DNA of 62,207 nt, counting the filler, from Hausera hauseri (Eukaryota): the NCBI GenBank assembly GCA_046269625.1. It is 8 parts of 8 records of this genome, joined end to end, with 100 filler letters (N's around TTAATTAATTAA, not from the genome) between each part and the next. Parts side by side here need not be neighbours in the genome. Positions count along the whole stretch, not along the records: positions 1 to 4,279 come from JBJURY010660997.1; 7 more parts are not named here. The stretch is one strand, 5' to 3'. The translations under genes and the position numbers were made by a program. The notes beneath the pieces are model-generated. The model ran no database searches. It saw nothing but the letters and a program-made list of their open reading frames with translations, and was not told where the DNA came from. This document shows, piece by piece, positions 1-62,207 of this stretch (positions are counted from its first letter, which is position 1; each line of letters opens with the position of its first letter).

Positions 1-129
1 ATTATTGTTACGGAAATTCGAATTATTTATTGATTTTCCCAAAATTGACCTCCGTGTCCTGATTGACTGCACGATAGTCGAAATGTTATTGACACGCTCA
101 GGAATGCCGCCAGTGATGTCGCTCCTCAG

Positions 130-528
130 ACATCCTTGACTGCAGTCAGCCAATAAATTATAATGTGATAGAAAATCGGACCCTAGAATTGCCGTCTGGA
201 CGTTAGCAACTATAAACATCTAGTAGAAAGGGGAAGGAAATTTTGGTAAGATGAAGGATAATTTAGCCGTACCAGAAATGTGCGGCGGTTGACCTGAAGC
301 GGTGTATAAGGGTTTAATTCTGAATGCTGAATTTTGTACAGGAAAAGATTGTGGTAATAAGGAAATCGCTGCACCCGTATCAATAAGGAAATTAACGGAT
401 TGCGTTGTAGGAGCGGTGATTGCAGCCTTTAGAGTAAAGACAGCAAAAGAGGCGTATCGGAATTCAGAAAGTGAAGTAGTGCCTTTGCCAGAGTTTGCCG
501 TGACTTCTGGCGGAAAATTTAGTTTTTT
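130..528 (-). pseudogene. pol: Retroviral-type aspartic protease (pol start, copy 1)
   Basis: KKLNFPP...FLIDTGAAISLLP...IVANVQTAILGSDFL, with one in-frame stop. Confidence 0.88.
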
Positions 529-1563
529 GAAAAGGTGAACTAGGACGACTATTAGAAGAAAAGGTAGTGCGTCCGTCATTCGTATCTGGTTCGAAAGTGC
601 AACCTGAAATGCATTTACTGGCTTGATTTTTAAACAAATTGCAAACAACGGTGTCTGAAGAAAAACTTTTGTTGTAAAATTTGCACCCTAGGCAGCATTT
701 CTTGGCATTTTTATTAAATCTGCTGTGATAGTAGCAGATAGATGACCGCGCAGGCGATGATGACCGGTTTCTAGATGCAGAAGGGGCGCGGTCAGCAGCA
801 AAATCCTTTTGTTTATATTGTTAATTGTTCCTTGTAGTGCTGTATTTTTGGCACGTAACTGATTTAGTTGTTGTTCTATTGATGTGTTATTGTTTTGGAC
901 ACTGGTAGTGGCAACTTCCGCCGAAACGACTGGTAGAGAATTTACGTGTAGAACGTCGAGTGTTTTATCGACTAATTCGGCCAATTTTTCAAGAGCCGTG
1001 GAGTCCTACAGCACGGTAAGTAGAGCCCAAATTTGGATGGGTAGCGCATTAAGAAAGTAGTGGTGCAGTGGTTTGGAATTGTATTTTTTAGTGACGTCGC
1101 GAGTGTGTAGATGTGCTAAGGACGTGCGTATAAATTCTGATGGTCGTTGTGTGCCTATAGCATTGTCGTGGAAGAAGCGTTGTATGATGGTGTCCATTTA
1201 GGATTCTTTCATTTTAAGAACAGTGTTGGAAAGCTGTGAGTATGGGTCAGGAAGTTCAGATATTTCAAGCATGTTGTGAATTTGTGTTTTAATGTTGTTA
1301 AGGAGTAAGAAGAGGAGATTGTGTGCCTTGGTTAAAGGGTCGGTGATATTGTTTGCCTGTAACCATAGTTGACGGAATTGCATCGAAATGTTGCTGGAGC
1401 CTTGGTTGTCAATGAATAATTCGGTGCAATTAGGGAAAGGAGCGGAAGAGGTAGTAGGTGAAGCGTTGTTAACGGAAGTAGGGGTGAGTTTTTGAAGCAG
1501 TATTACAGGTTTTGGTTTCATGGCGGTTTCATCCGCGGTGTCTATGGTTGAGGATCAGTTCAT
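519..1563 (-). pseudogene. gag: Gag of copy 1 (stops and frameshifts)
   Basis: NCTELFID...WLQANNITDP...QRPSEFIR...YFLNALP, colinear with the Gag of copies 2 and 3; ends at AAAAAAC-TAA (528-519). Confidence 0.82.
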
Positions 1564-1565
1564 TC

Positions 1566-2537
1566 TGTGATGTCACATTCACCCAATCGGTTATTTGCAT
1601 GCAGAACTTGATATTTTAAAAAATTTGTTTTTGTTTAAATATAAAAATACATTATGGTAAATTCTGAAAGTAGTGGAATTTATTCCTTTTTAGCAGATTT
1701 TTGAGGTGATGTAAAGTTTTGTATTTTGGTATTATAATTATCAAAATTTTCAATTGATTTTCAAACTTCCGTCATCGCAATGAGCCACCCGTTTTTAAGC
1801 AAATTACCCAGGTATAAACGTACGAAATTGGAATTATATATTTAAAAACTCAGAGCCAAATGCAAATGGCACAAAGCTCATGATTTAGCTACTCAAATTC
1901 GTAATGAAAAACCACCATTACAACTGGGGTCTCTCTATTATTTGACAATGGCTGAGGCGAAATGAAAAAATTTCTTAATGAAGAAGGTTCGATATCTGGC
2001 GATGAAGCAATAGAAATCATAGAAAACATTGACGATGTATTGTTATCGGTGGACGAAGGATATAAACTGGAAGCCAAAATATTTCTGGCCAAATTGCGGT
2101 ATATTCAAAAAAATATATTAGGACGCCATTAACTCATTAGAAACGTTAGATCTAAACAATTTTCGACTGGAGTCGGGTTGTGCTAGACTGACTAAATTGA
2201 TTAATGAGTCACTTGGAATAATCGATTTGAGTTTTGGAGGAAATGTGCGGCAATAAAGACGATAGTGCATGTCCACGAAGTAACAAAGACGCCCCCAATG
2301 AAATTTTTGACAGTATGAACCGTAATCTCCCATCAACTATGGTACATCAGGATTCGTTACATAAATCAGCGCCACTCGGCAGCATACCTCTTCAACCGTC
2401 TCAACCGTCACCATCCACTATAAGAGGATCATACCAAGAATTAATGTCTCCAAAATATCCTTTCGGTGGTATACAAACCATGATGGACTAACATCAGACC
2501 CTTCTACAACAGGAAGTAAAAATGAGAAAGCCCTACA
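1566..2537 (+). mobile_element. Solo-LTR-like insertion, 972 bp, TGTGATG...CTACA
   Basis: TGT/ACA termini; flanks CATTC (1561-1565) and CATGC (2538-2542) form a 5-bp TSD with one mismatch; starts with the same TGTGATG as the LTR after the PPT at 13157; removing it restores the UBL-Gag frame. Confidence 0.7.
1780..2200 (+). pseudogene. TTC7: Captured 5' fragment of tetratricopeptide repeat protein 7 inside the insert
   Basis: TKLELYI*KLRAKCKWHKAHDLATQI / LTMAEAK / EAKIFLAKLRYIQ resembles the TTC7A/B N-terminus (RLETEIERCRSECQW...LLLGESKLE...IMAKLNYVEG). Confidence 0.6.
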
Positions 2538-2755
2538 CATGCGACCGCGGATGCGGAAGTGTATGTGGAGGTGGATATAAGTTGAGGAAGGTTGCAGGGT
2601 CCCAACGAGAGGTACCGTAAAGCCTTGGTGTGTGAGGTAAAAGTCAGGTGGCGAAGAAAAATGGAGATGACGTTGTAAATAGCCGCAGTGTTTAAGTGTG
2701 TTAATGCGGCTGTGTAAATATGTTTATTATTTAAAAAAAAGAAGAGGGAATACGG
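2538..2755 (-). pseudogene. Ubiquitin-like domain upstream of Gag, copy 1
   Basis: PYSLFFFLNNKHIYT, then after one frameshift YLQRHL...DFYLTHQGFTVPLVGTLQPSSTYIHLHIHFRIRG(R)M; homologous to the copy 2 domain. Confidence 0.7.
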
Positions 2756-2924
2756 AGAGGTCGTGTAGCCATGGGCGTGTCGTGGGGCGTCAGCGAACGG
2801 TGCCGCCTGACCCAATGGTATACGGTGGGCGGCCGGGACTTCGGCCTCGTCGCGGAAAATCGCAAACGCCGGGGTAGCCGAGTTCTTTGCATGCAATGTT
2901 GCTCCATCGGTCACTTTCAAATCT

Positions 2925-3800
<876 letters not shown>

Positions 3801-3814
3801 ATTAGAACCGTTTC

Positions 3815-4279
3815 TCAGATTAGACGGGGGCTTCCTTGGTTGTTGTTTGCATGGACAAATAAATCCTTGCCTCTGAGTAGCGTTTGTTTCTTAGCTTGTT
3901 TGAAGTCGACAACGATCATATCGTTAGTATTCCTACTGGAGGTCGCATGGATACTAAGCGATGTTTCGTTGTTGGGTTTTTCTGATTTGTATAAACCTAT
4001 GTCAACAATGAGGTTCTTTGTTAATCCATCAGGCACCATAATAAACACCCTCTCGTAGAGTTTTACAACTTCCACTAATTGACCCATCAGTAATTTCCGG
4101 TTTTCCCATGGTTGTCAACGCAACTATTTTTCTCGTTCCAGGTCTACTAAAGCCAGTTTTCATTAGTTTCATACCAAATGCCTTTAAAATATCTATTCTC
4201 AAAATAACTTCCGGCCTGATTGTTTTTACTACTATCAATTCAATCTCATGTACTTCCTTATCCCACTCCACGTTGACTT
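3815..4279 (-). mobile_element. Fragment of another Gypsy pol (protease C-half and linker)
   Basis: HEIELIVVKTIRPEVILRIDILKAFG resembles the retropepsin ILG-D-L motif. Confidence 0.45.
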
Positions 4280-4379
4280 NNNNNNNNNNNNNNNNNNNNN
4301 NNNNNNNNNNNNNNNNNNNNNNNTTAATTAATTAANNNNNNNNNNNNNNNNNNNNNNNNNNNNNNNNNNNNNNNNNNNN
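4280..4379. other. Artificial contig spacer (N44-TTAATTAATTAA-N44)
   Basis: Identical 100-nt N-flanked six-frame stop linker, present 7 times in the window. Confidence 0.97.
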
Positions 4380-4945
4380 GTACATCGGGCTGTTGAGTTT
4401 GACCAGGATTATGTCTTTAAGGATTATATCGATCTAAACACTGCAAAGATGGCTGCAGCAAATAATCCTTTTAAGAAAGACTTTTTAAAGCTAAAGAACA
4501 ATAGTTTGTATGGCAAATTAGTTGAGAATCTGTTGAAAAGGTCAAATTTGAGACTGTGTAATAATGCTAAAAGTTAGTTACATATGCTAGCAAAGCCCGG
4601 TTTAAGGAAAGTATTATAATAGCTGATGACCTAGTTGCCGTTCTCCTCGATAAGGATATGGTTATATTACACATACTCTCATACATCGGTCAGGCCGTAC
4701 TTTATCTGTCCAAGTTACGGATGTATGAGATGAATTACATCGAGTTGGAGACGTATAGGCTACAGTTTATTTGTGAACTTAATATTATTGCCGGTGACAC
4801 AGACATCTTTGTCCTTGTATGTCGTGATGTTAACTTGCGAACGCAACTGTTACCGGCAATGATAGAAAAGGAACAGTCAGATACGTCAAACAATGACAAT
4901 AGTGATCCGCTGTACTCAACTCGTTTCAACAACAAACTTGAAAAG
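4380..4945 (+). mobile_element. Polinton/Maverick (adintovirus-type) protein-primed PolB fragment
   Basis: KDYIDLNT...KLKNNSLYGKLVEN (KxxxNSxYGK), YIGQAVLYLSKLRMY, GDTD motif C. Confidence 0.85.
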
Positions 4946-6984
4946 CTAATGCTAGACATCCGTCAATTCTTGAAGGTAGACACACGCCTATGGATATGGC
5001 TTGAGTTGTCAAGACTATTAAACACTCAAGAAAATCATCTAAACAGCAAAGTAGCTGCTATTCTTTGAAGACTCGACGACATTGTCGCAACACAAACAAG
5101 AATAACAATCATTTTAGATCCAGTCATCATCCGCCAAGTAATTGAGACAATGGATGACTTACTGCGATGAGAAATGCTTAAATTTGTGAAAGATTTAACT
5201 GTTTTCTTCCGTAAAAATCCAACAATGGCGACGCTTAAAACCATTCTCCAACACAAAACGGCTTATGCAAAGAGTAATCGCCGAAATAACAGTAACAATA
5301 AGGTCATGTCAAAAAACTAAAGAAGATCAAAATCAGATTACTACCCTGGTCACACAAAATGAAGAGTCAATCAAGCCAAACGAGAGATCTCAAATTATTA
5401 GTTAGAGAACACAAAAGAACAACAGCACAGTCACGCTCAGGCAACACGAAAAACAATGACGCAGGAATCCATCGGTCTAAAACGACTAGTTGGCCTGGCG
5501 AACGACTTACGCCAATCTCTGTTTAACAACAAATGCAACCGGCTGAAATTTCAAATCAAAACAATATTTCCGGATGATAAAAAAGCCTATTCGATGCCTG
5601 TAACACCATCAAACAAATGCTGCCAAACATGCCAGAGATTAAACCTACGTCCATAAAAATCAGAAACCTCACGCTCCTGAAAGTATTCTTCAACAGTTGC
5701 AAAAACGTCTTAACAGCAAAAGGCCGAGAGACGCCAATCAAGAATCACTTGTTATTCAAGCCAGGCTTATATTTGCTGCTAAAAGATTTTGACAGTAAAA
5801 ATAGCCCTAAAACCAATGAAAACGAGGAAAATTCTATTACACTGAGGCCTGTGGAGCACCAAGACCAAAGAAACAGTTACCGAAAAATTATAGCCACTGA
5901 AGAAAGAGACACTTGCAGTCGTGCGATTCGAAAGAGACATTTGCACTCGTGCGATTCGAACTCAAAAGAGGCGATCAACGGAGTTACGAGCAAGGTGAAA
6001 ATACTGTTATCTGATTTAGTGGACTTCGTAACAAACAAGAAATCAGCCTATGTAAGTTCAATCGAAGGACCAGATAGTATTCGAAACGAATGCAAAACGC
6101 TCCTTGATGAAATAATAACAAAATTGGATTCTCCTCTGCCAAAGGGTCGCCCAAAATGGATATTCTGCTTCCAAATCATAACAGAAATTATCAGCAAATA
6201 CATCTAGCACATTTCAAACTTGTGAAAGAAGACCCAGTTCCATTTAAACACCTATGGCCACATATTGGAAAAAGATTAAACAAAATTAATACCGTAACAG
6301 TCAACCAAAGTCGCAAATCACCAATGAATTGGCCAAATTTCGATAGGATAGATGATTCATATACAGTAAACCGTGAAATTTAGAAATACCTACCAACTTC
6401 CCTACTGATCAAAACTTCAGCATAAGAACGTTCACGTCTAAACACTCAATTCAAAAATGCTGCACTTCAAAAGAAGCTAGTTAAAACACTAGACAGCTTT
6501 TTGAAACACTGTCTTCAAGCAATAAATTACCCGCTTACAGAAACGACCTTCAGTACAGTGAGCGACATTTTGAACACAGAAAATCTCCTCTTTCAAGCTG
6601 CGTTCAACAATGATTTAAGCGCATTTTTGGATTTCGAAGATCATTTTTCCAAAAAAGACCAACAAAAGGTTAACGACTCAAATTGCATCAGACTCAGTAA
6701 TCAATCATTGCCAGGTGTTTAGGGACATCCAACATGACATAGAATGTCAAAGTTCAGACACTTAACCAATGAAACAACTCAGAACTGGTGCACAAGGGGA
6801 TCCAAACACCAAAGACAACAGCGTTGAAGAAGACAACACACTTGATGTTCATGGGACAAATAAAACTTCTACTAATCCCAGCTCCGTAGCCAGCTGCGAC
6901 GCCTAGAGCGAATTTCCGACAGCAACATCCTATCTATCAGGTGCTAAAGAACAAGAGAATCATAACGTGGAAGATAATGTTCAG

Positions 6985-7400
6985 ACATCCAGAAAACGAA
7001 TGGTTCTACGAAGAAGATATACTATCATATGTCAGGATTTTCAACATGCCACAAAACATCAAGCTTATCACACCAACAATATTCATTAACAGCTACAACA
7101 AACTCATCCCACTGAAAGAGAAATTGAAAACATCGACACTATTCTTGTACCAACTGTCTTCGATGACCATTTGTATCTACTAGCAGTTAACATGGATAGA
7201 TACGTAATCCAAGTTCTTGATTCCCACTACGACGACTATGGTCTGAAAATAAAAGGTCACTGCAAGATGTGTATCTGCGAATGCATAAGATGATTAACTT
7301 GACCACTCTGACTTGGGAAAAATTTCCGACGAAATTACAAAACAGAAAAACTCAGTTGACTACGGTCCATATATATGTGGATTCATTGGCCACTTTTGTG
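6985..7400 (+). pseudogene. Ulp1/C48 protease domain 1
   Basis: EWFYEEDILSY; VPTVFDDHLYLL...IQVLDS; KQKNSVDYGPYICGF (QxNxxDCG with C>Y). Confidence 0.75.
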
Positions 7401-7604
7401 ATGGAGGACCATGAGAAGACATCAAATTTGATAAAATTCGACTAGTGGTTGAAAAACGCAAAACCCAAAGTAACGTTGATGACGAGAGGGACTCTGTCAC
7501 GATGTCAACAGGACCGTCGACAGAAGAACAGTTAGATTCATCCGGACTAGAAACAAAGGAAAGTTGATTCACCTTTAGGAGTATTTACAGCGGAGTTCAA
7601 AACA

Positions 7605-8080
7605 ACGTTGATGAAGACTGGTTCTGCGATGAAGACATCGCGTTATACCGCACCACAATACGCACTCCTGAACAAACCTTCACTGTTGATCCGACATGGT
7701 TTGCTTCTTCAATTTTCAATCATGAAACAGTATTTCATTCTACTGTTGAAGGGCTTCGAAATAACGAAACAATACTCTTTCCAGTTACAGACAGAGGGAA
7801 CTAGATTTTACTGAAACTTTCAAAAACTACCGGCACTATATTTGAGATGCTTGACTCGTCTGCACATCCCATTGATAATGAAAGACCCAACCTGTTGGAC
7901 GAGATATGTATAGAATTACCAAACTTCCTCCTTTGTCAGCCGATCAAGCGGAAAACGGCATCGGTGGATGTGCCGAAACAGGAAAACAACATTGATTGCG
8001 GGCCCTTCGTATGTCATTTCATGATATCGATATTCTTGAAACCTCTAATCGACAGCCTAGATGCCACCAGCATGCGCCAA
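7605..8080 (+). pseudogene. Ulp1/C48 protease domain 2
   Basis: DWFCDEDI; FEMLDS; VPKQENNIDCGPFVCHF. Confidence 0.82.
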
Positions 8081-9436
8081 GAAGTTTTATCTCTAAAAAT
8101 CCATGAATCACTCAGAAAAGAAGACTCAACCAAGAAACTTCAAACAGGATACAAATACTCCTGCATCACGGACAATTGCAACAAAGAAAAATTCTGTTGA
8201 CAAAGAGGACTTGAAAGAGCATAATGAAATGGTTCACAAGATCTCGGGCAGTCAAAGAATTAGAATCATATGCAAATGCCTTAAACCGCTAAGGATTTGC
8301 GAGATGCATGACCACGTAAAATCATGTGACAAAACTGATGAGGAAACAAAAAACTACTCAAGGAAAAAATCTTCAAACTTGATTTAAGTGGCAAAAAGAA
8401 AGTCCTTAAATGTTCTCACCCAAATTGCGACAAAACAATAATAAGAAGGAGATTCAAAAGTCAATGTTGAGCCATAGGAAAGAAGGTCAATCCAAAGAGG
8501 TGAAAGCTGGTTATCTAGTAACATGCATTAAATGCCATGAAAAAATAAGCTGCGAAAAAATCTATTACACGTAAGTGAGATTCACAAAAACTCTAAGTGA
8601 TGGTCGCGGGATGAAGCCTCATTCAATTTCAACCTGAAACACAGTCAAAGCGCTGATTTCCAGATACATGCCACCAATCGCTGTTTTGTTTGATTCAACG
8701 TCAACAAAGCGCTTAATTTTGAAAGATGAGGACTTCATTCTACGTACAATATGTTTCGCAGATTTTGTGCACATCAACAATATGCTGCTTGATCTGCGTG
8801 GATCATGGACACGACTTAACCTTCCTAGCCTCGATTGAAGAAGGAACTTGCGAAACTGTTGATCCAGAAGCTTCTACAGGATATGGGGAAACCTCAAAAA
8901 CTGTTCATAACATAACATAAATGACAAACTACAAATCCCATTTTAGTAAAATAATGGTTGAAAAAAGAAATGAAAGTATTATAAAATTGCAAAATTACTC
9001 TGCATGTTACTGGCAAAATTGAAGAGATGCGAAATGACATTACATTTTGAAGTCCATATTACATAATCCTAGCTTTGTTGGCACAAGTATTTTCCACATT
9101 ATTAATCAGCATAAAGTTTTATACTTGTAGAATCTGTATAACTCGTAAAACTGCGACTAGCAGTAAAGTTTTGTTCCTTGTAAATATAACAATTTAATAA
9201 ACAAGCGTTTCATTAGAAATTACGATGCAAACTAAGAGATTAAAGTCAATGTATAATAAGTTGTGATTTCTTTGAGAAAAGCTGTCGTGCAAGAGATTAT
9301 GTCAATTTATCACTCTCTTAGAAGGGGGAAAATGCGGGTTCTTCCTCACCCCGGGGGGTGTGCTTATCGATAAATCGATAGTGCACACGGAGCACTGTCG
9401 ATCCGTAAAGTGCTAGGCGACAGTGCCGCTAGGCAC

Positions 9437-9536
9437 NNNNNNNNNNNNNNNNNNNNNNNNNNNNNNNNNNNNNNNNNNNNTTAATTAATTAANNNNNNNN
9501 NNNNNNNNNNNNNNNNNNNNNNNNNNNNNNNNNNNN
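9437..9536. other. Artificial contig spacer
   Basis: Same linker. Confidence 0.97.
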
Positions 9537-12500
9537 AGTTTTTCTGTTAAAAGCTGGATTGCTTCCCACCAATGCTTCACACATGGACTTCCTCATCGAT
9601 TCAGGAGCTGCCTTTTCGTTCCTTCCCTTGTCCTTCACTCCTACATCCACTATAGTTTCTTCTCCAACGCTTTTCTCTGCCGGTGGTCAACCGTTGCACA
9701 TCGCAGGTACCACGGAACTGATTTTCACATTCGCCAAATTGCCAAATAAGTTTGCCTGGAATTTTCATGTGGCTAATATTAAATCCCTTACAATCGGCTC
9801 AGATTTTCTTGCCGCGCATGATCTGCTAGTTGACTGCAAGTATCGCTGTCTGCTGCGCAGAAGCTACGTCGTGGATAATAACAAATATCTAACAAACAGC
9901 CCAGTAGAAACTCCGTTGTTTTCGGCTGTCAACTCGCGTGTGAATTTGAAAACTTGATTATCGTCTAATAACGGTGCATTTAGTACTTCATCCATTTCAT
10001 CCATCACACCAAACGTATCTAAGTCGGTTTTAAAACAACCGAGTAAACGGTGCGTTGATGGTGGCAGTTACGGTTGTTCTTCGCCAATACCGTTAACTGT
10101 CGCTTCTGATAATATGTCTCAATCATTTTCGTCGCTGGATTCCAATCTCAAATCTTATATCACAACTTCTTGTTTCCGCACACTTAAAAAGGACGTCAAC
10201 TTCAAGCCGCTTTCTACAACTTATCGCCATATAGTCATGAAACACCAAAGACCTATCAAACAAAAGGTCAGACCACTATCACCCATTAGGCGAAAAGCCA
10301 TTGAACCAGAGTTCAATGAACTCGAAAAGGCTACCATTATTCGAAGATCAAAGTTACCATGGGCTTCCCAATTGCATGTAGTAACAAAGAAAGATGGCAC
10401 TTACAGACCATGTTGTGACAATCGACAGTTGAACAATCGACCAGCCCTGAATGCTTACCCTTTACCTCTGATAAAGGACATCCTGCATAACCTAACCAAT
10501 ACTAATACTTACTCCACAATTGATTTGCATAAAGCTTATCATCAAATTCCGGTTGCACCTGATGATATTCCAAAAACTGCCCTTAATTCTCCATTTGGCC
10601 TCTATGAATTGGTATTTGGTTTACGTAGTGATTCCCAAACTTTTCAACGACACATTGATACCGGCCTGTCAGGCCTTGACTTTGCTCATCTATACACTGA
10701 TGACATATTAGTTGCCTCCACATATGTTAAACAAGATCAAGAACACCTCCGTATTATCTTTCACAGACTACATCACAGCAATTTTCAAGTCAATTTTTCC
10801 AAGTGTCATTTCTTTCAAAAATGTGTTAATTTCTTAGGCCACGTGAGCACTTCTCACGGCCACTCTCCACAACCGGATCGACTACAACAGTTGAAAAAAA
10901 TAACGCTATCAACGACTACTACGAATATGAGGAGTTTCTTAGGCACGCTCCAATTCATCCACAAATACCTACCGCATTGTTCTGAGCTTACGGCACCTTT
11001 CGCACATCTATTATCCGGAAAAAAGAGGCAGTTAATCCACTGGTCTCCTGATTTAGTCACCAAATTCGATCACCTACGCGAAGGCCTAAAAACCGTCGAA
11101 ATACTAGCCCATCCAAAGCCCAAAGCAGATCTTATACTTACCACGGATGCCTCTACCACAGCTACCGGTGTAGTACTGCATCAAACCTCTAATGGCCTCG
11201 ACGAACCATTAAAATTTTACTCCAGAAAACTCACACAACCCGAAAGCCGTTACTCTACCTTTGACCGTGAGTTACTCGCCATAGTTCTGGCAGTAAAACA
11301 TTTGAAACACTTACTTCTCTCTCGTCCATTTGTTATTCAAACTGACCACAAACCTCTCTTGCATATCATATCTTTAAAACAACCATCACCGAGGCAAGAA
11401 GGACACATATCATACTTGTCTACATTCAGTTTTGTTTTACAGTACATCTTAGGCATAGACAATTTGGCAGAAGATTTTCTATGAGGTCGGTTGGCTCCAT
11501 TACAATTGAGCCGATTTTCTCATCCGCAGCATTAAAGGCAAATCAACTATCCGCTCACTTCCTTAGCCTTTTCAAATCCTTCGAAATCATTGATATGTCG
11601 AATTCCGGTAATAAAAATATTATTCTAACTCCACATTTACAAAAGCCAGCCTTCCTTCATACGCATTCACTCCATCACCCAGGCTCGAAAGCAACCTTTC
11701 GCCTGCATCAACGTCATGCAGTTTGGCCATCAATGCGCAAAGATGTACAGGGTTGGATTAAGGAATGCGTAGACTGTCAAAAATAAAAAATCAACAAACA
11801 CATCAAACCGCAGCTTTATCATTTCCCCTGTATATTACGTTTTCATACGGTTCATCTTGATCTCGTTGGTCCTTTACCTTATGACAACAGATATCAATAT
11901 ATCCTTACTATGATGGATCGTGCTTCTCGCTGGCCTGAAGCCGTTCCTCTTCGTTCAACGAAATCTGTTTCGGTAGCCGACGTCTTCATAAAAATCTGAA
12001 TCAGCCGTTTAGGTTCCCCACGTAATATAATAACGGATCAAGGTCCGAAATTTGAATAGAAACTCTTCAAAGCACTTGCTAAACGCTTGGAGATATCCCA
12101 TTTCCATACTACACCATATCATCCTCAAACAAATGGCCTCCTTGAAAGGTTTCATCGAACAATGAAAATCTCTTTAAAAATCTTGGCTGACAATCATAGT
12201 AATTGTACGTCTATTCTACCATTTGTTCTACTAGGGTGGCGCAACACAGCCTCAACCACTACCAGTTGTGCTCCAGCCGAGGCACACTTTGGGACTCCAG
12301 TTCGGGCTTTATTTGAACTTTCTGATCTTGGCGACAACCCCATAGACGACAACATTCGTGCAGCACAGTCTGACTTCGTCGAGGTCAGCTCAGACTCGTT
12401 CTTTCGTCTCTTTAACAACAAAAAATTGTATATTCCGAAGGATTTATACTCCGCCAAGTTTGTGTGGCTGAAGGATCAATCGCCTTCGGGTTTTAGACCT

Positions 12501-13030
12501 TAATATGTTGGCCCATACAAACTGTTGAATCTCTCATCTCATACAGCTATCATTTTGCGCAAAGATAAACCTTACAACGTTCACATTTTAAATTTGAAGG
12601 CAGTTTTATTCATTGATGACTATCCAGATGCCAATTCTACCTCCAACTCCAACTCAATTCCTACTCCTTCCGATTTTCTAAATTATTTTGCGCCGTTGCA
12701 GCAGTCACTGTTTTGTCAAACTCAATCATCATCATGTCAACCATCCATCTCGCCTCCCTCTCCGTCATCATGTTCACTACTTTCTTCACCTCCATTACTT
12801 ACGTCGACTGTTTCATCACCTTCAATTGCATCGCCTTTTTTGCTTGATTCATTTTCTTCATCACCCTCATAAGCTTCATCACAACCAATACCGCACATTG
12901 AACCAGCTAATCTCACAAAACTTCCACCACAAAATACCACTCAACAGCCCAGAACAAATCAATCGAGTAAGACACGCAGAGTGACATTTAGTGCCTACAG
13001 CAAAGAAAAGTTCTTTGATGGTACACAACA
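9537..13030 (+). mobile_element. pol: Gypsy pol (PR-RT-RNaseH-IN-GPY/F), decayed; same family as copy 1
   Basis: FLIDSGA; YPLP, IDLHKAYHQI, YTDD; LTTDAS, DRELLA, TDHKPL; HHPG..CVDCQK, HLDLVGP, TDQG, NGLLERFH; YVGPYKL. Confidence 0.95.
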
Positions 13031-13146
13031 CCTGATACATACTAAAACCGAATAGGCACTAAACATTGTTTCTTTGTTACTTCATTGTTTTCTTCTTCAT
13101 TATCCTTTCATTACTTTTTACCTTTACATAGATTTTCTTTTGCCAC

Positions 13147-13165
13147 GGGAGGGTGATGTGATGCC
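13147..13165 (+). promoter_or_regulatory. Polypurine tract and start of 3' LTR (GGGAGGGTGA|TGTGATG)
   Basis: Purine-rich tract about 120 nt after the pol end, immediately followed by TG. Confidence 0.7.
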
Positions 13166-13862
13166 GCGGTCGCAGTCGTCAATTGCGTGAATGAGGCAGT
13201 TCATCAAAAAGTATATTAGACGACACAGCAGCTCACGAGAAATCGACAGTTCAGAAAATGACAAATCAGAGCTCAAAATTGATCATTCATTCGGTAGATA
13301 CATGTCGCGCAGTTCATTTCAAACCTAAGATTGTTACTTGATCTCGCATTTCCACGATTTTCCTTTCTACCCTGCAGAAGAAGTTGTGAAATCTCTGATT
13401 AGAGCTTTATCTCTTGTATGACGTGATCTCGTATCGTGTTATAGCAGTTTGCAGTTCCTTTTATTTGACTATCGATGGTTGGGATGCAGTCAAGTCGTGT
13501 TTATGTTCATGCCGTGTTTACGTTCACAGATATCACAGGAATCGAATTCTGACACAGTCGTTCAGCATTACGCAGTCTTATATCACAGAAATGACGACTG
13601 ACCTGTTTGATACCCATTCAATATTTAAAAACAGCATGAAACTCAGTTAATAAATATTGTTATTTGTGATATTGTTTGCTTTTTGTTTTAATACTGTGCT
13701 GCAAATTGACAATACTTCGTGGATTTTGTCCTTATTATTAAATTGATGAAATATTGACTATTGTTAAACTTGACAATTTTTGAATTTCAAGTAAGAAATA
13801 AACGATATTAAATCTGAATTCATTTTGAATATTTATTGTTGAAGCTAATAATGGAGCAAAAT

Positions 13863-13880
13863 TGGTGTCTGAAGTGGGAT
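13863..13880 (+). promoter_or_regulatory. Possible tRNA-Leu primer-binding site TGGTGTCTGAAGTGGGAT
   Basis: One mismatch to the common Gypsy PBS TGGTGTCAGAAGTGGGAT; no gag follows directly. Confidence 0.4.
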
Positions 13881-16387
13881 TGTTATGTCAAAAAAGTGTT
13901 TCCTTTTACGATCATTACTCAACGCCAAAAGTATTAATACGACATTAACAACCGATTCCGAAGTGTTTGGAGTTCTCAAAAACTCCCGGACTCCGGATAT
14001 TATGAATAACCTTATTGTGATACAATGTCTTTCATTAAACTGCGATGATCCAAGTATAATTATCGAAAAGAGAACCGGACTGTATATTCTCCAATTATTG
14101 TCAGTTTTGGCCACAAATTCAGAATTTAATAAAATAATGTTTCTTAACCAGCCAGGTTATCTTCATGTCCTACATCCAATAATCATGAAATTCTATTCTA
14201 TCAGCGTTAAACAATGTGCTGTTTTGAGTATCAGGTGCCCTAAAACTGAGGTGAAGAACGTCCTGAAAAAATTGATTACTACATATTTTTGAATACCGAT
14301 GCTGTGGATCAATTGGTTCCGAGAAACCAAGACTTCTAGAATGGCGTCTGTCGAATAAAGTTAATGGAAGTTTAGTGTTATTGGCAGCACACGTCACGAA
14401 ACAATGTTCCGAAACATGATCAACTTATTAATCACTATCTAAATTTACAGTTGGTGACAATGACTGTTTGGATTGCTGACTTGCTTTTACTGAGACAAGG
14501 AATTTCGTCACATTCTTTCCAGTTCGATCAAGTTACTAACTGTTTCTGCTTGAATACGAGTCTCCCCGATTTTCTCGTATTACAAATCAATTCACACATC
14601 AAATGCGAAACAATATTTGCTCGATTAAGTCTTTTGTTGAATGGGTAGCATAACATTAGCCATTCGCCTGTTCGTGATAATCTTCTCAATAAGCTCCATG
14701 AGATTTTGAAATCTCTTCATCACTGCCTATGAATTATATTTCTCATATAGACTTCAGTGTTCAATTGGAACAAATGAGTAGACAAACGGAATATCTTGGA
14801 CAACTGTTGTACGTCGATCCAGATATCGTACCATCATGGCCTTTTAGTTTACCCAATAATAATCCAATCAAAATCGGTGGACTAAATCTTCTTAGGTATC
14901 TCTATAAAATCGGTGTCAACCAGATCACACAAACACATTTCTTTCTAACATTTTATCTTCTGGAAAGATCTCTCGAAATCGTGTTGCAACAATTGCATTC
15001 TTGGTTATTTTAGGGGATTTTCAATAAAAGCTTGGTATATGAGCAAACCGATGATTTTCTTATTTATGCCGACTGTAATTATTTGTCGAAGGAAGTAAAC
15101 ACTTGGTGGACACACGCATTTCGTTTGAATGATTTGAAACTGAAGTACGGAGAAACATGGTCGTTTGAAGAAATTGGTAAAGATTTGCTGCGTTATGGAA
15201 AATCTCTTTGTTTACTCAACCAAATTGATCCTGCTCATTTATTATTACAACACACCGAAGTCATTAAATGTGGGCCACAGTTTAAACTGAGCTATTCGAT
15301 TAAAAACGATTCACAATACCAAACGCGACGGTATTATATGACTGTCGAACAGCTGTTAAAGAACCTGTTAATGTCACAGGAGTGTTTCATGAATCTGAAA
15401 AAATCTGCTGAATCTGAAAGACAAATGAAGAAGGAAGCGTGAACAAGAAAAGCGTGAAGACCATGAATTGATTCAAAGAGCAATGACAGCTAACAAGAAA
15501 ATTATTGATGACATAAAAACCGAACTGATTGAACTTTACTCCAAGAAAGTTGCTAATGTTGAAGCTCGAGAAAAGGTTTTAGGAGAGAAAAAAAGAGTCT
15601 ACGTTGAAATTGTTAGGATCTATGGAACATTATGAATCTTTTAAGGAAGATAAAAAATGCCGATGAAATTATTCGGATTGTTCTAAAGGAAATTACAAAC
15701 CATGACAAAGATGTTTCAAACAACCTCGATAAGCAGTCAAATGTTTCTAGTAATGCATTTAATTCGGTCATTCAAGAACTTATGTACCCTGATAAATATC
15801 AGACTTCTTCCACTGACAATGATAAAGTAGATTTTAACCAAACATCCTCAGACCTCAGTTGGATGGCACAAAATGTTAAGAAAACCACTTTCCCAAGTCG
15901 CTCAGAATCTAATATTCAGGAATTGCTTTATCCCGACGCACAACCATCGTCAAATCATGATGAAATTATATTTTTCTCCTTATATCATAATAGACAATGT
16001 CAACTAGATATCATAGACTTTGGAATATTTCCATCTCAGACAAAGTCATCATTGAGCGAAGAACAAGCTTTATTTGAATTTGATATAATCAAAAATTTAT
16101 CATCTCATAATTGTAATGATACAGCTGAGAACAGGAAATGTTCTTTCGATCAACCCAAGTCACAACTGGTCTACTGTGATTTGTCCCAAGATTATCTGGT
16201 GGCATTCATCGCTTGTGTATTCGTCCATCCGATGAGTCATTCGATGGAAAGTCAATTCGTTGGAAAGACTCAAAAGTGCCACAGTCAAAGTAATTTTAAT
16301 TGGATTATAATTGGAAAATTTTCTCTACTCATTGCACAATCAATGAATTGTCTGACTTAGGGATCGAGCGTGCCCGCCTCCGCTGCG

Positions 16388-16615
16388 CCATATCCCTTAT
16401 CCCTGTTTGTCTTTTCCAATAATATACACCTGTATACTTTCAGTGTGACAAACAGAGAGACTTTACATTGTCTTTACAGACATTTATCCCTTTTGCTTCA
16501 CACCTCGGATTTTTATTTATCGCATCATGGCTCTATCCTTAACGTCTATGACTCGCTTTCTTATTTTTCTTTCCCAATCATCCATCTCACTCTCCACTTC
16601 CGTCTACGGGATGGA
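16388..16615 (+). CDS. Ubiquitin-like domain upstream of Gag, copy 2 (within ORF 16370-16639)
   Basis: LFVFSNNIHLYTFSVTNRETLHCLYRHL...DFYLSHHGSILNVYDSLSYFSFPIIHLTLHFRLRDG matches the ubiquitin/FUBI pattern (...LIFAGKQLEDGRTLSDY...TLHLVLRLRGG). Confidence 0.75.
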
Positions 16616-17668
16616 TCGGACCCCGATATATTATGCTGAAAATTTCACTAAGACCAGATCTGGTCGTCGTCCTGCTGACCTTACACCATCTGCCTCTCCT
16701 AATCTTTCTTGTACAGACTTCTTCCTGGACAAAACTAATTCGAGTCGCACCTGGCTACAATTCCATTTGCAGTGGCTTAAAGCCAATCACATAACAGATT
16801 CTTTCTTTCATGCTAATAGCTTGTTGCTTCTTCCAGCAAATATCAAACAGCAAATCAATAATCTTGCCGATATACTCACCTCTTCAAATCAATATGACAT
16901 GCTCTATGAATCAGTCCTACATATTACCGACCCTTCCATTGACAGCACAATACAAAAAACTTTAATGAACATGCTATCGGAACTCAAAAGCCGTCTGATT
17001 TCCTTAAAACCGCAATTTCTTAACTGGGTTCCTTAGGCGTCACTCCTACAAATAATGCCGATCTTCGTCGGTATTTTCTTCCTTACTCACCTCTATCAGA
17101 GAGTTACTTACTGTCGTAGACGATTCAACGACACTCGAGAAACTCGCCTTACTGGCAGATAGAAGTTTCGACATCTCACAATCAAATAGCTCACAACCAG
17201 TAGCTGCAGCAATCGCTCACACGCCATCACACACAGATAGCACTTTATTTTCACAACAACTGCATATAATGCATAAACAATTCGACACACGTCAACATAC
17301 AGTTTCTACAATTACAGCTCAACTTAGTGATTTATGTGTGCCTCGAAGAAGTGAAAAACGTGTTTCGCGCAATCGTAGCCTTTCCAGGCATTCCTTTCGA
17401 TGCAAATCTCGAGATGGAAGAATAATTTGCTTTTATCATAACAAATTCCACAGAAACGCAAGAAAATGTCTTTTGGGCTATCGGTTTTACGACAAACTTT
17501 ATGCAGTAGACAGTCCAATCTGCATTTATCACACAAAGTATCAGTCCACGGCTAGGTCGTGTGTGCTATGATGCAAATATTATAAAAGTAATTCTAGTTT
17601 TTCTCCATCTTCTTCGCCTCCCCGCTCTTATCATTCCTCTTCTATTTCCCAACAAACAAAAAAACTAA
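16611..17668 (+). pseudogene. gag: Gag of copy 2 with two CHCC knuckles, ending at the slippery site
   Basis: SCTDFFLD...WLKANHITD; CFYHNKFHRNARKC and CIYHTKYQSTARSC; AAAAAAC-TAA at 17659-17668. Confidence 0.82.
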
Positions 17669-18454
17669 CAAACGATGAGCTTCGGATGGTGCTGAAGCAA
17701 CAAGATGAAGCCAAGAAATTGATAAAAAACATCAAATGTAAGTTTTACTGTTGATAAATCTGAAGGGATTATCTTCACGTCTAGTTTTACATCACAGTAA
17801 ATCTCTGCTTCCTTCAATCTTGTGTTTCTGTTGTGAATATCTAGAATTATTTCCCGTACAATGGTTCGACATTGCGCCAAGCTCGAATCAGTTAAAGAAA
17901 ATCTTAATCTAAGACGGGGACACAAGCGGCCCTCAGGGCGTTTCGTGGCATTCCATTGAAATCTGTGAACACTGCTAACAGTTATTGTCATTGTTTCCCA
18001 GTCTTGGCTGCATGGAAACGGGCTTTCGTATTTCTTATACGGCGAAGAACTGTTGCCATTATTCTGGTTCTGAGTGTCAATTTAACAATTCCGTTGCCAG
18101 AGGAAGTTTGTTGCGCCAGTATTCCATTTTTTTTTTCAGCATCAGACAATCGCATCTTAATGTACCTTCATTAGATATCTGTCAGTGAATTCTATCTCGG
18201 TTTAGATCAGTGGTTCTCAAACGTTGGGTCGCGACTATGAAAACGTCGACACTGCTTATTTCAACAGCAATTATTTTTAGATGACATTTCAGTAAGGCAA
18301 CGCTGGTGGTGGTTTCGGGATAAATGAAAGGAAGTGGCTTAAGGTCTGACCCAGTAGTTATTTAAAAATATTAAATGCTGGCCATGTACATAAAAATTAA
18401 AATATTATCATCAGCATATATTGTGCATGGTATTGTGAGTCCTTGCTGTGTATT

Positions 18455-18554
18455 NNNNNNNNNNNNNNNNNNNNNNNNNNNNNNNNNNNNNNNNNNNNTT
18501 AATTAATTAANNNNNNNNNNNNNNNNNNNNNNNNNNNNNNNNNNNNNNNNNNNN
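18455..18554. other. Artificial contig spacer
   Basis: Same linker. Confidence 0.97.
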
Positions 18555-19319
18555 AGTAATAGATATTTACCGTTAATTGGTGTGTGTCATTGTCACGTAA
18601 TCATTTACAGTCAATCTATTTCGTAATTTTAAAAGGTCACGGTTTACCTTATTCTTCTTACCTTTATTACTATTGTAAAGTTACATTTCCTCGGAAGTGT
18701 TTAATCAGTTAGTAACAATGACCCTGAATGATTTGAAAATAGTACTGTTATTGAGATATGTGAAAATGCAATGAATGTGAGAGGAACCAAAATATGCGAT
18801 GAGCAACGTTGAGGATTAGTAGTTTGTTGCATGTCACGATTAAACAAGCTTTGATTATTTTGTGCACCGTTTGATGACAATTAGAAGAAAATTTCAGTGA
18901 ATACAACGCACGTTAGTGAATGAATAGTATGACCGAACGTATCGTAATTGGCGCTAGATCTCATACTTTTTAAATAAACTCATGGCGAATACTATTTTAA
19001 AAATGTATTTAACTAGTGGAAAAATTTGAGTTTTGGAACCAAGCACCACACCTGCCCTGATTAAATTTCACAAAGTCATGTTGCTGTATCACGTAAAATT
19101 TGTTTAAATATTCCTTTGTTTGTTTAGATTTTAAATGGAGCCGTTTTTATTTTGTAATTGTAAAGTTTTGATTTTATAAATTAATTGGCACAAATTTTGA
19201 ATTTGATTTTTAATTTAAATTTATCTTTGTAAAACCTTTTTAAAAATTTTATGTTGAAATTTAAAAGTTGAAGGAAACGAATCTTTATCCGATTTTGAAG
19301 AAGTTCCCGAACAGGATGA

Positions 19320-19470
19320 TTATTTGTTCTTCATCGACCATTGAGCCGGCAGTAAGTCGTTTCATCACTGCCATTATGCATTATACGCTTATCCTCTGGG
19401 ACTTTACTGGAATGAATTCGAATCCAACTTCGTTTAAAACGGTAACTCCGTGTAAACACAAGAATGAAAA
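19320..19470 (+). pseudogene. WDR70: WDR70 (GAD-1) WD40 fragment
   Basis: IEPAVSRFITAIMHYTLILWDFTGMNSNPTSFKTVTPC vs WDR70 LDPSGARLVTGGYDYDVKFWDFAGMDASFKAFRSLQPC. Confidence 0.72.
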
Positions 19471-19632
19471 CACGTCGAGTTCAGTGCCCATGGAGAAAAT
19501 GCATTTGTCATTAGCAATGATATTCGGGCTTTTATATTAGATCGCGGGGGTGAACGTTTTTGGAGGCGATTCGTGGCAATCCGTGCATTTAATGTTGTAT
19601 TTTCGATATAACAAATCGATTTTCGTTTTCAG

Positions 19633-19820
19633 GTTCTGTCATGAACGAGATGGTTTTTACTGCTCGATCCGATGAAGCTGAATGTATTCCACGAGAAACC
19701 GTACCACAAGCGTTACAATGTTTGACGAAAGTGTCGGTTCATGGTGGTCCAATTACTGATTTACAAGCTAACCGACAAAATACCATGCTTACGATATCAT
19801 CGAAAGATCAAATTGCTAAA
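19633..19820 (+). pseudogene. EIF3I: eIF3 subunit I fragment bounded by splice-like sites
   Basis: VHGGPITDLQANRQNTMLTISSKDQIAK vs EHSRQINDIQLSRDMTMFVTASKDNTAK; preceded by ttttcag and followed by gtaaat. Confidence 0.65.
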
Positions 19821-19989
19821 GTAAATTGTGGTTTTTCTTTAAAATGCACTATAGATCGACATGTTTATTTTTGTGTCCATCTCCGGTGATTTTCAACTGT
19901 CTCTCTAATTCCGGAAATTTGCCATTGGATTTGAATTCAGATTGAGATTTATCGCCTGCTTTCTCTGATTCTGATCAGATAGTTTAGCT

Positions 19990-20640
19990 TTATTATCAAT
20001 ACTTTATCAGAGTCAGTTGGTGGTGGTGGCTGTACTCTCCAAATATTAATTTTATTGATCAAATAGTTTATTTCCCGTTCCAATGCCCGAATGTATGGTT
20101 CGAAATTGACTGTCATAACGGTAGACTTTTCGTTTTGTTTCATTTTCTCCAATGTTCTATTCGTACTCTGGAGTCATTTTGTGGTGTCAGCAATTAATAT
20201 TCCCAATGACTCATATTCTGCCTTAGTGGCAATTTTGTCTGTCCAATCACGGAACATATTTTTGAGAGTATCGTAGAAAATATTGGATGTGTTTAGCACC
20301 ATGTTCAGTTTACCTGTAACATCCGGTCTGTATTTGTGTTCCCTCACTCCAAATTCGATATCCGTCATCAATTTCTTGAGATCATCGAATTTCGTCACGA
20401 ACTCATACTTTCCTGTTCCAAAGTCCTGTTCTTCATACCAATTCGATACCTCGTTAGCAGCTTTTAGTACGGCCATTCCCTCGGCTTCTGTCGAACTTCT
20501 ATAGTAAATTGGCATGTTAAATACATTTCGCAAAATGGAATATGTATGATTCTAGTTCGTTTTTCGACTTCTCCAAAGATGTTTTTTCATCGTCCTTATC
20601 CTTCAATTCTTTGAGCTTCCGTCTGAACTTCTCCACAACG
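19990..20640 (-). pseudogene. HYOU1: HYOU1/GRP170 C-terminal fragment
   Basis: KLKELKDKDDEKTSLEKSKNELESYIF; SNWYEEQ; VREHKYRP; ALEREINYLINK. Confidence 0.85.
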
Positions 20641-20644
20641 ACTT

Positions 20645-21905
20645 CTGGAGGATTAGGAAATCCTGTCCACGTACTGACGGTCTTTATATTCTGATGGATA
20701 ATTTCCACCTTTTGTAAAATGCAATTAAACCCGTCATACGTCGGACCGTAAATAGTGCTTACATGAAATTGTGATTCGTTGTGCAACTCTAAAGAATTCA
20801 ACATTGCCAAATACGCCCAACGGCACGGGTTTCGCGTGATCAAACACGATGCAATTGAATGAATTGTAAACACTGTCATTGATAACCTAACGGAAACCTT
20901 CCAATTTACTATCGACTTTAAATTCATTATTAACATCATCATGGTGTAAATGATGTTCGTCCATTTCACTGTCATAATTAATGGAGCCTGTACTGGCAAA
21001 CTCGTTGTACTTTGTCGGTAAACAAAATTCGGGTGGAATTTTTTGTGTATGGCACGCAACAATACCCGCCGTGTTTAACGGATTCATAAGATCTATGCTT
21101 CGTTTACCAAAGATTTTGGTTGCCAATGTAAAAGCACCATGCACGAAAAATCGGCCGGGCTCGGCAATTAGCTTTATGTTACTTTCTTCCGGAAAATACG
21201 TGTCGAGAATAACGTAAAATTTCTGACACATTTTCGAATTCGGCCTGTTTGCTAATATAATTACAAATACTACTCAAACCCGGAAAACCACCGCCAATGT
21301 CAAGGAGGTAAGGACTGAACCCTATATCTCGAGCCAGTGCAATTATCTTAGCACAATACATTGCCGTTTCGGGAAATGCATCAATTTCTTTGCAACCACT
21401 ACCAACATGAAAGCTAAAACCAACGACATCCATTGAAAGATCTTTAGCTCTTTTTAATAAAAACGAAACTTCTTGAGGTTCAACGCCAAATTTGTTTCCA
21501 ATAACACAACTAGCGTGATACGTTCGTTGGGGGGATAATTTTAACACTAATTTTGCCGATGGCCATTCAGCTACAAGCTTAATCAATCCACTCTCTGTGT
21601 CAAATGTTGTCACACTTACACCCGCACGATGGGCATGATGAATATCTTTTTTGAATTTAAATGGGTTCGCATACATGATCTTCTTTGACGCCGCAACGTA
21701 ATTCATAAATACAGCTTTGATGACTTTCTTTATTTTATCTCGACTAGCGCAATCAAAACCAACTCCCAGTTTTCCTAAAATAGATATGATTTTCGTATCT
21801 GGTTGACATTTAACGGCGTAGAATGGTTGAACTCGCGGCAAGAGTGTGTTCCATCGAAGGAATGGGTCCACGATACTTCATAAGTTGACTTGGTAAAAAG
21901 CAGTA
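20645..21905 (-). pseudogene. ODC1: Ornithine decarboxylase, near full length, frameshifted
   Basis: PFYAVKC, GFDCAS, SFHVGSGC, LDIGGGFPG, IAEPGRFF, YGPTYDG, TWTGF. Confidence 0.92.
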
Positions 21906-22143
21906 TTGTAATGCCCAATTTTTTCTCTGATTAAATACAATGATGTTTGAAATGAACACGGTCCAGGATAAAAACCGGTGTCGGTTTTTGATTTCTGAAT
22001 GTTTGGTTCTTTGCTACTTTAGGCATGTGTATGTTAGTTTAGAATTTTCCAAATGTAAAACGATTTGAAACTTCAGAAATAAGGATCAGGATCCCAAGGA
22101 AGTTCTCGATTATAATTAAATGTGTTTAATGGAGCAACAGGTT

Positions 22144-22660
22144 TCCGGTCGTAGCCAATTTCGACAACTGACAATTGGAGATTTTCAATCATCATTCCGA
22201 GTTCTTTATCTTTAGTTACCTGATAACCAATTATCGATACAACAGACGATGTGGAACCGACATCGTAAAACATGAAATACTGAACAGATGCGTTAAAAGT
22301 ATTGCGGCTGAAAATTCCATAATTGAGCGCAACTACAGCGTTGCTATTAAATGTAAAACAGTAATACCCGCAATATCAGCAGCTTGCATCACTGCCAACC
22401 GTTTTTGTGCCAACCGATGGAACAATAATAACTCCACTTTTCATGGGCATTTCTGAAAAGGATTCCACTATTTCTTTCGCATGCTGCAAAATCATGGCCA
22501 GTAACGTCAACTGTATATGCGATATTTGTATCATGTTGAAAGGCCAACTGATTATTTTTATCCATAAACAACTTGTAATATGGAAAGTTCTTCATAAAAT
22601 CCCTAACGACTTCATGGTTAATGTCCTTTCCCAATAAAGTCGTAATGGAACGATTTAAGG
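22144..22660 (-). pseudogene. HYOU1: HYOU1/GRP170 N-terminal ATPase-domain fragment
   Basis: LLGKD...FPYY; ALNYGIF; MFYDVGSTSSVVSIIGYQVTKDKE...GYDR. Confidence 0.88.
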
Positions 22661-25600
22661 TCATCGAATTCAGACGATACATTGGTCATTTCAATATTTT
22701 GTCCCTCTTTCTGTTGAGATCACAATGCAGACTTTGTAATCGAAGCAATTCTCTCTCCAGCACACATGTTCCCCATAATTACCGTTCTCTTTACGTACTT
22801 TGTGTACATTGCCGTTTTCTATTGTTGCTGGTATTTTCTGTTTCCCATCAATTTCTCGATATACTCTGTCGTTAACAACTTCCAGACTGTTGATTTTCGA
22901 TTGCAACTCAATACACTTGTTATTCATTTGTTCTTCGACGAATACATGGGAAACACATTTTTAGCAGTGTTTTTTAGAAATGATGTTTGCAGCACACTCG
23001 TTGCCTATTAAAAACGACATGAACGAGTGTCGGTATTGACACTGTGGGTTTGATCCCCACCTGTTTTGGTGCGGCGTTTACGCTACGTGCAACCAGGCGT
23101 TCGCTGTTTGGTTACGGTAGTATTTCAATTAAGTCGAGGTATCTTAGATGCACTCCTGCTGCGACTCGATACCGGTGCGGCAGGTGTTTGGTTGCGTATT
23201 ATCGTACGTTCCGTTTCCGGAAGTACGGGCGTTGGAATAATGTGTTTCAGTACGGACAAGAATCGGGTCATATACTACGGGAGTGTCCATATTGAATGGA
23301 TCAATTTTGTCGTAGTTTTCTCGAAGCTTGACTACTTCTGACATGCTTGTTACGTCTTGGTGGGTAGGATCTTCCGTATCGGAATTATGATAGCCGAATG
23401 CAGGTTTTGTGTTCGACAAGTAGACTATGTGTTCATCATTGCCGCGCAATATTATGGCGTTGTGCTCAGTGATCTATATGAGCTTGTAGGGGCCCGTGTA
23501 GTATGGTTCAAAACCGTGTCTTTCTTGGCTTTTGGGCCAGACAAAGGACGCATCTTGCAGATTCTTGGGCATGATTGTTTTTTTGTAATTGTTATGGAGT
23601 GCAGGGTTCGTGTCTATTGACAGGAAATGCTGCCGAGCTTGGTTGAGAGCAGGAATGGAAGTTACTTCCTCATTGCTCATCATATCTTGTGGGAATGTGA
23701 GGTGGTAATTAAATAGTAGTTGTGCCGGAGAGACATCAGTGCTAGTGTTGGGAGTGTTTCTTTACCCTAATAACACAATGGGTAATGCATCCAGCCAGTT
23801 CTTGTCATCGTGACATAGGATTCGTAGGGATGATTTGAGTGTACGATGAAATCTTTCAATCAAGCCATTCTCCTGTGGATGGTAGGGCGATGTATATATA
23901 TGCTTTTACCCAAGCAATTTGATTAATTGGTTAAACATGGCTTATTCGAATTGGGTCCCTTGATCTGTTATAATGTTTTTAGGTACTCCAAACCGAGAAA
24001 TCCATGTACTTAGCAGTATAGCCACAACGCTTTGCGTTGTTATTTGGAGAATTGAAATGGCTTCGGGCCATCTTGTTTTCCGGTCGAAAATGGTTAGGAT
24101 GTACTGATATCTGTTACATTCGGGAAGTGGTTCTACTATATACATGTAGATGGTTTCAAAACTTGATCCAGTAGGATAGTGTGGTATTGGAAGTTGTATT
24201 GTCTTGTTGACTTTGTACTTTTGGCAAAGTGAACATTCTTTTGTCCACCGCTTTATGTCGCTGAGTATGCGAGGCCAACAAACTCTACTGCTTAAAAGCC
24301 GTGCTGTGGCTTTTGATTCAGGGTGATGGATGTTGTGAATAGTGTCAAACGCCTGTTTCCGTAGGTTTGCTGCCAGAATTAGGCGTGGACAGCCATTGAG
24401 GATGGTATTGTAGTGTAGTGACTGTTTTAAAGAACGTAACATCGCCTTCATGTGGAGGGTTCGATTGGAGAACCAGTTATGTGTTTTATCTGGGATGAGA
24501 ATTCCGTAAGAAATATGTCGCTCTTGACGAGGCGATGGGTTTTTCATACTCATCATGTGAATGAATGGTTTGGGATCCGTGTGGATTGTAAACACATTTC
24601 CTTGCAGGAAATATCTGAAGTGTTTGACACTAATAATTATGTCTAGTAACTCTCGGTCGAAAGTTGAGTAGCGTTGCTCAGCCGAATTGAATTTGTGGGA
24701 AAAGAATACAATTGGAGCATTTTTGTCATCTATTGACTGGGCAAGTATGGCGCCTGCAGCAATTGTTGATGCATCTGTTGTTAAGATGAACGGTGCATTT
24801 CATTTAGGATAGTGCATTGTAGGCATGTGAAAAAGCGCCATTTTTGCATTGGCAAATGCCTGTTTAGCCTCATCCGTCCAGTTTACCTGAGATTTCTTGG
24901 GTCCTTGGCTTAGAGCAGATAGAGGTGACAGGATTTCCGAGCAATGCGGAATGTAGCGATGGCAGTAATTGATCGTTCCAAGGAAGCTGCGAAGTCCAGT
25001 CACTGTGAATGGCTTCAGTATTTATTTGATGGATTCTAGTCGCTCAGGAAGTGGACTCTGACCATGTGGTGTTAACCGAAGTCCGAGAAATACGGCTTCA
25101 GTTTTACAGAATGAACATTTGTTTATGTTTAACTGTAGGTTTTTTTCCTTCAAGCTATAAAACACATGTTTGAGATGTGTTTTTTGAGTCGCTTCATCGG
25201 GTGATGCAATCAATATATCATCTATATATGGAATTGCATAATGCATGTCGATGGGGACTTGGTCTATTTGGCGTTGGAATGTATGACTTGCATTCTGTAA
25301 GCCGAAAGGCATGCAAAGATACTCGAGCAAACCAAAAGGCGTTATTACGACCGTTATTAGAATGTCTTCGGTAGCCACTGGGATCTGGTGGTATGCCCTT
25401 TCCAGATCGATTGTGCTAAATATTGCTGCACCATGTAGGCAATGTAATATGTCTGTTACCAACGGTGTTGGGTATGAATCGTGGATGGTGACGTTATTTA
25501 ACATTCTATAGTCACCACAAGGTCGGTATAATCTGTCCTTTTTGAGAACCATGTGCAATGGTGATGCTCACTGTGTTGTAGAGCGGCGTATAATGCCTGT

Positions 25601-26268
25601 TTCTTCGAGGTGTCCAAATTTGGATTCCACGGCTGTTCGCTTGATAGGGTCAAACTCCCTTCGGGGTTGCCGAATCGGCCGGTTACATAATGTGACGAGA
25701 AAGTGTGATGTTTTCACCTCTTCTTGTGTTGGTTGTGCTGAGCGTTTCAACATGTTAGGTTATTGCGCTTGCAGAAATGGAGCGATGTCAATGAGATTTG
25801 CGATTTTGATGCCCGTGACAGCGTTTATAGTCAGTGAGAATGAGGATGGAGTTAATATATCGCCCCCACTGGTGAGTTGTTGATTTTGGCAATCAACTGT
25901 GAGATCGTAGTTATCTAGGAAGTCGGAACCAAGGATCGGTTGCATGACATTAGCAAATATGAATGTCCAAGCGTATGGTCGGCCTTGTATGTGAAATTGT
26001 AGGTACAATGTACCTGTGGTTGCTATGGGCGTGCCATTGGCAACTATGAGCAATGCATGCAAGACCAGAGTAGGTCTAGCGTATGCGCTAGGTATCAGCG
26101 ATAAAGCTGCACCAGTGTCGATTAAAAAATCGAGTTGTTTCGAGATGTCAGAGTTTAGTGGCTCCGCCTCGACAGTGAAAATAGCGTCGACAATGCGTTC
26201 GCTCTTTGTGTACGGCAGTTGTGGTGATTGGGTTTCCAGTCAATGTGCCGTTGGTCGTCTAGGCCCAT

Positions 26269-27184
26269 TTAGTTTTTTTATGTCTTGTGAAATTTGCAGC
26301 CGGGTCGACAGATTTTTGCATCTGGACCGAAATGATTGTGATAAATGCAAGTGTTTTGCATTTTTATACTTGCGGATGGCTTTTTGAATTGACAGCCATG
26401 GCAACATTTATAGGCGGATTCGCCGAATCGCCTATGGAAATGGCAAAATTTGGATATTTTGCCTTTTTTTCTCTTAGGGGATTGGCGCCGAGATGACGGT
26501 TTGTCCCTGGCTGGCAGATTATTGTGCGTTACAAGTGCATGCAGTGCGGCAATAATGGTGTTCAGCTGATTTTTCTGGGTCGCCGTGACAAAGTGGATGT
26601 TTTCGGTTGGTGCGGATTCTACGGTGTTTTTAGTGCACTCGTATATTTTGTCGGCTTTTGATGCCATATCGTCCAAAGTGGTATCGGGCGGTAATACCAC
26701 AAGTGCCGTTTGAATTTGGTTTAGGCAAGCTACTCAGGAAGTAGCGCCGTAGTATGTCCTGGTTGCTGTGGAGGTCCAATTCAGAATTGCTCAAATCTGA
26801 GCGTAACTTTTGAAGCAGAGCAGAAGGTTTCATATTCCCTGTCTGTCGCTTGGTGAAAACCAGACTGAACTGGTCTTGTTGGGATGGCAGGTATGCTTTG
26901 CATATTGCTGCTTTGATTTTGTCAAACGGCTTTTCATTTGACAGTAACGTGTCCAGATCCGTTATTGTTGCGAGCGTTGTTGGCTGCAGGTACTGTATTA
27001 GTGTTAACGCCTTGTTTAGTTGGCCGGTGATGCTGTATTGAGTATCCCATGTTTCAAACACATAGAATCACTTTAGTGGAGTTCCGTCCAAATCTATGAA
27101 TAAGGTGAGACATTCTAATTTGGGAGGTTTGGCCGGTGCTGATGATGCAGTTCCGGCTTTTTTGTCGGGCGTGTAAGTGTAGAC
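26269..27184 (-). pseudogene. gag: Gag of copy 3
   Basis: ECLTLFID...MKPSALLQKL...YFLSSLP...ASKADKI; CHFHRRFGESAYKCCHGC and CIYHNHFGPDAKICRPGC. Confidence 0.87.
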
Positions 27185-27398
27185 ACCTCCTTTTAGTCTG
27201 GGAGTGGCGAGTAGTGCCGCGTTGTTTGTAAGGAAATTATCCGAAATTGGACTATCACATAGACGCAAAATTTTCTCGTTGTGAAAAAATGTGGTACGGA
27301 TATGAAATGGCGAGCTGTTGTAGCATTGCCTTAATAAACATGTGTGTCAAGAAACGATACGCTTTCATGTTGCGTAATCCGCGTATGAAAAATGGCAT
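27185..27398 (-). pseudogene. Ubiquitin-like domain ending RLKGG, in frame with the Gag of copy 3
   Basis: MPFFIRGLRNMKAYRFLTHMFIKAMLQQLAISYP, one frameshift, TTFFHNEKILRLCDSPISDNFLTNNAALLATPRLKGG|VYTY; about 71 codons. Confidence 0.78.
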
Positions 27399-28432
27399 CA
27401 CTTGCGGTTTTGTTGTATCATCGGAATTGTGTGCCGATTTGACTGTGTTGGCGCATGAAACTTAGATTCGATATTTAGGCTTAGACTTTTGTTAAGTACC
27501 ACTCGTTGTGATTGCCTGAATAATAGCCGCGCTGAAGATATTGTCAGCGGGTGTTGTGTGATCACATTTGGTGATATGAATGAGTGTGCCGGATTGTTTT
27601 CGCCGGCATTACTCTGAATTTTAGCCTGACTGTTGCCATCTAATATGTGCGGTGTTTCAGCCGGATTGTTTTCAATGGCTGAGTTTATCGAAATGTACAA
27701 ACCAGTATGTACGGTTCTGTGCGAAAGGGACGTGTGTGCGGTATTCGTTGCCACCATTTTAGGAGTTTTTGCCTTATTGAAGGCCTTAGTATTGACCCAC
27801 AACATGGTGGCGGCAAAACAATAAACAAAAGCGGACACGAAACGATGAAGGAAGAAAGCTGAGTAATGGACACAATGTTTATTGTTATCAACATCACCAC
27901 CTGCCGAATCCATCGAAGCGTATGAAACGTCCGTCCAGGACAGCGCTGGGTTACTTTGGAGATTTCGACGTGCGCAGGTCGCAGCATCGTCCGAGCTTGA
28001 GTCAGGCAGCATGGGTTTTCTTGGTGACGGGTCCAAACGGCGTTTGCGACGTAGTTTTGGCGAATCGTCGGGGCTCGAAGTCCCTACATGCAGCTGTTCG
28101 TAATTTCGACGTATTGGGATTAACAGGCTCTCCGAGGGAGCCACGAATTCGTAAAGGCGGTCGGTTGCCGCCATCAGTCTCTCGAATACTGGCAGGAAAA
28201 CGGACGAGTCGAAGAGACGTCGATTTTCCCCGTCCTCGTAGAACCGATAAAGCGTTCCAACAGGTAGAGAGTAAGGGTCGTCTCGCTCCAGCCCGACTAA
28301 GTGTCGTATGAAGCGGCTCTGTGCAGCAGCTCCCGTATCGTCAGAAAGTCCGAGTAGGACCGGTATGGGACTCGTTTGTCGGTGTTGCGACGTCTTTTTC
28401 CACGGGAGGCGGCGTCTCGCCGGGTTGGGCAT
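27398..28432 (-). CDS. 344-aa ORF of unknown function upstream of UBL-Gag (probably composite)
   Basis: Long open frame with basic KLRRKRR, a hydrophobic stretch and a repeated ENNPA; no recognisable domain. Confidence 0.3.
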   Translation of the reverse strand: MPNPARRRLPWKKTSQHRQTSPIPVLLGLSDDTGAAAQSRFIRHLVGLERDDPYSLPVGTLYRFYEDGENRRLFDSSVFLPVFERLMAATDRLYEFVAPSESLLIPIRRNYEQLHVGTSSPDDSPKLRRKRRLDPSPRKPMLPDSSSDDAATCARRNLQSNPALSWTDVSYASMDSAGGDVDNNKHCVHYSAFFLHRFVSAFVYCFAATMLWVNTKAFNKAKTPKMVATNTAHTSLSHRTVHTGLYISINSAIENNPAETPHILDGNSQAKIQSNAGENNPAHSFISPNVITQHPLTISSARLLFRQSQRVVLNKSLSLNIESKFHAPTQSNRHTIPMIQQNRK

Positions 28433-28775
28433 GGCTGCTCTGAATTAACGGTTGAGCTCGGACTGTTATTTGGGCTCTGTGTTTCCATCGGTTTGGGTTG
28501 TGACCGTTTGGGGATCCGGTACCCTGACGTCAAGTTAACGACTTCATTGATTTCTGGTTTGGAGGTAATTGATGTGTCCGGTTTCCGTGTAATAGGTTCG
28601 CCGATTTTTGGCTTGGCGATAGGCGTCGCAGAAATGATTGATTTCTCCGTCATCCGGCTCTTTCCAACTGAATTCGATTTTTAGGACATCATGTATGAAC
28701 GCTTTTGAATAATTCTGTCTTTTCTTAAACTGTAGATTCAAACAAACGAGTTTAAATCCACAGATTATTTTATTT

Positions 28776-28875
28776 NNNNNNNNNNNNNNNNNNNNNNNNN
28801 NNNNNNNNNNNNNNNNNNNTTAATTAATTAANNNNNNNNNNNNNNNNNNNNNNNNNNNNNNNNNNNNNNNNNNNN
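28776..28875. other. Artificial contig spacer
   Basis: Same linker. Confidence 0.97.
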
Positions 28876-30260
28876 TAAGTCTTGTAAATCTTTTAAATGC
28901 TGTTGGAAATTTGGTGATGCTATTATTACGTCATCGATATATACCATCGCGTGCGGAGCGTCTAACAGTAGTTCTGTCCTCCTCTGGAATGTTTGCGGCC
29001 CATTCTTCAATCCAAATGGCATTCTGTTAAACTCCCATAATCATTCACCGATTGAGAATTTTGTCATGTGTGTCTTCTTCTTTCACTTGTACTTGCCATA
29101 AGTCCTTTTCTAGATCGATAGTCGTAAGTATTGTCGATCCGTGTAACTTGTCTAGTATTTCGTCAGTTCTTGGTAACGGATATGTATCGTTCAGTGCTCT
29201 ATAATCTGTACAAAATCTCCGTCCCATCTTTTTTTTGACCATTACTACTGGAGCTCTCAATGAGGAGAAACTTGGTCGAATTATCTTGTTTTCTCTCATT
29301 TCTTTTATTATTTTTCGCACTTCCTGCTTTTTATCATACGTTAGTCAATATGGCCTTTTCTTTATTGGCTTATCTTGACCCTTCTTTAATTTAATGGTGT
29401 GTTGTATTATATTCATTGTACTCAAATCATAAACAATTTGTGCAAATCGACAGTTATTTCTCTCTAACAGTTCGATTAACATCTTCTTCTGTTCCTTAGT
29501 CAGAATCTCGCATTTCTGTAATTTCTCCTCCCAATTGATATTGGTTGTTTTGATTCATCCTCTGACTCTGTTTCCTTCTTTAGTTTCTATGCCATTATTT
29601 TTTCTATTTTGTCTACCTCTGAAATTACCGAGTTAGTTTCTCCTTTTATTGTTTTTTCAATAATCATTGCTTTTTCCTATCTGGTATATTTTCGTAATTT
29701 TTTTCTTTGTTTGCGGCGTTACAAATTTTTAAGTGGATTTTTCAATCCCTTACTTCGACTACATGAGGGGCGACAAGAACTTCGTATTTCTACATAACTT
29801 GTGGAAATGGTTCAAAATGTATAACCTCGATTAGTAGTTTATTGTCTATTTTCGGGGAACCACGATTTCAGAACGTGGTGGGATTATGATATCTTTTATT
29901 AATGAGACCGTTACTTCATTTTTATCTTCATCAAATGTCTTGAGTTGGCCTGTTCTTACATTTATGTAGTTATTTTCTAATTGGTTGAATATATCACATC
30001 CGATTAAGATTTCATTGGTTAAATTCTCTGCTATCCTTATGGTGTGCTTTAAAGTTTGGTCACCGATTTTAATCTCAGCATCCAGGTCCATCTTGATTTC
30101 TTCTTCCGTACCGAATGCTCCGACGTTTGCCAGCGTGGTTGCTGGTTCCCTTAATTTTTCTTTAATTCTTTTGGTAGTTGGCTCTTTCCCATTATTGTGG
30201 TCGTGGATCCTGTATCCAATAAAGCCATCAACGAATATCTATTTACCTTTATTTCTACCT
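28876..30260 (-). mobile_element. pol: Gypsy protease plus reverse transcriptase (different family), cut at the contig edge
   Basis: ALLDTGS; ILIGCDI; RFCTDYRALN, YPLP, MPFGLKN, YIDD. Confidence 0.9.
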
Positions 30261-30559
30261 CCGGTCTTATGGGTGACTGGCGTGCGTTTTTATCGTGTGT
30301 TTTATATGTAGGTTCACTCTCGTAAGGTGTTGGATTTTCGTCAAGACACTGTTTCATATACTGTACTTGTTGCGTGTGATACAGTCCTACATATCGAGGA
30401 GCAGAAAGGTTCACTGAAAACTGTTTGTTATATAACTGTCCGTGGTATTTATCTATAGGATTTAATTGAGGTAAGTCAGCTACAAATCTTTGTCTGTACT
30501 TAGGTTGTCGTAACTTCAGTGCTAACTGCTTAATTTTAGATATTTGGTCACCCCATAGT

Positions 30560-32502
30560 TTCCTATTTAATTTATCGTATTTGCTGTTTTTATCATTTAG
30601 CGCAATATACGGCGAATCTCTGTCGTCTTTCTTCTGTAGTACCTTCTTGTTCCATTGAACATCGTGATTTGCAAGGAAGCAAATTGCTACTGCGGGTATT
30701 ACCGCTATCAGAATTTTCCATGAGCAACTTACTGCTGCATGTATTCCATATGCCTTACCAAGCGCAGTGAATACTGTCCGCAAAGCGTTAATAATAAAAT
30801 ATATCGCTAGGAAACCAGAAGCTGCTTGGCCGAAGTATAAGGACTTTCCCCACATTTTCTCCATAATACTCCGTGTTACTTTCTTTAAATAATTTTTGCC
30901 CATTAAATTTCCCCATTGTGGTGATCCTTCACCATCCCACATTACTCTCCTGGTCAATTCTGTTATAACTCTCTGCCTCTGCTGGGGAAACAGCAACATT
31001 CGTTGATAATCTTCTAGATTCTGTTGCGTATAAATTCCTTCTTGGGATATTCCTGTTAACGTTTCAAACCTCTGATTCCTTTGCAAATTGATCAAGCTTA
31101 ATGTCTCTGGTTTAGCTACTGTTTCTCTTTTTTGGCATTCTGGTTCATTTATCATTATTTATTTTAAACATTGGTAACATATTGAAAGTACAATTGTATA
31201 ACGGGGTGGGCTTCCTATTAACATCTAACAGTATTCTTGTCACCGGCATTACGTATCTTGGTTCTGCATGATAAACTACGGGCAATTCCGTTGTGCATTC
31301 CGCCGTGGACCTAATTGATACTTCTACCTTTTTACACTCTATGGTTATTAGTACCTCGCCCATCACTCTTCCAATTATTCCGTCACCGAAGGGCATCACT
31401 GGCGCTACCATATCCGGATTTGTTATTACCAGGGCCATTTTATTTCGTATTATTTCATAATTTGGCTTACATTCATTCATTACTATTTCTCGGTATAATC
31501 ATCTTATCTCTTTCCTTACATAGTTGATTAAGAAGTCGATCCTGTTATCAAAGTATTGTGTTAATTTTATATTCTTTTTATCTATTTTTGTCCTTGCGCC
31601 CGGTATTTCTTTTGTTGACAAGAAAATACTATTATAATTAGTTCTAGATATTTCTTCGTTACATTTATTTACCGCTCGAGTGATTTTAAATTGCATCATT
31701 TCCTCCGGGTTTTCCGAGTAAACAGTTGTAGCTACTTCCGTCATCTTAACTTCCTTCGTTACTTCTTTATACGTCGCCATTTCCTTCTCAGCCGTTTTTC
31801 CTACTGTCTTGTTAAATTTTCCTTCTTTCAACAGCATTAACTGACACTTGCAGATATTTCCGATGTCATTTTTGTCTCTCCGGTGTCACATTCGCCATTA
31901 TCATATTCACACTCACTCATGGTTGTCATTAATTTTGTTTGTGAGTCAAACAGTGCTTCGTATTCTTTCAATTGAACCTAGTAGTCCTCGATGGCTACCG
32001 TTCTGGGGACGATGGTGCCTCCCACATCAGTTTACTCCAACATATGTTCCTTCCATTGTCTTGTCAATTATCCCTGCCCTAAAGATTCTAGTGTACTTTA
32101 TTCTATACCAAACTGCAGGTATGTGTGAATTTTGAATGGTTATTATGCAGATCTTAAAAGCGTCCTGACACTCTGCTCATGACATTATTATTGGTTCAAA
32201 GGTGTTGTGGGCTCAATTATGGCCGAATTTCCGGAATAATAAGCGCAGTTAAAAAGCAAAAATGATTTCTTTACATAACATTTCCTAACTTTCACCTTTA
32301 TAAATTCGGATTCTTGATAAACCCAATACGTGAGGCCACTTGTCGTTGTTAGCTGTTTTGGGTCGGCTTTTGGACACTTCTGTAAATCAACTAGAGAATA
32401 CTTTTGTCCTTCGCTAGGTTGCGCACAATCATAGGCCACTGTGCTTACGGCTTTTGGCATTAATAATGACGTTATTAAAAGGATCTGAAAGATCACCATC
32501 AT
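30560..32502 (-). pseudogene. env: Chuvirus-like (class III type) envelope glycoprotein with internal signal peptide and C-terminal TM segments
   Basis: MMVIFQILLITSLLMPKAVST|VAYDC; GEVLITIECKKVEV.IR...CTTELPV...P.TRIL; GIYTQ..LEDY..MLLFP; hydrophobic FGQAASGFLAIYFII. Confidence 0.78.
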
Positions 32503-33077
32503 GGAAATACCGGTTATACCATGTCTACAAGTGTTTGGTGGCGGCAAGATGGGCGTGTCGATCAGTCTTCCTCGTTCTTCCGGCCTTGTTATAATGGTCA
32601 TTAGACTGGTCAACAATCCGAGTCTACATTGGACTGAATTTCCTAACTTATCCTTCAGAATTTTGACGGCTGACTTTATATTTTGTTCAATTTCTTCTAA
32701 GCTTTGAGTCTGATGGTTAATTACTATTATTTTATATAATAGGTAAGACATAGCAGTTTGTGCTTTCTCCCATGTGATCCCTGTTGTGAACATCTTTTCT
32801 AAAATATCTAATTCGTGTAATTTGTTCACTCGTACTTCATCGAGATTCTCATATAATTGCCTACTTATTCGCAACATATTATTACGTAAAATTTGAAATA
32901 GTTCATCTGAAATTATTAGTCGCATATTAAAGGAAGCGAATGATATGTGTAACTTAGCCAGTAGAGTTCTTAATAATGGGTCTATATCCACCCATTCTGG
33001 TATACCGTTTGTTTCTGCCAATAACCGACGTCTCACTATTTCCTCATTTCTATCTTTCCTATTACGGATGTCGCTTA

Positions 33078-33177
33078 NNNNNNNNNNNNNNNNNNNNNNN
33101 NNNNNNNNNNNNNNNNNNNNNTTAATTAATTAANNNNNNNNNNNNNNNNNNNNNNNNNNNNNNNNNNNNNNNNNNNN
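33078..33177. other. Artificial contig spacer
   Basis: Same linker. Confidence 0.97.
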
Positions 33178-35093
33178 ACATCCTACTACTCACAATACCT
33201 TTCCATGTACTTGTTACATACTTACCTTGGCGTATCTATGCACAACTGGGCATATCTCACCTCTAATCCCGCGATGAAGTAATAAGATCATGACATAGAC
33301 CTTCAGAATTTCTAATTTTATACCTTTATACCTAAGCGTGATTTGCAGTTGTAACGTCTTTAAAACTCTGAAACGTCAGTTAATAGAAAAACATCTGTTG
33401 TTAAACATAAAACCGCATAATCACTCAAGTTTGTGCATTCAAAAGAGCCCATAGGTTTTGTGTATATTGGCAATCTTCGTCGGAAATGTATGAATCATTA
33501 AACTTGTTATAGAAAAAATATTTTTCTGATAATCTTGATTCTTCCAACTTCTTCCATCCGGTAATGTGATCGTATGGAAAGACTCGATTTACTATATTAA
33601 ACTTTGAATATCAAAAGTATTTTCGTGTCTGGTTAAAACCAACAAGAGAAACATTTCTTAGAGATTAATACAAGCTAGCACTCATCAATTTCAAAATATA
33701 AAAATGTTAGCTGAATCTTTCTCACATATTTCGTGAATGTAATGTAATTTTCTTCAGTGTTGGATGACAGTGATTCTACCAGTTGATTTTTCGAGCTCCT
33801 TACTTATAAAATGTGAGTCGCAACCAGATAAATTGTGAAATATCACTGAAATAAATTTCACTGTTCTACACCATATTTTCCAGCTGCTTCATAAATTCGG
33901 CTGATGCATTCGGTCCACGATATACGGGAGGTTGATTGCTGTAACCTTTTGCATACATTGATAATGACATAAGCTCGTGTTTTTTTTGTGTGCTTGAGTG
34001 GTCATCTGAAGGAGTACATCAATAAACACGACTGATAATTGATTCTAAGTCGAAATACACTTGGTACGGAACTTTTTAACAACCTTTCATATTCATTAAA
34101 TTCGATATGTTGATTTTCGGGGAACTCTGGTCACTGTTTGTCACTGAAATACTATGTGCTCTGCTAATTTTTCTTTTGCAGTTTCACCATGATGGCTATG
34201 AAAATGTGTGAAACATTTTTTGCATATCTTTTCACTATCATGATGTTTAGATATTTGGGATCTAACAAGCCGTTCAAAGTTCTTGATAAATGAATAATGT
34301 TTCCTGTCTCCTTCTGATAGGAATGAATGGTCACAGTGGTGTTCTAATTTCACATTGCACACTTTTCCCTGATATAGTCTTTTACCATCATCGATACCGT
34401 ATATATTGATCTCAAATTTTTTGATATCATGCATACTTGGTGGAAAGACAATGTATGAAAAGTTATATATGTTTTCTAAATTTTCATATTTACTAGGGCG
34501 TAGTGCATTTTTCACAAGAAAATTTGATAAAACAGAATACTGAAAGCGTTTCTGATCATTATTTGGAACATTGGAAACATGGCGTTCTTGCTTCAATCCA
34601 ACTAGGGAGTTTTATGAATGAGGAACCACCCGTTAGTGAATATTTGTGAACACGAAGATTTAATCCACTGACTTGATTTAATGTCCATCCATCTGCCTCG
34701 GTATTTATTCTCTAAAATGCATCATCAAGAAAAGTACTTACATTTGTATCGGATAAGATGGCTTTGTTTGGTGTGTTAAATGCTATTTTCGTTGCTTCTC
34801 CATGAACATTTTCATATTATGCTTCTAGAACCACACAGGGATTTTTCGTTTTTTCCATTGATATGAAAGCTTTGTATCTTCTTATTGAAAGCCTGTTTGT
34901 GTGCTAATAGGATTTTTTGTTTCCTATCATTAGCCAATGTGCTTTTAGTAATTTTTCGTTTATGGATCTTTCTAGAATTACTTGATACTCTTTTGATAAC
35001 GATATTGTTCGGAACTTTGGTTAGAACTACATCACCTAGAACCATGTTAATTGATGTATTGTTATTTTGTACCCGATTAAGAATAGATATCAA
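33178..35093 (-). mobile_element. Polinton/Maverick pPolB relic (N-terminal and exonuclease regions)
   Basis: NNDQKRFQY...KKFEINIYG...HYSFIKNFERLVRSQ...CKKC; VYFDLES; YRGPNA; FHNLSGCDSHF; FPYD. Confidence 0.82.
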
Positions 35094-35450
35094 TAACTTT
35101 TTTTCTTAATTAAAGAGATTTATATGGCCTTTGTGCGCGTTATAGAAATCTTCATATTGGATAATTTCAGCTGTTTGACACTGATGACACACATCATACA
35201 TTTTTCCTTCAAACTTAGCTTCATGATATTTTGACATAACTGTATGACAGTTATTATGTTCACCAGCAGTACAGTATTGTTTGTATAACTGATAATAAAA
35301 ACAAAAGTACAATAGAGGCAAATGCAAAATTTTCACAACTAAAAACTCATTTTGTTAATAGCCAGTAAACCATAAAATACAAGTGTTATGCATCAAATGA
35401 AAGGTAATTAATCCTGCATCAACAATTTCAAGAAAAGAAAATCAAAATTC

Positions 35451-36458
35451 TCATACTCGCAAAAACATCCGTACTCGACGGTTAACACTCGCCATTAAGT
35501 TTTGCACAAGCCTTTCATCGAAATTTTCAGAGGCTTTATACCATCGTTTTGTGAAACTCTTTAGGTTTTCTGCTTCTACTTTAGTCTTCTTCATTTCTCT
35601 TAACCATTGCCCAATACTTTTCGATTGGTCGAAATTCTGGACAATTTGGCGGATTTGCCTATTTTCGCACCAAATTGATTTTGTTTGACTCAAACCAATC
35701 GAAAGCAATCTTGGAGTAATGGGATGAGGCAAAATCCGGCTAAAACACTGGTGTACCTTTATGCGCTTTGACGAAAGGTAAAAGTCTTGCTTTCATGCAG
35801 CAATCGATGTACATTTTCTAATTTTCTGTTCCAGTAGTAATGAATGATGCGCTACGCTTTCCACAAGTACAAATGGCTTACCAAACCAGAAACTTCCTCG
35901 GGAATTTAGTATGATTTTAGTATTTAAACTTAGCGTCTACAACTCCTTTTGCTTCTGTGTTATAGTATTGGTGTCCTGGAAGTTGCCCAAAGCTTGCTTT
36001 GAAATAAGTTTCATCATGATTATTAAACAACGGTTTCTCTTGCTTAAATAATCATCATAAAGCTTTCATGCCATTCTACGCATATGGAGAATCTTTTCTT
36101 CATCACGATCTGGCATTTTTTGAACTTTAAAAGATTTAATTCCATTCTTTTGATGCGTCGTTTCATGTTTTTTTGCTAAACCTCTCTCTGAAGTACTTTG
36201 GTTTTTGTTAATTAGTTGTAACACACGTTTTTCCTTCTCCTGGGCAAATCCAGCATTATGACTGCCACTGCTTTGCTTTCGTTCAATTGTTAAGGTATTT
36301 TTATAACGTAAAATAACTTTTCTGGTCGTATTTAGGCTTTCTTTAACATCCCTTAGAATGCCGGAATATGAGAGAAAGGGATTCTCAACAAATATGTGCA
36401 AAATTTTTTTAAAAACAAAATGAGAATAGTTGAATTTATTTAGAATCAGCTGATTCAT
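35451..36458 (-). mobile_element. Tc1/mariner superfamily DD37E-like transposase pseudogene
   Basis: DDETYFKASFGQLPGHQYY; KFPRKFLVW*AICTCGK; ASSHY; NPPNCP..RPIEK.W. Confidence 0.75.
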
Positions 36459-36747
36459 ATTTATCTGATTGTACCGTTACTTATTTCATTTTCATATAGT
36501 TTGTTCAAAAAATAATAAATTCGTCGTTGGAAAATGTACAGGAGGAAAGAGTGTTCAGAATTCCAGAAAATGCAGTACAAGAATATGATGTTCGAAGAAG
36601 GAAGCATGGATCACAAATAACATAGTTGTTAGTGATATTTTTTATCATTTATTTTAAGGAAAGATTTCATCAGTCCAAAATATTCCGTGTTTAATTTTTA
36701 ATTTATAGACGTATATGTGTAAAGAATTAGAATCAAACTCAATGTAC

Positions 36748-39138
36748 CTGGAATACTTGAACATCGAAGAGAGATGCTACGGGTCGATGATCGGATGTTC
36801 TTAGTTCGGCTCTGTTGTAAATCAGTTGTTTACAAAGGTTTTCCGGATTTGCCGATGGCATATTTACTTTCCAAAGGATTCTATCGGTCCAAGCTGGAAC
36901 TCGACATTTTTCACTGGTATCATAATCATCACAAAACAAATCGTATTTGTACGTAGGAGCAAAGAAAATTGACGCTTCATTAAAATCCTTAAAAACATTT
37001 CCTTGTTGTTTCTGAACTAGTAGTTGATCTGTTTCATGGAGTGCCGTCCAGTTTCTATCCGATATCAATGGTTTAACATCATTATTCGACATATCAATCC
37101 GATAATTGAAATCCCCACACCAAAATATGTAATCATGGCAATTAATGGATCGATCTTCCGTGAATCGCAACTGTTTACAGATATCGGAAAAATCCTCATT
37201 TCGTTCTTTAACATTCGACTGACCGGCAGCAAAATGCGAACAGACAAAACAGAAACTCGTATTGAAAAGCCGAAATCGAATTGCAACACCACCTTTATTT
37301 CCAACAGTTCCTTTAAAGCCGGTCTTCACGGACGAAACGGATACTTCGGTAATAAACGGTGCGAATTTCGCTCGAACGTAAACAAACAGGCAAACACCGA
37401 CAAGTTGAATACTGCTCACTAAAATGTACTCGGTTGTTTTCGAAATATTTGTCAACAAAAATTGTCCCCATTGATGTTGATTAAAGGATTTCGTTGAAAC
37501 GATATTGCTCGCAGTCAAGTCGACAATTTCTTCGAATCCGACCGCAAAGATATCCGTCGTTATGTCGAAATTCCCCGTCGGATCCGTCAATGTGTCGGGA
37601 TTGGTTTCAGAACTGATTGCCGGTAAATCTAATAGCCAGTCGGTGACTGATTGGTGTTTGTGAGCAATGCTGTGGAAATTCTTCCCTCCGTTGACGTTCC
37701 AAGTCCCGACAAAAACCCGTAGGTTATGAACGATTGTGTATTGTAGATAATCGTACATTGCCGATCGGAGGAAATTCTCGTCCATGTCGTAAATCATTTC
37801 CGGCATCAGTTGTTTGACACGGACAAGATCTTCTTTGACCAGCGCATTGGGCCGCAGTAAATTGTAAATGGTGACCTGTTTGATGGGATCGGAAAAATTC
37901 GCTTGATACGTTCGTTTGACGGCTTTTTGGGCGTCAATTAATTTCGAACTGGTACCCAAAGCACCGCTGCCGGCATAAACGTAACTAACATTGTCACCGT
38001 TGGATTTCCACATCGTTTTGAAATTCTCATAGACCGTTAATAATTTCGACTTTTGATTGGGTATCATTATGTAGAATAACTTCTCCAGGATCATCTCCAT
38101 CCCGACGAAAGTCTGCACGGAATTCGTCCGATCCAGACAGTCGACGCAATTAACCCGCAAAACGCCGAATTGCCGCTGAACAATTTCCCCATTGACGACC
38201 CACGTAAAATGGGATTCATCGAGAAATTCCTGCAGTTCCGTTCTCAGTTTTTCGATATTATTCGACGAACGACTGGGCATTTCTTTGTGGTAATCAAACG
38301 AATAGAATTTCACATTGGACCGTTGGGATGAACATTCGTGATTGGTCTTATACCGATGACTCAACATCCGTTCGCCTTCTTTGCTGCCGAGTAGATTGAC
38401 GATGTGTACGCGGTTGTATTCGTCGTGCAATTTGGCAAAATGTTCTTCGTAAGCCAACGCTGACAGTTCAGCGGTGCGAGAGAATTTAACTTTATGGGAA
38501 CCTATTTGAATGCCCGGCTGTTCCCAGAACAATGGGACCGATCCTCGAATTTGAATGAATGACGTAATGACACTATTGTCGTTTTGTATAAAGCACATTT
38601 CAGTTTCAACGAAATTCGCTACATTACCCAAATCATCAATTCCGCGGGCTTGAAATCTCGTGCCGACTCGACTGCAGCTGATTCGAGAAATCAGGCAAAT
38701 TTTAATGTGTCCACTTGACGAATAAACGGTGTTTGCGATGAAGCTTCCACAGAGTATAGTGTTGAACCAGTCGGGAGATATCTCATATTTCCGAAATTTC
38801 GAGAGCAAATACCTATTCCAAATAAATCTCCAATCAAATTCTCTTCCTGAATAAGAGTTCTGGATATTTGTGCTGATATCCACTGATTTCCCTTTCTGAC
38901 CTTTTGCAAAATAAAACGATCCAGATTCCAGTAACTTATGAACATTGACAGTATGAGCATCTTCATTCGTCTGTTGACCGCTCATGTTAAAAAAGAGAAC
39001 TTGAGTTATTTTGAATATATCCGTTTCATTTAATTTTGTAATCCATTCCACGTTCGTAACAATTACCAAATATCGAGTTCCATCACCGGATCGATAAATA
39101 CCGAGATTAGCGAAAAAATCATGAATTCTGCTGTAATT
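36748..39138 (-). CDS. SYNJ1: Synaptojanin (Sac1 plus inositol 5-phosphatase domains), one 2.4-kb exon, 5'-truncated by the contig edge
   Basis: Uninterrupted frame; RGSVPLFWEQ, RVNCVDCLDRTN (CX5RT), GTWNVNGG, GNKGG, WCGDFNYRI, PTYKYD, PAWTDRILW, SDHRPV; probable donor CAG|GTACAT at about 36747. Confidence 0.95.
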
Positions 39139-39139
39139 T

Positions 39140-39239
39140 NNNNNNNNNNNNNNNNNNNNNNNNNNNNNNNNNNNNNNNNNNNNTTAATTAATTAANNNNN
39201 NNNNNNNNNNNNNNNNNNNNNNNNNNNNNNNNNNNNNNN
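39140..39239. other. Artificial contig spacer
   Basis: Same linker. Confidence 0.97.
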
Positions 39240-39867
39240 TTTTATTGGGCATTTTTATTTCTTACATCGATTTTGGCGCCTCTTACCGTGGCCTCAACCT
39301 CGGGCCGGCTCTGGTAGACACTTTTATAAATGGTATGTTTCTGTATCAGCACCAGTCTGACTCAGTAATACGACTATTCTTTTTACCCTGTCCCCTTCTG
39401 CACGGATGGTGAGAGGACAAAAACATAGATAAGAGACATCGGTCTTACCTTTCCTCTCCCCTTTCCTTTGTTTTTACTTTTCAGTGTTAGATTAGCATTT
39501 CTTGTACACTGTGATATCTCTTGCCCCAATGTTTTTTCTTTAATTACACTGAACAACATGCTGTGGATATCTTAAATGTCATTAAGTGTTTCTTAAGCAG
39601 TTTTTTATGCTGATTTCAAATCTGAAAACCGTTTTGCTCTATCAGGTCAAATTGCTAAGATATATATATATTCCTATTTCACGAGTTGGTGGACATGCCT
39701 GAAAAGGCACGAGTCGGAGGACATTTTTTATACTGCAATATCAAAGTCATTTTTTAACACATTTTTAATTTAAAACATTAGTTAGTATACTTAGTGTCTC
39801 ATCTTTATGGTAGATTTCGTTGTTTGTAAAAATATTGATTAATAAAAAAGATAGGTTTTTAGTCCAT

Positions 39868-40020
39868 GTCGGAGGACACGGCAAAAAGCACGAGTCGGGG
39901 GACACGCTTATAAAATCACGAGTCGGGGGACACGCTAAAAAAAGCACGAGTCGGGGGACACGCTAAAAAAAGCACGAGTCGGAGGACACGCTAGAAAATG
40001 CACGAGTCGGAGGACACGTT
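39868..40020. repeat. Tandem repeat, about 28-29-bp unit (CACGAGTCGGRGGACACG plus A-tract), about 6 copies
   Basis: Directly visible; two more degenerate units at 39679-39724. Confidence 0.9.
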
Positions 40021-41121
40021 AATAAACGTCAGCTTTTTTTAAAAAAATGCAACGATTTTCTTATATTTTACACATAGATAAGTGTTAAATTTGAAAAAGG
40101 AAAAAAAATCCAATTTTAATTATATTATTTAGCATCATAAAAAGTAATAATCATTGGAATTTAAGTGGTTATCTGTACCATTGCAGTAACCATTTTTCGT
40201 TTATAACATATCCCCTTGCGTAATCAATATTTTTAAATGCACAATGTTTCCGTCATAGGATGTTAATTATTTAAAATTTATGAAATAATTAATTTCATTA
40301 TTGTATAACCATAAAAGCTTGTTTTCAAAAGATTCATTTAAAAAAAAACATATTTTCTTCTAAATATTTCCAAAGTCATAAGACATTAACGTTCTGTATA
40401 TCTGTGTTACTAAATAACGCCGTAATGTTAACGCACACCTGTTTCTGTGGCCACGACCGGTAAAAGGGTTAAATTGTCAATTTTGTGACTAGCTACTTTT
40501 ACTTCCTTATACAAGCGGGATTTCCATTTTGAGGTGGATACAACTGAAGGATTCAACTCTTAAACACTACCAACATATACTAATATTATAAGTATAACAG
40601 TATAAGTATGTTCTCTAGATTTGTTAATTTTAGTATAATTATGTTTAGCAGAAACAAAGATAAGGCAAGATATACCTAATGGGTATAATCAGTACAATTA
40701 CAAAAGGACTAACCGACTAGGCGTGTCCCACTGTTGCCATCAACTCACATTTAAATTCAAGATTTCATATTTTACATATTAAAAAAATACTAATAAATAA
40801 TGTTCTAATAACATAAAAATTATGCACAGCTAATTAAAGGCCTACGCTCGTACAACAGTTTTCTGCAAACTATGTGGATTTGTTAGACAACTTTTACAAT
40901 GGGGAAGAAGCCTAGTTCCCTTTGCACTCATATTAGACAAATGAAGTTATTTAGCTTTGCTCAATGATATACTTATTATTAATAACCTCGTAGTGAGCCC
41001 CCTAGAAAGTGCATGTGACACCTTTTGAAGTCGTTACCCTAATTTTGCCGACCGCTATCTTTATGACTCCCGTCATACACCATTACCTGACCTTTCTATA
41101 TTGTGTTTAACTAATTAAAAT

Positions 41122-41399
41122 GCGTCGGTGGCGGTGGTCTAAGCTGTAGTGAGCTTGGTCGCCAATCAAACGACCCGGGTTCGAATCCTGCTCAGGGTGA
41201 GAATTTTTCGGGTCCGAATCCACCGTCGAGCTGACCCAGCTGAAAATGGGTACCTAGTTAATGCTAGGGAAGTAAAGGCGGCTAGGCGTTAGACTGACCA
41301 TTTAACCCTCTTGTATGCCGGGGTCACAGAAACAGGTGTGCACTACCATACCTGCTCCCATGGTCCATCTGGACTTTACGGGACCTTTATTTTTTTTTT
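41122..41399 (+). mobile_element. tRNA-derived SINE with a Nin/Deu-like core
   Basis: A-box-like TGGCGGTGG, B-box GGTTCGAATCC (41178-41188), core CCCAGCTGAAAATGGGTACC...GGGAAGTAAAGGCGG, T-rich tail. Confidence 0.75.
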
Positions 41400-42663
41400 A
41401 ATTAGAATGCACAATATAACTGGTAAAAAAAAGAACATTGTAACAAAGTATCCCTACCGCCCAAAGGTAACGGTACTCAAATTATTCAACTGTTTCCGTC
41501 CACTTTGGCCTGATACTAACGGTCACACCCTACCCTACTGGTATGAACGCGCGCACGTAATGACCTTTTCAGGTCAACACATTACATTTGGCCAAATGTA
41601 GTCTAGTCCGCTGCAGGGTAAACAAAAGTAATAGGGGTCGAGAGTGTCGACAAACGTTCTCATAGATTTATTTTTTAAAATTTTGTGAACGGAGAGTAAC
41701 ACTGTAGTAATTGTCATTAGTCGGTGGTAGTGGACGTAGAGGTGAATGAGAGTCCTTTTCTTACTCCCATTCCAAATAGGTTTCCCGTTTCTCCTCCTTC
41801 CTTCATTATTGAATAGACCAAAAAAAAAAAAAGAATCAACATTGGTCAGTATGTCATGGGTCTATAATTTCTATATCCTTTAGACCAAGGGTCAACAATC
41901 TACGGCCCGCGGGGCACATGGCGTTTGTAAAGCTTTCTAATTTGTTAATTTTATTAGGCTTTTTGTTGGTGGTGGACTAAGGTTGTTGAATAATTATATC
42001 AAGCCGCATAGCTAGTAATAACACTCATATTAGGCCTAGAAGTAAACAATGTTTGTTTAATAAAAGTAGTTGTGGTACAGGTATTAGTGACATGAATATC
42101 CAGGTAATGGTGGAGGCTGTCTTAATAAAAGGAGAATCTGGAAAGCTTCCCACCCAAGGCAATCAGGTTTTTATTTAAGGTGGGTTGAAATAAATTCTTA
42201 GGGAGTCTATGCCTTACTCCCACTCTCACATAGGGAGTCACATAGGCTATGTGACTCTCCATCGTGTGAGTGCGGCTTTGCTAACCAGACCCTGGAGCAC
42301 ATAATCAAGGAGTGTGTCCTGCTCAAACCTCCAGGCGACCCCACGGATATCTCTGACCTTGACGTTAGAGAGTGGTTGTACACCATGGCCGATAGGGTGT
42401 GACGGTCGACGCCCCCAGCCCCGTACTCACACGAAAGAGACTCCCAGTCTAGTCTTGATTTCCGTCCACCACCACCATTGCTGACAACCCCATACACAAC
42501 ACGGAGTAATTAACCCCCCCCCCCTTTCCCCTCGCCTTCACCACCCAAAAACAATCTACATCACATGCTTAACTCCTTTTTTCAGCAGTACCCGGTAGAC
42601 AGTAGTTGTAAAGATATACGTAGTGCAAGTGGCTATTTTGATAGTAGTATATGTTGTTGTGTT

Positions 42664-43969
42664 CAGACCCGTTTTTAGCCCCCGCGAGCACCGAGGTAAA
42701 GGGCATGCGCGGGGCCCCTCACGGCAGTAGTTTTGTTTTTTAGTGTAGGTGGGGGATCTTAAATTAAATATATGTTTATTTGCAGACACATTATGTCTAT
42801 TAAATTGCATTCGTATTATACAATAAATGACATAAACCGACCAATCATGTATTTGTAACATTAGTAAATAAAAAGGATGAAGGAAGTAGTAGGGTAAAGC
42901 AGGGGAAGCTTTTTACAGAACCGTTAGATCTACGTTCTTTACTTTTTTCCTTTCAAATTTTGCGTTGGTTATTACGAATATGACAAACTCTGATTATTGC
43001 AACTGCAGGCATATCTGATAAACGTGTAACCGGGTCGAAACCGATAAATTAAGATCTAGAAAGAGACTAAGACTGAACCGGAACGAAAAAAAAATAACGG
43101 TTCGAATCTCTGCCCCTTTCTAAGACTATCAAAAGATGAAGGGATTTTTTAAAAATTATAAATATATGTGTCAGTAGGCCTATATTAGGATTAGAAAAGA
43201 GCGTCTTTTTAATAAATAAGAATACAAATTAATTTAGACGAAATAATAAAGTGTTTTGTTTTTTTTTAATTTTACCATTTCTTAAGCTATAGGCCTTCGG
43301 TACGCCCACTGCATTCTAAATTCTTTAAAATTCCATCAAAATACAACAAATGTAACATGCTCAGTTTTCTTAGTCAACCAATGCACGATATCTCACAAAA
43401 AGCTAGCTGTACGACAAAATTAAATAGTAAATATGGTCATCGGGTTTTTGTGAGCTAGGTCAGTGGTTCCCAACCTGGGGTTCGCGAACCCCCATGAATA
43501 CGCAGTGCTAAAGCCAGGGGGTACGCGACGAGGTACAAAGTTTTGAAGTATATACCACGTAAACCCCTTCTCGGTCGTTATAATGAAAAGATAGGGGTAC
43601 GCGACGATCTGATCCGCCATTTAGGGGTACGTGAGGTAGAAAAGGTTGGGAACCACTAAGCTAGGTACAGACACTAACATTGCGTGAAAAACCCATACTG
43701 AGCTCATATAGCTTTGCTATTTACGGATAGAGTAAAAACACCTTAGCAAACCTAACTAGTGATATTTGTCCTACTTTTTAAGTTACATGATATGTAGTCA
43801 CATAGGCGATGATACTGTTTTAAAACCGTGCTTTAAAGATAAAGCGTGCAAAAGTTTATTAAATTGGAATCTTGTTACCATAATAATTAAAAGCGCGTGC
43901 CCCTCACGACTACGAAAAGCACGGGGCCCAAGGCAAGTGCCTCGCCTGCCTGCCTCTAAAACGGCCCTG
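42664..43969. mobile_element. Non-autonomous hAT element
   Basis: TIRs CAGACCCGTTTT / AAAACGGCCCTG; 8-bp TSD GTTGTGTT on both sides. Confidence 0.75.
43461..43658. mobile_element. Nested hAT/Charlie-type MITE
   Basis: TIRs CAGTGGTTCCCAACCT / AGGTTGGGAACCACTA; 8-bp TSD AGCTAGGT. Confidence 0.85.
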
Positions 43970-44883
43970 GTTGTGTTTGAAGGGGTAACATTGTAGTAAA
44001 CGTTTTCTTATGTTTAATATTCACATTCCCTTGTGTCTACATTACAAATCTGTAAGACACATTATGCCCAATAAAACATGTTTTCAAGAAAGTCAGCATT
44101 CACAGTTTGGTTGCTATTGGCAGGGGGTAAGGGCAAAGCGTTAACGCATGTGGTCGCCACATCACCAGGGCTGCCAAATCACATGGGTTGCCTTAGCCAA
44201 GAGGCCACCAAATCATAAGAACCACTTGCAAGTAAAGCAACCTATCTGTTAATATGCACAGTGCAACCACGCACCTAGAACCGCCCCTACTGTTCATGTG
44301 ATAAAACTAGGATCCTACAACTTTGTAATATAATTTTAAAAAAGGGAGTAATATCACTGATAAGGTGTTATAGAGAACTGGGAGTTAAACAAAAAACAAC
44401 TACCTATGAACGATATGTAGATAAACAATGCTTTCTTCCTATTATATTATAGTTTGTTAAATGACAATGAGCTTGAAGTGTCACGGGTCAATAATTTCTG
44501 TAGGAACTCTAGGTTACTTCAAGTAAAGTTTTTTTCTGTAATTTCATTCCCTTTCTCCCCTTCCCTTCCCTTCCCACCCGCCTCCTATTTATTCTCTTCC
44601 ACCCTACCAAACATACACGCTCACGTCGCTTTACCCTGGAATGCAAAAAACTGTCTGGAGTAAAGTTTCTGATCCACGTAAACATAAAGCAAAACTCAGT
44701 ACTAGTTTGAGATCTGGTGTGAACTTTTGTTGTCTACCACTTCCTGATCAAGTAGCCATGTTTCAAAGACCCATCGCAGTTCCTACTCTTCACTTCAGAT
44801 ATTCACCGGAACCCCCATTAACTGTTACTGTGCTACTTAAGTAAGTGAAGATGTCCACGACTTGAACTTATTGTTCCTCCGGC

Positions 44884-45084
44884 CAGGGGCGGCGCGAGCT
44901 ATTCTGCCACCCTAGGCAAGAAAGCCCTTTGCCACCCCCTCCACGATATAATATGATTATATGCAGTGCTTATTATTATTATTTATTTTTTTTTTTGCAG
45001 TGCTTATTTTTTTCTTTTCACCGCCCCTATAAGCTGGCCGCCATAGCTGACTTCCTAGGCCGTCTATGTCTAGCGCCGTCTCTG
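44884..45084. mobile_element. MITE family CAGGGGCGGCGCGAGCTATTCTGCC (other copies about 46153-46319 and partial about 49219-49275)
   Basis: Three homologous copies with imperfect terminal inverted repeats. Confidence 0.65.
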
Positions 45085-48000
45085 CCACCAGGTGGTCATC
45101 AAGTAATTTGTCTACTTAAAATAACCATTTAATGATTGAAACACTGATACTAATGTCTGTTTGTGTAATCATGTCTGACGAAGAGAAGGTAGTAAAACTC
45201 ATTCAACCGTTTCTGACTACTTTGACCTGAAACAAAAGGTCAAGCCTTACCCTGGCTATATGAGTAAGCGCACAAAATGACTTCACCGGGTCAACATTCT
45301 GCATTCGTTATAATAAATATTAGGGCTGGTAGCGTTAAAAATTTTGTTTTTTGATTAATCAAAATATTTTTATCGATTAATCGATTAATTTCGAGTAAAT
45401 TTTGCAAATAGTACTAACCACTCTTTTGCTGACCTGTGCGTAATAAAACTGCATATTATCAGTTGGTAAATGGAGTGTAAACTTACAATAGTATACTGTA
45501 TACGCTAATGATTCCTCTAAGTTAACACAAATACATTGTAAATATACATTTGATATATATAGGCCTTTTCAATGGACATCTGAAGCATGAACGCTATGTC
45601 ACAGATAATTTAGTAATGGTAGTTTAAATAATCTATGAAGATTTGGGTAATACAGTACGATAGATGAGTGCCACGGTTCTGTGATTTTTATATAAGGTTT
45701 ATCAGGGGTAAGCAACATGTGGTCCTTGTCGCACAACCGGTACTAATGTGAGCTAGAGCCGAAAGCCTATTAGTCAATTTTATAAAATGTTCTTATGTTT
45801 CTAATATAAACGACAACAAGCGACAGACGTTTCAGGCTTCTGCACGAGGCTCATTTCATATTGAGGGTTGCATGTTCAGACCTAGTGTTATTATTCTAGT
45901 ATCGAGCTTTACCATACCTTTTAAAGCTATTGTTACTGTACCCTGTTTATGAATAATATTGGTGCAGAAAGATAATAGACGTAGCAAAATTAATAACTGA
46001 TTTGGTTTAAATTACGGTTTAAACTAACCTTTTCGTTCACGGTTACGTTCGAGAAATGATGGTTTTATGATTTAAGTTTTCGGTTTTCATTCCGGTTTGA
46101 ATGGGGTGGTAATTAAAAACGAGAACGTCAGTAGTTATTTATTTATTACTCACAGGAGCGGCGCGAGCTATTCTGCCGCCCTAGGCAAGACAGCCTTTTG
46201 CCGCTCCTTCCCAATATTATATGATTATATGCAGTGTTTTTTTCTGTTCTTTTCGCCGCCCCTAGAAGCTTGCCGCCTTAGGCGAACGCCTAGGCTGCCT
46301 ATGTCTGGCGCCGCCTCTGATTAGTCGTTTTTGTATTTTTAAGAAGTTAGAAAAGACAAATTTAGAATCAGAAACTCTAAGCTTATAAACAATTAATCCT
46401 GCTTAGGCAGCAAGTAGAATAATTATATGCAAAAACAAAAGGAACAGGGAGGAGGTGGATACGTTTTAGCTGGGGGGGGGGATAAATTAATTGGTGGACA
46501 AGAGAAGGGGATGCTGGGGTAGAGAAGGTAGACCCGGGCTGCCGTAAAAGATAGTATAATCTGATCAGTGTAAGATGTGTCATTCTAATACCAATGTGGT
46601 AGTTTGTCTGATCCTCGAATACATAAAACAAAACTCAGTACTAGTGTGAGATCTGGTCTTGTCTACCACTCCCTGGTCAGGTGGCCATGCTTAGTTTTCA
46701 CTTGGCTCTGGGTTACGAACTGACATGTACTGTTTTGCGAGAACCCCTCCCTCCCCCTGACGAAAGAAAAAACTACAGCACATACTCAGCTACTTTTGTT
46801 CGGCCACACAAAGAATATAAAGTCTGTCCTGGGGTCATCTAACACAACCCTACCAGATTAGCTACAGCCCCCCCTCCCCCGCCTCCCATTTCTTTGACCT
46901 TCTGAGATTTTATACAATTGAGCCAAAGAAGAGCACGTGGTTTTCTAGTTTGACAAGAATTAGTAAAAGTTTGAGAACATTAGAAGTCAGGCAATTTTGA
47001 AAAAAAAAAACTTTCTTAACCGTTTATGGCTATTGACACATCAAACAGAAAATTATTTAATTATAGATTTCTCTATAGTAATCTCAAACAAAAGTATCTA
47101 AAATGTATTAATTATGAGGAGTTCACATCGCTCAGTCACGACACACGAAAACGTACCCATTAAGACAAAACGAGCACACAGCAATGGCAGTCTGACCCTA
47201 CCCGGCGCCCACATCATTGTAATAAATCTGTACCATAAAATCTCTAATAAAAGGTGCTTTAGTGATTTAATTCTTACAAATTGTCCATAGCCAAGTCAGG
47301 TGCTTCGCAGTCATTTCAGCCCCCTTCTCCATCCTCTCCCCACACTCCAGTCGGACCATTATAGATATATTAGTAGACGTAGTTGTAGGTTAGCAGACTA
47401 AATGACATAAATGAATTTTGACTTGTAAATGTAGTCCTGTTGAGTTTGTGAAGACTTAAATATCTAATTGTAAAAAGACACTAAAGACAGATTTGAAAGC
47501 TGTGATAACAGTTTATTGTAGATTAGACATTTGACGGTCGCGGTTAAAGATCAAGAGAGTTTAGTATCAAAAGTAGGAAGCGATAAACCGAACAAAGCAC
47601 CTGATCCCCATTTAAAACCAAGGTTGTTCTGTTAATGCCTAACGGTTTGTGCCGTAATGGCATTTAAGTAATTAAGTTGCAGATCATTATCAGTTTACCA
47701 TTTAGCTAATTTATTTCGAATGCTAATTCTATTCCAATTACCAACCGCATTACACTTTTATGCTGTAAATATAACTAGGCCTTTTCGAAAATATTATTTT
47801 TAATAAAATCATCAGTAAGAACACAAGTTTGATTTCTAGTACTAGTTGTGACACAAAGCCTTTTTTAAATCAAATCTACTGACGATGGGTCACATCTTCA
47901 TTAGAACCTCCATTTACTGTTACTGTGCTACCTAAGTAAGTGAAGATGTCCACGTCCTTCGCCTTTTTTCTCCAGCTGGTCAGCAGTTACTTTGTCTACT

Positions 48001-48211
48001 TAAAATCACCCCTGAATGATTCCAGTACCAATACTTAAGTCTGTGTAAACATGTCTGTCGAAAGTGAAATTCATTCAACCGTTTCTGACTGCTTTGACCT
48101 GAAACAAAAGGTCACACCATACCCTGCATGTTGTTTAATCTTTCACAAGTTGGTCCACCAGCATTAAGAAAGTTGCCAATCCCTGTTGTAGATTTAGCGA
48201 AGTATTAATAA

Positions 48212-50325
48212 CTGCAACACATGAAATTTAATATCATGGCTGTATTTTAAGACAAGTTGTGATCATTCTAGTGCCGGGCCTTACGATACCCTTCTCAGAT
48301 TACAGTTACAGTTCCCGGGTTATTATTAATATTGGTGCAGAAACCTAATATCCGAAGCAAAACGAATAACTGATTTGGTTTAGGTTACGGTTTAAATGTA
48401 ACTTTATCGTTACTTATTCGCTCCAGAAATGCCGATTTTCTGGTTTTAAGTTTTCGGTTTCGTTCTAGTGGAAATCCAGGTTTGCGTGTTAATCGATCTC
48501 TAAATGGGGTGGTAATTAAAAACAAATCGGAAGTCATTTGTAAATTAATCTTTTTTATTTTTTTTTATGACGTTAGAGAAGAATGATTTAGAATGAGAAA
48601 CTGTAAGCTTTCAAACAAATCAATGTTACCAATTATTTAATCGTGCTTAGGCGGGAAGTAAAATAAATATATACATGTAAAAACGGTAAGAAGAAGGAGG
48701 TGCATACGTTTAGACTGGAGGGGATAGTTTAATGTGTGGACACGAGAAGGGGTGATGCTGGGGTAGAGAGGGTAGAGCCTGGCTGCTGTAAAACGCGTAA
48801 AAACTGATCCATGTAAAATGTGTCATTCTAATACCAATGTGGCAGTTTGTCTGATCCCCTCCCTCCCCCTGATTAAAGAAAACAAAAACTACAGCACAGA
48901 CTCAGCTCCTTTTGTTCGGCCACACAAATAATATAAAGTCTGTCCTGGGGTCATCTAACACCACCGCACAACATTATTTGCAGCCCCCCCCCCGCCCACC
49001 GCATCCCATTTCTTTTGACTAAGTAGCTTCTGAGATGTTTGACAAGAATGAGTAAAAACTTTGGGAACATTGGATATAAGTGGCCCGTTTTCCAAAGACA
49101 GTACTCGTTGTCGGACAGCTGTCCCCGCTCAGAAACTAGTACCTGTATTTGTCCCCGCTTTCGGATTTCGGCCCAACGTTTGATGAGTTTTTCAGTGTTA
49201 TTCCTATCTACCCTAGATCCAGAGCGGCGCGAGCTATTCTGCCGCCCTAGGCAAGAAAGCCCTTTCCCACCGCTCCCCCTGCAACACATGAAATTTAATA
49301 TCATGGCTGTATTTTGAGACAAGTTGTGATCATTCTAGTGCCGGGCCTTACGATACCCTTCTCATGTTACAGTTACAGTTCCCGGGTATTATTAATATTC
49401 GTGCAGAAACCTAATATCCGGAGCAAAACGAATAACTGATTTATCTTATCTTATCAATTACAGACGTTCCTTCAAAAAGAAGAATATTACGTCCTATGAC
49501 AACCATGTGTTAAGTTAGTCTCTAATATTAACCAAGTTTTTGAAGTAACTTTATCGTTACCTATTCACTCCAGAAATGCCGATTTTCTGGTTTTAAGTTT
49601 TCGGTTTTGTTCTAGTGGAAATCCAGGTTTGCGTGTTAATCGATCGCTAAATGGGGGGGGGGCGGGTATTAAAAACAAATCGGAAGTCATTTGTATATTA
49701 ATCTTTTTTAATTTTTTTTTTATGGCGTTAGAGGAGAATGATTTAGAATGAGAAACTTTAAGCTTTATAACAAATCAATGTTATCGATTATTTAATCGTG
49801 CTTAGGCAGCAAGTAAAATAAATATATACGTGTAAAAACGGTAAGAAGGAGGAGGTGGATAGTTTAATGTGTGGACACGAGAAGGGGTGATGCTGGGGTA
49901 GAGAGGGTAGAGCATGGCTGCTGTAAAACGCGTAAAAAACTGATCAGTGTAAGATGTGTCATTCTAATACCAATGTGGCAGTTTGTCTGATCCTCGTAAA
50001 CATGAAACAAAACTCAGTACTAGTGTGAGATCTGGTTTAAACGAACTGACATGTACTGTTTTGCGGGAACCCCTCCCTTCCCCTGATTAAAGAAAAAAAC
50101 TACAGCACAGACTCAGCTCCTTTTGTTCGGCCACACAAAGAATGTAAAGTATGTCCTGGGGTCAGCTAACACCACCGTACAACATTATTTGCTGCCTCCT
50201 ACCCCCCCACCGCATCCCATTTCTTTCGACTTAGTAGCTTCTGAGATTGTATACAATTGAGCCAAAAAAAGAGCACGTGGTTTTCATGTTTGACAAGAAT
50301 GAGTAAAAACTTTGGGAACATTGGA
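48212..50325. repeat. Local tandem segmental duplication (about 48212-49075 vs 49279-50325), with older copies at about 45900-47040
   Basis: Long near-identical blocks starting CTGCAACACATGAAATTTAATATCATGGC. Confidence 0.85.
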
Positions 50326-53300
50326 AGCTACGCAATGTTGAAAAAAAAATCATAACTGTTTATGATTATTTACTAATCAAATAGAAAATCAGAAGCGCTA
50401 GACCTAAGAAAGTGCATTATCCCCATTTATTCAAGGTTGTTCTGTTAATGCCTAATGACAGTGCCGTAAATGGCATTTAAGTTAACTCGTGGAGGTCTGT
50501 GGTTGTGGAAATAGAGTTTTTTTGGAAAACCGTTTATCACTTGAATAGATCCTTTCCATTTACCATTTAGCTCGTTTTTAAAGCATTTAAATTCTATTTC
50601 AATTACCATCCGCATTACCCTTGTATAACTGTTGAAAATATCAATAGGCTTTTTCGAAAATATTGTATTAAATAAAGTCAACAGTAAAAACACAAGTTTT
50701 TTTTCTAGTACTAAGTGTGACACAAATATAGTAGCCATGAGCCTTTTTAAATTACTGCTAAAAAAAAAGGCCTTGGTCCGGTCACTTACAAAAAATAACG
50801 GTGCAAATGGAAAAGTCACGGGTCAATACTTAATATAGTGTCCGGTTGGAACGCAAAATATGTCACTAAGATCTGGGGTTTTATTATTTAATGAATAGTC
50901 CTGGCCTCTGCTGACAAGTTTTCTTTGTGTGTCATGCGTCAATAATTTTGATATAATGTACACCACAAATAGAAAGTATAACGGCTGCAAATGCGGTTTC
51001 AAATCCCGGCAAAAGTTTATTTTATAATGCAAGTTACGTTCTAAGACCAGTTATGAGCATTCTAGTATCCTTATACAACCCTTCGCGTACCACAACCATA
51101 TTATGGTATAAAAAATTGCGGACTAAGAGCACGTGGTGGATAAAACCAAGATAGGATAAAGTATTAGAAGCGTCACGGGTGGCTCATTTTAAATCTCTTT
51201 CAAATCTTTGTGTGGCTCTCATGATTTTCATATGAAATGCAATCGGTGTGAGTGTATACCCTCTATACACTGTTTACTAAGAATAGACCTAGTTTAAATT
51301 ACGGCTGCTAGTATAGTTTCGAGCTCTTGCATTAGGACCCGTTTATTACTAATTCTGGCTAATACTTCTTCCATAAAATAAGATTATTAATTATGAAATA
51401 TATATATATCTAAATATATTAATTTGTTATTTATGGTAAGGTAAATAAATACATAGTTTTCGCTTTATTTAAGAATTTGACAATAAGTAAATATCTTCGC
51501 CAAGTTGCCGACCAATAAAAGGATTATTAAGAAGCATTTTTTTCTAAACTCAAAAATAAATGGGTGTCTGCAGTCGAGGAAAGATTAATATTTCATCTGC
51601 TTTAGTGCTTAGATTTTACGTTACTTAGTTGACTTCATCCCACATTTGTAGTATCAATAAATTTTTCCAAACTATAATCTGTCCAGTTTTGATCAGCGGC
51701 CAGGGACGTTTTTTTTTTTCGCTTGGCGTCTGAGTAATCCCCGCCCGGGTAACATCAAACGAGCCGACAAAAATATAACGAATAGAAAGAGAAGGGGCGG
51801 TGCTGGGAAAGAGCGAAATCGGTCTTTCCCCTTTTTTTATCATTGCTATTTTACCACTGCCCTTATCTTCCAGTGTACTAGACTTTATTGTGATGTTCTT
51901 AATCACTAGTTTTTCTTGTTTTTCTCTTAACCGGTCAATCAGTCATAGTTCAATTGGGGAAGATAGGGATGGGGATGGGAGTTGTAGACTAAGATGTACT
52001 CTGTAACTGCGCAACTTGTACACGTTAGTCTAATATTACAATGTAGTCCCATGTTTCTCTTTCAACTAATCCATAAAAAATAGATACATTTTTTAAGTTC
52101 TCATATTAAGAGATAGAGAAATCGTGTAACATTTATTTAATGAATGATGTTTTAAAAGTGCGCTACATAATCTTTAGTGTTTGAGTGATAATGTGCACTC
52201 CCTTTTATGCTTACTTTACAATGAAATTATTATAATATTTTAAACAATGGGCTAATAAAGTTGTGGTATTTTTGTCATGTCAACTTTAGTGTCTAAAGAC
52301 AGGTTTCCCAAAACCACCATTGTTTAAAGTTCTTCCTATCTAGAACTTTCTTTGCTTATCATGTCAAATATTGTTAGCCACAATGCAGTTGTTATTCAAG
52401 TACGACTTATCATTTTTTTTTAGCCTTCCAAATGCTTTAAAAGAGTTCGAAAATGCTAACTAGTCTAATATTTTACCAGCTGAAATTTCTATCTGTGTGT
52501 GACAATGGTCAGCATTTTCTATGTAATGTAAGCTTTAAGTAATGAGATTGGAGGTTTTAAATACAATCTCAAACTCCATCACCAAATTCATCTAGTATAG
52601 AGGGTCGCGGTCGAACAGATGTGGCCGGCCGTGCCTTATTCCAGGGGCGGCTTTAGGCATTTGATAACTGTGTGCATGCACTGGGCCACCATGCTAATGG
52701 GATCTCCAAACCCACTTGCTGCTACCTCCAAGGGGCCTCCAAATCACAAATACCATCAAATTCCCATATGTATAGGGCCACCAATTTCTTATTGGCACCG
52801 CCCCTGCTTACTCAGTCCTTAAATGGCCCTTGAAACACTAAACAATGCGGAGACTGGTGTCTCCTCCTGTGTTGAATCTATTTTAACTGCTTTAGAAAAC
52901 TGGTACCCGTAAATCACTGGTTCCCAACCTTTACAATCTCATGCACCCTTAATCGGAAGATCAGGTTGTCGCGTACCATTTCTAAGGTGATCATTTTAAT
53001 GTGCATTCTGTTTCGCTGGCTTTTTAAAAACTAAAATGATAACGTTAGTAGTCTAGCTATAAAAGATGATGAGGGGACCACGTACCCACTGGCGTTAGTG
53101 TTTGTACCCCTGGGGGTAAGCGTACCGCGGACTGGGAACAACTGTTGTAGATTATTGTTGTCGTAATATTTATCAGCTGTTTCTATTGTGAAACGTTTCC
53201 CATGAGTTCTTCATAAGATGATTCCATCAGTTGATGTAGTCTTATTCTTAAAACTTTATCCTATTACATCTTATTTCATTTATTTGCATTCATATTTTAA

Positions 53301-53403
53301 GGTAGCATTGCTGACTTAATTAATTTATTGCCCATCCCATTGAATGCCTTGATACAAAAAAGTTGTCACAATAGGTTTGCTTGTTTTTAATCTTTTCAGT
53401 AAA

Positions 53404-53757
53404 GCAGCATTCACACATTGCAGGGCGTTGATCACTGGGGCGTAAAAAAACTTTACCCGCGGGTGTTGAAAAAAATTAGCTACCTACCTGCCCTCCCCAC
53501 CCCTGACCAGTCTAAAACAGAGAAAACATACATTTAAATAGCCTGTTACGTAGCTAGCCGGTGTAAACATCTGGGTAAGACAGCATTCACACATTGCAGG
53601 GTGTTGATCACTGGGGCGTAAAAAAACTTTACCCGCGGGTGTTGAACAAATTAGCTTCCTGCCTGCCCTCCCCACCTCCGACTAGCCTAAAACAGAGAAA
53701 ACACACATTTAAACAAGCCTGTTACGCAGCTAACCGGTGTAAACATCTGGGTAAGAC
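53404..53757. repeat. Direct tandem duplication, about 176 bp x 2
   Basis: CAGCATTCACACATTGCAGGG...GTAAACATCTGGGTAAGA occurs twice. Confidence 0.9.
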
Positions 53758-54999
53758 TAAAGGAATGGGGAAAGATAGAGATAATGTGATTTTTATGGAA
53801 CGCGTGGACCAAAATGTTAATTTCTTGCCGACATCGTTATACGACAAATTGTAACAGCCAAACCGAGTCTATAGATTATTAGATATATTGCGAAATCTAT
53901 AATAACAGTCACAATTTTTATACAATAATCTTTTTTGGAATTTTAGCTTTTTTACTGTTGATTCCACGTATATAAATAAAATGCATTTCTCTTGAACACA
54001 CCAAAGCGGCCTACTTTAGACAGTACTCTAACCTTGCTTTACGATCAGTACAAACAGTCGCATTTTTACTTTTCGAGAATGTGCAACATTAGCGACCCTT
54101 ACTTTTAATCGCTCAGTGAAATTATGAAAAATCACTGAGAAACACACATGTGGTTTAAAGAATGGCTGGAAGGGACCTTTGCATTCTTCAGTTTAAAGTT
54201 CTTTAGGATGCGGTCACATGTAGCAAGAAATCATTCTAATGTGAATGTGACCCGGAAGCTGAAACTTAAATAATAGGCCTTATACGTTACGTTTTTATTA
54301 GTTTTATATATATTTTACAATAAACAGAAAATTGTGGAGAAACAAGATACTGAAGCTTTAACAGTGCGGCTTGCGAGCTGTTTATTCTTTTGCAATGAGG
54401 TCCAACAACTGAAAGGCTTTCTTGTCACTGGCTCAGTATAAATTTTGGACTAGAATTTGCAAAGTAAAGAAGCGCAAATCTGTATATATATATTTTTTTT
54501 CAATTCTTTTTATATTTTATTAGTGACTGTTAAAATGTGCTAAGAATATGGCAACAATAAAATATAGGTTTGATGATGGCTTTCTAATATACTCGTATAC
54601 CTCTACGAAACGACTACATAATATAACAAGCGCTTTTATGTTTTATAGTACTGATAATTTTGAAAGACTTTTTCCGATTCTGTGCATAAGCAGGACTGAA
54701 TAAAAAAAAAATACAAGATAGTTTAATCCTTGAAGACTTTCGCGGTGGGTAGAAAGATCTCGGTTGAATTGGTTAGTCTGACCTGAAACCTAAGGTCACG
54801 GCCCTACCCCTTCTACCACAGCACGCACAAAATAATCAGCGCTATGCATTCAAGCTTAGAATCGGACCTAGCATTAACGGTGTGACAAGGGGTATGCGGG
54901 GCCGCACCAAGCATCAAGCAAAGGTACTCCGCGATCGGATATTTCTATGAAGGGTACGTGAAGTTGAAAAGGTTGGGAAACACTGCACTACGTCAATAA

Positions 55000-55285
55000 T
55001 CATATTCTCTACGTCTGCCGTCATACCCCATAAGTTTTTCTGTTATATCCTCTACGCCAGCCATTATACCCCAAACTTCTGCCATCATATGCTATAAGTC
55101 TTCCATCATATCCTCTACGTATGTCATCATATGCTTTACATCTGCCACCATACCCCAAACGTGTGCTATACGTCTGTCATCATATCCTCTACGTCTGCCA
55201 TCATACCTAATATTTCTGCCATCTTATGCTATACGTCTGTCTTATATGATATGCGTCTGTCATAACTAAAGTCTACATCTGCTAT
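55000..55285. repeat. Degenerate minisatellite, about 21-bp unit (ATATCCTCTACGTCTGCCATC)
   Basis: Directly visible. Confidence 0.8.
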
Positions 55286-57660
55286 ACCTCTTTCAATAAA
55301 ACATTAACCGGTTTCAACAAAACTAATTATGGTGTCTATTAAATTGGAAAGTTTGTGTAAAATTAAATGTTAACGTGACTTACATATTGCATTTAATTTA
55401 ATTTAATTTATTTGTTAGAATATTTATAACAATTTAGGGACCTACTCTAAAAAGTCGCAGACGAAGCACATCGAACTTTGGCAAGCGATCGTTGGCCACT
55501 TTACAAATTGATTAGCCAATGTCGGTAATAAAGAACAAGTTCGGGATTTAGTCAGCTTAGCTTGCCACTTTGTATATCGTTTGGTCATTCTGTGATGTGA
55601 CCAAACTTCGGGCTTTGGCCTTAAAATATACATAAGGAAGTGTTGAAATGGATTTGCTGCTTACATAATGTGTGTTTTTGTGTATGTTTGTCTGTGTACA
55701 GTCATCAATTGAATAAATTCAACATCAGTGGGCTAAGGGCAGTTTATGGCTTGCTATGCTGCCATTAAAAACTTATTTAAAGTGTGGATTTTTTCAAGGG
55801 TTAATTATGCTTCTTAGATGGGTCTGCTGAAAATGATTATCTAGCATTACCACATACTTAACGGAGGCTAGGCGTTAGACTGATCAGTTACCTTCTTATG
55901 CGACCTACTCGCAGTAAAAATTATAGGCCTAGTCAACTCTTTCGTATCAGCCGCCATGGCACATCCCATAAAGACGGCAGTTTTATTCTACTTATAGTAA
56001 AATATAACATGTTTGTCCTTGTTAATTGTAATGAATGAAAAAGATTTTAATAAGCTGAAAACGAATAATTGTTCGAAAAACAGATCCAGTTTTTTCTCTT
56101 ATCAAATAGTAAAGCTGTTTTTAGTTTGTCCTTAATAAGGGGTGGCGAAATCTCACGACAGGGCGGCTCTATGCTCCTACTGACCATGTGCAAACAAAAT
56201 AACATGTGCTCCATTACATTGGATTTTGTTGACTCTTACTATTAGTGGTCTCTAGTACCCGGTATATGAAAGCCAATGAAATTTTGCGGCCTCAGTGATA
56301 TGACGGCCCTGTGGAGGCGAGCAGTTTACACATGCCTAGAGCCACCCCTGCTACCGACACTCACAAGAACTGGGCTGTATTAAAAATGTAAGCAATGTGT
56401 TTAAGTCCCACCCATGTCTACCATAAAACATTATAACAGGGATTGACCTCTGTCATGTGAGGTCAGCTTATGGCCAATCCAACATGTGTTTTACCACTAG
56501 ACAAATAGGCCTCACAAACCACACCCTTTTAAGTCTGGGGGTGGAGTCAAACCTACTGGTTCACTAAAAAAAACATTTGAAATAACATAACTGACAATTG
56601 TATATCTTCTCTAATGTCCAGGAAAAATATAACAAACGAACGCGACTTGTTCTGATGTAATTATACGTTTATACTTTAGGTGCACTATCAATAAACATAT
56701 TTTTAATAACAACATGTGTAATTAATATTGAAATTCAATATAAAAGCTTAACCAAATTAATAGTAACCATAATACATATAATTTGTGACCCGTATAACAC
56801 TTTTTTAAAATCCCAAGTTGGAGGACACATAAGGATTTTATATGTCCCTCAACGTGATATATATGCGCAAAAAGAAGAAAAAGTGAATAAAAGCCTTTTC
56901 TTACAAAAAAACATCGTATTTTCGCTTAATATTATAAAAGATACATACATTATATTATATAAACTTCATTTCAGTTCATTATAAATGCGTGTTCTTCTAA
57001 AATCGCGTATAGAAAATAGTTGGTAAAAAAATCATTTATATATCCCGAGACAAAAAAATATATGTTTTATAAATCATTAAATGCCGGGAATAAAAACTGT
57101 TATGACACGAATTATTAATTATTATGAATGGTTTTATGTTTATTATATGCAAGAAATACTTTCAATTTAAGAATTTAAGAAATATTTGACTTTAAAAAAA
57201 AAAAGACAATAATAGATACCTGTGTTACGAAACCAAGAGAGACACGCATCAATCATCATAGAAAGGAATTTGCTTCCTCGATCGACAATAAGACATCATA
57301 AACAAACAGGTTTGAAGAGGAGTGGCGACAATTTAAGAACATCATCTTAAATGCTGTGAAAAGGTTTTCTAAGAAATAATTTTAATGTCTTCGATTGTTT
57401 CAGAATTCTGTTCAGATTTATTCAACAAATTCAAACAGTTGTTAGAAAAACCGTTGAAAACATGGAGATTTAATACCGGTCTTAGTTTAGGAGGATCGTT
57501 TATTTGTTTTGCAGAAAATGGCCATATGCTGCATATGTTCATTAGTGTGAGATTAATATGTATTAATCATAGATCTATAGGAAGCAATTATGGACCGGGC
57601 TTTTGTGGGTCCTGAATCGCAAGTGGCATTTAAAAAAGGCTTTTGTAAACTTAAGAACAA

Positions 57661-57760
57661 NNNNNNNNNNNNNNNNNNNNNNNNNNNNNNNNNNNNNNNN
57701 NNNNTTAATTAATTAANNNNNNNNNNNNNNNNNNNNNNNNNNNNNNNNNNNNNNNNNNNN
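57661..57760. other. Artificial contig spacer
   Basis: Same linker. Confidence 0.97.
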
Positions 57761-58150
57761 TTCAAGATGTGAGAGAAATAATGATGTTGCGTTGGGGCTA
57801 CCTAATCTGTTTGACTATACCACGTTTCGTTAAAAAGAAAAGGGATGTTCGATGTAGCGAATACAATTAATTCTCGAAAAGCAGCAGGACAGAGTTTGTT
57901 AGGATCCCATGATACCACCCATAAATTGCAGCATATATCAATTGTTTTAAGTAGAGGAACATTAGGAAAAAGACTTGTGACGCCAAAATATACTAATAAA
58001 TCATCAGAAAAGCATTCAGTATTCACTATAAATTTCATAAATTCAAGTGAATCTGTACATTCGTTAGGATTCTTTAGTTTTGGCTTTATCAATGCATCTA
58101 AAAATTTTGTTAGTATACTGGGAATTGGATTTAATGTGAGGTGGGTTAGT
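57761..58150 (-). mobile_element. Penelope-like reverse transcriptase fragment
   Basis: LVYFGVTSLFPNVP (SFDVTSLFTNVP) and FLFNETWYSQTD. Confidence 0.8.
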
Positions 58151-58644
58151 GTGTAAGCACAATGCATTGCGTCACAGAGTTTACCTTATTAATAATTTGT
58201 TTATTTTTTAAGCTGTTTTCCAGTTTCTGATCATGACGCTAATTCCATCGAAATTAATCAAATGTATAACGTTAAAATATCGTACAGTTTTATATATATC
58301 GATAATGTTTAGATATCAAAATATTGCATTCATAACATTAATTTGTTTTCACAATACTTACATTTTAACTTTCATCATATTTTGTAAATATTCAATGTAA
58401 GAAACATTAACAACTTGTATTATAGAAAATAATTCATATAATTTTACAATGACTTTGGTGGAACTTACATTTTTGAATTCTGAACCCAAATTAACTCTTT
58501 AGATATTGAAATGTTCTGTCATTCATATTGAAAGAATTAAAATATTTCTATGGTGATTCTACACAAATTCTGGCATTTGATTCTAATTATATCTGTTTAT
58601 GAATAAATGCCTGACAATACTTCAGTTTATTTCCACGTTTCATA

Positions 58645-59914
58645 CACAGTGTATTCAAAAAGTTCCGGAACAAATCAAACAGAAAATATACGTATAATTG
58701 ATATCAGGCTTCTATATAGTCCCCCCCCCAATTCGATACGCTTCTTGGAACGAGTATACAGGTTCGTAAACGCCTTCTGAAAAGCTTCTGATCCAATACT
58801 GTTAAGTTCTTTTGTCACCGCCGCTTCGATCGCTTCCGCCGATTCGTACCGCTGTCCCTTCATCTTCAGTTTTAACTTGTTAAACAAAAAGAAGTCCGGC
58901 AGGGATAGATCTGGAGAGTATGGGGGTGGTCGATGCAAGCAACCTTCTTCCTTGCCAAAAATTGCTGCACAAGGATGGACTTGTGAGATGATGCATTGTC
59001 ATGCAATAAGAACCAATTCCTATCATCCAGCAATTCGGGTCTCACACGCCGCATCCTTTTCAAAAGCTGATCCAAAACATCTTTATAGAATATCCCAGTC
59101 ATAGTAGAATCATGACGCAGAAACTCTCGATGAATGATGCCCCTACTATCGAAAAAGGTGATCAACATTGTTTTGGTTTTTGATTTAGAAGCGCGAACTT
59201 TCATCGGCCGGCTTTTTTCCGGACTCGTCCATTCAGCACTTTGGCGTTTTGGTTCCGGATCATATTTGAGACACCACGATTCGTCTCCGGTGGCAATGTT
59301 TTGCAATAAATTGGGATCCTCACCGGACATGGCAATCAAATCCTTGGAGGAGGAAATTCTGTTTTTTTTGCTTGGAAGTGAGAGTGCAGCACAAAGCGCA
59401 CAGAGAGCTTCTTTTTATTCAAATCTTCCGTCATGATCGTAAAAACTGTTCTCACACTCAAGTTTAACGACTCGGCAATAATCTGACCTCACCAACGCTT
59501 GCACACAGTCAACATTTTCCTAATTTCGACTCGAACATGAACGACCCGATCTCTCATCATCTTCTGTCGATTCTCTTCCAACTTTAAACCTCGAAAACCG
59601 CTCAAACACTCATGAACGACTCATAGTATCATCACCGTATGCCGATTTAATCATTTCGTACGTCTCTGTAGCTGATTTGCCTCATTTAAAGCAAAAGTTA
59701 ATGTTCGTTCTTTGCTCCATTTTTTCCGACGATAAGAACACACAGACGTTATACACAAATGAACGCAGACAAGTCTGAACTTGTCAGAAATGACCGAAAC
59801 TTTTTATAGGCATGGCTGAAAGTTGTTTCTACGTGATACCGTTTGTCGGGTAGAGTTATCACTACATTTACCGTTTTACGAGCGGCAGTCCTGGAACTTT
59901 CTGAATACACTGTG
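58645..59914 (-). mobile_element. Full-length mariner (DD34D) element with a pseudogenised transposase
   Basis: TIRs CACAGTGTATTCA(A/G)AAAGTTCC, TA TSDs; TGDESW, LHDNA, PPYSPDL..PDFFLF; stops and frameshifts. Confidence 0.95.
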
Positions 59915-62207
59915 TATTGTATATTGGACCTTTTTAGAATATGAAGTTTAAATGATACCATTTAGAAAGCATAGCAAATAGTGCTTCATTAATATTTTTG
60001 TCTCAAGACATTGTGAATACAGTATTCCGATTTCTATAAATGAAAAATTTTATAAAATTACTCTTCTGATTTTCACATGAGTATAATTTCAGCTGACAAA
60101 ATGAATAAGTATTTGAATATAATTTCAATAGAAATATTGACTTTTATAAAATGTTGTTAATGGATTGAGAATTGTACATCATCGGGAGATTTTTGAATGC
60201 TCTATGATGATATGTAATGACCTTAAGGTAGTGTTTTGAACTATTTTTTTAAAGTTGCAATCAAATAAAGGTTACAATTTTTAGCGAAAAGTTAAAAAGC
60301 GGTTCGGCCGGCCAAGAAGGTGTACAACGAGTACCCAATAAACTTCGTGCCGCAAGTGGTGATGGTCGAACTGGCCAGTCCAATGCGAAAATCTATGATA
60401 ATGGGCCTTATGATACCGGATCGGAGTTATAAGTATCTCTATGTTGTAAAGTTCAATTATTCATTTCACTCTGTTACTGCATACAATCATGTTATTTGCA
60501 AATGGCTGTGAATACTACCATGATTTATATTCCAAATTTGTGATAAAATGCATATCAAGGTTTTTGATAAATTTACACCTTGCGATTCTTTATTCTTTTC
60601 GTAATGTCTGATGTTAAGGCGGGTAGATTTTAAGTGCTGAAGAATAACAGCCGCGAGTACGAAGCATTCACGTGTTTCTCGACTGCCAGAAACCGCTCGG
60701 CCAATCGTTTCCCTGTCATTTCAAATAAATGTACAGACTGTCGCCACTCATATCAGCTCGTCTTTTGCGATCTTCTTTTCGCGTGACATCCTTATCTCTT
60801 ACTTCCCTTTTTCTACGTTATCTGTCTGTCTGTTTGAAACTCCCGCCCACGTTGGCGGTTGGAATTAAATAAAGAGTAGACCTAACGGCCGCTGTTCGGG
60901 AAAATTCTAGAAAAAATCTACCTCCAGGGCAGAAATGTAAAAAGGCAATACTGCCTATTTCTCAACCCTGGTTAAATAAAGATCTTATCTATCTTATCTT
61001 ATCCAGTAAAAACTTTCCTTAATGCCTTAATCTTTAGGTAAACAGAAGTGAGTAGTGACATTGGACAAGTAATATAATGTGCTAACACTTTGACAAATTC
61101 CACGCTCTGCCACTGATGAGCACGGGTTTTGCTGTCTTATGATACCAGTTTAATGTTGCTGTTAAGACTGAGATACCATGACAACAGCGTTAGGCATGCT
61201 ATATAGTGGAACCGTCAGCGACTGAGGAGCGTCGGAGAGACCAATAAAAGCACAAAGAAAGTAATTGAGCACATATGTGATGGAAAGAAAAAAAAACGAT
61301 TAAAGTTACTTGAATGACAGAAAGGGAGATTTGCGATAATAGCCGTATGCTTCGTTAATGAAATCAGTATGAATTATCATCATTGTTGTTATTGTTGTGA
61401 CGTTTGTTTCGTTTCGTGTGTAATAATGCCTTAAAAAAACGCAATGAGGCACTAAAAGTGGAATTCATGTTCATCCAAGAAAACCATGATGAAAATACCA
61501 AACAGTTTGAGGGAGGGTTTTCTCCATTGCCAGTGGAGGAAGGACTTCGACAGAAGAGCACAGTGGTACGCAGAAATACTAAGATTCTTTTTTTTTGTCC
61601 TTCTTCCTTTATATCGCCCTCCTCACAACCGGTCTGTAAGATTCTGTGGCTCTAGTCAGCTCGCCCGCTTCTCTCAAGTTCAGTTCTCCGTGATGTCTTG
61701 TGTCCAACGTTGTCGTGGTTTTCCCTTGCCTCTTGTGCCAGGAATACTATTCTCGTGTGGTTAACACTGGATGGGTCTACTTCTCGGGACTCCCTTACTT
61801 GGTCGACAGTCGAGAACTCAGAAGTAACGAAATAGACCTACTAGCAGGAAAAAAATGTAGACTTTGTAAACAGCAAGGTTACTGTCATCTCTTCCTGCAC
61901 TCGATCGGTTGAAGTTGTCCATAGTGAATTATGCCATGCAACTCTTTTCGCTATTCTAATTTGTGACAGAAGTAGATTGCCCTAAAATAGGCATTAGATG
62001 AAGCATAGCGGGAGCCGTGTCATTCGGATGTGGATGCAAATATTGTGGATCGCGACGCAATGAGAAGAGACAGAGCCCAGATAGGCATGTCTCTCACAGA
62101 GACATTGCAGAGAACTATAGAAGGACATGGAAATAAACAGCGAAAGACAGAAATGAGTGTCTCGATGAGATAAAAGAAACCATTTCTGTGGCCATAAAGA
62201 TCAGAAT

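Follow-up and report, generated by a model that had tools for sequence, protein, structure and literature searches.

Features of piece 1 and the insertion beside gag

The window (the whole stretch of DNA that was analysed, 62,207 nucleotides) consists of eight pieces separated by an identical 100-bp linker, which is made of N and a six-frame stop word. Order and distance across the linkers would therefore be meaningless, and the pieces were treated as unlinked contigs. Piece 1 carries a decayed CsRn1-like Gypsy element that is interrupted by a 972-bp unit, and its features are as follows.

121..1554, minus strand: gag (CHCC motif at 736) and protease (DTG motif at 387) of the decayed CsRn1-like Gypsy element
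1561..1565, plus strand: left copy of a 5-bp target-site duplication, matching 2538-2542 at 4 of 5 positions
1566..2537, strand left unassigned: insertion unit, 972 bp, with TGT...ACA ends (empty-site joints and end tests)
1566..1779, plus strand: AT-rich leader before the TTC7 ATG, 23-25% GC, candidate for an LTR U3 start or a captured 5′ UTR
1780..2232, plus strand: decayed TTC7 5′ fragment, codons about 1-151, ATG at 1780 (Pfam, Atlas and alignment)
2231..2488, plus strand: second open stretch of 86 aa, without a Pfam or Atlas match (ORF-length shuffles)
2538..2542, plus strand: right copy of the 5-bp target-site duplication (empty-site joints)
2544..2760, minus strand: module upstream of gag, ending beside the insertion, 44% identical to 16502-16618
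2977..3800, minus strand: decayed CDC5L 5′ fragment in the element's orientation, ATG at 3800 (E=4e-26)
4005-4279: repeat with an X1 summed depth of 47,000-339,000, truncating piece 1 about 240 bp upstream of the CDC5L ATG

The unit is probably in the plus orientation. It has a 5-bp duplication at its flanks, and the 4- and 6-bp registers at 1566-2537 gave no match. TG..CA ends with such a duplication, taken alone, were rejected as proof of a unit because they occur at chance level: positions 1-4279 contain 518 TG..CA pairs with a 5-bp flank match, 30 of them TGT..ACA, so the sequence by itself is insufficient for calling the boundary. Two public runs were compared with the window, X1 (an independent run, 7405 contigs placed) and X2 (a second organism label, 250 contigs placed), and the evidence from them comes from the best 15 of 46 joint rows and the best 16 of 7710 pieces. 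At many sites, every X1 contig differs from the window, so that X1 probably comes from another sample than the window. Two X1 contigs join 1563 to 2544 with 3 letters between, and one joins 1550 to 2549 with 21 letters between; both joints correspond to the removal of exactly 1566-2542 (977 bases, the unit and one copy of the duplication). These empty sites, found in three X1 contigs among the 15 joint rows, demonstrate that the insertion consists of 972 bp and a 5-bp duplication.

As inverted repeats, the unit ends match at 3 bases (score 19, against 19.5 for the null), and no terminal inverted repeat beyond 3 bp was found in 1566-2537. Helitrons have a 5′ TC, a 3′ CTRR and no target-site duplication; neither Helitron ends nor poly-A was found in the unit. 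Since it fails the Pack-MULE and Helitron end tests, the term "Pack-type" that had been proposed for it serves as an analogy only. There is no direct repeat between the unit ends (score 19, null mean 22), no primer site or polypurine tract (PPT) inside the unit and, in piece 1, no primer site after it and no PPT before it. When the window was compared with itself, neither paired LTRs nor a further copy of the unit came up. The first 7 bases (TGTGATG) are common to the unit and the LTR candidate that follows the PPT of piece 3; beyond these bases, the unit had no DNA similarity above shuffled controls in eight flank comparisons within the window.

In the piece-1 element, the unit has gag on one side and the upstream module on the other. 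It is therefore nested in coding sequence on the gag side and is not an LTR or UTR of that element. In gag itself, at least eight X1 contig rows have about 30-39 extra letters at 805-815 that are absent from the window, which indicates a small deletion, private to the window copy, near a frame break. A word-based protein search with gag returned none among 2180 candidates.

A short module lies upstream of gag in all three CHCC-Gag elements (2544-2760, 16361-16618 and about 27185-27340). These modules end in an RG/GG-like motif, and one empty-site X1 contig encodes Gly-Gly at the junction. By motif resemblance only, the module at 2544-2760 may be ubiquitin-like, and judging from these motifs it is possible that it acts as a ubiquitin-like cleavable leader. 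The label "UBL" used earlier for these elements gained no backing from Pfam, PDB or the predicted fold: the module had no Pfam match and no PDB match, and its folded model had a pLDDT of 39.

CDC5L had been noted earlier upstream of this element, and this proved correct. The fragment is colinear with its relatives, lacks an intron-size gap and travels with the lineage of the piece-1 element in X1, where it is joined to the element (joints 2854-3374 and 2913-3705, and a piece bridging 2651-2976) and is present in multiple variants. A primer-like motif at 2814 was discarded because it has similar matches elsewhere in the window. In the terminal repeat at 4005-4279, loose ends in X1 cluster at 4041.

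The TTC7 cargo and its variants

The reading frame of the TTC7 fragment is interrupted by a stop at 1843 and is shifted near 1963 and again near 2121. A single-frame translation of 1780-2253, in which stops were replaced by X, gave a Pfam TTC7_N match with E=0.0025, below the curated cut-off. The sole match among 1.84 billion Atlas representatives was P0121 (E=5.9e-18), a 728-aa full-length TTC7 (TTC7_N, E=1.4e-66). Aligned in three pieces, 1801-2232 shares 76 of 139 residues (55%) with amino acids 8-151 of P0121: 30 of 54 for 1801-1962 (amino acids 8-61), 24 of 48 for 1977-2120 (amino acids 67-114) and 22 of 37 for 2122-2232 (amino acids 115-151). The fragment is colinear with P0121 and has no intron-size gap. 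The likeness ends sharply at 2232, and X2 record 12 (84% alike) stops fitting there too. Contigs of both runs have an indel at the first frame break, so this break is not common to all copies. The cargo of the window copy is now a pseudogene fragment, and this state of decay speaks against a role of the window copy in protein mimicry. Other searches were negative: PDB sequence searches with the TTC7 pieces returned unrelated matches and none to TTC7, a word-based protein search with the TTC7 frame found none among 188 candidates, and none of 198 candidate stretches of metagenome contigs matched the first TTC7 piece. The earlier note had described an LTR-like unit with a TTC7 5′ end; the empty sites and P0121 bear out the insertion and its cargo, and the LTR part of that description, for which paired LTRs were not seen, is treated below as probable.

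The second stretch had been claimed to be coding-like and unrelated to TTC7. Comparison of its three frames with TTC7 gave scores that were reached by 82, 18 and 125 of 200 shuffles, and it is accordingly not TTC7. It is mildly coding-like, its ORF length being reached by 8 of 300 shuffles. Ahead of the TTC7 ATG, the leader contains a GT..AG intron-like 37-mer at 1657-1693.

The TTC7-bearing unit exists as many divergent variants in X1 and X2. At two TTC7 sites, 1945 and 1983, up to 21 and 25 X1 contigs, respectively, have a letter other than that of the window. Summed depth, which is not a copy number and was obtained without a single-copy control, was 530-970 in X1 over the left part of the unit and TTC7, 2145-2649 over its right part (about 2289-2537, roughly three times the TTC7 part), about 4000 over gag and 230-360 over CDC5L. 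Eight long X1 pieces listed had depths of 7.5-13.8, and the rough ratios to these are 68 for TTC7, 208 for the right part, 352 for gag and 26 for CDC5L. The TTC7 part is about 2.6 times as deep as the CDC5L part (784 vs 299). The claim made here is accordingly one of many variants, plausibly tens of copies. The spread of the unit that was proposed earlier is thereby upheld, and a single-copy fragment, the outcome that the earlier note had set against it, is contradicted by both runs.

The depth in X1 shifts abruptly near 2289, and the second stretch overlaps the deeper part. This suggests that the deeper right third is a constant LTR part that is common to sister repeats with other cargo or none. 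X2 record 13 bridges 2128-2326, the junction of TTC7 and the second stretch, and so the chimeric junction is present under the second organism label. In X2 record 14, the match to 2237-2525 is followed by 200 other letters, which gives the right end of the unit another context.

Host and other elements of the window

The other pieces of the window contain the following features.

13146..13874, plus strand: piece 3, PPT, LTR candidate and Leu-type primer site
13875..16357, plus strand: piece 3, coding-like internal region of 2.5 kb between primer site and gag
19328..22504, both strands: piece 4, host-gene mosaic 3′ of integrase
19328-19456, plus strand: WDR70, weak (E=0.03)
19710-19826, plus strand: eIF3i (E=6.5e-4)
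20890-21877, minus strand: ODC (E=2e-47)
22190-22504, minus strand: Hsp110/HYOU1-type piece, N-terminal (E=1.6e-4)
36739-39138, minus strand: piece 6, intact synaptojanin exon of 2.4 kb

The protein encoded by the synaptojanin exon shares 47% identity with its best match among named animal proteins and 64% with P0001, a relative that terminates at almost the same residue, which suggests that this very large exon is conserved. A quick tree was built from 26 rows (the window protein and 25 of 120 listed matches), and in it the window protein clusters with six parasitic flatworms at 99% SH-aLRT. The host is thus probably a flatworm, with the caveat that the window protein has a long branch in this tree. 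tRNA and Rfam scans found none (whole window and 1-29000, respectively).

The earlier note treated three Gypsy-type elements as copies of one family that builds its LTRs from host debris. This was not supported: the elements lie on separate, unlinked pieces, their proteins are 22-44% identical and their coding parts 57-58% identical in DNA, they share no LTR, and the unit is nested in gag-side coding sequence of the piece-1 element. The CX2HX9CX3C Gag motif was found at 736, 26445 and 26349, with a relaxed match at 17428. As judged from sequence, the CHCC-Gag elements are one lineage comprising several CsRn1-like families. Host fragments adjoin two of the three CHCC-Gag contigs, in addition to the nested unit. 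With 3 mismatches allowed, a tRNA-Trp primer motif matched 8 times, where 6.6 matches were expected.

In piece 3, the LTR candidate (13157 to about 13861) has AATAAA at 13649 and 13797 and is followed at 13863-13874 by the Leu-type primer site, an 11/12 match that lies 706 bp after 13157 and is the single such match in the window, although 17 of 100 shuffles yield one somewhere. The primer sequence is that given in the available part of PMC8905726. The primer site at 13863 would make the LTR about 0.7 kb long and the following 2.5 kb internal, and for this reason it was rejected that the 3.2 kb after 13157 form a single giant LTR. The internal region has a 247-aa ORF, a length reached by 0 of 300 shuffles. 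Host debris had been claimed for these 3.2 kb, and they gave no informative Pfam match, no Atlas match and no host match. From 9537 to 17660 on the plus strand, the order is protease-pol, PPT, LTR, primer site, the coding-like region and gag; piece 3 is either two tandem elements with one LTR in common or a repeat that was collapsed and circularly permuted.

Piece 4 had been said to carry HYOU1, ODC, eIF3i and WDR70 fragments. ODC, eIF3i and an Hsp110-type piece are confirmed and WDR70 weakly so; the stretch 19950-20700, presumed to resemble C-terminal HYOU1, had no HYOU1 match in profile and protein searches. ODC appears to lie between the N-terminal Hsp110/HYOU1-type piece and this C-terminal HYOU1-like candidate, all in a single orientation (19950-22700, minus strand), apparently the arrangement that a double template switch would give. 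The eIF3i match stops exactly at a GTAAAT..TAG intron-like 34-mer (19821-19854, plus strand), which hints at unspliced sequence in part of the cargo. Comparison of the two flanks in piece 4 gave no copy of the 5′ flank in the 3′ flank (score 37; eight shuffles scored 26-35). Upstream of gag, a 348-aa open frame without a Pfam match (27398-28444, minus strand) occupies the position that CDC5L has in piece 1 and adds a third type to the variable regions at this position. A primer-like motif at 27756 was set aside because similar matches occur elsewhere in the window.

Piece 5 contains a Gypsy-type protease/RT region (28876-33077, minus strand). A fragment of a Monjiviricetes (chuvirus-like) fusion glycoprotein at 30151-31158 (E=8.5e-25) lies upstream of its pol, which recalls the placement of env in planarian Burro elements. 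Viral contigs gave one distant RT locus, at 31% identity. A Ulp1/SUMO protease domain (7805-8197, plus strand, E=4e-7) lies in a decayed element of piece 2, and a mariner-type transposase fragment is present at 58872-59414 (minus strand, E=1e-12).

Origin of the unit and comparison with known systems

We consider it probable, with reservations, that the unit is a solo LTR, left by a retrotransposon whose repeat had taken up TTC7 mRNA. This is the likeliest origin given that the unit lacks terminal inverted repeats, Helitron ends, poly-A and internal direct repeats; since paired LTRs were not seen, the solo-LTR step is one that we infer. Reverse transcriptase would have switched template onto a co-packaged TTC7 mRNA within the U3 of the LTR, and in later rounds the cargo would have been copied to both LTRs and then spread. 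One TTC7-bearing copy would have integrated into the CsRn1-like element, and recombination between its LTRs would have removed the interior and left a single repeat. The parent of the unit may belong to another lineage, since CsRn1-like elements have a 4-bp target-site duplication and the unit one of 5 bp. The missing introns are no proof of an mRNA origin, given the intact 2.4-kb host exon in the window and the intron-like 37-mer in the leader.

Other origins would account for parts of these data. An ordinary solo LTR may have gained TTC7 once, or have inserted once together with it, after which the TTC7 copies would have multiplied only through segmental duplication or because the interrupted, non-autonomous Gypsy element carried them along. 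The depth of the interrupted element in X1 (gag about 4000) agrees with this, as do the shallower TTC7 part relative to the right part of the unit and the fact that none of the contigs listed has the left end of the unit in another flank. However, X2 record 14 places the right end in another context, the TTC7 depth is about 2.6-fold that of CDC5L in the same element and empty sites exist in X1, so that we regard such passive multiplication as fairly unlikely. An internally deleted LTR-mediated retrocopy, in which the start of a 5′ LTR, internal TTC7 and the end of a 3′ LTR were brought together and the cargo was never in an LTR, would explain the abrupt depth change near 2289, and internal replacement is the documented norm in the available part of PMC5131818. 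Such a retrocopy is nevertheless improbable, in that it requires two extra deletions and that a primer site, a PPT and a direct repeat are absent inside the unit.

The multi-gene mosaics nearby, the TGT ends and the possible leader intron would also fit a Pack-type non-autonomous DNA transposon (Pack-TIR, Ginger-like or Helitron) carrying genomic TTC7. The 3-base end match with an inverted score at the null, the absence of Helitron ends and the presence of a 5-bp duplication make this origin very unlikely. An assembly chimera, or a single-copy pseudogene beside a repeat by chance, might be suspected from the short pieces of a fragmented assembly and from the fact that, among the contigs listed, none spans the whole stretch; the exact empty sites, the junction bridged in X2 and the many variants in two runs largely refute this, and we hold it to be extremely unlikely.

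A broader proposal, that of a Pack-LTR system, is speculative and in our view doubtful. A flatworm CsRn1-like lineage would swap host 5′ ends and their start codons (TTC7, CDC5L, ODC, HYOU1-type) as cassettes into its LTRs and leaders. The cassettes would serve as promoters and starts and would be read into a putative ubiquitin-like Gly-Gly cleavage site ahead of Gag, and tens of copies would produce small RNAs against essential host genes. Under the solo-LTR origin itself, each round would place host sequence that lies in an LTR at both ends of the element; such sequence adjoins the promoter and persists as solo LTRs once the element has gone, and for this reason it would scatter gene starts more strongly than ordinary internal capture does. 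A further caution is that fragments of this kind raise the apparent gene number and the mapping depth of flatworm genomes.

Pack-MULEs and Helitrons are known as amplified mosaics of host gene fragments. The unit differs from them in that it lacks terminal inverted repeats, a long target-site duplication and Helitron ends, and its capture was likely RNA-based. The interrupted element and its relatives resemble the CsRn1 clade, which, in the available sections of PMC2582038, has a CX2HX9CX3C Gag motif, a DT/SG protease and 4-bp duplications. They differ from it in the module and the variable long regions upstream of gag, and the primer site of that clade is of the Trp type, whereas that of piece 3 is of the Leu type. 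The giant planarian Gypsy elements Burro/GYPSM1, as covered in the available part of PMC6431247, likewise carry host-like domains, one of them ubiquitin/SUMO-like. Those domains are intact in a giant polyprotein with a CCHC Gag, whereas the window has decayed 5′ fragments and a CHCC Gag. Term searches of two planarian genome papers, within the text available, found no such cargo.

Host-derived sequence inside an LTR is described for the Cassandra, Helenus and Ajax TRIMs (available part of PMC10886601), of which Ajax has a spiralian host and 5-bp duplications. Their cargo is 5S rRNA or tRNA with a Pol III promoter, whereas the unit has a protein-coding 5′ end and is about 1 kb long. In the open-access literature, LTR-internal host sequence was found as small RNA genes only, with no animal protein-coding case, and Repbase entries or subscription papers may cover this lineage. 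Also related are the LTR-mediated retrocopies of animals and maize Bs1 of Tan et al. 2016 (PMC5131818). In the available sections of that paper, partial host mRNAs in LTR retrotransposons are more truncated 3′, chimeric and re-amplified, and capture in animals involves template switching, 3′ truncation, multi-gene chimeras and secondary amplification. The cargo there replaces the internal ORF between two LTRs, whereas that of the unit lies between TG..CA ends and is likely inside an LTR. The TTC7-bearing unit is thus likely a variant of known LTR-mediated capture, with protein-coding cargo likely inside the LTR; if this is general, an animal counterpart of Pack-MULE mosaics becomes testable.

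Follow-up and report, generated by a model that had tools for sequence, protein, structure and literature searches.

In the ubiquitin- and FUBI-ribosomal fusions (eL40, eS31, eS30) an N-terminal ubiquitin-fold unit is removed by processing after its terminal di-glycine (GG), and FUBI is, like the domain described here, diverged and not a normal modifier. The retrotransposon domain that we describe resembles these fusions in being a ubiquitin-fold unit that would be removed at GG. However, the ribosomal fusions are host housekeeping genes that start at the ubiquitin Met, whereas the present unit is internal in most cases and resides in a selfish element. The ubiquitin insertions of the pestiviruses BVDV Osloss, CP1 and CP Rit are cut by host ubiquitin C-terminal hydrolases, which leads to an authentic N-terminus, and such an insertion remains functional behind a foreign leader and with its start shortened, according to the available part of the source (PMC8310069). 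Both systems have a captured host ubiquitin in a polyprotein as a processing signal, with cleavage being proven there and predicted here. As far as that source goes, the insertions in this RNA virus are sporadic, consist of near-exact ubiquitin and precede NS3, whereas the domain described here is fixed, ancient, clade-wide and heavily diverged and is located before a retrotransposon capsid.

Among retrotransposons, a CHCC box together with a tRNA-Trp primer site defines CsRn1-like elements, and within the CsRn1 clade gag and pol may overlap with a -1 frameshift, be fused to each other or share a single frame, as stated in the available text of PMC2582038. Like CsRn1, PwRn1 and AgCR in that description, the element analyzed here has a CHCC box (CX2HX9CX3C), a DUF7041-like capsid, the order PR-RT-RH-IN, a -1 slippery gag/pol overlap and the corresponding RT grouping. 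It differs from them by the ubiquitin-derived domain and long leader ahead of the capsid, by a second CHCC box, and by a primer site of the Leu type where theirs is of the Trp type. Transposons with OTU and Ulp1 proteases, but not with ubiquitin itself, are reported in the part of PMC2836005 that is available, and no ubiquitin-Gag fusion in Ty3/gypsy was found in the searches made of the open-licence literature. The element, named copy 3, is decayed and belongs to a CsRn1-like Ty3/gypsy clade that carries a ubiquitin-derived, Gly-Gly-ended domain before the capsid protein. We assume, with a probability of about 0.7, that this domain is likely cut by host deubiquitinases, freeing the capsid protein from the leader.

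Reading frames and decay of copy 3

The window, i.e., the whole stretch of 62,207 nucleotides from Hausera hauseri that was analyzed, consists of eight contigs joined at 4280, 9437, 18455, 28776, 33078, 39140, and 57661 by seven identical linkers (44 N, TTAATTAATTAA, 44 N), and therefore any neighbourhood across the linkers is artificial. It contains three copies with a ubiquitin-derived domain (Table 1). Besides these, pieces of a Chuvirus-type (Monjiviricetes) fusion glycoprotein lie directly upstream of a retroviral-type protease (29846-33129, minus strand), and the ORF 30151-31158 comprises the C-terminal part of the glycoprotein together with the protease motif, in env-before-protease order. 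A synaptojanin-like gene (36739-39183, minus strand) is open over ~800 codons without an intron; its identity is 42-49% to every named animal listed and 64% to a single further protein, which suggests a fast-evolving, intron-poor animal host. Furthermore, there are an ornithine decarboxylase-like gene in two frames (20887-21877, minus strand), a 28-bp tandem array (39883-40022), a 21-bp degenerate array (54963-55237), and interspersed 40-170-bp repeats (44668-50726), which are probably non-autonomous elements.

Table 1. Features of the three copies, with positions along the window
Feature	Position	Strand	Basis
Copy 3, 348-codon open frame over probable 5' LTR/U5, primer-binding site and leader	27398..28444	-	P0003-leader homology ~27841 to 27600; terminal TGA overlaps ATG 27398
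Copy 3, AATAAA, putative LTR poly(A) signal	27878..27883	-	sequence
Copy 3, probable primer-binding site, ATG overlapping	27746..27756	-	P0003 has matching MVAAN 139 aa ahead of its domain
Copy 3, leader; P0003's reading shifts into the frame of 27398, stopped at 27494 and 27464 in copy 3	27401..27600	-	P0003 comparison
Copy 3, N-half of ubiquitin-derived domain (MPFFIRG...), frame of 27398	27282..27398	-	score 67 against P0003 domain, shuffle maximum 33; best match among 28 clade domains
Copy 3, frame break within domain, at T-run	27279..27290	-	frame comparison, run contigs, P0003
Copy 3, C-half of domain with RLKGG end (27199-27185), frame of 27397	27185..27277	-	score 67 against P0003, shuffle maximum 31
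Copy 3, low-complexity linker and capsid start; predicted post-cleavage N-terminus at 27184	27071..27184	-	7/9 polymorphic sites at third codon positions
Copy 3, premature TGA inside capsid-start motif	27068..27070	-	P0003 open here
Copy 3, capsid, DUF7041-like N-terminal part, up to second frame break near 26722	26723..27067	-	Pfam E 0.002; 83% capsid identity to P0003
Copy 3, Gag C-terminal part: two CHCC boxes (26445-26296), premature stop 26280-26278, slippery A-AAA-AAC 26278-26272 ahead of Gag stop	26269..26721	-	sequence
Copy 3, pol: protease 26239-25760, RT 25567-25022, RNase H and integrase 24799-23474; several stops	23474..26239	-	Pfam
Copy 1, ubiquitin-derived domain in two frames, with RIRGR as decayed tail, ~1 kb upstream of Gag (1485-578)	2541..2764	-	clade profile
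Copy 2, ubiquitin-derived domain with RLRDG as decayed tail; Gag 16674-17598	16412..16615	+	profile i-E 6e-9

Pfam gives the order PR-RT-RH-IN for copy 3, whose pol is in the -1 frame relative to Gag, with A-AAA-AAC preceding the Gag stop. The RT falls within a 19-row group (SH-aLRT 99) together with CsRn1-type loci, and the CX2HX9CX3C box is present twice in Gag. The primer site is presumably of the Leu-tRNA and not of the Trp type; an exact Trp-type site was detected on neither strand of the window, compared with 7 of 14 control loci. As copy 3 has two CHCC boxes but no Trp-type primer site, it is designated CsRn1-like rather than a strict CsRn1 member. No second LTR copy was found in the window. 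Another decayed pol is located at 9493-12872 on the plus strand, the RT of which is sister to that of copy 3 (SH-aLRT 87; pol copy at 9958) and the gag of which is removed by the contig start.

The stretch from ALLATPRLKGG over VYTYTPD to ECLTLFID (...ECLTLFIDLDGTPLK) occupies a single minus-strand frame, that of 27397, and the TGA as well as the following ORF 26630-27067 are in the identical frame, just as the sequence-only reading had proposed, except that it had given the ORF as 26630-27061. Its view that this stop is secondary and interrupts a frame read through it also holds, since the related protein P0003 is open there and the TGA is premature. MPFFIRGLRNMK, starting with ATG 27398, is in a frame different from that of RLKGG. 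Because of the break at the T-run, copy 3 keeps an intact tail only and not an intact domain: what can be maintained is a di-glycine in the Gag frame across the TGA, whereas the N-half belongs to another frame and an intact domain has to be given up. In P0003 the leader, a domain with a KLKGG end, the linker, the capsid and two CHCC boxes form one open frame, also over both frame breaks of copy 3.

Numerous relatives are present in the public runs X1 and X2, and no RNA run was among those listed, which has no bearing on expression. Contigs of X1 and X2 differ in length from the window near 27279 (X1: three contigs, 665 of 1509 depth; X2: one contig) and at 26723 (X1: 10 contigs), which coincides with the two frame breaks of copy 3. 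Both breaks and the TGA look like decay of this copy. Among the matches listed (40 of 52 rows), neither run shows a difference at 27186-27208, and at the second Gly of RLKGG the third base alone varies. In the X1 relatives, the polymorphic sites (15-85% share) are at the third codon position in seven of nine cases in the domain and likewise in the linker (P=0.008 each), counts that come from few contigs and from the 40 of 52 rows listed. The near-fixed differences from the window lack this bias (3/11, 0/7), as expected since copy 3 decays. The variation in the copy-3 subfamily is of the coding type. Run contigs of at least 80% likeness reach a summed depth in X1 of 93,109 over the capsid (26820-27015) versus 1,400 over the domain (27212-27407), a contrast that agrees with rapid divergence of the domain, depth not being copy number. 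Copy 3 itself is dead, and its value is that of a representative of the most diverged lineage.

Relatives of copy 3 and the donor of the domain

With the natural capsid ORF as query, phmmer produced 18 matches, comprising 15 Gags and three repeat proteins (P0004, P0009, P0017), the latter being left out, and a profile search with 8000 candidates scored added at least 26 clade members and at least 13 ordinary Gags. The clade members are ENA, JGI or Logan records, and the relatives are gene predictions read as protein only, of which P0010, P0019, and P0008 are spliced to host exons, so that their leader frames are provisional. Of the 39 Gags assigned to the clade, 11 begin in or just ahead of the capsid, and the 28 with sufficient upstream sequence carry GG without exception. 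The distance from GG to the capsid motif is 18-49 aa (25 rows measured). Within the tail, P5 is Arg in 24 and P4 is Leu or Ile in all 28 rows, and GG is followed by Ser (18), Thr (5), Gly (2), Asn (2) or Met (1), hence by Ser, Thr or Gly in 25 of 28. Together with the KLKGG of P0003 and the lack of any listed difference at 27186-27208, this agrees with the sequence-only reading, which had tied its claim to conservation of RLKGG in the subfamily. The domain is absent from all 17 ordinary CsRn1-type Gags and from all 42 RT-selected loci of a metagenome scan, and searches of viral contigs and prokaryote genome contigs yielded no related loci. The CHCC box is doubled in 23 of the 28 clade rows versus single in 16/16 controls, and 17 of the 28 Gags end in KN. 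Judged from these predicted proteins, the fusion of a GG-ended ubiquitin-derived domain to Gag is real and clade-wide.

Neither half of the copy-3 domain matches Pfam ubiquitin, an X-read of it has no ubiquitin match in Pfam or PDB, and a word-indexed homologue search with the domain at 118-378 aa gave 199 candidates but none at E<=1. Without a direct match, its identification depends on the relatives. Pfam ubiquitin matches 10 of the 28 clade domains, three of them above the curated cut-off, and the identity as ubiquitin/beta-grasp is clear by sequence for P0028, P0034, and P0019. P0028 and P0034 are nearly ubiquitin, the P0034 domain being identical to it at 56 of 75 positions (counted by eye). 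Both have Phe at position 8, lack Lys11 and Lys63, and keep Lys6, 27, 29, 33, and 48 as well as Ile44. The PDB matches listed for the clade profile are almost all ubiquitin, which leads, with a few ISG15/OASL rows. Since two relatives carry near-true ubiquitin and ubiquitin leads these matches, the donor can be identified as ubiquitin. FUBI, NEDD8 and SUMO were considered as donors and ruled out on the basis of these matches and of the 75% agreement of P0034 with ubiquitin.

The 23 diverged rows retain the core (Leu50 in 23, Leu43 in 17) and the tail (Arg72 in 19, Leu/Ile73 and GG in all 23), and Lys48 is present in 16. On the surface, Ile44 and Val70 are found in none, P0003 included among the rows without the patch, and Arg42 and Arg74 in only three and two rows, respectively. 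Due to the loss of the Ile44/Val70 patch and of Arg42/Arg74, the domain is not classified as a conjugatable modifier. The P0003 domain is the most diverged one; it has no Pfam match, reaches E 0.06 with a leave-one-out profile, and exceeds 40 shuffles in hhalign score only when the tail is included. Its AlphaFold model, the alignment of which had 32 rows with the near-ubiquitin rows among them, predicts a strand-helix-strand unit at 273-339 that matches ISG15, SUMO, and PB1 (Z 4.2-4.4, rmsd 2.6-3.3), and Foldseek with this model found nothing under E 0.001. The capsid of P0003 was modeled with a retroviral CA fold, with MLV CA at Z 9.7. Evidence for a predicted beta-grasp fold in the copy-3 lineage is modest and partly circular.

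For copies 1 and 2, Gag groups with P0010 and P0006 and the domain has its best match in P0010, whereas copy 3 goes with P0003 by Gag as well as by domain; the domain of copy 3 is strongly unlike the other two, as had been noticed from the sequence. The copy 2 domain has no Pfam or PDB match, and its atlas leads are all below 0.9, with two ubiquitin-like clusters at 0.85. In copy 1, the ~1 kb between domain and Gag (1555-2540) are probably a later insertion. A ubiquitin-like reading at 1655-1520 beside the copy 1 Gag was dropped, as the profile puts the domain at 2764-2541.

Translation start, proposed cleavage and competing readings

A Met near the start of the domain exists in only 3 of 25 rows, and the domain is internal in most relatives. 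A WCQK-type word stands in frame 52-133 aa ahead of the domain in 11 of 28 rows versus none in 160,314 control residues. Such a word is the translated Leu-tRNA primer site TGGTGTCAGAAG, as given in the available text of PMC8905726, and the clade rows show a Leu-type primer-binding site. Four of the 11 rows start at a similar Met ~60-85 residues further upstream (read by eye), which suggests that the frame begins in the LTR and stays open through indels. The final 63 codons of the 348-codon frame of copy 3 are off P0003's frame, and they would be open by chance with ~3%. As ATG 27398 occupies the ubiquitin Met1 position behind the overlapping stop, the copy-3 subfamily may have a start of its own or re-initiate there.

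According to the mechanism that we propose, translation would start ahead of the domain, and in one sub-lineage or more it would begin within the LTR and pass through the primer-binding site. The ubiquitin-derived domain would fold as a beta-grasp, a host USP/UCH-type enzyme would cut after GG, and the leader would be discarded. Gag would thereby gain a fixed N-terminus, mostly Ser, Thr or Gly, whatever the ribosome start. If the domain is kept solely as a cleavage substrate, it would drift fast. The retained fold and R-L-x-G-G, mostly with Ser, Thr or Gly next, fit such a putative cleavage cassette. The Ile44 surface is used by many deubiquitinases, and loss of the patch could weaken the binding to many of them, which is a point against cleavage. 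Moreover, since the Met is exactly at the ubiquitin Met1 position, removal of the leader may be needless in the copy-3 subfamily. A wider version, which we put forward tentatively and with slightly more doubt than confidence, is that the whole clade of animal LTR retrotransposons has no Gag start codon of its own, and that it would combine a start in the LTR, read-through of the primer-binding site, a capsid N-terminus made by deubiquitinases, and the replacement of an over-drifted domain by fresh host ubiquitin.

The evidence can also be read in other ways, beginning with the origin of the tail. The six frames of the window hold a single [RK]L[RK]GG, compared with 0.47 per shuffled window, and therefore the RLKGG motif by itself proves little and its position is what counts. 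That it arose by chance within a leader that is non-coding, as this expectation and the missing direct Pfam or PDB match of copy 3 might suggest, is nevertheless hardly credible, because a tail at the same place in P0003 and 27 further relatives, the third-codon-position bias of the variation and the near-true ubiquitin of two relatives speak against it; on the predicted proteins, P0003, the near-ubiquitin relatives and the 28/28 GG already contradict it. The sequence-only reading had left open whether the domain was acquired before the subfamily split or captured independently. For an independent capture by the copy-3 lineage, or one from a different donor (e.g., FUBI), speak the branch of this lineage, which is the longest in the domain tree (2.11) and placed without support, and the refilling that seems to occur elsewhere in the clade. 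P0028 and P0034 are off the curve of domain versus Gag identity: the domain of P0034 shares 25% identity with that of its nearest relative by Gag, to which its Gag is 75% identical, with a median of 43% for such pairs, and P0028 and P0034 as sisters in the Gag tree were rejected (p 0.029), whereas forcing the 16 diverged neighbours together without these two was not (p 0.075). In that part of the clade, a new host ubiquitin has probably taken over the slot one or more times. Against independent capture in the copy-3 lineage, however, all Gags bearing the domain are monophyletic (100/99 with nine outgroups and without the near-twins P0021-23; 98/92 with 22 outgroups and additionally without P0008, P0024, P0032, P0041, P0046, and copy 2), the doubled CHCC box is common to 23/28 rows, the domain position is identical, and domain identity follows Gag identity (rho 0.68, 300 non-independent pairs). 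The copy-3 lineage lies on this curve, with 10-23% domain identity at 25-31% Gag identity and a median of 19% for such pairs. Because of this position and the single Gag clade, an old shared acquisition is favoured; one capture would suffice for copies 1-3, and a separate one for copy 3 is unlikely.

As to the function, the domain might stay on Gag permanently as a folding aid, a matrix-replacing targeting module or a degradation signal, with GG as a leftover. The conserved hydrophobic core, Lys48 in 16/23 diverged rows and the loss of the Ile44 surface used by deubiquitinases would agree with this. However, GG is kept in 28/28 rows although the rest is down to ~19% identity, and a flexible tail (pLDDT <50 at 344-346 in the P0003 model) need not be retained by a permanent module. 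The Ile44 patch is moreover what proteasome and ESCRT receptors read, and its loss in 23/23 rows counts against a permanent module as well, which is therefore rather improbable. Alternatively, the released domain might itself be the active product, a ubiquitin mimic with a free GG end that either becomes attached to host proteins or serves as a decoy for host ubiquitin enzymes, e.g., blunting silencing or Gag degradation. This is very improbable: Arg42, Ile44, Val70, and Arg74 are needed for E1 activation, and few or none of the other 23 rows have them, even if the two near-ubiquitin relatives keep an almost complete ubiquitin with Ile44, Arg42, Arg72, Arg74, and Lys48. The domain is also usually attached to an unconserved leader, although transposons do carry OTU and Ulp1 ubiquitin-pathway domains, as described in the available part of PMC2836005. 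Release of the capsid protein by host deubiquitinases remains the preferred reading.

Meaning for the Ty3/gypsy elements

If host deubiquitinases mature Gag, the assembly of these retrotransposons would depend on a host protease, a control point not described for Ty3/gypsy in the open-licence literature searched. The clade provides a natural series from a 75%-identical ubiquitin to a barely recognizable fold with GG fixed, which shows the minimal need of a host enzyme for cutting a ubiquitin-like fusion. Furthermore, it offers a test of whether one host gene has been captured repeatedly at a single site.
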